In this document: positions 1 through 64,000 of the stretch, one piece after another
Layout of the letters: each line of letters opens with the position of its first letter
Numbering within the stretch: position 1 is the first letter of the stretch
Source: Cyanophora paradoxa CCMP329
Lineage: Eukaryota; Plantae; Glaucophyta
Assembly: GCA_004431415.1 (NCBI GenBank)
Contig: QPMI01000551.1
Span: forward strand, 170,959-234,958
DNA length: 64,000 nucleotides
Direction: 5' to 3'
Position numbers and translations under genes: made by a program
Notes under the pieces: model-generated
Database searches by the model: none
What the model was told of the DNA's origin: nothing
What the model saw: only the letters and a program-made list of their open reading frames with translations

Positions 1-19662
<19,662 letters not shown>

Positions 19663-20500
19663 GACCGCGCATGCGCAGAAGAGCAGCTGAAGCGTTACTT
19701 GCAACGTGGCTGGTGCTCGTTTACATCCTCGCATGCTGTCCCGGGGGCCTGCATGCGCAGCTGCGCCGGTACTAGTGCCAGCGAGCGCTGTACATGCATA
19801 TGTATGCGTCGGGCCTTTCCATGGCCAGCGGCTCGAGCTCCCACCGGACGCTGCGCGTCTCCGCTTGCGTACGCGTGTGGCAGTCGCAATCTGATGCATG
19901 CTGCGCCGCCAACTTGCAGCTGCAGCTTGGCAACCCCTGCCTGCAGCTGCTAGATATCGATGGGGGTTTCGCGACCGCAAAAGCTTGTAGCCTAGTAGCT
20001 ATAGCAGCCGCGGCCGCTCAGCGGCTGTAGTCGTGAGCCCGGGCCCGTGGCGGCGGTGGTGTCCGCGGCCGCCGGGCTAGAACTGGCAGCACTGAGCAGC
20101 CGCTGAGCTGCACTGCTGCGCCGCGGCGCACCGGACCGCTGCTAGCGCTGCCTAGGTTGCACCGTTGCAGCCAGGCCAACTTGCAGGTTCAACGGTTGCA
20201 GACTTGCATGCGAACTGCGGCAGTGCAGCGTGAATCTGCTGCGTGATATGCCGCAGTGCGATCCGCCGGGCCGGGCCGGCGCCGCGAGCTCGAGGACGCG
20301 GACGGAATCCCGAGACGTATACGTACCCCAGCCCGAAACATGATCATGAAGTGAACTGGTTCAGTCTGGTTGAGTCGTGACGTCGCTCTGGATCTCGACG
20401 TCACTGAGTCATGATCATGATCACTGCAAAATTTGACGGCCTCGGATCGACGTCCCAACGCCGTGACGTCGACGCTTACAGTGACGCTCACAGAGAGGCC

Positions 20501-20765
20501 TACCGTGTAACACGAAAATATGGCCGACAGATTTACGTCGTTATAAAACTTGACGTCGACCCTTCTCTTGGTGAAATATGACGGCTCCAAATTATGTCGT
20601 CATGAACTTTTCAGGCTTGTATGGGGCGGTAAATTGTATGGGGTACCATGCACTGAGAGTGTCCTACTATGACGGTCCCAAATTATGTCGTTATTTCACG
20701 TCCGAAGCGACATAATTTGGTACCGACATAGTAAAGTGTCCGTCATATTATTGAGTTATCCGGTA
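20501..20765. mobile_element. MITE (TA-flanked, TACCG termini; Tc1/mariner-pogo-like), copy A
   Basis: Left end TACCGTGTAACACGAAAATATGGCCGA versus reverse complement of right end TACCGGATAACTCAATAATATGACGGA. Internal AAATTATGTCG repeats occur in both orientations; central AGGCTTGTAT core at 20613. Confidence 0.65.
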
Positions 20766-21039
20766 GGGCCGTCGCGGCGCTTAAGCGCTGCGCAGCTCAG
20801 CCAGGAGAGTAAGGCTCAGTAAGCCCGGCGGCCTGCGCTGCGCTGGGCGCCCAGTCGGGAGCAGGGCCCCGCTGGCGGGCCGCCCGCGCGCCGCGCCCGC
20901 GGACCACGATCCGGAGCCCTGAGTTCGAAGGCTTCTCAATTATAGAACGCTGCATGTAGAGGAGAATTCGGGCCTGAGAGATAACTACATACACTTGTGC
21001 CAAACATAAACGTCGGCGGCCGCGCCTGCCCGGAGCCGC

Positions 21040-24000
21040 CTAGATCAAGAGGTCCTCGTCCGCCGGGGCCTGGCCCGAGCCGCCCGGCCGCGGGCTCAGC
21101 TTCGGCTGCTGCAGCGACGCAAGCGCAGCCGACGGCAGCGCGCGGCCGCCGCCGCCCGGCAGCGCGGGGCGGAAGCCGGCGGCGGCGGCGGCGGCCGCGG
21201 GCGGGTCTCGGCTCCGCTCCCGCGGCCGCTCCTCGCGCGCGCCGCCGCGCTCGGGCGTCCGCGAGCGCTCGGCGGCGCGCGCGCGCTCCGGCGTCTTGTC
21301 TCTCAGCGGCAGCCTGCGCGCGCGCGCGCGCGCGAGCCGTCAGCACCGCGCACCCCATCCTCATCCGGCCCGGCTCGCGGCGCGCGCGCGCGTACCCCCT
21401 GCCGCCGGAGGGCCCGGCCTCGGGCCCGGCGGGGGGAGGGCCCCGCTCCGCCAGGTCCAGGGACTGGCGCCCGAACATGGAGGGCATGAGCGCGAGCTCG
21501 CCGCCGTTGTCCCCCGCGGAGAAGGCGAAGCCCGTGTGGCCCTTCGTCCCCGCCGCCTTCTTAAGGACCTGGAAAAGTACGCGCGCGCGCGCGCGCCGCG
21601 CGTCAGAGAGCGTCCGGGCGGGCCGGGCCTGGCCGGGCCGCGACAGGGCTCTCACCTTGGCGCGCTCGCGCTCGACCTTCTTGCCCTTCCGCCGCATGCG
21701 GCGCTCCATCTGCGTCACACTCAGGCGCGGGAATGCACGCGGGAAGAGAAGGGGGGGTACCTTGGCCATATAGATGAGCTGGTCGCGCTCCGAGGGCCGG
21801 TAGTTCGTGTTGACGCTGCGCGGCGCCCGTCAGAGGCGCCGCCGCCGCCGCCGCCGCCGGCGGCGGCGATGCTTCGGCCGGCGACGCACTACTTGATGCA
21901 GAAGTCGAGGGTGAAGCAGGCGATGGGCGTGAGGATGAGCGTGAGCCAGAAGGTCGTCGTGCCCATCGCGTGGAAGGCCACCGAGTGCAGGTTCGGCGCC
22001 AGGTGCGCCGCCCCGTCCGTCGAGAGCTGTACCCCGGGGTCGCTGAGAAGGGGGGGGGGGAGACGGCGGGGGTACAGGCATGCGCACGATGGAGACGAAG
22101 ACGATGTATATGGTGAGGGAGCCCCACATGCAGAGCTGCGCGCGCCCGTCGGACCGAGCCAAGGACGAGGGATGGCAGGGGGAGGGGGGTACGTGGATGG
22201 GCCAGGTCCAGGAGGTGATCATGATGCCGAGCTTGAGCGTGACGCACAGGATCAGGTTCGAGTACACGACGAAGCCCATCTGGGAAGGGGCGTCAGGCGA
22301 AGAAGCCGAAGAGCGGAGCCGAGCCGGGCGGGACGGGGCGGGGCGGGGCGGGGCGGGGCGGGGGCGGCGGGGGCCGACCTGCCAGAAGCCGTGCTCCCGG
22401 CCGCTGGTCTCCGAGCTGCCCGTCGTGTAGAACGGCAGGAAGAAGACGAACTGCCCCCGCCCCGAGTGGCGTCAGGGCGTGAAGCGTAGGCGGCTCGACT
22501 TGGCCTAATACTTCTACAAATCTTCTTTGCCGCGCCCGGCCGCGGGGCGCACCACGGAGTGGAAGACGCCGGTGGCGAAGGAGCCCCAGAACTGCTTCGT
22601 GTTGAACTGCGCGCGCGCGGGCGGGCGGTCGGTTGGTCGGTCGGGCGAGGTCGATGGCGCGGGCGGGGGCGGGGGCGGGGGCGGGGGCGCGGGCGGACGG
22701 CGGTGTGCTGGGCGCCGCGGGCGTATAGCTCGGGGTACTGCATTGCGAGCTCGAGGTTCGAGTCCTGGTCGAGCGTCGCGACGGCGATGATGGGCCACGC
22801 CGTGAAGAGCGTGTTGTACACCGCCGTGAACCACCCTAAGCTGGCGCGTCAGGGGGCCGTGGAGAGGAGGGAGGCGGGGCGGGGCGGGGCGGGGCGGGGC
22901 ACCATCGAAGAGGGTGGCGCCGGAGAAGGCCGAGTGCACCGTGAACCAGAAGAGGCAGGAAACCATCACCACGTTCTAAGGGATCGATGAGAGGCTCGAG
23001 GGAAGGAAGGACGCACGTTCGTTGGGGCGGGGTCTAGGCCCACGCACCTTGTAGAAGCAGTAGAGGACGAGGCGGGTGACGCGCTTGTAGGACCAGCGGC
23101 CGTGGACGAGGAGGAGCCGCTTGAGGAAGCGGAACTGGGCGATCGCAAAGTCCGAGGCGAGGACGGCCTGCATGCCCTCCTTCCCAGAGATCCCCACCCC
23201 GATGTGCGCCGCCTGGAAGGGATGAGCCGGGGGAAGGGCGGGGTAAAGTTAAGCTTGCTGGGAAGACTACCTGGATCATGCCGACGTCGTTGGCGCCGTC
23301 GCCGATGGCGAGCGTCGTGGCCCGCTCCACCTCCTGCGCGCGCCCGCCCGTGAGCTCTTATCGGATCCGTCCAACCCTCCATCTGATCTGATCTGATACC
23401 TTGACGAGAGTGACGACGAGGGCCTTCTGGAGCGGGGAGACGCGGCAGCAGATGACCGTCGCGCAGAGGCGCCCCAGGTCCATGAACCGCCGCCGCGTCT
23501 GCGCCCCGGCCTCAGCAAGGCAAGGCACGGAGAGGAGGGAGGGAGGGAGGAGGAGGATTCTCCAACCCTCTGACTCCCTCTCAAGGAAGCCATCTACTGT
23601 CCTCCAGCCGCTTGAAGCGGCCTTCTTCCTAGCCGCTCGAAGCCTCTTCCTAGCCGCTTGCTAGAGTCTCCAGGGGAGTGCGGGGGCTGGCGGGGCGGAC
23701 CTTGCCCTCGAGGACGTAGGTGAGGGTGTGCCCGTCGATGACGAGCGCCAGCGTCTCCTTCCCCGCCAGCGGCGCGTGCTCCCCGATCGCCTGCGCGGGG
23801 AGCAAAAGGCTCAGCTGGGCGCCGGCGGGGCGGGGCGGGGCGGGGGGGGGAGGAGGGGCGGAGCGGACTTCCTCGAGGGCCTTGAGCGCTTTCTCCTCCT
23901 TATCCTCGTTCAGGATGACCGTCTGCGCAGAGAGAGAGAGACATCAGAGGAGAAGGGTACAGCGGAGTACGGGGCGCGCGCGCGCGCCTTCATGGTGTCG

Positions 24001-27000
24001 TCGAGGAGGCCGCAGGAGTAGCCGATGTTGATGGCCGTCTCCTGCTTGTCGCCCGTGAGCACCCATATCTTGATCGAGGCCTTCGCCAGCGAGACCAGCG
24101 CCTGCGGCACCCCGTCCTGCGTGCGGCGGCGAAGGAAGGCTCAGGTCGGTCGCCCGGGGAGGAGGATCGCTTGCTCGCTCGCCTGGAGGCGGTCCTCGAT
24201 GGCGGAGGCGCCGATGAGCTCGAGGTCCTTCTCGATGCGCTCCGACACCTCCTCGATCTGGGGGGTACGGCTTCAGCCCTTTCATCGCTCTGCCCCCGCT
24301 TCCTCTGCGCCCCCCGCCCCGCACCCACCTTCTCGTCGCGGCCCTTCAGCATGCAGGAGGCGGCGTTGTAGGCGCGGGACCACTCCTCGTACTCCTTCTC
24401 CGTCAGATCCCGCGCCGCGAAGCACAGCGTCCGGAGGCCGACCGCCGCGAACTTCTCAAGGTGCTGGGCGGGCGGGGCGGGGGTCAGAGGCGGTGGTCAG
24501 GGGGGAAGAAAGGGGGGCGGGCACCTTCTGGGTGACGTCCTTGAGGGGGTCGCCCGCCTTGAGGCGCGCGAAGATCATCGTGTCGGCGCCCTTCGTGAAG
24601 ATCTTGAGCTTGCCTGCGCCGGCGCGCGCGCGCGCCGGTCAGACGCCCGGGCGCCGCAGACGCCGAAAACGAGACGACGCCGGAAACGGCGTACCCTTCG
24701 GGTCCCGCACGACGGTGGACATGCGCTTGCGCGTGGAGTTGAACTCGAGGACGTTCAGGATCTGCACACGAAGGTTGGCGCGTGCCCCTCTTCCGGGGCG
24801 GGAAGGGTTCTCGGCGCGCCTGCCACGTCTCCGTCTGCCCGTTCGCCTCGATCTCGACTGAGTCCGGCGTGCGTTTCTGCGGTGAGGCACCCGGCGCTCA
24901 AAAAGCGGTACCCCGGCGCGGAGAACGCCTGGAAAGGGCTCGCCAGGAACTTGAACCCGAGGTCGCGGCCGCCCTTGACGAGGGCCTCCTCGTCCGGGCT
25001 CGACGCCTGGTAGATGATCCCTGCAGGGCCGTCAGTCAGCAAGGCGCCCTCGCTCAGCTCAGCTCAGCGGGGCCGTCCGTTCGCTTTGCCCCGACCCGCC
25101 CGACGCCCCACGCACCGTCCGGGTTCTTGGCGCGGTCGTTCTTCTGGTCCTTCTCGGGGACGACCGTGTGGCAGACCGCCAGCATCGTCAGGAACTCGCG
25201 GACCTGTCCACGGGAACGAACGATCAGAGTGCGCGGCGGAGGCGGAGGCGGGGCGGGGCGGGGCGGGGCGGCGCGCCTTGCGGCCGTTGGAGGCGGAGGA
25301 GCCGAGGTCGGCGAGCAGGCGGGGGTCGTCGAATCCGTACTTGGCCTGCGGTGGGCGGGCGGGCTCGGGCCGGGCCGGGCCGGGCGGGGCGCAGATCTAG
25401 CCAGGAAGGGCGCACGCTGCTCGTCGTCGAGTTGGCGGGCGAGGCGCCGGGCCCCGGCGTGATCGAGGAGGTCCCAGGGGTCTGCGGGGGGCGGTTGGCT
25501 GGCTCGGGAGGGCTCTGGGGGGGCGGCCGGGCGCACGCGGAAGTCGCGGAGAGGCACGGAGGAGGTCCCGTCGGCGGGCGTGTGGCTCCTGCAGGCCGGC
25601 GGCGTGAGGCGGCGTGGGGCTGCGCGTCGCCCGAGAGCGAGCGACAATACCGCGCACCGGCTGCCGTGGTGCGTGCCGCCGCCCTCCTCGTCGTCTGCCC
25701 CGCGCCCCGCGTGAGCCCGAGCCCCGCGCGCCGAGCCGAGCCGAGCAAGGCCGTGCGGACCGTCGCTGTGGTCGCCGTGCTCGTGGGGCTCCTCGCCCGC
25801 GCCCAGGCCGTACCGCACCCCGCCCACCTGCGCGCGGGCCCTTGAGCCGCCGCCGGCGCCCGCGGCGGGGCGGGGCGGGCAGGGGCGAGGCGGGGGGCAC
25901 CGTGCAGGCCATGAACTGCATCACGTTGCGCGTGAGCGTACCCGTCTTGTCCGAGAAGATGTACTGCGGGGGCGGGCGGGCGGGCGGGCGGGGGTCAGGG
26001 CGGGGCGAGCGGCTCGAGCGGCCCGGGCCCGGGCTGGCCGGCTGGCCGGCCGGGTGGCTTGCCTGGATCTGGCCCAGCTCCTCGTTCAGGTTCGAGGTGC
26101 GGGCCTTGGCCGGCGTGTCGCTCTCCACGTCGTACATCTCAAGGTCCCACCTGCGAGCCGGCCGTGAGGACGAGACAGCGCGATCCAGGGGCCCCAACTA
26201 ACTAAAGGGAAGCCGCGCCCCGCGCACCCGATGAGCATGCACTGCATGACCTTGACCATCTCGAGGGAGACGTAGAGAGAGATGGGCACGAGACCCGAGA
26301 AGACGATCACGAAGGTGAAGAAGTCCTTGACCGTCGACGCGATCGAGGTCTGCGGGTCGCGGGGGCGGGGGCGGGGGTGGGGCTGAGCGGAGGGGAGGGG
26401 ACGAGGAGGCGGCGCGGTGCGCGCTCGCGCACGTTTGCGGCGTTCATGTTGAGGGGCCACATGTGGTTGCCGCGCCCCTCCTTGAACTGGTGCGAGAAGA
26501 AGCAGCAGCCGGCGGCAAGGCCCAGCAGGATAACGAAGACGAGCATGATCTGCGGACGCGGCCCGTCGGAACGTGGGCGGGCGGGCGGGCGGGCGGGCGG
26601 GCGGGCGGTGCAGCGGACCTGGCGGGACATGATCTTCTCGACATTGGTGGTCTTCTTGGGCTTGTCCCGCGAGTTCATCATCAGCCTCGTGTCGTTGCCC
26701 GTGTAGATCGCCAGCCCCGAGATGTTCTCCGTGTTGCGCAGCTGCGCCCCGCGGAGCAGCAGCGAGTCGACGGCGACGGGGAACTCCTTGCTCCCCATGA
26801 GGAGCGACCCCGAGAAGGTGTAGAGCCGGTCGTTGGGCGGCTCGCACTTGATCGTCGCTGCGGGGCGGGCGGGTCGGGCGCCGGTTGGACGCGGCGGAGG
26901 CGGCGGCGGCGGCGGGGCGGGCGGCGCACCCTTCAGCGTCTGGAGCTGCGCCTCGCTCATCATCTCGCGCGTCTCCTTTACGCTCGTCTTGATCTTCAGG

Positions 27001-28333
27001 TTCGTCTCTCTGCGCGCCCGCCCCGTCAGCCGACCCGAGAGCGGGCCGGGGAGGCGCCCCAGGCGCACGCACCCGTCGAGGTTCGCCGTCTCGATGTAGC
27101 ACGTCCCGTTGGGCCCCGTGCTCGAGAGCATGATGAGGTCGGAAGGGAAGTACCTGTGGGGAGCGGCTCAGGCGGGGCGGGAGCGCGCGGCGAGGCCGGC
27201 TCCCGCTCACTCTCCGCTCTTGACTTGCACGATGTCTCCGACGACGACCTCGTCCCACCGCACCTGCCGCGCCGCGTCAGCTGCAGATGAGCGAGAGCGG
27301 CGGGCGGCGGGCGGCGGGCGCGGCTCGCCTCTACGAATCGATCCCCGCGGAGCACGCGCGTCCTGGTGCTGTTCATCTCCTTGTCTGAGTTGAACCGTTT
27401 CTGGGCGGCCGGCGCGCGTCAGCGCGCGCCGCGGCACGCGCGCCCGGCCCCACGCACCACGTCCTCGATCGCCTCCTTGATCATGGAAACGAAGACGACG
27501 AAGAAGAGCGCTGCGGGCGCGGCGCGTCGGCCTCGCGCACGGCCCAGCGCTTCGAGCCAGCGCTTCGGCCCCGCGCACCACAGAGGGTCGAGTACTTTGA
27601 TGCGCCGACGAAGGGAGTAATCTCCGGCGTCGCACCCATAGATCCGACGACGAGGAAGTAAAAGTTCTGATCGCGGCGCGGCACGGGGTTAATGTGACGC
27701 AATCTACGTCGTCGCGGCATGCGCACCGCTGCTCGCGTGAACTGCTGGAACAGCACAACGGGTATAAAGCTCCAGAAAGTGTACTTTGCGGTGGAAATCT
27801 GGCGGCGGGCGCGGATCAGGTCCGTAGCTAAACTTGCGGGCGGCGGAGGCGCCGCCAGCGGCACGGACGTAGTTGGTGATGAACTTCTTCTTGCGATTCT
27901 CTTCCGCGTTGTTCGTGTGCACGTACCGCGCGTTGGGATCCACGGCTTCAACCCCGCTCGCATCCCCGCTGATGGACACTTGTCGGCGCTTCATTGCGTT
28001 CGCCGCGGTGATCTGCGCAACGGAAAGTCAGGCCGGCCCGGGTTGCCAACGACCCCGAGCAAAGCCGCGGTACGCCCGTGAACGTCGCAACGCGTCGGCG
28101 GCGCACACACGGCGCAGCGCACCGCACGAGCGACACTCTTGAACTTCTTGCCGCGCTCGAGAAGTTCCGACGCATCAGGAAGGTAGGAATCCACTGTTAT
28201 GGCGTGCGATGATGTGAGAGGTTCGTTTAAAGCGATTTCCGGGCCGCGCACCCGCATTGCCCTGGAAGGCACTCTTCAGTGCCCCCGAAGGCGTGAACGA
28301 GCCTCCCGTGTCGAAGATGTCGCTCTGCATCAT
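21040..28333 (-). CDS. P4-type ATPase (phospholipid flippase, DRS2/ATP8/ALA family), ~40 exons
   Basis: Spliced motifs: FITNY|[15 protein letters not shown]|[32 protein letters not shown]|[11 protein letters not shown] (phospho-Asp), [27 protein letters not shown]|[67 protein letters not shown]. The start (MMQSDIFD...) and the C-terminal end are approximate. Confidence 0.95.
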
Positions 28334-28649
28334 CTTGATCCTGCTATGCTATGCCGCTGCTGCGGCTGCGGCACGAACAGTCGAGCCTGCTTCAGATGCG
28401 CGCGACCCGTGCTGTCTGGGCGAAGCGGTGCGTCGCGGCCAGCGCACGCTCTGCCCGCGCTTTTCGACACCGGCGTGCCGCTCTCCTACGCGACCCTCGG
28501 ACGATGCTAGCCGGTTCTTCGAGTCGCGCGTACCCCCCCAGCCAACCTTGAACCTCCGTTGAACCTCGTTGCACCTCGCCACTGAGTCGCCAGATCGACA
28601 GCGCTGCTTCTCTCTCAATTCTGCACAGGGAGCTGCCGGCTCCGCGGCG

Positions 28650-30808
28650 ATGGAGGCCGGGCTGGAGGCGACCCTCGACGCGCTCCTGACCGGCGCCTAC
28701 ATCTGGCACCCGGGAGCGAAGGCGAGTCGATCCGAGCACCGCATGCGCGTGATCTGACCCGAGCAGGCGCCGCATGAGGCGCCGCGTACACCCGGATCGA
28801 GCGGCGGGGCGGGGGCGGACGCGCTCGCGGCGCTCCTCGCGCTGGAGAGCCACTACTACAACCTGGCCTTCCATCAGGAGGGCGGCGGGCAGACCCAGTA
28901 CGCGGAGCTCGCGGGGGCGCTCGAGCAGGCGGCCGCCGAGCCGCGCGTCGACCGGGCGGCCGCTGCGGCCCTCCAAGACGCGGCGCGGGCCTCCCACGCC
29001 CGCGCCGTGCTCGTCGCCACGTGCGATCGATGCAGCCAGCGCGCGCGGCGCCGGCCTCGCGTCCGCTCACCCCGCCCCGGGCCCGCAGGTACGCGTCCCT
29101 GGGCGCGTCCGCCTCGCACGCGGCGCCGGCCGCCGACCTGCGCGCTCTCTGCGGCGCCCTCGACGCCGCCGCCGCGCGCGTCGCCCCCGCCGAGCGGCCC
29201 GACGGCGCCCTCGCCGCCTTCGCCTCCCGCGTCCGGTGCCGCCGTTCCCCTCCACCCCCCCGCCAGCGCTACCGTACCCCCCATGACGCCGCCCTGCCCT
29301 GCAGGCTCGAGGCCGCTTCGCTGCGGGCGATCCTCGATGCCGCGGACCACGTCGCCTCCTACCGATTCCTCGTGAGCGGCGTACCCCTGCCGGTCGCCGG
29401 GTACGCCGTTTCGAGCCGCCCCCCGCGCAGGAGGCGGTGGTGGGCCTTCAGAACGCCTGTGGGGCGCTCGAGGCGTGGTCTGCGGCGCTCTCCTCCCGGC
29501 CCCCGGCGGTGCGCCGTACCCCGCGCCCCTCCTTCCCCCTTCCCCTCTCAACATCCTCCCCCAGGGCCCGAAGGAGAAGGGCGGTGCGCCCCCGGTAGCT
29601 CTCCTCTCCCTCCAGTGGTCCGCGTGGGGCCGCGTCCGCGTGCGCAGTACCCCCCCTCGCCCTCCTCCCCAGCACTGCTCTAGAACGTGTACCCCCACAG
29701 TCGAAGGCGGCGGCTTACTTTCACCGCTACGTGATTGCCCCTCGGGAGGAGGCTCTAGCGGCTGTCTCCCGTACGTGTACCCCCCTCTTTCTGTTGTGTA
29801 CCCTCTGAGCGGGCTTCCCGCAGCGCTCACGGCGGCTGCGGCGGCCGCCGCTTCGGCCGTTGTGGCGGGGGCGCCGGCGCCGGCGCAGGCGGCGGCCCCC
29901 GGGCCGGCCCCGCGCGCCGCGCCCCAGCCGCGGCCAATGCACCTCGCAAGCACGCTGAGCGGTGCGGGCCGCCGTCTCTGCCGCCCCCGCCAGTCCGACC
30001 CGAGCTTCGTTCGCAGGCAACTACGGATCCCTCCCCCTCCCGGCACCTCCCCGCCCCCGCCCCCGCCCCGGTCGCCCCCCCCGCCTTCGGCCCCCTCCGA
30101 ACGGACCCCGACCTCGTATCCATGTGCACCCCTGCCCACCAGAGAATCAACGTACCCCCTGACCCCTGCACTTGTACCCCCAGGCTCGAGAGCGTCGGTG
30201 CCAAGCTCGATGCGATCTTCATTGCCCTCGTACTGGATTCGGCTGAGGTACCCTGGTGCGAAATTGTACTCTGTATTCGGAGCGGGTTTTTTAGAGTATG
30301 CCGTTCCCCGCGCCGCTCACCCCCCTTCCGCCCCCGCAGCTACCACGAGGAGGGATACCGCGTCTGCGCGGACTGCGAGGCGCCGACGGGCCTGCGCTCG
30401 TACCCATGCATCTTCCTGCATCCCGCCAGGACCTCAACGACGGAGCACTGGCCCACCGTAGTGTCTCTCTTGCTGGTCCGCCGCGCGCTCGCACCCCTTC
30501 CCAGCGCGCCCTAAGCCCGGCCGCAGGAGCAGCGCCGCTCCAAGGCCGGCTGGGGGGGCACGCCCTTCTCGTACCACGAGCCCAAGGCGCAGGCGAGCTA
30601 CATGCTGGCGCGCGTGGAGCCGGCTGTCTCGCTCGTGGCGGCGTGCCGCGGGCAGCGCCGCGCCGCCGAGCGCGCCGTCCAGGAGGCGCTGGTACCCCTC
30701 CTGGAGGCTCTCCGGCTCGTCGACATCTTCCGGCGGCTCGCGCGGCGCCCCGCCGGCGCCCCCGCCTCCGGCCCCGCCGGACCCGCCGGCCTCAACTTTT
30801 CCATCTGA
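28650..30808 (+). CDS. KICS2: KICSTOR subunit 2 (C12orf66/DUF2003) homologue
   Basis: The spliced C-terminal part KLDAIFIALVLDS...GYRVCADCEAPTGLRSYPCIFLHP...EHWPTVVSLLL...SYHEPKAQASYMLARVEPAVSLVA...LRLVDIFRRL matches the recalled C12orf66 pattern (APKGVDQYPAV..P..HWPNVI...FYDDKVQSTYFLTRPEP). N-terminal LLALESHYYNLAF fits the family. Internal exons are uncertain. Confidence 0.75.
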
Positions 30809-31123
30809 TCTGAGCCATCTGAGTTGAACGGGAGGCTATGCTCTACCCGGTAGCGGGGACGGCCGGCCGCTCGGCGAATCTCACTCTCATTCACATTTAC
30901 ACAAGTTCTCTAATTACACATGCCAGCTCGTGTAGATACTAGCAGATTGAAACGCTACATGGGATCCTAGCGCGAAGGGCCTACATGCTACAGGCTACAG
31001 TTAAAACCTGGGGGCCGGGAGCGCGGCCCCGGGTCCCCTGAAAGCGGGGCCCACAAGTCTCAACGATGGAAAAAGAGCTCAAGCTGGAAAGAAGAAGAAG
31101 AAGAAGCAGAGGGGCAGCCGCGC

Positions 31124-32478
31124 CTAGGTGGAGACAGAGGCGTTCATGGTGCCCACGCGGCGGAAGAATGAATCCTTTACGATGGGGCGCCGCGCGTGCG
31201 GCGAGGGCTTCATCTGAGGTCAGGTGAGCCGTCTGAGGTCGGATGCAAGGGGCGGGGAGGCCGCGAGGCGGGGGCGCACCTGGGCGGAGACGGAGGGCGC
31301 GTCCAGGCCCCACCCGATCGCCGAGCTCGCGAGCATGTGGTGCCCCGACGAGTACGACGCCAGCGGGTCCTGGGGGAGGGGGAGGCTTAGAGGGGGGTAC
31401 AGGCGCAGCAAAGGGAGGGGTACGCGGCACCTTCTTCGGGGAGGTGTTGGGCGAGGCGTTGTTCATGTGGCGGCAGAAGAAGACTGCGGCGCGGGGGCAG
31501 GGTGAGGCGAGGCGAGGCGAGGCGCGGGGCGGGGCGCGGGGCGGGCGCCCGGGGCGCGCACCGTCGCGAGAGCACTTGGTACAGTAGTCGCGCTTGTTGC
31601 GGATCGTGTCCAGGATGTCGTACGTGTACGTCGGCTCACGGGCCTGCCGGCGGGGGGCGCGTGAGGCGCGGCGCGCGCTCGTCCAAGGGTAGGGCGCACG
31701 GGCTCAAGCTCCGAGGGGTCCCACTCGTCCTGTCCCATCGACTTCCCGACGCGGCCTCCTTGCGCAGGAGCTCGCGCAGCTGCTCCGCCGAGATCGTCAT
31801 CGTGTACTCGTCCCGCCGCGGGCTCGTGCTCGTGAGGAACCCCAGCTTCTTCTCCCCGTTCGGCTTGAAGCGATCCACGTACGGCTCGCCCTGCGCGGCT
31901 GCGTCAGCCGCGGCGCGAGGCGGCGGCCGGCGGCGAGGCGGCTCGCATTGAAGAGGACGTTGTAGTTCTCGGCGAACAGGCCGTCCAGCGTCTTGCCCTC
32001 TTTGGGCGCGGTGACCTTGAACTGCTTGCCCTTGAAGCGCTCGTCTATTTTCTGCGAGGGAGGTCAACACGCGGGCAGCCGCGCGAGGCTAAATGCGGGC
32101 GCGCGGCGCCCCAAGCTATTTCGGTGCCATTGCTCTCCGAAGCTGCAGAGCTCAAGCTATTCGTCATACAGACGCTGTTCTTCAAGGGGAACTTTTCTCG
32201 CTCAAAACCCCGAACGCCGTGACGAGCAAGTTTGGCGAGGAGGGTCGGCGAGCGACAGGCGCACCTCGCGCTGGCCGTAAGGATCGCCTATCGTCGTGTA
32301 AGTTGGGGCAGAGAACAGCCCTAGTGCGTGGGCCTGCGGACGCCGCATGCGGTCAGACCGTACCGGCAAGGGCCGGCGACCCTTAAAACGGTCTAGAGGA
32401 GCCACTGCGCCTGCAAGGTGCCAAAAACGCGGCACGCACTCTCCGCGCTTCGTCCTCGGTCTGGACCTTGATCGGCAT
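31124..32478 (-). CDS. Flagella/cilia-associated protein, CFAP96/UPF0602-like N-terminus (copy 1)
   Basis: Spliced: LGLFSAPTYTTIGDPY...RFKGKQFKVTAPKEGKTLDGLF...GEPYVD...GFLTSTSPRRDEYTMTISAEQLRELLRKE...RRPIVKDSFFRR. The GLFS..Y.TIGDPY motif resembles CFAP96-type ciliary proteins. Copy 1 has a 1-bp indel near 31752 relative to copy 2. Confidence 0.55.
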
Positions 32479-32643
32479 GGCTTGTTCTGCCTAGGACGCC
32501 AACCTACTGTTGTTCTCAGGTTCCTGTTTCGGTGCTGCTGGTTGTCGCTTTGGGCGCGTGCTTTCTCAGTTACTGTACCCGGAAGAGAGACGGGTGTACC
32601 CAGTCGGCGCTGATGGCCTCCTCTGCGCTGTCGCTGGCCGCGG

Positions 32644-33626
32644 ATGGGCAGCTGCACCTCATCCGGTCTGAGAGTGCGTTTTGCTTCGTCCGCTCCGCCA
32701 CCGCACCGCGCCCCTGGCCTCATTCGCTTACTCCGGCGCAGTCAAGCCGGAGCTTACGGGAGGTCAGAACCTGCTCGAAGAGTTCGGGCTCATGGGCGAA
32801 GTGCAGGCCATCCTCAAGGAGCGCATGGAGCGCGCCGCGGAGAGCATAGCGCCGGCCGTCAAGCTCGATCCTGCAGCCGAGAAGGCGCGCAGGAAGGCGA
32901 AGAAAGCCGCGAAGGGCTTCAAGGAGCACATGGAGGGGCTCCCGCCGGCGCCGCTCAGCGCCAAGGTGTTCGGCAAGGAGAACAGCGACCTGCAGCGGCT
33001 CCTGCACCCGTACATACAGGACAACAGGACGGACGTGCGGCAGCTCGACCACAGGAGCGTCGGGGCTGCGTTCGCGTTGGTCGCCGACAACACCATCAAG
33101 GAGCTGGTGGAGAAGCTGCTCGCCGAGAAGAAGCAGAAGAAGAAGGAGAAGCGGAAGCAAAAGAAGGCCGAGGGGGCCCAGGCGAGCGCGGCTGCAGGTG
33201 CCCCGCCCGCGGTGGCAGCGGCACCCGCCGCGCCTGCTGGGGAGGAAAAGAAGAAGGCGCGTGGCGCCGCCCGCCGACGCTGCAAGCTCCGCGCTCACGC
33301 GGCAGCGTGCAGAAGCGGAAGAACCCCGAGGACGGCGGCGCGGCGGCTGGGGACGGCACCGCGGTGGCGGAACCCGAGAAGAAAAAGAAGAAGAAGGAGA
33401 AAAAGGTCGGTGGCTTCGCACGCCGATGCGCAATTCGCCGCCCCCGCCGCCGCCGACTCCTCTGCAGGCGGAAGAGGCGGCTGCGGCGGCAGCGGCGGCG
33501 GCGGCCGCCGCCTCGACAGCATCCCCCGCAATTCGGATTCCCGCGCGATCCCCGCAGCGGCCCGCCGATGCCGCGGCCCCCGCATCCACGGGTACAACGA
33601 TCACGATCAAGGGCCTCAAGAAGTAG
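32644..33626 (+). CDS. MED19: Mediator subunit MED19/Rox3-like (copy 1)
   Basis: Spliced MGSCTSS|VKPELTGGQNLLEEFGL...FKEHMEGLP...ENSDLQRLL...VRQLDHRSVGAAFAL followed by Lys-rich tails (KKKKKKEKK). ELTG.xNL and the Lys-rich C-terminus are MED19 hallmarks. Confidence 0.6.
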
Positions 33627-34504
33627 AGCTCCTAGTCCTCCCTTAGTCCTCCCCCTCGTCCCCCCCCCCCCCCCCCCTCCCCCTTCCTCCGACCCTGCGC
33701 CACCCCCTCGCAACGCATCCCTTCCATCCAGTGGAAGGACGCCCTGGCCCCCCGCTTCCCGGTTTCCAACCCGACCCTCCTTCGCCCCCCCCCCCCCCCC
33801 CCACCCTCTTCCGCCCGTACCCGGCCCAATCCAGACTCTCTCGCCCGAAATCCTGGCGTCGCCCCTCTTCCGACGTCCCTCGTCCTCGCTCCGGACCGCC
33901 TCTCACGTTTCTTTCGCGGCGCTCTCTCCCTGCAGCCGCCCTCCCCAGTCCGTCCGTCTCTACGGCGCCAGCCCCGACCTTCTCCTGCCCCCCGCCGAGG
34001 GCTCGTCTCCTTGGCCTCGCGCTCACCCTCCCACCCCTTTTCCCAACTGGCAATCGAATGCTACAGTTCGATTCCAGCGCTCCACCGCCAACTTGCAGTC
34101 TTCATGCGCACAGTTGGCCATGGTGCATGCATGCGGGGTGCATCATGCATGCACCTTTAGACCGGCGCGGCCTATACGGCTTATAAGACCTAGCTGTAGC
34201 TATAGGCTGGCGCCGGCCGGGCGCCGGCGCGTCGAGGCGCCGGCATTTGCATCGGCCGGGCCGGGCAGCTGGCGCCGGCATGCGCATGCATATGGGGAAC
34301 GCTCCAGTTTCGAATTCTCCCCTCCTCTTAAACCCCCCTAGGCCTGTCGCGGCGCGTGCAGCAACTGCGGCCAAGACAGCCTGGCTAGATCGACAGGCCT
34401 GATAGTGCTGCAGCGGCAACCCGCATCGTCTTGCGACGCAGCTATTCGAAGCTCAGCAGGGATCGGGCTCGGTCGCGCGGCGCCTCCAGCGCCTCGGCGG
34501 CGCG

Positions 34505-37500
34505 ATGCCGCCGCGGCGGCAGCGTCCCGAGGACGATGCGCCCGCTCCTCCGCCGGCGGACGGCTCCGCGATGCTGGAGGCGCTCGAGGCCTACGAGCGC
34601 ACGCCTGGATTCAAGAAAGTGCCGAACACCACGTTCCTCGTCGACGCGTTCAAGCACCCGAACTCCGTCACAAAGCACTGGTTCCTGACCCATTTTCACA
34701 GGCGAGCTCCGCATCTCTCGCGCTTCCGCGCTCGGATTTGACGCACGTACGCGCAGCGATCACTACGGCGGCATCACGCGGAGCTGGGCAGGCACTGTCG
34801 TGTGTACAGAGGTTCGCTCATCCTCCGCACGCCCTCTGACCTGGCCGGCCTCACGCGCGGGCCGGGGCGAATCAGATCACCGCGGCGCTCGTGGCATTCA
34901 CGTTCCGGATTCCGCTCTCGGCGATGGTGCGGCTGCAGCTGAACGTGCCTGTGCGCATCGAGGGCGTCGAGGTCAGCGCAGTTGCCGTCGCCGCCCGGCG
35001 CGCTGCATTCGAACGTCCCGGCTGCAGGTCACCGCGCTTGAGGCGAACCACTGCCCCGGCGCCGCCCTCTTTCTCTTCCGCGTCCCGATTCCCGGCTCGC
35101 CTGACGCGTACCGCACCTACCTCCACACCGTGCCCTCCCTCGCCGCCCGGGCCCTTCCGCTTTTAAATTTCGCGCAGGGCGATATGCGGTACTGTCCGGC
35201 GATGAGGGCGTACCCCGCCCTCGCCAACGCTCCGATCGACATACTCTGTGCTTGACCCGCTAAGCTTCCCTGCTGCACCTCCCGCTGACGGCCGTCGCGT
35301 GGGCACGCAGATCTAGACACCACGTGTGCGTCTGGCCCTTCGGCCTGTCCCCCCGCCCTTCCCTGTCTAACCGCGAAGCAGACTGCGCCCCCAAGCACGT
35401 ATTCCCGACCCAGGCGAGTCCCCTGTACCCCGACCTCCGCGCCGCCCCTCTGTACCCCTCAAGCGGCCCGCAGGACGCTATGATCGATTTCGTCGTCGAC
35501 GTCGTCCGCAAGAAGGTGTACCCCTGTCCCCGCACGCCCTTGCGAAAGCGGCCGGCGCTCAACGCCCTTCGCCGCAGATGAACTCTCCGCGCGTGCTCTT
35601 CGTCGTGGTACCCTGGGATGGGGTGCGGGGGGGGGGGGACCGCTTGCCTGACGGGGGTACAGGGGACCTACCAAATCGGCAAGGAGCGCGTCTTCGTTCG
35701 TCTGGCGCAGCAGACGGGTTTCAAGGTCTGCGTCGAGCCCAGGAAGCGCGTACCCCCCTCCCCGCCGCCCGTTCGCGTACCCCTCCGCCCCCGAGCCTCG
35801 CGCGGCAGGCTGGAGCTGCTCAGGCTGTGCCAGTACCCCATGGACCTCTTCACGACCGACCCCGAGCACCCTGCGGCGCGCATCCGCTGCATCCCGCTGT
35901 GGCACTGCAACCGCCAGCGTCTGTATCCCCGCTCGCCCTGCACCTGTACCCCCCGGCTCTCATTTGTACCCCGCAGGCCTGCGCGAGCTCAAGGCGAGCG
36001 TGAAGCACCGCTTCGATTCGATCGTCGGTCCGCCCGCCCCCCCCTCCCCTGCACCGCGCCGTACCCCCCGACGCGCGAATCGCGATACCCCGCGCCGCAG
36101 CCTTCCGCCCGACGGGCTGGTCCTTCAGCAACAACCAGACGGTGTCGCGCCAGCAGGCCGGCCCCGGGGTAGAGATCTACGGCGTCCCGTACAGGCGCGC
36201 GCGCCGTACCCCCGGCCCGCGGCGCCCCGCCGAGCGGTCTTCGGCCTTCCGCAGCGAGCACAGCAGCTTTGACGAGCTGCGCGAGTTCGTCTCGTTCCTC
36301 CTGCCGGGCCGCCTCGTCCCGACCGTCAACGCCTCCTCCCCGGGCGCCGTCCGCGTGCGCTCGGATCAGATATGAGCTCAGACGCGACCTGATCTCAAGC
36401 GCTTTCGCCGCAGGCGATGCTGAGCCACTTCCGCGGGCTCGTGCGGGGCGGGGACGGGCCCATCTCCTTCGAGCCCCACCAGGTACACTTACCTCCTCGT
36501 CTGTGGCTCCGCTGTGCTCACGGCCGGCTCTCGGCAGGGCTGGGGCAGGCGTGCGGACAAAAACAAGAAGCCCGGCGACGCGCCCGCGGGCAGGGGCGGC
36601 CGCGGGGCCTCTGGCGGGCGCGGGCGGCCCCCCGATGACGTCGACGCCGGCCCGCCCGGCCCGCCCCCCGACCCGAAGCGGGGTACCCTCCTCTCCTTCT
36701 TCTCGCGGGCCCGCCCCGCCCCCGCCTCTTCGTCCTCCTCTTCGCCCACCGCCGCCTCCGCGCCCCGGGCTGTCCCCTCCCCCTCCTCCTCCTCCTCGTC
36801 CTCCGCGCCGCCGGCCGGGGCCGGAGCCTCGGCCTCGTCCCGGCTCGCCGGCATCTGGAGGGCGTTCCTGGGCCCCCGGCCGCCCGCCAGCGGCCCCGGG
36901 AGGCCCGAAAGGCCCGGGAGGGTACCGCGCCCGTCATCGACCTCGATGCGGCCGTCGTGGACCTGGAGGGGGACGACGGCGAGGGGGTACAGGAGCCGGA
37001 GCCGGAGGGGACGAGGGGGGATGGAGGTGGACGGGGGGAGGAATCGGAGGAGGGGTTCGACCGGGAGGCCTTCATCGCCTCTCAGTTCCAGGTACCCCCC
37101 GTGCACCGAAGATCCCGTACCCCTCCCGCTGAGCGCGCGCCCTCGAAGGTCCGCGAGCTGGCTCCCGATCCTGAGGAGGAGGGGGAGGAGGAGGAGGGGG
37201 GGAGGAGGAGGGGAGGCGGGCGGCTCTGGGACGAGGAGTGGGAGGGGCCGAGGCCGAAGGAAACGCGGCGGCGGCGGCCGAGGGCGGAGGGGGCGAGTCG
37301 CCGCCTCGGACGGGTGTGGGCAGGCGCCGCCCTCGCCCCCGCGGCCCGGCCCCTCGCCGCCGCCTCCGCCGCCCCGCGCCGGCCCCGCCGCCCCCGCCGC
37401 TGTCATCGACCTGACGGCCTCCCGGGGCCCCGCCCCCGCCCGGCGCCCGCGGGCGGAAGCGGCCGGCAGCCATGGCGGACCCGCCTCCGCGGGCCGCGGG

Positions 37501-37598
37501 GATATCGATGCGGATGCGGAGCGGGAGCGGGGGGGGCCGGGGCGCCCCGGCAGCGGGCCATCACCTCGTTCTTCACCCCGGGGCCCTTCGCGCCTTAG
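34505..37598 (+). CDS. SNM1: DNA cross-link repair nuclease SNM1/PSO2 (metallo-beta-lactamase/beta-CASP) (copy 1)
   Basis: Spliced motifs FLVDAF, WFLTHFH|SDHYGG (HxHxDH), [13 protein letters not shown]|[33 protein letters not shown]|[16 protein letters not shown] low-complexity tail ends in QRAITSFF. Confidence 0.92.
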
Positions 37599-37915
37599 CC
37601 GCCGGGCCGAACCGTACCGCAGCCGCTTCCGAGCCTAAATTGTTACGGGCCTATAGCTAATACCTGTCCCAGCAATGATCTATAGTGCTAGCCCGTGTCC
37701 CAGGCGCACCGGTAGGCAGAACGCAAGCAGGCAGCTGCAGTGATGATAGTATTAGCGTGTACCCAGACTGAATTTATTTCGAACCAGCCCAACAACGGGT
37801 ACGGCATAATTCTGACCATATGACCTAAGAAACGAATAATATTCAATATTATCACGACGGTTAAATTAAAGGCGGGGAAGAATATCGACAAGGTAATTAT
37901 ATATTACGACTATAA

Positions 37916-39923
37916 TTACGACTGGTTAAGGCCTCGAGTGGCGACAAGAGAAAGGAGAGGGCGAAGGACAGGAAGCCTGGACTCAGATTTTACAGAACGC
38001 AGCCGAAACTCTGGCGCCTGGCCAGGCGTCCTGCAACAACTGCTTGACGATCCTGTCGTAGCCTTCTTCCTGAGAGTAGAGACGAACATGAAGTACCGGG
38101 GACGTGAATCTGTTGGCGCACGCGCCCAGTTGCTGCTCACGACATTCGCATGAGCGGCGACACTTCTGGAAATATGAATAGCACGGTTGCCGCATTTATG
38201 CCGCACCTGCAGCGGTCCGATATGTGCGACGGAGCGAAGGTTGCAGCTCACAGATAGAAACTTGAGCTCTGCGCAGAGATGAATGGCATCCGCTTCCGAC
38301 GCGGCGAGAGGCCGCCTGACGTGGAGAGCCAATCCCCGAAGCACATGCTTGCATGCGATGAGGAGACTCGAAGCAGCTTCTGCTTCCACGTGCACGCTGC
38401 TGTCTGCGCAAAACAGTCGGTCCAAGGTTCAGGATCGGGCGTAGAGCGAGCGGTGAGCTCGGGGGCGCACTTCGAGGCGTGCCGGTCGAGTCGCCAAGAT
38501 CGAGAGATAGCGAAGATAGCTTCGGGCACCCGGCGATGGCCTTCTCGAGCGCTTGGAAGCGTTCGACGGTGCACGCGTCTTTTTCCACTCGCACGTTCAC
38601 GGTTCGTAAGCTGGGCGAACGGAAAGCAGCGAGGTCGGAAGGCTGCAGTTCCGGGCGGCTCAGCTGCGAAGCGCGATGAGTGGACGCGAGAGGGAACGTT
38701 TGAAAGGGCTCACATCCATATCAATCTCTTCGAGAAGAGGGAAACGCGCGATGGCCTGTAGAGCCGCGCTGTTGACGGAAAAGAAACTCCTGAGACGATA
38801 CAGTTCACAGCCGACGTGAGCAGCAACAGGTGCGAGAGTTGATGGCGGTGGAGAGCACTCACCGAGTACCTTCGGGACTCAAGGCAAACAACAGCGATCG
38901 AAGGGTACTGCAAGCCGAGCCGTCGCGATCGGCAAGGGAAGAAAGCGCGCTACTGATCTCAGAAGGTTCTGCATGTTCAATGAAAGAGTGCCAGCAGATA
39001 ACCACGTCGCGCAAAGCGGACAGCGGCGCGAGGGCCGCAATCGCCTCGCATTCGTCAGGCTGGAAGTGGATTGACTGAAGGTTTGGGAGGCTGCGGGCGA
39101 TGGCCGCTGCTGCTGCGCCGCCTACGGGAAACGCATTCGGCATGAACTCGAGGGAACGAACGCTGCACAAAGGCTCCAGGGACGCTTGCAGGTCCCCGGG
39201 AGTCGCCTTTTGGGCGAGTCCAGCGCCGCGAAGGAAGATAACGCGGCCCTTTTCCCAATTCGGCGGCGGCTCCAGGCGAATGGCAAGCTTCTCCAGGAAA
39301 CTACGCGCCCCACGCTGCGGCCGAAGGGCTGCAAGCGTGCCGAGGATGAAAGCATGCACTATGCTAGCGCTGTTCAGGGTGCTGATATCTGTTGCTACGA
39401 AGCACAAGTCGACTTCCGTCAGGCTGCGCATGCAGCTGCTGTCCTTGTTGCAGGCCGTGAGCACGGCGCAGGCCGATGCGACGAGACTGTAGTTGCGCAA
39501 GCTGTCCGCGCCCATTCTGGCGGCCAACCGCAAACACAGGCGGGCAGCGCTAGCTGCAGCTGCAGGGAGCTTGATCTTCCCGCTCCGGAGCAGCGACGCC
39601 AGCTGCTCGAAGTCCGCGGGGTCATTCGACCGCAGCTCGACTTCCTCCCACGCTTTGCTCTCGATCACGCTCCTCCAACGCCTGCGCGGCGGCGCGCGCG
39701 TGAGTCGGCGCGGGCCATGATCAACGCGCGCATCGGCGAGAGGCCCGGCGACGAACCTGCATACTCCTCGAACCGGCCAGGCGGACGCCAGCGATAACGA
39801 CTGCAAAACGTGGCCGAGGACGCCGTCGGGAAGGTCGGAGATGGAACGCAGCGCCGCGCTCGTCCCGACGTCGTTCGCTGGCGCATCTGCCCGTGCTCGT
39901 TTCGCTACACGTTCCCGCGCCAT
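37916..39923 (-). CDS. F-box protein with LRR-like C-terminus (copy 1)
   Basis: ISDLPDGVLGHVLQSLSLASAWPVRGVCR|RWRSVIE is an F-box. It is followed by LRR-like segments (LPNLQSIHF, LRDVVI, CPKLSSLSLDL). The gene has few introns and lower GC. Confidence 0.8.
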
Positions 39924-40033
39924 CGTTCGCGTTCGATTCCCGCGCTCTGGCTGGTTGTATTTGCTACTGTACCCTCGAATCCTCCGTTGCAACTAGCCGT
40001 CTTGAAAATTCGATCGGCACTCAGCGGGCCCGC

Positions 40034-42058
40034 ATGGCGTCGCTGGAGTCCCCTTGAGCTGTGCTTGAGCCGCGCCGGCTTGAGCTGTGCGCCCGCTGCG
40101 CACTTGAACGCGACCCGCGGCCGCACCCACGCCTCTGCGCAAGCGGCAGCGCAGAGAGCAGCTGGAGTTCGGGATACGCAGGAAGCTTGAGCTGGAGGGC
40201 CGCATAAGCGTCGCCCGCGTCGACACGCTCGGCCAGGTCCGTGCTGCTAGCCGCTGAAGTCACACGCCGCTGAGTGTGCAGCAGCTGATGCGCTCACTGG
40301 AGGAGATGTCTGGTATCGCCAAAGCTCGCAACGAGAGCATGCGCGGCAAGCTGGACGACATAACGAACTCGCTGCAGGCGGTGCGCCACGCTTCGAGCAC
40401 AACCGCAGGCCGCTACCTGCCCCGCATCACGCCTGCTGCGCGCAGATGTCGAAGGATACGCAGCTGAAGCTTCAAAGATCCTCCGTGGAGCACTTCAAGG
40501 CTCGCACCCGCCGGCAAAGCTGCCAATCACTCAATTGTTGCTGACAGGCGGACCACGCAGGCGGACTACTTCGCGCGGATGAAGAGCTGGTGGCCGCAGT
40601 GGCGCGAGGAGGTCGAGCGACACAAGGCCCGCGCCCGCCGCGGCCTCCACGCTATCGTAGCTAAGAGAAGGGGGCGCAGATCCGACAGGTGCACGAGTAC
40701 GAGACGGAGGCGGCGCGGGCAGAAGCGCGGCGGCGACTGGCGAGCGTCACTTTCGAGAAGGAACGCGTCCTGGCCGAGACCATCGCGAAGCGGGTGCCCG
40801 GCCCCGCCCCAGCGTATCTTTTGGCCGCCGCCAACGCCCGCCGCAGAAGCAGCAGCTCCAGGCGGTGCAGGAGGCGGAGCGGCGAGAAGCCATCGCGCGC
40901 GAGGTCGAGCGCAGGCGGCTCGACGAGGATGGTTCGTCAGCGGATCCTCTCCCCTCGCCCCGCCCGCCCCGCCGATGCCGGCGCAGCGAAGGAGATGGAG
41001 CGGGCGCTGGGGGACGCGGCGCGGGAAGAGATGCGCGCCGCGGCGGAGAAGGCGCTCGAGGAGGCCCACGAGCACCACCGCGAGCGCATGGGTTCGAATC
41101 CCCGCGGGCCCCTCCCGCGAGGCCTGACGCGCGCCCCGCCGCGGCGGCAGGCCGGATACAGGAGGACCTGAAGGCGCTGATGGGGCGGACGCGCGACGAG
41201 CACGAGCGGCGGGGCGAGGCGGACGCGGCCGCGCGGTGGCGGCAGGCGGAGCTCCTGCAGACGGCGGAGGCCGTCCTCCGGGTTCGAAGCCCCGCGGGGC
41301 CGCTTCCGCCGGGGCCGACGGGGGCGGGCGGGCGGCAGGAGGCGGACGCGGCGGTGGCGCGGCAGGCGGCGTCGCCGTCGGCGCGGGACTCGCTGGCGCG
41401 GGACCTCGCCGCCGCCCGCGCCGAGCTCGGCGACTCGTACAGGGCCGACGAGCCGTCCGTCGTGCGCGCCGGCGCCCCTCAGATGGGCCCTCCCGCGTGC
41501 CCACGGCCCCGCAGATGGACCCCGACGAGAGCGCGGCGGCCGGCGGGGCGGGCGTGGGCGGCGTGGGCTCGCCGGGCGTGCCGGGCCCGAGCCTGCAGAC
41601 GGCGCGGGCGGCGGAGGAGCGGCGCAGGGCCGGCGACCTCGTCGACGCCGAGCGCGACCGGGTGCGCGGTTCGGCCGGGCGGCGGGCGCGCCGCCGACGG
41701 GCCGGGGGGGGGGCAGGTGGAGGGCGCGATCGCGGCGAAGCGGGCGGAGCTGCTGCAGAAGGAGCGGGAGCACCAGGCGCTGCTGAAGCGGGTGCCGGCG
41801 CCCGGCCCCCGCGCCCCCGACGGGCCGGCGCCTGAGCGGGGGCCCGCGCCGGGGCCGGCAGCTGCGGGAGAGCGAGGAGCGGGAGGCGAAAGTGCGGCCG
41901 GAGCTGAAGGAGCGGGCGGAGCGCGAGGCGCGGATCCGGCAGGAGGCGCGCCGCGGGCCCTTTCGCCGCGCCCGCCGCCTCTGAGCGCGCAGCAGATGGA
42001 GGCGCGGCGGGGTGCGCCGGGGAGCCCCGGGGCCAGCAGGTGCCGTACCCCGGCAGCT
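40034..42058 (+). pseudogene. Coiled-coil protein gene, 3'-truncated at the duplication junction (copy 1)
   Basis: It has the same exons as 51116-53136 but is cut at 42056-42058, losing the exons present at 53139-53888. Confidence 0.7.
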
Positions 42059-42199
42059 ACATGCTACAGGCTACAGTTAAAACCTGGGGGCCGGGAGCGC
42101 GGCCCCGGGTCCCCTGAAAGCGGGGCCCACAAGTCTCAACGATGGAAAAAGAGCTCAAGCTGGAAAGAAGAAGAAGAAGAAGCAGAGGGGCAGCCGCGC

Positions 42200-43555
42200 C
42201 TAGGTGGAGACAGAGGCGTTCATGGTGCCCACGCGGCGGAAGAATGAATCCTTTACGATGGGGCGCCGCGCGTGCGGCGAGGGCTTCATCTGAGGTCAGG
42301 TGAGCCGTCTGAGGTCGGATGCAAGGGGCGGGGAGGCCGCGAGGCGGGGGCGCACCTGGGCGGAGACGGAGGGCGCGTCCAGGCCCCACCCGATCGCCGA
42401 GCTCGCGAGCATGTGGTGCCCCGACGAGTACGACGCCAGCGGGTCCTGGGGGAGGGGGAGGCTTAGAGGGGGGTACAGGCGCAGCAAAGGGAGGGGTACG
42501 CGGCACCTTCTTCGGGGAGGTGTTGGGCGAGGCGTTGTTCATGTGGCGGCAGAAGAAGACTGCGGCGCGGGGGCAGGGTGAGGCGAGGCGAGGCGAGGCG
42601 CGGGGCGGGGCGCGGGGCGGGCGCCCGGGGCGCGCACCGTCGCGAGAGCACTTGGTACAGTAGTCGCGCTTGTTGCGGATCGTGTCCAGGATGTCGTACG
42701 TGTACGTCGGCTCACGGGCCTGCCGGCGGGGGGCGCGTGAGGCGCGGCGCGCGCTCGTCCAAGGGTAGGGCGCACGGGCTCAAGCTCCGAGGGGTCCCAC
42801 TCGTCCTGTCCCATCGACTTCCCGACGCGGGCCTCCTTGCGCAGGAGCTCGCGCAGCTGCTCCGCCGAGATCGTCATCGTGTACTCGTCCCGCCGCGGGC
42901 TCGTGCTCGTGAGGAACCCCAGCTTCTTCTCCCCGTTCGGCTTGAAGCGATCCACGTACGGCTCGCCCTGCGCGGCTGCGTCAGCCGCGGCGCGAGGCGG
43001 CGGCCGGCGGCGAGGCGGCTCGCATTGAAGAGGACGTTGTAGTTCTCGGCGAACAGGCCGTCCAGCGTCTTGCCCTCTTTGGGCGCGGTGACCTTGAACT
43101 GCTTGCCCTTGAAGCGCTCGTCTATTTTCTGCGAGGGAGGTCAACACGCGGGCAGCCGCGCGAGGCTAAATGCGGGCGCGCGGCGCCCCAAGCTATTTCG
43201 GTGCCATTGCTCTCCGAAGCTGCAGAGCTCAAGCTATTCGTCATACAGACGCTGTTCTTCAAGGGGAACTTTTCTCGCTCAAAACCCCGAACGCCGTGAC
43301 GAGCAAGTTTGGCGAGGAGGGTCGGCGAGCGACAGGCGCACCTCGCGCTGGCCGTAAGGATCGCCTATCGTCGTGTAAGTTGGGGCAGAGAACAGCCCTA
43401 GTGCGTGGGCCTGCGGACGCCGCATGCGGTCAGACCGTACCGGCAAGGGCCGGCGACCCTTAAAACGGTCTAGAGGAGCCACTGCGCCTGCAAGGTGCCA
43501 AAAACGCGGCACGCACTCTCCGCGCTTCGTCCTCGGTCTGGACCTTGATCGGCAT
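42200..43555 (-). CDS. CFAP96/UPF0602-like flagellar protein (copy 2)
   Basis: Duplicate of 31124-32478; the frame is intact through RKEARVGKSMGQDEW. Confidence 0.55.
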
Positions 43556-43720
43556 GGCTTGTTCTGCCTAGGACGCCAACCTACTGTTGTTCTCAGGTTC
43601 CTGTTTCGGTGCTGCTGGTTGTCGCTTTGGGCGCGTGCTTTCTCAGTTACTGTACCCGGAAGAGAGACGGGTGTACCCAGTCGGCGCTGATGGCCTCCTC
43701 TGCGCTGTCGCTGGCCGCGG

Positions 43721-44703
43721 ATGGGCAGCTGCACCTCATCCGGTCTGAGAGTGCGTTTTGCTTCGTCCGCTCCGCCACCGCACCGCGCCCCTGGCCTCAT
43801 TCGCTTACTCCGGCGCAGTCAAGCCGGAGCTTACGGGAGGTCAGAACCTGCTCGAAGAGTTCGGGCTCATGGGCGAAGTGCAGGCCATCCTCAAGGAGCG
43901 CATGGAGCGCGCCGCGGAGAGCATAGCGCCGGCCGTCAAGCTCGATCCTGCAGCCGAGAAGGCGCGCAGGAAGGCGAAGAAAGCCGCGAAGGGCTTCAAG
44001 GAGCACATGGAGGGGCTCCCGCCGGCGCCGCTCAGCGCCAAGGTGTTCGGCAAGGAGAACAGCGACCTGCAGCGGCTCCTGCACCCGTACATACAGGACA
44101 ACAGGACGGACGTGCGGCAGCTCGACCACAGGAGCGTCGGGGCTGCGTTCGCGTTGGTCGCCGACAACACCATCAAGGAGCTGGTGGAGAAGCTGCTCGC
44201 CGAGAAGAAGCAGAAGAAGAAGGAGAAGCGGAAGCAAAAGAAGGCCGAGGGGGCCCAGGCGAGCGCGGCTGCAGGTGCCCCGCCCGCGGTGGCAGCGGCA
44301 CCCGCCGCGCCTGCTGGGGAGGAAAAGAAGAAGGCGCGTGGCGCCGCCCGCCGACGCTGCAAGCTCCGCGCTCACGCGGCAGCGTGCAGAAGCGGAAGAA
44401 CCCCGAGGACGGCGGCGCGGCGGCTGGGGACGGCACCGCGGTGGCGGAACCCGAGAAGAAAAAGAAGAAGAAGGAGAAAAAGGTCGGTGGCTTCGCACGC
44501 CGATGCGCAATTCGCCGCCCCCGCCGCCGCCGACTCCTCTGCAGGCGGAAGAGGCGGCTGCGGCGGCAGCGGCGGCGGCGGCCGCCGCCTCGACAGCATC
44601 CCCCGCAATTCGGATTCCCGCGCGATCCCCGCAGCGGCCCGCCGATGCCGCGGCCCCCGCATCCACGGGTACAACGATCACGATCAAGGGCCTCAAGAAG
44701 TAG
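43721..44703 (+). CDS. MED19: MED19/Rox3-like (copy 2)
   Basis: Duplicate of 32644-33626. Confidence 0.6.
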
Positions 44704-45586
44704 AGCTCCTAGTCCTCCCTTAGTCCTCCCCCTCGTCCCCCCCCCCCCCCCCCCCTCCCCCCTTCCTCCGACCCTGCGCCACCCCTCGCAACGCATCCCT
44801 TCCATCCAGTGGAAGGACGCCCTGGCCCCCCCGCTTCCCGGTTTCCAACCCGACCCTCCTTCGCCCCCCCCCCCCCCCCCCACCCTCTTCCGCCCGTACC
44901 CGGCCCAATCCAGACTCTCTCGCCCGAAATCCTGGCGTCGCCCCTCTTCCGACGTCCCTCGTCCTCGCTCCGGACCGCCTCTCACGTTTCTTTCGCGGCG
45001 CTCTCTCCCTGCAGCCGCCCTCCCCAGTCCGTCCGTCTCTACGGCGCCAGCCCCGACCTTCTCCTGCCCCCCGCCGAGGGCTCGTCTCCTTGGCCTCGCG
45101 CTCACCCTCCCACCCCTTTTCCCAACTGGCAATCGAATGCTACAGTTCGATTCCAGCGCTCCACCGCCAACTTGCAGTCTTCATGCGCACAGTTGGCCAT
45201 GGTGCATGCATGCGGGGTGCATCATGCATGCACCTTTAGACCGGCGCGGCCTATACGGCTTATAAGACCTAGCTGTAGCTATAGGCTGGCGCCGGCCGGG
45301 CGCCGGCGCGTCGAGGCGCCGGCATTTGCATCGGCCGGGCCGGGCAGCTGGCGCCGGCATGCGCATGCATATGGGGGAACGCTCCAGTTTCGAATTCTCC
45401 CCCTCCTCTTAAACCCCCCCTAGGCCTGTCGCGGCGCGTGCAGCAACTGCGGCCAAGACAGCCTGGCTAGATCGACAGGCCTGATAGTGCTGCAGCGGCA
45501 ACCCGCATCGTCTTGCGACGCAGCTATTCGAAGCTCAGCAGGGATCGGGCTCGGTCGCGCGGCGCCTCCAGCGCCTCGGCGGCGCG

Positions 45587-48500
45587 ATGCCGCCGCGGCG
45601 GCAGCGTCCCGAGGACGATGCGCCCGCTCCTCCGCCGGCGGACGGCTCCGCGATGCTGGAGGCGCTCGAGGCCTACGAGCGCACGCCTGGATTCAAGAAA
45701 GTGCCGAACACCACGTTCCTCGTCGACGCGTTCAAGCACCCGAACTCCGTCACAAAGCACTGGTTCCTGACCCATTTTCACAGGCGAGCTCCGCATCTCT
45801 CGCGCTTCCGCGCTCGGGATTTGACGCACGTACGCGCAGCGATCACTACGGCGGCATCACGCGGAGCTGGGCAGGCACTGTCGTGTGTACAGAGGTTCGC
45901 TCATCCTCCGCACGCCCTCTGACCTGGCCGGCCTCACGCGCGGGCCGGGGGCGAATCAGATCACCGCGGCGCTCGTGGCATTCACGTTCCGGATTCCGCT
46001 CTCGGCGATGGTGCGGCTGCAGCTGAACGTGCCTGTGCGCATCGAGGGCGTCGAGGTCAGCGCAGTTGCCGTCGCCGCCCGGCGCGCTGCATTCGAACGT
46101 CCCGGCTGCAGGTCACCGCGCTTGAGGCGAACCACTGCCCCGGCGCCGCCCTCTTTCTCTTCCGCGTCCCGATTCCCGGCTCGCCTGACGCGTACCGCAC
46201 CTACCTCCACACCGTGCCCTCCCTCGCCGCCCGGGCCCTTCCGCTTTTAAATTTCGCGCAGGGCGATATGCGGTACTGTCCGGCGATGAGGGCGTACCCC
46301 GCCCTCGCCAACGCTCCGATCGACATACTCTGTGCTTGACCCGCTAAGCTTCCCTGCTGCACCTCCCGCTGACGGCCGTCGCGTGGGCACGCAGATCTAG
46401 ACACCACGTGTGCGTCTGGCCCTTCGGCCTGTCCCCCCGCCCTTCCCTGTCTAACCGCGAAGCAGACTGCGCCCCCAAGCACGTATTCCCGACCCAGGCG
46501 AGTCCCCTGTACCCCGACCTCCGCGCCGCCCCTCTGTACCCCTCAAGCGGCCCGCAGGACGCTATGATCGATTTCGTCGTCGACGTCGTCCGCAAGAAGG
46601 TGTACCCCTGTCCCCGCACGCCCTTGCGAAAGCGGCCGGCGCTCAACGCCCTTCGCCGCAGATGAACTCTCCGCGCGTGCTCTTCGTCGTGGTACCCTGG
46701 GATGGGGTGCGGGGGGGGGGACCGCTTGCCTGACGGGGGTACAGGGGACCTACCAAATCGGCAAGGAGCGCGTCTTCGTTCGTCTGGCGCAGCAGACGGG
46801 TTTCAAGGTCTGCGTCGAGCCCAGGAAGCGCGTACCCCCCTCCCCGCCGCCCGTTCGCGTACCCCTCCGCCCCCGAGCCTCGCGCGGCAGGCTGGAGCTG
46901 CTCAGGCTGTGCCAGTACCCCATGGACCTCTTCACGACCGACCCCGAGCACCCTGCGGCGCGCATCCGCTGCATCCCGCTGTGGCACTGCAACCGCCAGC
47001 GTCTGTATCCCCGCTCGCCCTGCACCTGTACCCCCCGGCTCTCATTTGTACCCCGCAGGCCTGCGCGAGCTCAAGGCGAGCGTGAAGCACCGCTTCGATT
47101 CGATCGTCGGTCCGCCCGCCCCCCCTCCCCTGCACCGCGCCGTACCCCCGACGCGCGAATCGCGATACCCCGCGCCGCAGCCTTCCGCCCGACGGGCTGG
47201 TCCTTCAGCAACAACCAGACGGTGTCGCGCCAGCAGGCCGGCCCCGGGGTAGAGATCTACGGCGTCCCGTACAGGCGCGCGCGCCGTACCCCCGGCCCGC
47301 GGCGCCCCGCCGAGCGGTCTTCGGCCTTCCGCAGCGAGCACAGCAGCTTTGACGAGCTGCGCGAGTTCGTCTCGTTCCTCCTGCCGGGCCGCCTCGTCCC
47401 GACCGTCAACGCCTCCTCCCCGGGCGCCGTCCGCGTGCGCTCGGATCAGATATGAGCTCAGACGCGACCTGATCTCAAGCGCTTTCGCCGCAGGCGATGC
47501 TGAGCCACTTCCGCGGGCTCGTGCGGGGCGGGGACGGGCCCATCTCCTTCGAGCCCCACCAGGTACACTTACCTCCTCGTCTGTGGCTCCGCTGTGCTCA
47601 CGGCCGGCTCTCGGCAGGGCTGGGGCAGGCGTGCGGACAAAAACAAGAAGCCCGGCGACGCGCCCGCGGGCAGGGGCGGCCGCGGGGCCTCTGGCGGGCG
47701 CGGGCGGCCCCCCGATGACGTCGACGCCGGCCCGCCCGGCCCGCCCCCCGACCCGAAGCGGGGTACCCTCCTCTCCTTCTTCTCGCGGGCCCGCCCCGCC
47801 CCCGCCTCTTCGTCCTCCTCTTCGCCCACCGCCGCCTCCGCGCCCCGGGCTGTCCCCTCCCCCCCCTCCCCCTCCTCGTCCTCCGCGCCGCCGGCCGGGC
47901 CGGAGCCTCGGCCTCGTCCCGGCTCGCCGGCATCTGGAGGGCGTTCCTGGGCCCCGGCCGCCCGCCAGCGGCCCCGGGAGGCCCGAAAGGCCCGGGAGGG
48001 GTACCGCGCCCGTCATCGACCTCGATGCGGCCGTCGTGGACCTGGAGGGGGACGACGGCGAGGGGTACAGGAGCCGGAGCCGGAGGGGACGAGGGGGGGA
48101 TGGAGGTGGACGGGGGGAGGAATCGGAGGAGGGGTTCGACCGGGAGGCCTTCATCGCCTCTCAGTTCCAGGTACCCCCCGTGCACCGAAGATCCCGTACC
48201 CTCCCGCTGAGCGCGCGCCCTCGAAGGTCCGCGAGCTGGCTCCCGATCCTGAGGAGGAGGGGGAGGAGGAGGAGGGGGGAGGAGGAGGGGGAGGCGGGGC
48301 GGCTCTGGGACGAGGAGTGGGAGGGGCCGAGGCCGAAGGAAACGCGGCGGCGGCGGCCGAGGGCGGAGGGGGCGAGTCGCCGCCTCGGACGGGTGTGGGG
48401 CAGGCGCCGCCCTCGCCCCCGCGGCCCGGCCCCTCGCCGCCGCCTCCGCCGCCCCGCGCCGGCCCCGCCGCCCCCGCCGCTGTCATCGACCTGACGGCCT

Positions 48501-48682
48501 CCCCGGGGCCCCCGCCCCCGCCCGGCGCCCGCGGGCGGAAGCGGCCGGCAGCCATGGCGGACCCGCCTCCGCGGGCCGCGGGGGATATCGATGCGGATGC
48601 GGAGCGGGAGCGGGGGGGGGCCGGGGCGCCCCGGCAGCGGGCCATCACCTCGTTCTTCACCCCGGGGCCCTTCGCGCCTTAG
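45587..48682 (+). CDS. SNM1: SNM1/PSO2 nuclease (copy 2)
   Basis: Duplicate of 34505-37598, with several homopolymer indels in the GC-rich tail. Confidence 0.9.
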
Positions 48683-48999
48683 CCGCCGGGCCGAACCGTA
48701 CCGCAGCCGCTTCCGAGCCTAAATTGTTACGGGCCTATAGCTAATACCTGTCCCAGCAATGATCTATAGTGCTAGCCCGTGTCCCAGGCGCACCGGTAGG
48801 CAGAACGCAAGCAGGCAGCTGCAGTGATGATAGTATTAGCGTGTACCCAGACTGAATTTATTTCGAACCAGCCCAACAACGGGTACGGCATAATTCTGAC
48901 CATATGACCTAAGAAACGAATAATATTCAATATTATCACGACGGTTAAATTAAAGGCGGGGAAGAATATCGACAAGGTAATTATATATTACGACTATAA

Positions 49000-51005
49000 T
49001 TACGACTGGTTAAGGCCTCGAGTGGCGACAAGAGAAAGGAGAGGGCGAAGGACAGGAAGCCTGGACTCAGATTTTACAGAACGCAGCCGAAACTCTGGCG
49101 CCTGGCCAGGCGTCCTGCAACAACTGCTTGACGATCCTGTCGTAGCCTTCTTCCTGAGAGTAGAGACGAACATGAAGTACCGGGGACGTGAATCTGTTGG
49201 CGCACGCGCCCAGTTGCTGCTCACGACATTCGCATGAGCGGCGACACTTCTGGAAATATGAATAGCACGGTTGCCGCATTTATGCCGCACCTGCAGCGGT
49301 CCGATATGTGCGACGGAGCGAAGGTTGCAGCTCACAGATAGAAACTTGAGCTCTGCGCAGAGATGAATGGCATCCGCTTCCGACGCGGCGAGAGGCCGCC
49401 TGACGTGGAGAGCCAATCCCCGAAGCACATGCTTGCATGCGATGAGGAGACTCGAAGCAGCTTCTGCTTCCACGTGCACGCTGCTGTCTGCGCAAAACAG
49501 TCGGTCCAAGGTTCAGGATCGGGCGTAGAGCGAGCGGTGAGCTCGGGGCGCACTTCGAGGCGTGCCGGTCGAGTCGCCAAGATCGAGAGATAGCGAAGAT
49601 AGCTTCGGGCACCCGGCGATGGCCTTCTCGAGCGCTTGGAAGCGTTCGACGGTGCACGCGTCTTTTTCCACTCGCACGTTCACGGTTCGTAAGCTGGGCG
49701 AACGGAAAGCAGCGAGGTCGGAAGGCTGCAGTTCCGGGCGGCTCAGCTGCGAAGCGCGATGAGTGGACGCGAGAGGGAACGTTTGAAAGGGCTCACATCC
49801 ATATCAATCTCTTCGAGAAGAGGGAAACGCGCGATGGCCTGTAGAGCCGCGCTGTTGACGGAAAAGAAACTCCTGAGACGATACAGTTCACAGCCGACGT
49901 GAGCAGCAACAGGTGCGAGAGTTGATGGCGGTGGAGAGCACTCACCGAGTACCTTCGGGACTCAAGGCAAACAACAGCGATCGAAGGGTACTGCAAGCCG
50001 AGCCGTCGCGATCGGCAAGGGAAGAAAGCGCGCTACTGATCTCAGAAGGTTCTGCATGTTCAATGAAAGAGTGCCAGCAGATAACCACGTCGCGCAAAGC
50101 GGACAGCGGCGCGAGGGCCGCAATCGCCTCGCATTCGTCAGGCTGGAAGTGGATTGACTGAAGGTTTGGGAGGCTGCGGGCGATGGCCGCTGCTGCTGCG
50201 CCGCCTACGGGAAACGCATTCGGCATGAACTCGAGGGAACGAACGCTGCACAAAGGCTCCAGGGACGCTTGCAGGTCCCGGGAGTCGCCTTTTGGGCGAG
50301 TCCAGCGCCGCGAAGGAAGATAACGCGGCCCTTTTCCCAATTCGGCGGCGGCTCCAGGCGAATGGCAAGCTTCTCCAGGAAACTACGCGCCCCACGCTGC
50401 GGCCGAAGGGCTGCAAGCGTGCCGAGGATGAAAGCATGCACTATGCTAGCGCTGTTCAGGGTGCTGATATCTGTTGCTACGAAGCACAAGTCGACTTCCG
50501 TCAGGCTGCGCATGCAGCTGCTGTCCTTGTTGCAGGCCGTGAGCACGGCGCAGGCCGATGCGACGAGACTGTAGTTGCGCAAGCTGTCCGCGCCCATTCT
50601 GGCGGCCAACCGCAAACACAGGCGGGCAGCGCTAGCTGCAGCTGCAGGGAGCTTGATCTTCCCGCTCCGGAGCAGCGACGCCAGCTGCTCGAAGTCCGCG
50701 GGGTCATTCGACCGCAGCTCGACTTCCTCCCACGCTTTGCTCTCGATCACGCTCCTCCAACGCCTGCGCGGCGGCGCGCGCGTGAGTCGGCGCGGGCCAT
50801 GATCAACGCGCGCATCGGCGAGAGGCCCGGCGACGAACCTGCATACTCCTCGAACCGGCCAGGCGGACGCCAGCGATAACGACTGCAAAACGTGGCCGAG
50901 GACGCCGTCGGGAAGGTCGGAGATGGAACGCAGCGCCGCGCTCGTCCCGACGTCGTTCGCTGGCGCATCTGCCCGTGCTCGTTTCGCTACACGTTCCCGC
51001 GCCAT
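49000..51005 (-). CDS. F-box/LRR-like protein (copy 2)
   Basis: Duplicate of 37916-39923; 1-bp deletions near 50280 and 49545 break the frame (probable read errors). Confidence 0.75.
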
Positions 51006-51115
51006 CGTTCGCGTTCGATTCCCGCGCTCTGGCTGGTTGTATTTGCTACTGTACCCTCGAATCCTCCGTTGCAACTAGCCGTCTTGAAAATTCGATCGGC
51101 ACTCAGCGGGCCCGC

Positions 51116-53397
51116 ATGGCGTCGCTGGAGTCCCCTTGAGCTGTGCTTGAGCCGCGCCGGCTTGAGCTGTGCGCCCGCTGCGCACTTGAACGCGACCCGC
51201 GGCCGCACCCACGCCTCTGCGCAAGCGGCAGCGCAGAGAGCAGCTGGAGTTCGGGATACGCAGGAAGCTTGAGCTGGAGGGCCGCATAAGCGTCGCCCGC
51301 GTCGACACGCTCGGCCAGGTCCGTGCTGCTAGCCGCTGAAGTCACACGCCGCTGAGTGTGCAGCAGCTGATGCGCTCACTGGAGGAGATGTCTGGTATCG
51401 CCAAAGCTCGCAACGAGAGCATGCGCGGCAAGCTGGACGACATAACGAACTCGCTGCAGGCGGTGCGCCACGCTTCGAGCACAACCGCAGGCCGCTACCT
51501 GCCCCGCATCACGCCTGCTGCGCGCAGATGTCGAAGGATACGCAGCTGAAGCTTCAAAGATCCTCCGTGGAGCACTTCAAGGCTCGCACCCGCCGGCAAA
51601 GCTGCCAATCACTCAATTGTTGCTGACAGGCGGACCACGCAGGCGGACTACTTCGCGCGGATGAAGAGCTGGTGGCCGCAGTGGCGCGAGGAGGTCGAGC
51701 GACACAAGGCCCGCGCCCGCCGCGGCCTCCACGCTATCGTAGCTAAGAGAAGGGGCGCAGATCCGACAGGTGCACGAGTACGAGACGGAGGCGGCGCGGG
51801 CAGAAGCGCGGCGGCGACTGGCGAGCGTCACTTTCGAGAAGGAACGCGTCCTGGCCGAGACCATCGCGAAGCGGGTGCCCGGCCCCGCCCCAGCGTATCT
51901 TTTGGCCGCCGCCAACGCCCGCCGCAGAAGCAGCAGCTCCAGGCGGTGCAGGAGGCGGAGCGGCGAGAAGCCATCGCGCGCGAGGTCGAGCGCAGGCGGC
52001 TCGACGAGGATGGTTCGTCAGCGGATCCTCTCCCCTCGCCCCGCCCGCCCCGCCGATGCCGGCGCAGCGAAGGAGATGGAGCGGGCGCTGGGGACGCGGC
52101 GCGGGAAGAGATGCGCGCCGCGGCGGAGAAGGCGCTCGAGGAGGCCACGAGCACCACCGCGAGCGCATGGGTTCGAATCCCCGCGGGCCCCTCCCGCGAG
52201 GCCTGACGCGCGCCCCGCCGCGGCGGCAGGCCGGATACAGGAGGACCTGAAGGCGCTGATGGGGCGGACGCGCGACGAGCACGAGCGGCGGGGCGAGGCG
52301 GACGCGGCCGCGCGGTGGCGGCAGGCGGAGCTCCTGCAGACGGCGGAGGCCGTCCTCCGGGTTCGAAGCCCCGCGGGGCCGCTTCCGCCGGGGCCGACGG
52401 GGGCGGGCGGGCGGCAGGAGGCGGACGCGGCGGTGGCGCGGCAGGCGGCGTCGCCGTCGGCGCGGGACTCGCTGGCGCGGGACCTCGCCGCCGCCCGCGC
52501 CGAGCTCGGCGACTCGTACAGGGCCGACGAGCCGTCCGTCGTGCGCGCCGGCGCCCCTCAGATGGGCCCTCCCGCGTGCCCACGGCCCCGCAGATGGACC
52601 CCGACGAGAGCGCGGCGGCCGGCGGGGCGGGCGTGGGCGGCGTGGGCTCGCCGGGCGTGCCGGGCCCGAGCCTGCAGACGGCGCGGGCGGCGGAGGAGCG
52701 GCGCAGGGCCGGCGACCTCGTCGACGCCGAGCGCGACCGGGTGCGCGGTTCGGCCGGGCGGGCGGGCGCGCCGCCGACGGGGCCGGGGGGGGGGCAGGTG
52801 GAGGGCGCGATCGCGGCGAAGCGGGCGGAGCTGCTGCAGAAGGAGCGGGAGCACCAGGCGCTGCTGAAGCGGGTGCCGGCGCCCGGCCCCGCGCCCCCGA
52901 CGGGCCGGCGCCTGAGCGGGGGCCCGCGCCGGGGCCGGCAGCTGCGGGAGAGCGAGGAGCGGGAGGCGAAAGTGCGGCCGGAGCTGAAGGAGCGGGCGGA
53001 GCGCGAGGCGCGGATCCGGCAGGAGGCGCGCCGCGGGCCCTTTCGCCGCGCCCGCCGCCTCTGAGCGCGCAGCAGATGGAGGCGCGGCGGGGTGCGCCGG
53101 GGAGCCCCGGGGCCAGCAGGTGCCGTACCCCGGCAGCTCCCTCCCCTCCTGCCCCCCGCGCCGCCCGACGGGGCGGCAGCGCGGCGGGGTCGGTGCCGTC
53201 GCCGGACGCGCGGCGGCGGCCCCCGCCCGAGCTCCGCGTGGAGGAGTTCGTCGCAGAGGGCCACGCCGAGCGCGCCGAGGGTGCGCGCCCGGCGCCGCCG
53301 CGGGGCGGCGCGGCCTGTCTCACGGGGGCGGCGGGCGGGCAGAGCGGGACCGGCGGGCGCGGCAGGAGGCGGATGAGGCGGAGCGCAGGCGGCGGGA

Positions 53398-53432
<35 letters not shown>

Positions 53433-53888
53433 AGGCGGAGGGGAGCGGCGGCGGCGGGAGAAGGCGGAGGCGGAGGCGGAGCGGCTGCGGCAGGCGCAGG
53501 CGCAGCAGCTCGCGCTCCTCCAGGACCGCCAGCGGAAGCTCCAGGCCCAGGCCCGCCCGCCCCCGCCCGCCCGCCCGGCCCCGCGCGGCCCAGCCCGGCT
53601 GACGGGGGCGGCAGCTGGAGGCGGAGCGGGAGGCGCAGCGGGCGGCGGCGCGGCAGGTCGAGCACGAGCGGCAGCTCGCCGCGCAGCGCGTCGAGGTCCG
53701 CGCCCCGGCCCGCTCGGGGGCCGGCCGGGCGCGGGTCCTCACGATCCCGCAGGAGGAGCGCCGGCGGGCCGCCGAGCAGGAGCAGCGCCGCCGCGCGGCG
53801 GAGGCGGCCGCCGCGGCCCCACAGCTCCGGGTCCGTCTTCCCCGATCTCTTCCCGGACTCGCGGTCGCGCCCGCCGCCGGCTTGCTAG
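51116..53888 (+). CDS. Glu/Arg/Ala-rich coiled-coil protein (full-length copy); N-terminus weakly reminiscent of kizuna-like centrosomal proteins
   Basis: Spliced exons KLELEGRISVARVDTLGQ|QLMRSLEEMSGIAKARNESMRGKLDDITNSLQA, ADYFARMKSWWPQWREEVERHK, VHEYETEAARAEARRRL..., with regular GT/GC-AG introns. Both ends are approximate. Confidence 0.6.
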
Positions 53889-54737
53889 CGCTGAGCCTGC
53901 GTCTCCTTCTGGTTCCCTCCTGCGGTCCGCCGGGCTGGGGCCTCCGGCCCTTGTCTTTGGTGCAGAGCCACCGCCTCCCGTTTGCATCCCGTTCGATCTT
54001 GTAGTTTAGTTCGATCTGGTTCAAATTCTGATCGTAGTGTTGATGCTAGCGTTAGTTTTAGGATTAGTCCTCGTGCTCGACCTGTCGTTCGCCGTCGTTC
54101 GCCTGTCGTTCGGCGCTGGCCGGCTTTTGTGATCCCTTTGACTGTCCTTCAATTTTGCCTGCTCTTGATCTGCCCTTATCCGCTTTCTGTGTTCTCTTCG
54201 AGCTGTAGCTCTGTTCTTTTGCATCGTCCCCCTTCGCCTCCACCTCCTCTTTGCCTTGTTGTTTTTCTTACCTGTCTGCTTCCTGTCATTTATCTGTCTC
54301 ACTTCCGTCCTCGTCCGGTAGTCTCATTTCCGAAGTTCCGCATGTTCGTGATGTGGTTTCCTTAGATGTTGATGGTAACTCTAGTTCTTCTTCGAGTCTT
54401 TCATCCTCTGTAGATCATCTGCATCCTCTGTAGCATGTCGTGTCTTATAGATCTGTCGACGTCTCTGTGTCTTTCTTCTTTTACTAAGTTTATTGTCGGT
54501 TTTGGGGCTCTTTGTCTTATCTTTCTTCGTGCTCTTGAACATGTCTTAGTTACTTTGCTTCTGCAAATTCTGTCACAAATTCTGAGCCCCGGCCTGGGCT
54601 GCTGGGCTCCGGGCTCTGGGCAGCCCCCGCAGTGCTGTCGGTTTCACAGTGTCAATTAGATGAATTTAGATCAAACACTGGCACACACAGTGTCACGGCA
54701 CCGTGCTGGTGTCTAGATACTACTACCTAGATACTAC

Positions 54738-54802
54738 TTTTGGCGCGTTAATTTGGTACCGCGTTAGTTAAAGTGCCCGCGGTACTTAAGTGCTTTACGG
54801 TA
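54738..54802. mobile_element. Right-end fragment of the TACCGT MITE family
   Basis: GGCGCGTTAATTTGGTACCGCG...TACGGTA resembles the right end of 55824-56088. Confidence 0.5.
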
Positions 54803-55139
54803 TGATACTGTGCGCATGCAGTGTTCACGTGCACGTGGCCGATAAATTGCGGTAATTCACCAAAAACCAAAACATTTAACGGTTCAGCCTCTCAAAAACA
54901 AGTTTAGTTTTTTTTTGGTGAATTCGCGGCTATGCATATGTGTGCTGGCACAGTGCTGCATATATATTTATAGTACTAAAAGTTTAGCCCTGCGATTAAT
55001 ATTCGGGCCGGGTAGCTGCTAAAGTGGTAGTATTGGCGTCAATTTGGCGAAGTATACGTACTTATTATTATTTTGCTGCGCTATAAATCAACTAATTTGA
55101 CACTACTAGCCAACTAGTACGGCGGGTCGACCGGTCTAC

Positions 55140-55805
55140 GTCTGCTCGCTGAGCCTCGCTCTGGTTCGAATTCCGAAGTTCGCCTTTTTCTGCGCCTTCG
55201 AATTCTGATTCTGACTCGTCCGGCGGTCGAGGGGCGAATTGCCGAATCCGCGCTTGTTTTCACCAACCGCTGAAAACTCTGCCAACTGCAATACACGAAA
55301 TACCTTGGAGAAAAATGAAAACAAGAAAAAGAGTTTTTGCATTCGATCGGGAACTTCGGAAGCTCTCCGCGGCCGGCGGGCCGCCGGGGCCCGGGGCCGG
55401 CCGCGGGACGGAAATCCGGCCAGCCGAAAATCGCCGAAAGATCCGAATTTCGGCCGAATTTCGGCAATCTCCATCCGAATTTCGGCCGAAAGAGAATAAA
55501 ATAATTAATACAATATTCGGAATATCGATATTTCGGCCGTTCAAGTGGGGGGTTGGGGTTCGCCGCGCGGGGCACGCGGCGGGGGCCGGGGCGGGGACTG
55601 GCTAACTTCGTCCGTAGGCACTGCTAGACACACTAGTAGGCCGTCTGTCTTGAATTAAAGGGGACTGTGCATGCATGTACATGTTATTACGACTTCCGGA
55701 GGGCGGGGACATACCGAAATTTCGGCCGAATTTCGGCGAATTTCGGCGGGCCGATTTCGAAATTCGGCGCTCCAAAATTCGAATTTCCGAAATTCGGCAA
55801 CCCTA
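55140..55805. mobile_element. Non-autonomous DNA-transposon remnants with AATTTCGGC/GCCGAAAT subterminal repeats and a hAT-like end
   Basis: Many copies of (G)AATTTCGG(C) occur in both orientations. The region ends in GGCAACCCTA (reverse complement TAGGGTTGCC) at 55796-55805. No matching left end was found. Confidence 0.45.
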
Positions 55806-55823
55806 TCCGGGACCCCGATCTAC

Positions 55824-56088
55824 TACCGTGTGGCACTAAATTACCGCGGCATAAATTACCGCGTTAGAAACTCCGGCCCAAGGGCCAAGGGTGGCCAAAA
55901 TACCGCGGTACCAAATTACCGCGTTTTAAAAAACTTGAGGCTTGTATCGGGCGGAATCTCAGGGGGTGGGGCGACTTCGCAGGAGACAAATACCGCGGTA
56001 CCAAATTACCGCGTTTTAACAAATTCTCGGCGCGGTAATTTGGTACCGCGGTAATTAAGTGGGCGCGGTATTTATGTGTTCTACGGTA
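55824..56088. mobile_element. MITE, TACCGT family, copy B (265 bp)
   Basis: TACCGTGTGGCACTAAATTACCGCG ... CGCGGTATTTATGTGTTCTACGGTA; repeated AAATTACCGCG; central AGGCTTGTAT at 55938. Confidence 0.75.
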
Positions 56089-57065
56089 GACAACTCAGCC
56101 GCCACTGGCCCGCCAGTGCCCGCCAGCGGCCCGGCCCCAGCTGCAGCCTGCAGACCGCCGCGCGCGCGGCCCGCGGCCGCCACTGCATGGCCCATTAAAT
56201 AATATTGTCATTGGCCAGTACTCGTGGGCTAGAGTTTCAGTTAACGTTTCAGAGTCTGCGGCGCCGGCCTGGCAAAAATAGGGGAATTTCCCGCGGAAAT
56301 GTCGGACCTCGTGAAAAAAGCCTAATTTTATGTCGGCCGCGGTCCGTTAGACGGACCGGGACGTCGACGTCAGCCGCACGTGCACCACGGACCACGGTCC
56401 ACGGACCACGGGCCACGGCCCGCACGGTCATGCAGCGACTCAGCGCTATATACCCCGGTACACGCGGGGTGACGCGGTATACTGTCATGTCATTAAGTTA
56501 GGCGTCGTTTTAGTTAGAAGTTTGCCCGCCCCTCCGAGGCTCGTGATAGACGTTCACAAAGATAGACGAATGAATTACGATAGACGAGGGGGGGGACCCC
56601 CCCCCCCCTGGCGCGCAGCGCCAGGCGACGGGGGCTGGCGGGGCTCTACAGCTGCGAAATCGAGGTGCGGAGGGAGCCCAGGCCGCACTCCTGCCACGAG
56701 GCGACCCCGACGGTCTTGTTGTTGGCGCGACCCCGCTGCCTGTGCTGCTGTGCTGCTGTGCAGCACGCATGCGCGACGCGTACGTCGACGTCGACGCGCG
56801 CCGGCCGGCGCCGGCGCCGCGCGACTAAGTCCGGGACCAATAGGAAAGGTTTTAGTTAGACGAGTACCCACCCTCGTCTATCCGCGCCTATCATTGTGTA
56901 CGCCTAACTTTGTGACATGACAGTATACGTAGCGCGTTGACTCAGCGAGTCGCCGCCGACTCGCCGGTGACTCGGCGGTGACATCACTGACATTTACATT
57001 TTTCGCGCCACGCGTGCATGATAGAACCCAGTGACCAATGGGGTTCCCCCCCTAATGGGGCCGGT

Positions 57066-57317
57066 TATAATAATTATACGAATATCCGACAACGTTTAGT
57101 TTCATCTATATTCGCCAGACCCTCGCGCTGGCGAATATTTGACGCTGGCGAATTAAGCCTCTGTATTGAGAGAGGGGTAGTAGCGGCTGACCCCTCTGCG
57201 GAGAAGTCGCGGGGTGGCCCCGGGTGGCGAAATCAAGACGCTCGCAGATTAATTTTCGCCAGGGGTTTCGGTTTTTGGCGAATTAAAGTGCTGGCGGATA
57301 TTCGTACGTTTACAGTA
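57066..57317. mobile_element. MITE-like element with TGGCGAAT repeats
   Basis: Imperfect TIRs (...TACGAATATCC / GGATATTCGTA...CAGTA); internal TGGCGAA/TTCGCCA repeats. Confidence 0.5.
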
Positions 57318-57692
57318 TCTCCGGAATGATGCGGCGGAATCCGGATCCTGTGTGTGTGTACTTTGCATATATGATAGAATCGAGTATATACTGTACGCTT
57401 GAGCGTCCGTCCGGACTCCGGACTCCGGACTCCGGAGTCCGGACTCGGGATTCGGGATTGAGAAATCGATATCCGATGATCGACATGCATCACTGAATCA
57501 TGGCATGGCCAATTAAAAATATTGCCGGTACCGTGCCCGACGGTCCGACGGTCGCGCCGCGCGCGCGATCGCGACTCGCGCGCTGCGCATGCATATATGC
57601 ATGCATATGATGCATGCCCAAGCAGCCCATGGCCAACCACGCGCGCCCCGCGGCCGGCGGCCGGCGCCAGGCATTGCGCCAGCGCCCTGTTG

Positions 57693-57987
57693 TACCGTGT
57701 AACACATAAATACTAGTACTGGACCCACTTAATTAACAGAGTCCCAAATCATGGAATTAACAAACCGAAAGTTTGACATAGTCTGTTAATTTGGGACTCT
57801 GCTAATTCACTGCTGTCAGTCACCTCATACTATCTACCCCCCAAAATTACGGCCTCATACAAGCCTAAATTTGCATGATCTGTTAATTTGGGATTCTGTT
57901 ATTTCGCCAAAGGGAGGGCCAGACTCTGAGATTAACCTGTTAATTAACGGACTGTTAATTTAGTGTTACACCGTTAGTTACACGGTA
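57693..57987. mobile_element. MITE, TACCGT family, copy C (295 bp)
   Basis: TACCGTGTAAC ... GTTACACGGTA; repeated AATTAAC/GTTAATT; central core inverted (ATACAAGCCT, 57857-57866). Confidence 0.75.
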
Positions 57988-58474
57988 TACGTACCGATCC
58001 GGATCCTCCGACTCGGCGATCATCGGATGATTCGGATCCCGATTCCCGATTGCCCGAATTCGAATCAGCCCGAGTCACTGGAGTCAGTAGAGACTCAGTA
58101 CTAGTGGCGGGTCCGACGGTCACTGGCCATATATATGCATGGCGCCGGCGACGTCGACTCTGCCGGCGCAAGTCACTGCCGAGTCAGTGCCGACGTCGAC
58201 CCTTTGCGAAGAACCCACCCCACTGGGCCACTGGGCCAGCTGCAGAAAACCTCGTAGGAGTCATAGCGTAGGGCCGTAGGCTACTATATAGCTATATCTA
58301 GCTAGTAGTCCTTCTAGTCCGACGGCCGCGGCCAGACCTGAGAGGCTGAGAGCCTGAGACTCTGATCATGAGACGTCGACGCACGGCGGCGGCGACGGCG
58401 GCGGTAGCGGCAGCAGCAGCAGCAGCACTGCAGCAGAAGAAGCAGCACGCGCACTGCAGCTGCGGCATGTCATC

Positions 58475-58553
58475 ATCACACATATGAATATTCATATTTT
58501 AATCCCTCGGCGTTCCGCCTCAGGATTAAAATATGAATATTCATATGTGTGAT
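58475..58553. repeat. Hairpin: perfect 31-bp inverted repeat with a 17-nt imperfectly paired tip
   Basis: ATCACACATATGAATATTCATATTTTAATCC (58475-58505), then CTCGGCGTTCCGCCTCA, then GGATTAAAATATGAATATTCATATGTGTGAT (58523-58553). Confidence 0.97.
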
Positions 58554-58559
58554 TCGATG

Positions 58560-59260
58560 TTATATCAATAAAATCGATTAATTTATTTGAATTTTCACCT
58601 GAATTTTCATATTTTTACATGCATTTTCAATTAATTTAATCGATGTTATATCGATAAACTCGATTAATCGATATTGTATCTTAATTGTAGTTAATCGGAA
58701 TTATATCAATAACTTCGATTGATCTTAATTGAATCCTAAATGAATCTAATCGGAATTATATCAATAAATTCGATTAAATCATGTTCTTTTCCGATTAAAT
58801 CAATTAAATATTTAACTTTGTTATCAGAAGTGGTCTAAGTTGACTCACTTTTCATAAACATTTTGAACTCTTAGTCTCTTTGAATTTCTTAAGATGACTC
58901 AACTTAGTCAACTTAGTCAACTTTGTTACCATAATCAATCAGGGTGGACTCACTTTTAGATCAACTTTGAAATTTCAAGCAAAATCAACTTGGATTTCAA
59001 AAGTGGATCTTCTAAGTGGACTCAAAATGTTCACTTTGTGATACATGTTAGCTCAAATCCTTACTGTTTATGGTCAGGGTTGACTAAGTGGGGGAGTTGA
59101 CACATTTTTTGAAATCCTTTTTAGAAAACTTTAGGTCCCAAATATTTCCTGTGAAATTTGAGTCAACTCAACCCACTTAGTCAACCCTTGCATTGAATTC
59201 GTAACAAAATCCATATACTATTACTACTTTTACGATTAATATGAGTCAACCTTGAGTCAC
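58560..59260. promoter_or_regulatory. Non-coding terminal region with iteron-like direct repeats and an inverted repeat (putative origin/terminal repeat)
   Basis: TTATATCRATAAnnTCGATT at 58560, 58646, 58701 and 58756. Many GTTGACT/AGTCAAC/GTGGACTCA motifs. AGGGTTGACTAAGTGGG (59076-59092) is inverted at 59172-59188. Confidence 0.55.
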
Positions 59261-59495
59261 TTAAATATAAATATAATATAATAGGGGAATGAAGGGAATG
59301 TTGAGTTTTACTGTAATGAAATCGAATAGTATTCGAAATACTTGACATTGCTTAATGTAGGGTGCATTCATATTTCGGCTACATCATACAGTAGAATTTC
59401 TATCGTAAAGAATGACCGGAATCCGGAAAATAATCATTGTAGAAAGCTATTGTAATAAAAAGGTAAATCACCCTGATCATCATTATAGAAACTCA

Positions 59496-59894
59496 TCAAA
59501 ACGGGAATCTATCATGTTTATGTCTCTCAGTCTTCTCAAATGTGAGGAAATTCATTGTTTTATCGATCTCATCTGCTACTGCTTGTGTTTTATGCTGAGC
59601 TTCTTTACCACAACTGAATATATCAATTGCTAACATGCCTTCATTGGAATAACAATGAGCTGTACAATGGCTTTCATCTAATAGCAGAACCAATGCAAAA
59701 CCAGGAGGTGATAGTTTCCCATCAAATATCTCACAGTGTTTATGAACAATCCTAATACCTTGTCTCAATATTGCTTGTTCAAGGGTTCTCATAATCCAAT
59801 TACCAAGAAAGCTAACATGCTCATAGCCTGTTGCTATAGCTGTTTTAGCCTTGTAATCAAGCATTACATGAAAGCCTCTGTATTTAGTCTCCAT
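59496..59894 (-). CDS. speD: Pyruvoyl-dependent S-adenosylmethionine decarboxylase proenzyme (short prokaryotic class 1B type)
   Basis: Intact 132-aa ORF with G.HVMLD near the N-terminus and PPGFALVLLLDE^SHCTAHCYSNEGMLAIDIFSCG (ES autocleavage site, SH, DxFxCG). Confidence 0.9.
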   Translation of the reverse strand: METKYRGFHVMLDYKAKTAIATGYEHVSFLGNWIMRTLEQAILRQGIRIVHKHCEIFDGKLSPPGFALVLLLDESHCTAHCYSNEGMLAIDIFSCGKEAQHKTQAVADEIDKTMNFLTFEKTERHKHDRFPF

Positions 59895-59934
59895 TAAGAA
59901 TACCTTAGAAAAATTAATTAATCCTAATCGAACC

Positions 59935-60191
59935 TAATGCAAATATCCCTGTACTCTACTTTGATTGATGAAGTAGCCCTTTTCCTGTAAGCCTGAGAAT
60001 GCTTTTGTTGCATTCCTACAACCTGATCCCTTCACATGATTAAAGGATATGTAAGGATCACCTTGTTACACTGCAAACATCTAACAGATACTTCTCTTGA
60101 GCTTTGATGTAATGTGTCTCACTGTAATCGAATTTATCTTTACCATGAACTGTCATAGCAGCATCAATAAACTTTTTTGTTTACTATCCAT
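59935..60191 (-). pseudogene. Zinc-ribbon (DUF723-like) protein, frameshifted as assembled
   Basis: Across frames it reads KKFIDAAMTVHGKDKFDYSETHYIKAQEK / VSVRCLQCNK / FNHVKGSGCRN, the F..A..VHG..FDYS...Y...C..C...H..G.GC pattern of large-DNA-virus and phage zinc ribbons. Confidence 0.6.
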
Positions 60192-60194
60192 ACT

Positions 60195-61036
60195 CTATAT
60201 ATAACCAATATTCTTTGGAGCAGTATCCTGCCCAAAATGGGAAATATCGATTTGTCCCATAGTATTCAGCATAGGTATTCTGCTTTGCAATAAATCGGTT
60301 CTCTCAGCATATAATACACACTTGTAGATACCAAACTTGGTGGCTCTAACCAGAAACTGATAATCTTCCAAACCAAAATTGACTCCATGATAAGCAATTC
60401 CGAAATTATCATATGGGGTGATCACAACAGCAAAATTAGGAGTTCCACCCTCTACTTGACAAAGAGCATAAACATCTGGTGGGATATCCACAACTACCTT
60501 GTAGTGGTCACCAATTTCACAAGAGAGTCTACTACTGCTGTTTGTTCATTTACAACAATGGGGAATATTTTTTATATAGGGGCATTCATGCTGGGGACAT
60601 AGGTTCGAATTCTTGTGTTGGATCAATGGATTGGGTTGATCATTCACAAATAAAGGCGCTCCAACAGCCCCACCAACCCTAAGACCATCCCCAATATATG
60701 CTCCCCCCGATTTGCAGTTAATAGCTCCCGACCTAGATTCAAAAGAATAAGTAGACAGAGGATCTCCATAGCTATCTGGGTCTCCATAATGAGCAGAAAA
60801 GTTTGCATTTGTGACAAGTAGCTTAGTTGTCTTAACTATTCCATTATTTTTATCACATCTGAGTTCCTGTAATCTCAGTTTGTGGGTGGAACCAAAGGTG
60901 TTCATTGTAGGTTGGACCTCTGTGGATTGGAGACCCTCTACATCATCAAAGGTAGCATGCTGTAAAACATGGTTTGCTGGGGCAGCTAATGATAGTTTGA
61001 GGTGTAATAATTCGTTCAAGTGGGGTGCTCAGCCAT
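60195..61036 (-). CDS. Fibre-like virion protein paralogue 1 (frameshifted as assembled)
   Basis: ATG at 61036; shared module ELRCDKNNGIVKTTKLLVTNANF...KSGGAYIGDG. ORFs 60546-61019 and 60195-60491 are probably one gene. Confidence 0.55.
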
Positions 61037-61058
61037 TTTACATTAAAGGGATATATCT

Positions 61059-61892
61059 TTTATGGGGTTGGGTCATCAATTACATCTGGCTCCATGTAAA
61101 ACCCTGTAACTGAAAGAGTATCAGGAGTTACACCTCTAAGAGCTGATACAGCGGCTATATCTGTTCTCAAACCGATAAGAGTTATAGTATATAACCCAAT
61201 ATCAGTAACAAACAAGTCAAAGGTGAAATTATTATTATAACACAGTAGCCATAACCGAAATGATTATATCCTGAACATTGAAATAGTATCTATGACCTAC
61301 TTGATTGTTGTTGGCTCTACAAAGGGAAAGCATTGCAGATGGAATCGCAAGACCTCTCAGTACTCTTTGGTTCCTTCAATTAATTCCGAGTTTTCAAGAG
61401 TAACAGTATATCCAATGTAAAATTGAATTAATGGCTGCTGTGCAACAGGAGTATATAATCGAATTCGTTGGGGTCTTCTACATTTTGCTCTAGAGTATCT
61501 GGGACATCATTATACGAATTGAGGATGAAAGCTGACCTGAAATTCGACAGCCACCCCAATAAATGCTCCTCCTGATCTCACAGTAACAGCAGCAGAATTC
61601 TTATCGAAATCAAGGGCTTTCAGATCAACACTGTAAGCATCAGGACCTCCATTGGTAGGCTGGAAAAAGTTAGCATTTGTGACAAGAAGTCGAGTTGTTT
61701 TAACCACACCAGAATTCTTATCAGCTCTCAGCTCTTAACTCGAATAATCGAATTTTTATCAAGGAGTTGCCATTGGAATTGGGTCTCTCTGTGGATTCTA
61801 ACACGAACCTCATCATTTACTTCATGCTGGCGAAATGCATTGCAGGGGATCCAAGGAATATATAGCAGTTGAACTCGATTATATTCACCCAT
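61059..61892 (-). CDS. Fibre-like virion protein paralogue 2 (multiple frameshifts)
   Basis: ATG at 61892; ELRADKNSGVVKTTRLLVTNANF...VTVRSGGAFIG; ends DVIDDPTP* at 61059. Confidence 0.5.
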
Positions 61893-61922
61893 TGCTTCTT
61901 TTCTAAAGAAGAAAAATAATGT

Positions 61923-62184
61923 TCATTGTTCTTCTGTGACATAATTATATTCGATACCTTTCTTTACAGTTCCCCTTTGGAATGCATGTAAAACGATGGC
62001 TTCCTTTGAGGTTGGTATTTGAATTCCTGATGCAATGCAAGACTGGATCTCTTCTGAAACAATATCATCAATTGCAATTCTTGCCCTGTTATAACCACAT
62101 TATCAATCCAATCCTGAACAAAGCTGACAGAATTCCATTCCAGCTTCTCAGTATCTGAGAGAACTACTGGTAGATATTCGACAT
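61923..62184 (-). CDS. Small phage-like fibre-associated protein (frameshifted)
   Basis: LSDTEKLEWNSVSFVQDWIDNV / YNRARIAIDDIVSEEIQSCIASGIQIPTSKEAIVLHAFQRGTVKK; it lies directly downstream of a C1q fibre gene. Confidence 0.55.
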
Positions 62185-62205
62185 TCCTACTTATAAAGAG
62201 AAAAT

Positions 62206-63221
62206 TTATGTGACACTCAAAAGTTCACCTGTGAATGTTGTTCGATTTGTGTAGCTACCCCCATTATTTGTTACAAGTGTTATATACTCACCCATAGCAA
62301 TGTTAAGAATTACACTAATGTAAAGCGGTTTATTCGTAAGAGTTGAGTCATTGTGTTATGATACTTTGACCCCCTGGTCTTGGTCATTTACTTTTAAAGA
62401 GAGACTTATTGGACTACTTGAAGTTGAATGGGTATATGCTGTAAATCTGTAATGACCTGCACAGGAGCAGTGAACCTTCCATTACTGACATTGAATGCCC
62501 CCTATATTCACAAACACTACTCCCCAATTGATAAGAGCAGTTTCACTGGTAGCAACATGAGGATAATTAGTTGAACAGAAAATCGAGGCTGATAGTCATA
62601 TTTTAAATAACAATTTGTGTTGATTGTCAAGCGATTGGCTTCCAGAGTAGCCATAATATCACTGTTGCGTTTCAAAACAAGATTCACATTTGCTCCTGTA
62701 TCGATTTCAGGTGTGACCACCTTGGAAGTTGCTGTTATTATCGATTGTGTTGTTTCTGGAATACTTATGCCTCCATTGGCTGTTACTGAACCTGTAAATG
62801 TGCTTGTTCCTGTAATGTTTACTTGATTGGCTGTTAGAGTTCCATCAATCCTTGCCCCATCTCCAATATATGCCCCTCCACTTCTAACTGAAAGAGCAGC
62901 ATTATTAATTGTATTATCAAAAGTAACTATTTTGGGTGTGGTGAACCCTCCCACATTGTCATAAATTGCTGTATCTGAAACAATTTGACCTGATTGGACT
63001 TGGTTCTTGTTAGATACAATGAGTCCTGTGGTTCTTATTTTTCCCCCATTGCGATCACATCGAATTTCTTTGCATCTAATCACAGAATTTTGTGAAAACG
63101 AATCAGCCCCTGTTGTTTCTGTGCAAATAAACCCAGGTGTTGCATCTGTTACTGTATGGTTCAGTTGATGTATTTTTGGGGCGGCATAACAGAAAACAGG
63201 AACTGCTATTTGTGTGGACAT
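62206..63221 (-). CDS. Fibre-like protein paralogue 3 with C-terminal C1q/TNF-like head
   Basis: EIRCDRNGGKIRTTGLIVSN...SVRSGGAYIGDGARIDGTLTA. After frameshifts it reads GAFNVSNGRFTAPV and ends TFTGELLSVT*. Confidence 0.65.
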
Positions 63222-63243
63222 TCTTTATATTATACAGATAATA

Positions 63244-64000
63244 TTATGTAGCAGTAACAAGATAACAAGAAAAATAGTATCTGATATCAAATTGAAGACT
63301 GGCTCCAGAAGAATTGCGTATATCAAAGGAGTCACCTTCAATAACAGAAAGTAAAATTTCATATGAAATTGGAGTTACAAATGTATTAGAAATCCCTGCG
63401 GACGGCATTGAAACCCTTGTTGGATGGTTGTAGGATTTCCATTTAAATAAATGCTGGTAGCAATATGAGTATAAGAGGTTGTGCCAGCTCTCATACATGC
63501 AAAGAACACCCTATATACTCCGGAAACAGGAGCTGTAAATTTTGTGGATGAAAAGTTTCCTTCATTGTTTACAAGATAAGCTCCATTTATAAAGTTAAAG
63601 GGTGTTCCAGCTGTAAGTATTATGGACCCTGTCAAACCAGGAGCTTGTCTTGATATATTCATTCTTGGACAATAGGATCGTTTCAGACCACTATTTTCCG
63701 GGATTGTGATTGCTTTCAGATCTGTTATTGTCTTTTCGAGAGTGAAAATGGTATTTCCGTTTCGTTTATAATTCACATTTGCATCTGTCCCATTATCCAT
63801 CTCAGGGCATTAACTCTTGTTGTAGCTTTTCGAGTTTCAACGCTAACATTTCCCAAAGTCCACCATTGAAGGTCATCAATCCTGTAATGAACTTGTCCCA
63901 TTCACATTTAATTGATTCGCTGTTACAGTCCCTGCAACATTTGCCCCATCTCCAATGTATGCTCCTCACTCTTGACAACAAAGCCGAATTATTTATTGTG
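63244..64000 (-). CDS. Fibre-like protein paralogue 4 with C1q/TNF-like head (5' part outside the window)
   Basis: GAYIGDGANVAG near 63930-63970; NNEGNFSSTKFTAPVSGVYRVFF; ends EGDSFDIR...YYFSCYLVTAT*. Confidence 0.65.

Follow-up and report, generated by a model that had tools for sequence, protein, structure and literature searches.

The locus treated here lies at 58475-58553 of the window, the 64,000-nt stretch of DNA that was analysed, where a long inverted repeat stands between GC-rich host DNA and AT-rich, virus-like DNA. It raises the question of how the end of a viral element comes to carry a palindrome, and what such an end may do. How polinton-like viruses replicate their ends without a protein-primed polymerase is an open question. 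A sequence-only reading had explained the structure as the hairpin telomere of a linear viral genome that was nicked close to the tip, opened out and joined to the chromosome or, alternatively, as a recombinase or protelomerase site. On balance, we lean towards another account, in which a high-copy, AT-rich and likely polinton-like viral family in a glaucophyte has this palindrome as its common outer tip, and in which the palindrome likely serves in fold-back hairpin priming or in closing the excised DNA end.

The two arms (58475-58505 and 58523-58553) are exact reverse complements over 31 bp and enclose a 17-nt centre (58506-58522). With a (TA)n run left out, this is the longest perfect inverted repeat with a spacer of up to 60 nt in the window. 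GC content drops across it from 0.62-0.68 (58300-58449) to 0.18-0.28 (58550-58899), and both the perfect repeat and its place at the compositional switch (about 0.65 to about 0.22) are therefore as first described. The DNA fold of 58465-58563 has a predicted energy of -35.5 kcal/mol (z -13.4), equalled by none of 200 shuffles. In agreement with the mismatched fold proposed earlier, the centre is predicted to form a 3x3 internal loop together with a 4-bp mini-stem capped by a 3-nt loop; the axis of the repeat, at this loop within the mismatched centre, is not self-complementary. Each arm also holds its own 16-bp perfect palindrome (58482-58497 on the left, 58531-58546 on the right), another feature that was rightly noticed. 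A pattern scan of the window allowing up to two mismatches found the 16-nt sequence at these two positions only (expected 0.00), and 173 of 200,000 shuffled 28-nt arms contained a palindrome of this 16-bp type. Two sub-terminal arrays follow: imperfect, partly self-complementary AT-rich repeats with periods of about 27 and 55 bp (58550-58800; periods 55 and 27 in the repeat scan at 58646-58777), and non-coding 9-nt motifs in both orientations (58828-59260; period 9 at 58899-58923). The predicted fold and these arrays thus put an incompletely paired AT-rich hairpin sequence next to tandem repeats.

The junction between host and element is genuine, without a chimeric join. Among the public runs listed, 20 of 24 contained the stretch or part of it, all from one organism. 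The single-copy host flank joined to the tip (57864-58477) is represented by a 640-641-nt contig with a depth of 21, 65, 34 and 115 in runs X1, X2, X5 and X13, respectively. A contig of this length covers 57864-58379 in all four runs, and in X1, X2 and X5 it also spans 58448-58503/58504 at single-copy depth, reaching about 30 nt into the left arm; it stops there because a 31-mer assembly must halt on entering a repeat. Run X1 may be from the window's own sample, while X2 and X5 are from different samples and different years. The sequence-only reading had named a chimera as one outcome that would overturn it, and the crossing from host DNA into the left arm in three of three runs removes that concern. 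Many 1-nt differences between the window and the short-read contigs inside the element could be taken to suggest an assembly artefact, either a chimeric join or a fold-back read, but contigs running from flank to arm and over the centre recur in all three runs, from different samples and years, and we discount this explanation almost entirely.

Although all 31 bp of the arms given by the sequence-only reading pair perfectly in this copy, the element's own arms are most likely about 28 bp long, and the shared family tip most likely starts at 58478. High-depth contigs begin at 58478 in X1, low-depth variant contigs begin there in X2 and X5, and another flank adjoins 58478 directly. Loose ends before 58473, 58476 and 58478 represent three other flanks in X1, with two in X5 and one in X2. 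The partly matching contigs at the tip are few (5 in X1, 7 in X2 and 2 in X5), the probable reason being that the overlap of most flank contigs with the arm is too short. In depth-bin fits for X1, a start at 58478-58479 gave an rms of 324-505 against 1346 for a start at 58475, and the worst-fitting model was that with 31-bp arms in all copies. By the fold, the contig starts and these fits, the outer tip of the element is most likely the 73-bp palindrome at 58478-58550, consisting of 28-bp arms and the mismatched 17-nt centre; its top strand folds at -29.5 kcal/mol and its bottom strand at -30.6 kcal/mol. Going by their perfect pairing and the depth models, the three extra bases at 58475-58477, which pair with 58551-58553, belong to this copy only and probably come from the host DNA at this particular insertion. 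The cause is possibly instead a fold-back that is longer here than in other copies, or a slightly variable opening point, the latter being kept as an alternative because we estimate from base composition a prior of only about 1% per copy for three host letters pairing in this way.

Contig depth over the asymmetric centre is 2019, 4991 and 2595 in X1, X2 and X5, against 21, 65 and 34 over the flank. The centre therefore stands at 96-105, 75-77 and 72-77 times the single-copy flank, and the tip contigs listed at 92-109, 57-77 and 72-77 times, respectively. These depths point to the palindrome being the fixed tip of a dispersed high-copy family with 60-100 ends, a figure that is an estimate, contig depth being a proxy for copy number and no direct count. 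Depth changes from the single-copy level of the flank to the high level of the element at the left arm, which places the palindrome at the extreme end of the element, abutting host DNA. By the same proxy (72-105 times the flank, and 1.04 and 1.05 times the inner DNA in X1 and X2, respectively) the palindrome is common to the copies of the family. The short-read contigs carry no alternative letters over 58448-58610 and many further inside.

The same centre at 72-105 times the flank depth, with several flanks, means that opening occurs repeatedly at one point, give or take a base or two, and the idea of a singular, P-nucleotide-like capture of a poxvirus- or chlorovirus-type telomere is not supported by this result. 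What holds of the opened hairpin telomere is a viral end at a real host junction that can fold incompletely paired, for which a closed form is plausible; the one-off opening does not hold. We accordingly regard it as improbable that a hairpin-ended genome of the giant-virus type was nicked arbitrarily near its tip, unfolded and ligated by host end-joining. The succession of an AT-rich, incompletely paired hairpin, tandem repeats and then genes does resemble poxvirus flip/flop telomeres and NCLDV ITRs, as described in the available parts of PMC8956199 and PMC12085832; relatives of one of the element's genes sit in giant-virus-like contigs, giant-virus insertions have been reported in C. paradoxa (PMC12344493, available sections), and this copy pairs three bases beyond the family minimum. 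However, the start is common, to a base or two, to all of the estimated 60-100 ends, and arbitrary nicks would leave graded left-arm depth and long mirrored stretches, whereas no strand-changing joint is listed. Moreover, the poxvirus and NCLDV structures in those accounts are covalently closed ends of free genomes that arise from resolved concatemer junctions, while the palindrome here is opened, double-stranded and joined to the host at many sites.

The genes beside the tip are of viral type. The outermost is an intact gene of the polyamine pathway for S-adenosylmethionine decarboxylase (AdoMetDC) of 132 aa (59496-59894, minus strand; Pfam PF02675, E 1.8e-11; PHROG 3125). Four fibre-like paralogues follow on the same strand. 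The first (60195-61028) has the shared N-terminal domain and is 53% identical to protein P0026 over residues 2-248 in one frame, with a stop splitting the window sequence; the second (61363-61734) is a fragment, frameshifted in the window and recovered by tblastn with P0026, P0024 and P0027. The third (62517-63221) has homologues with the same N-terminal domain and C1q or other heads, several of them from Cyanophora paradoxa. The fourth (63375-64000) runs off the window and bears a weak C1q/BclA-like head (Pfam E-values of 0.005 for BclA_C and 0.06 for C1q, neither of which passes the cut-off); its stretch 63881-63999 matches 62791-62912 at 75% DNA identity. A C1q domain was found in P0027 (E 1e-11) and P0028 (E 2.5e-6), and for the fibre-like protein a PDB sequence search gave weak C1q-type (Caprin-2) matches only and the AlphaFold model had a pLDDT of 32. 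Many of the frame breaks in the window's element fall where high-depth contigs have a 1-nt insertion, and could stem from errors in the assembly or from decay of this particular copy. Two short frames at 59934-60180 (minus strand), neither of which matches Pfam alone, may together resemble the zinc-ribbon repeat of giant-virus homing endonucleases.

The host is likely the glaucophyte Cyanophora paradoxa: two of the ten clusters matched in the fibre-gene search are proteins of this species, as are all four homologues of a host F-box gene (EukProt, 47-75% identity). The element differs from the host in GC content (0.34-0.39 against about 0.6-0.8) and in CpG observed/expected (0.43 against 1.13). 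The low CpG value fits CpG methylation in C. paradoxa, which is known for repeats and viral genes according to the available sections of PMC12344493.

Table S6 of PMC12220804, whose columns were matched by script, lists 156 glaucophyte polinton-like elements, of which 139 have an A32 ATPase, 85 an rve integrase, 66 AdoMet_dc, 49 pPolB, 40 D5_N and 34 PIF1. A recognised PLV major capsid occurs in only 2 of the 156 and a tyrosine recombinase or PF00589 in none; AdoMet decarboxylase goes unmentioned in the main text of the study. The present element is most likely of the AdoMetDC-bearing kind among these. It shares with the C. paradoxa polinton-like elements of that study the host lineage, the AdoMet decarboxylase gene, fibre-like genes and a large number of copies, and the three other flanks attest dispersed multi-copy insertions of a GC content unlike that of the host, as is typical of polinton-like elements. 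Membership is likely by virtue of the host, the copy number and the match of AdoMetDC to the published count, and not of a hallmark gene: the 5.5 kb of the element within the window hold no capsid, ATPase, integrase or replication gene. A larger virus is conceivable as an alternative, since relatives of the AdoMetDC, found in four metagenome loci, sit in gene sets that read as giant-virus-like in three and as bacterial in one. Could the element instead be a large, capsid-less and non-viral transposon, hairpin-ended, whose fibre-like and AdoMetDC genes were acquired by capture? The window without a capsid gene and the few recognised MCPs among glaucophyte elements would agree with this, but four tandem fibre-like paralogues, with homologues bearing C1q heads, and a packaging ATPase in 139 of 156 glaucophyte elements make it very unlikely in our estimate.

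Searches beyond this genome gave no further relatives. Exact-pattern scans for the arm had no matches in IMG/VR or in the JGI metagenomes, and protein-based IMG/VR scans confirmed relatives in none of 17, 38 and 13 candidate stretches. A metagenome scan yielded four loci from 140 candidates, none related to the element, and no comparable terminal palindrome was present among the longest inverted repeats shown for them.

Under the polinton-like reading, the enzymatic steps that we infer would be as follows. Once the element is excised, its 3' end would fold back on the 28-bp arm and serve as a primer for DNA synthesis, with no need of a terminal protein. Nicking at a specific site, where the 28-bp stem begins, would then open the end closed in this way. 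The 3' end thereby released would be linked to host DNA by an integrase of the rve type, and filling of the remaining gap would make the palindrome fully double-stranded again at every new insertion site. As putative binding sites for the proteins involved, we propose the 16-bp palindromes and the sub-terminal repeat arrays.

A simulated free, hairpin-ended form that is read through its tip has a centre-to-inner depth ratio of about 0.5, and the observed ratio of about 1 thus implies that most copies in the samples hold the palindrome opened and double-stranded. This ratio argues against a large free hairpin-ended pool, and no strand-changing or fold-back joints are present among the contig joints listed at the tip in X1, X2 and X5. 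On both grounds, a covalently closed free linear end does not appear to be the main form, and a free hairpin-ended form may exist as a minor pool. The same two observations would also suit a tip that is fixed in the family and never was a covalent hairpin, being a double-stranded binding or cruciform site for an integrase or helicase, or a passively copied relic of one fold-back repair. We consider this unlikely, while giving it real weight. Each arm has a perfect 16-bp palindrome of the kind bound by dimeric proteins, and the available part of a preprint on Halocafeteria seosinensis (10.64898/2026.07.28.741278) names accidental annealing at single-strand breaks as an alternative source of such structures. 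A depth model with the flip orientation only also fits the right-arm bins almost exactly (2773 vs 2773). Yet perfect arms with no variant letters over 58448-58610, against many inside, suggest selection on the tip, and the best overall fit, with half of the copies inverted, hints weakly at the hairpin intermediate that such inversion needs.

That fit was the best of 36 depth models (rms 197). It reproduces the breaks at 58478 and 58551, starts one base further out and uses a guessed rule for placing contigs; the flip-only model (rms 336) fits the left arm more poorly than the right and lacks the 58551 break. All isomer models assume a contig-placement rule with two free parameters, their fits do not separate 0 from 50% flop, and short contigs cannot link the orientation of the centre to the DNA beyond the arms. 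The break at 58551 was considered as a sign of a single orientation and dropped, as simulations show that other models fit; it could also be explained by a single variant copy or by a lone palindrome without the element. A loose end at 58526 in X1 was library adapter and was set aside. At 58513 in X1, X2 and X5, another copy (about 17 deep in X1) follows the left arm to the apex loop and continues into unrelated sequence, as would result if other DNA had inserted in the loop or if the tip had broken.

A perfect palindrome keeps no trace of a past hairpin, whereas the mismatched centre makes orientation countable: judged by the fold and the contig depth, the asymmetric 17 nt at 58506-58522 would tell flip from flop isomers. 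Together with the estimated 60-100 integrated ends in a cultured alga it permits a direct test, in which the presence of both orientations would mean a hairpin intermediate. We put forward only tentatively, as one possible extension of the favoured account, that the free form has covalently closed, mismatched hairpin ends, that the integrase step nicks about 28 bp down the stem, and that both flip and flop are frozen at dozens of sites. If true, this would be genomic proof of hairpin replication, rolling-hairpin or poxvirus-like, in an rve-integrating polinton-like virus, and would reveal a route of integration with a closed telomere as its starting point.

The other proposal of the sequence-only reading, a protelomerase or tyrosine-recombinase site from which a linear episome is excised, finds parallels in the accessible parts of two papers: phaeoviruses pair tyrosine-recombinase integration with a telRL-like site (PMC13236599), and inverted repeats and tyrosine recombinases occur together in some PLVs (PMC11296320). 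Against it, the axis here is not self-complementary, whereas telRL-type sites, as that phaeovirus account has it, are cut at a 6-bp palindromic core. None of the 156 glaucophyte elements has a tyrosine recombinase, none of the 13 element frames scanned against Pfam encodes a telomere resolvase or tyrosine recombinase, and a cut at the junction would be expected to leave a hairpin-capped break in the host chromosome. We therefore regard this proposal as highly improbable. The integrated phaeovirus EVE nevertheless remains comparable, since there, too, an inverted repeat in an algal virus is associated with a linear form that ends in hairpins; its telRL-like site is internal and served by a tyrosine recombinase, while the palindrome here is at the junction and unpaired at its axis (PMC13236599, same extract).

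The closest likeness is to the Halocafeteria elements, where, in the available part of the preprint, the TIRs of virophage subtypes 1, 2, 5 and 6 and PLV subtype 4 are tipped by palindromes that adjoin TSDs. Those palindrome-tipped elements mostly have non-pPolB replication genes together with rve integrases, and hairpin priming was put forward for them as a hypothesis. The contrast once drawn between hairpin-ended genomes and integrase-mobilised virophages or PLVs is therefore not supported, since rve-integrase elements carry such tips. As in Halocafeteria, where it measures 52 nt in subtype 5 and occurs in all complete copies, the palindrome here is tens of bases long, lies at the extreme end adjoining host DNA and, judged by depth, is shared by the copies of its family, and the elements are low in GC in a protist of higher GC, with the same hairpin-priming role proposed. 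Unlike those described in that part of the preprint, ours is from a glaucophyte, is 73 bp long and contains a further palindrome of 16 bp within each arm; its 17-nt centre is mismatched. This kind of end is thus already in print; the glaucophyte case adds to a recently described kind and extends palindromic viral tips to glaucophytes. The PLV inverted repeats have also been linked to poxvirus termini (PMC11296320, accessible part). Palindromes or hairpins are not mentioned in the main text of PMC12220804 or PMC8547959, and no mention was found in PMC8502044, PMC10120064 or 10.1101/2025.10.09.676808; in the literature covered, to which subscription papers do not belong, we found nothing on hairpin or palindromic ends of Cyanophora elements.

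The other end of the element, with any TSD, lies beyond the window. With no halving of depth just inside the tip, either the TIR is long and gene-bearing or only one end carries the palindrome. Depth steps down between 59.7-60.5 kb and 61.1-61.5 kb, from 1845-2201 to 1080-1238 in X1, from 4825-5942 to 2387 in X2 and from 8746-10586 to 4436 in X13. This step of about 2:1 is what one would expect from a TIR of about 2.5 kb with genes in it, and the TIRs of 0.2-2.3 kb in the EMALEs of Cafeteria burkhardae, which are likewise low-GC multi-copy insertions in a GC-rich protist, are in the range that the step implies (PMC8547959, available part). The step may instead reflect subfamily divergence; because depth rises again at 61.7-61.9 kb and then falls to about 20 copies beyond 62.2 kb, both this and a one-ended palindrome are retained as possible readings.

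Other repeats were noted elsewhere in the window. A second perfect inverted repeat, with 23-bp arms, again a 17-nt centre and a 10-bp palindrome at each arm end, lies at 55991-56053, with partial copies at 55898-55933 and 54742-54802, and may be the end of another mobile element. The non-coding stretch 56038-57749 is bounded by imperfect inverted repeats (56038-56088 and 57693-57749) and is probably a host repeat family beside the insertion; summed depth is 15-20 times single-copy at 57002-57503 and 57755-58005. Further away, positions 1-11600 contain a tandem array of at least seven units, each about 1.63-1.74 kb long, which encode cysteine-rich repeats and include a (TA)n run that varies in length, and a tandem duplication of about 11 kb (about 31500-42600 and 42570-53100, at a spacing of about 11,080) contains host genes including an F-box gene.

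What the first reader, a model, noticed from the sequence alone, without database searches (positions are those of the whole stretch)
58475..64000. AT-rich endogenous virus-like element in a GC-rich protist chromosome
Seen: a sharp compositional break, no introns (host genes have one every ~150 nt), short spacers of tens of bases and all genes on one strand. Gene content mixes phage-like C1q fibres, a giant-virus-like zinc ribbon and an AdoMetDC. Inference: an integrated dsDNA virus (Polinton-like virus, virophage or small Nucleocytoviricota relative), possibly an undescribed lineage. Class-defining genes are not in this window.
Basis: partly seen in the sequence, partly recalled or inferred. 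Interest (0 to 1): 0.85.

Follow-up and report, generated by a model that had tools for sequence, protein, structure and literature searches.

The report
Hairpin-ended endogenous virus in Cyanophora alga
This AT-rich stretch is one end of a high-copy mobile element in the genome of what is likely the freshwater alga Cyanophora paradoxa, most likely an integrated Polinton-like DNA virus of a family that earlier surveys probably already counted, so it is real but mostly ordinary, apart from a hairpin at its very end and a polyamine-pathway enzyme that might help it escape silencing.

Summary
The insertion is real. The element begins at 58478, where contig depth jumps from about 21 to about 2,000 in one public run and from 82 to about 4,900 in another. 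A single-copy flank contig runs 27 nt into the element in 4 of 4 DNA-type runs laid, and four other flanks adjoin the same end. Host-gene homologues point to Cyanophora paradoxa.

The first 73 nt form a hairpin. Seven minus-strand genes follow: AdoMet decarboxylase, a zinc-ribbon-like gene, a small ORF and four fibre-like paralogues. Most frameshifts look like assembly errors. No capsid, ATPase, polymerase or integrase gene lies in the window, so class membership is inferred.

Published surveys list 366 capsid genes in this species and 156 glaucophyte PLV-type elements, 66 with AdoMetDC and 85 with rve integrase. Terminal palindromes are known from Halocafeteria elements.

Best reading: a Polinton-like virus, likely silenced by CpG methylation (gene CpG o/e 0.35). 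The scan noted PLV fragments before on other DNA, none here. Interest is modest.

The parts
58478..58550 (.). Terminal hairpin: perfect 28-nt arms, 17-nt loop; each arm holds a 16-nt palindrome. Starts at the first base of the element.
   Evidence: I1, D20; z = -10.85; 0 of 200 shuffles fold as well; depth jump at 58478
58478..59297 (.). Non-coding end region with 27/55-nt and 9-nt repeats; likely the terminal inverted repeat. The inner limit near 59297 is a weak inference.
   Evidence: repeats; inner limit from one loose end of one contig (table 7, X15 at 59287); the other end of the element is outside the window
59496..59894 (-). Intact class-1b (prokaryotic-type) S-adenosylmethionine decarboxylase homologue, 132 aa; S75, H80 and C95 have the spacing of T. 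maritima S63, H68 and C83.
   Evidence: PF02675 1.8e-11, phrog_3125, PDB hits, residues (passage of PMC10407285)
59934..60191 (-). Small zinc-ribbon-like gene, broken in the window
   Evidence: 52% over 27 aa to a repeat protein on a giant-virus contig, L002; no Pfam hit
60195..61036 (-). Paralogue with the shared N-terminal domain; homologue of environmental protein P0003 (274 aa); frameshifted in the window
   Evidence: tblastn 53% over 249 aa, E 2e-81; profile hit 4e-33
61060..61892 (-). Second paralogue with the shared N-terminal domain; frameshifted in the window
   Evidence: tblastn to P0003 E 3e-12; profile hit 7e-13; 77% DNA identity over 70 nt to the previous gene (D9)
61923..62184 (-). 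Small ORF of unknown family, about 85 codons, in two frames in the window; gene status inferred from spacing only
   Evidence: no hit in Pfam, PHROGs or NCBIfam
62206..63221 (-). Fibre-like gene: shared N-terminal domain, short beta-repeat shaft, likely C1q-like head (head seen by eye in broken pieces)
   Evidence: profile hit 6e-33; relatives P0004 and P0005 carry C1q
63244..64000 (-). 3' part of a second fibre-like gene with a C1q/BclA-like head; cut by the window edge
   Evidence: C1q E 0.06, BclA_C E 0.005; C1q part of P0004 aligns here, E 0.001; 75% DNA identity over 122 nt to the previous gene
57864..58477 (.). Low-depth, single-copy-level host flank whose short-read contig continues into the element to 58504
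   Evidence: table 8 (X1 record 1; 640-641-nt contigs in X12, X3), table 8 (X2)

Best explanation
The stretch from 58478 to the window edge is one end of a high-copy mobile element with a fixed, hairpin-forming terminus, and it is most likely an integrated Polinton-like DNA virus of Cyanophora paradoxa that likely inserts by an rve-type integrase, likely copies itself from its terminal hairpin and is likely kept silent by host CpG methylation. SHOWN: the junction, the fixed end shared by several insertion sites, depth tens of times the host level, the hairpin, the seven genes, and CpG loss in the coding part. INFERRED: (1) capsid, A32 ATPase, integrase and replication genes lie beyond 64000. 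(2) Integration uses an rve integrase (85 rve and 0 tyrosine recombinases among 156 glaucophyte elements in a published table). (3) After excision the terminal palindrome folds back and primes synthesis, as proposed for Halocafeteria elements, which predicts a primase-helicase instead of a protein-primed PolB. (4) The four paralogues are virion fibre or spike proteins whose shared N-terminal domain would dock on the capsid while the heads vary; depth falls about fivefold over the fibre genes, as expected of a variable module. (5) The AdoMetDC homologue would self-cleave to a pyruvoyl enzyme and supply polyamine synthesis during replication.
For: Terminus and junction: depth 21.1 to about 2,000 (X1) and 82.4 to about 4,900 (X3) at 58478. 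The flank contig ends 27 nt inside the element in X1, X12 and X3 and has the same length and start in X2. Four other flanks meet the same end, two of them seen in three runs (table 7). The stretch is held by 14 DNA-type runs at half of its words or more, all of one organism label. Host: 3 of 3 homologues of a flanking host gene are C. paradoxa gene models. Paralogue family: 6 C. paradoxa proteins in 2 clusters. Literature: 366 capsid genes in this species (PMC10120064 supplement); AdoMetDC in 66, A32 ATPase in 139, minor capsid in 97 and rve in 85 of 156 glaucophyte elements (PMC12220804 Table S6); terminal palindromes next to target-site duplications in virophages and a PLV with non-pPolB replication and rve (10.64898/2026.07.28.741278). 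An 18-kb viral contig, L001, carries AdoMetDC beside a primase, DUF5754 and a weak A32-like ATPase. CpG o/e is 0.35 in the genes, 1.11 in the host and 0.82-0.92 in four free AT-rich contigs; the host methylates 32% of CpGs and viral genes (PMC12344493).
Against: No core viral gene was seen; the rest of the element could not be fetched. No related locus with the fibre family was found in IMG/VR, JGI metagenomes or GTDB, so the link between these genes and a PLV capsid rests on a summary table without per-element rows. The flank contig holds 27 element letters, under the tool's 31-letter rule for a bridge; this is what a contig entering a repeat gives, but it is not a read-level proof. Contig depth is not a copy number and may be inflated by AT content (ratios 46-105 at the end, by run). 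Only 2 of the 156 glaucophyte elements hit that paper's standard PLV capsid profile, and the zinc-ribbon match is to a giant-virus contig; giant-virus insertions are also reported in this species. Codon-junction CpG loss was significant in only 2 of 4 ORFs. No target-site duplication or second terminal repeat could be tested.
Confidence: 0.8

Rival explanations
1. It is a small Nucleocytoviricota-related virus (Mriyavirus-, Zoravirus- or Zephyrvirus-like) or the end of a giant-virus insertion.
For: The zinc-ribbon piece matches a giant-virus contig. Prokaryotic-type AdoMetDCs are known from algal giant viruses (PMC9992855). C. paradoxa capsid genes gave HHpred hits to ascovirus, iridovirus and Pyramimonas virus capsids. 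Giant-virus insertions are reported in this species. Zephyrviruses often carry a lipase, as do 89 of 156 glaucophyte elements.
Against: Tens of copies with one fixed end and several flanks fit a 15-30-kb mobile element better than a giant virus; tens of giant-virus genomes would fill much of a 100-Mb genome. The window's AdoMetDC does not group with the two giant-virus MAG copies in the tree (long branches, weak). The line between these groups and PLVs is itself blurred.
Confidence: 0.08
2. It is an endogenous virophage (Maveriviricetes).
For: AT-rich, TIR-like end and terminal palindrome, as in Halocafeteria virophages.
Against: The published table gives 0 virophage capsids, 0 virophage ATPases and 0 maturation proteases among 156 glaucophyte elements.
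Confidence: 0.04
3. It is a capsid-less, transposon-like derivative of a PLV that spreads within the genome using its own or borrowed integrase.
For: High copy number; broken genes in this copy; such remnants are described in Halocafeteria; CpG decay suggests long residence.
Against: Four fibre-like genes are kept. At three frameshift sites 93-100% of contig depth in three runs carries a letter that the window lacks (table 4), so the breaks look like assembly errors, not decay.
Confidence: 0.06
4. It is contaminant phage or bacterial DNA, or a free virus, wrongly joined to a host contig.
For: Phage-like fibres and a bacterial-type AdoMetDC; weak ESM Atlas likeness of P0003 to unnamed Uroviricota proteins (0.93, low recognition).
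Against: The flank contig enters the element in four runs of different years, with other low-depth flanks at the same end. No match in 50,697 phage records. GTDB AdoMetDC hits are distant (best E 2e-17).
Confidence: 0.02

Closest known systems
Endogenous PLV-type elements of Cyanophora paradoxa (PMC10120064 supplement Tables S1, S2, S4; PMC12220804 supplement Table S6)
   Same: Same inferred host species; AT-rich insertion; AdoMetDC in 66 of 156 elements, close to the 59-87-fold depth of this gene in run X1; fibre genes.
   Different: Those tables give counts only. I found no description of the hairpin end, of the shared N-terminal domain family or of a role for AdoMetDC in the passages searched. 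That this element is one of the 66 is inferred, not shown.
Halocafeteria seosinensis virophage subtypes 1, 2, 5, 6 and PLV subtype 4 with terminal palindromes (10.64898/2026.07.28.741278)
   Same: Palindrome at the very end of the terminal repeat; hairpin priming proposed; rve integrase.
   Different: Different host supergroup; 52-nt palindromes shown for subtype 5 against a 73-nt hairpin here; no 5mC silencing found in that host; replication genes here untested.
Cryptophyte PLVs with AdoMetDC and phage-like fibres (PMC12220804); viral contig L001 (IMGVR_UViG_3300020048_000801)
   Same: AdoMetDC as a passenger of a small AT-rich DNA virus (45 of 706 Rhodomonas lacustris elements in Table S6); modular fibres.
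   Different: L001's AdoMetDC is only 36% identical and in another branch; its fibre is collagen-type; the C1q-headed family here has no Pfam model for its N-terminal domain.
Virus-encoded class-1b AdoMetDCs (PMC9992855; PMC10407285)
   Same: Prokaryotic-type enzyme with the Ser, His and Cys processing residues; active copies are shown in two algal giant viruses.
   Different: Here in a small integrated element with no spermidine synthase in the window; some homologues act on arginine or ornithine instead, and the substrate was not tested.

Membership tests
Polinton-like virus (endogenous) | Double-jelly-roll major capsid protein and penton | not testable with these tools
   Not in the window; no whole genome held
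Polinton-like virus (endogenous) | A32-like packaging ATPase | not testable with these tools
   Not in the window; 139 of 156 glaucophyte elements have one
Polinton-like virus (endogenous) | Integrase (rve or tyrosine recombinase) and replication gene (pPolB or primase-helicase) | not testable with these tools
   Not in the window
Polinton-like virus (endogenous) | Integration into host DNA at several sites with a fixed end | tested here: met
   depth step at 58478, flank contig entering the element, four other flanks
Polinton-like virus (endogenous) | Terminal inverted repeats and target-site duplication | tested here: inconclusive
   One end only; non-coding repeat-rich end of about 0.8-1 kb; the second end is outside the window
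Polinton-like virus (endogenous) | Compact, intronless genes with composition unlike the host | tested here: met
Virophage (Maveriviricetes) | Virophage-type capsid, ATPase and cysteine protease | not testable with these tools
   Not in the window; 0 of 156 glaucophyte elements have them in the published table
Giant-virus insertion (Nucleocytoviricota) | Core genes (PolB, RNA polymerase, VLTF3), large size, low copy number | tested here: inconclusive
   No core gene in 5.5 kb; depth 46-105 times the flank argues against
Class-1b AdoMetDC (PF02675) | Profile match and Ser/His/Cys processing residues | tested here: met
   44.8 bits against a cut-off of 25; S75, H80, C95
Class-1b AdoMetDC (PF02675) | AdoMet as substrate (not arginine or ornithine) | not testable with these tools
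   Below the TIGR03330 equivalog cut-off (45 against 75.65 bits); needs an assay
C1q-headed fibre | C1q domain above the Pfam cut-off | tested here: inconclusive
   Window pieces below cut-off; 2 of 6 relatives above it

The most novel reading that the evidence does not exclude
The element belongs to a distinct glaucophyte lineage of small integrating DNA viruses with divergent, giant-virus-like capsids. It replicates from terminal hairpins and uses its own AdoMet decarboxylase as an anti-silencing enzyme: turning SAM into decarboxylated SAM, a methyltransferase inhibitor, would loosen the host's CpG methylation and let dozens of latent copies wake up. A plant geminivirus reaches that effect by stabilising the host's enzyme (PMC8062710); a virus that encodes the enzyme for this purpose did not appear in my searches.
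Probability: 0.1. Interest if true: 0.75.

Novelty: new member of a known kind. Interest (0 to 1): 0.35.

Why it matters
Integrated PLVs are common in protists, and this family was probably already counted by automated surveys, so the class is no surprise. What is useful: C. paradoxa is an axenic laboratory alga with a published methylome, and the family is present at tens of copies with a clean end. That makes two open questions testable in one organism: whether terminal palindromes prime PLV replication, and why small integrating viruses in a host that methylates CpG carry AdoMetDC (polyamine supply or counter-silencing). The four-paralogue N-terminal domain is an unnamed candidate for a fibre-to-capsid anchor.

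Tried and rejected
Whole genome: none held, so the core genes beyond 64000 stay untested.

Related loci for the fibre family: none in viral contigs, metagenome contigs or genome contigs. The search for homologous proteins found none for window:62520-63221. The terminal 28-mer had 0 exact matches in viral contigs. Phage records gave no match.

AdoMetDC scans: none with the single protein or the close alignment in viral contigs; 11 distant loci with the wide alignment; 4 in metagenomes; 129 in GTDB, 80 kept. None of the 15 viral and metagenome loci shared a fibre gene; the 80 GTDB loci were not compared.

Structures: both AlphaFold models failed (pLDDT 34.5 and 29.4), so no fold search was run. 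ESM Atlas gave only unnamed clusters at 0.93 (low recognition) and 0.88. The presumed capsid gene of L001 had no Pfam, PDB or NCBIfam hit, so L001 is PLV-like by gene set only.

Dropped hits: of the 10 hits, P0002 was dropped (its returned sequence is an unrelated repeat); P0006, P0008 and P0010 were dropped as matches to generic shaft repeats.

Expression: no RNA holder listed. X15 and X16 are only guessed to be RNA, and the X16 contig runs through the end into another flank, so nothing is concluded.

Other: Rfam 0 hits in 53500-64000. A mavirus-type TCTA promoter (recalled motif) was considered by eye in the spacers and not pursued. The host-ORF Pfam scan did not complete. The AdoMetDC tree (25 rows) has long branches and names no donor.
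Full report
1. OBSERVATION. GC falls at a change-point at 58466-58481 from 0.56 to 0.30. The element (58478-64000) is 36% GC, the host region 21000-54000 is 70%, and the 4.5 kb just before the element is 54%. The first 73 bases, 58478-58550, are a hairpin with perfect 28-nt arms and a 17-nt loop; 0 of 200 shuffles fold as well (z = -10.85). Apart from a (TA)n run it is the longest perfect inverted repeat with a loop up to 30 nt in the window. About 1 kb of non-coding, repeat-rich DNA follows, then seven gene units, all on the minus strand, with spacers of 21-39 nt at five junctions and about 3 nt at one.

2. GENES. 59496-59894 is an intact AdoMetDC homologue (PF02675, 44.8 bits, cut-off 25). 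S75, H80 and C95 have the spacing of the processing residues S63, H68 and C83 of T. maritima (passage of PMC10407285). Its nearest relatives are 52-56% identical environmental proteins. 59934-60191 resembles a repeat protein of a giant-virus contig over 27 aa (E 3e-4). Four genes share an N-terminal or shaft region. A profile built from six outside relatives hits three of them among 1,472 six-frame pieces of the window at E 4e-33, 6e-33 and 7e-13. The fourth is cut by the window edge and shares 75% DNA identity over 122 nt with its neighbour. A search of 1.84 billion proteins gave 10 hits; I kept 6 as family members and dropped 4. Two of the 6 carry C1q above the Pfam cut-off, and two are C. 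paradoxa gene models, one in a cluster of five. P0003, an unbroken environmental protein, is 53% identical over 249 aa to the gene at 60195-61036. The shared domain has no Pfam or NCBIfam model, and both structure predictions failed.

3. HOST. All 3 homologues found for a flanking host ORF (38862-39926) are EukProt models labelled Cyanophora paradoxa, the best at 75% over an unspliced frame; one has segments of 90-100% identity to the window. The host is therefore very likely this glaucophyte alga. This is a species-level inference only.

4. IS THE INSERTION REAL? 20 of 24 listed runs hold part of the stretch, 14 at half of its words or more, all with one organism label. I laid 6 runs in two calls. 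At 58478 single-contig depth rises from 21.1 to 1,950-2,210 in X1 and from 82.4 to 4,922 in X3; X2 has 65.2 against 2,994. A 640-641-nt low-depth contig covers the flank and ends at 58504, 27 nt inside the element, in X1, X12 and X3; X2 has a contig of the same length and start. This is under the tool's 31-letter rule for a bridge, but it is what a contig entering a repeat is expected to give. Four other flanks meet the same end (loose ends before 58473, 58476 and twice 58478; the first two in three runs). In X1 the AdoMetDC gene has contigs at 1,845 and 1,249, the gene at 61205-61473 one at 1,080, and the fibre gene at 62225-62870 one at 430. Contig depth is not a copy number and AT-rich DNA may be favoured, so I read this only as tens of copies, with the fibre region present in fewer or more diverged copies.

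5. BROKEN GENES. All 12 length differences shown (77 more not shown) are letters missing from the window. At 60215, 60238 and 60627, 93-100% of contig depth in three DNA-type runs carries the extra letter, while most single-copy flank contigs shown match without a gap. The breaks are therefore most likely unpolished long-read errors in a repeat, an artefact also described for other protist EVEs (PMC10120064, part 2 of the text). Some true decay of this copy is not excluded.

6. WHAT IS KNOWN. PMC10120064 (passages, one part of the text, supplement rows) lists 366 capsid genes for C. paradoxa in two clusters of 272 and 94; six example proteins gave HHpred hits to ascovirus, iridovirus and Pyramimonas virus capsids. 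PMC12220804 (passages; supplement Table S6) tabulates 156 glaucophyte elements filed as 'PLV and mixed': A32 ATPase 139, minor capsid 97, lipase 89, rve integrase 85, AdoMetDC 66, pPolB 49, tyrosine recombinase 0, virophage capsid 0, standard PLV capsid profile 2 (parsed). Its main text has 0 occurrences of 'decarboxylase', 'AdoMet', 'polyamine' and 'palindrom'. Preprint 10.64898/2026.07.28.741278 (passages) reports palindromes within terminal repeats next to target-site duplications in four virophage subtypes and one PLV subtype, tied to non-pPolB replication genes and rve integrases, and proposes hairpin priming. PMC12344493 (passages and section 9) reports 32% CpG methylation, methylated viral genes and giant-virus insertions in C. 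paradoxa. PMC9992855 (passages) shows active prokaryotic-type AdoMetDCs in two algal giant viruses and homologues with other substrates. Preprint 10.64898/2026.06.19.733378 (abstract, sections 6 and 7) does not mention Cyanophora and describes NCLDV-like PLV groups. Searches for a description of this family: 1 paper held all of 'Cyanophora paradoxa', 'endogenous viral', 'major capsid protein'; one held 'Cyanophora', '5mC', 'polinton'; one held PLV, TIR, hairpin, palindrome and endogenous. The library lacks most subscription papers.

7. HOW IT LIKELY WORKS. Shown: a fixed end with a hairpin, several insertion sites, high depth, fibre-like paralogues and an intact AdoMetDC. Inferred: a 15-30-kb PLV whose core genes lie beyond the window; insertion by an rve integrase; replication primed by the folded-back end, predicting a primase-helicase; fibres with a common anchor and variable heads. 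CpG observed/expected is 0.35 in the genes, 0.97 in the non-coding end, 1.11 in the host and 0.82-0.92 in four free AT-rich contigs. At codon junctions 7 CpGs were seen against 24.6 expected from synonymous shuffles; the loss is significant in 2 of 4 ORFs. This fits long exposure to host methylation, which I did not measure. The default role for AdoMetDC is polyamine supply. A bolder reading is counter-silencing through decarboxylated SAM, for which a geminivirus gives a precedent through the host enzyme (review PMC8062710, passages).

8. AGAINST. No class-defining gene was seen, and no related viral genome with this fibre family was found in any collection. The link to the 66 AdoMetDC-bearing elements is by host, gene and rough depth only. 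NCLDV-related, virophage, capsid-less and contaminant readings are given as rivals at 0.08, 0.04, 0.06 and 0.02.

9. VERDICT. Observation confirmed and interpretation supported; the end is refined to 58478. New member of a known kind, probably already counted but not described. Interest 0.35.

Noticed in passing
window 1-11552: Seven tandem copies of a 1.63-1.74-kb unit at 96-98% identity; one carries a (TA)51 run at 1188-1290.
   Followed up: no
window 30981-53138: Tandem duplication of 11.08 kb at 99.66% identity, including an F-box-like gene in two copies; a recent duplication or an assembly artefact.
   Followed up: no
window 54000-58477: Gene-poor flank of 54% GC with short palindromic repeats and patches of high contig depth (54468-54834, 55569-56302), probably transposon fragments. 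Inverted pairs at 56477-56505/56900-56928 (29 nt) and 54744-54769/55988-56013 (26 nt) look like non-autonomous DNA transposon ends.
   Followed up: partly
window 58478-58513: One contig in each of X1, X12 and X3 matches the first arm of the hairpin and then continues for 255 nt or more with other sequence (table 7): a truncated copy, an insertion into the hairpin, or another element with the same end.
   Followed up: no
window 58473-58477: Two other insertion sites share 5 and 2 bases with this flank next to the element's end, a hint of target-site preference.
   Followed up: no
window 15245-17143: 632-codon cysteine-rich, Pro/Thr-rich open frame on the minus strand in a 62% GC region; looks like a secreted or surface protein.
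   Followed up: no
window 21000-28600: P4-type ATPase-like host gene on the minus strand with many short introns (motifs recalled).
   Followed up: partly
L001:244-15731: 18-kb IMG/VR contig with AdoMetDC, DUF5754, AEP primase, LicD, a collagen fibre and a weak A32-like ATPase: a likely free-living PLV that also carries AdoMetDC.
   Followed up: partly
P0007 cluster, P0009: More distant members of the fibre family occur as C. paradoxa gene models, probably from a second endogenous virus type of the same host.
   Followed up: partly
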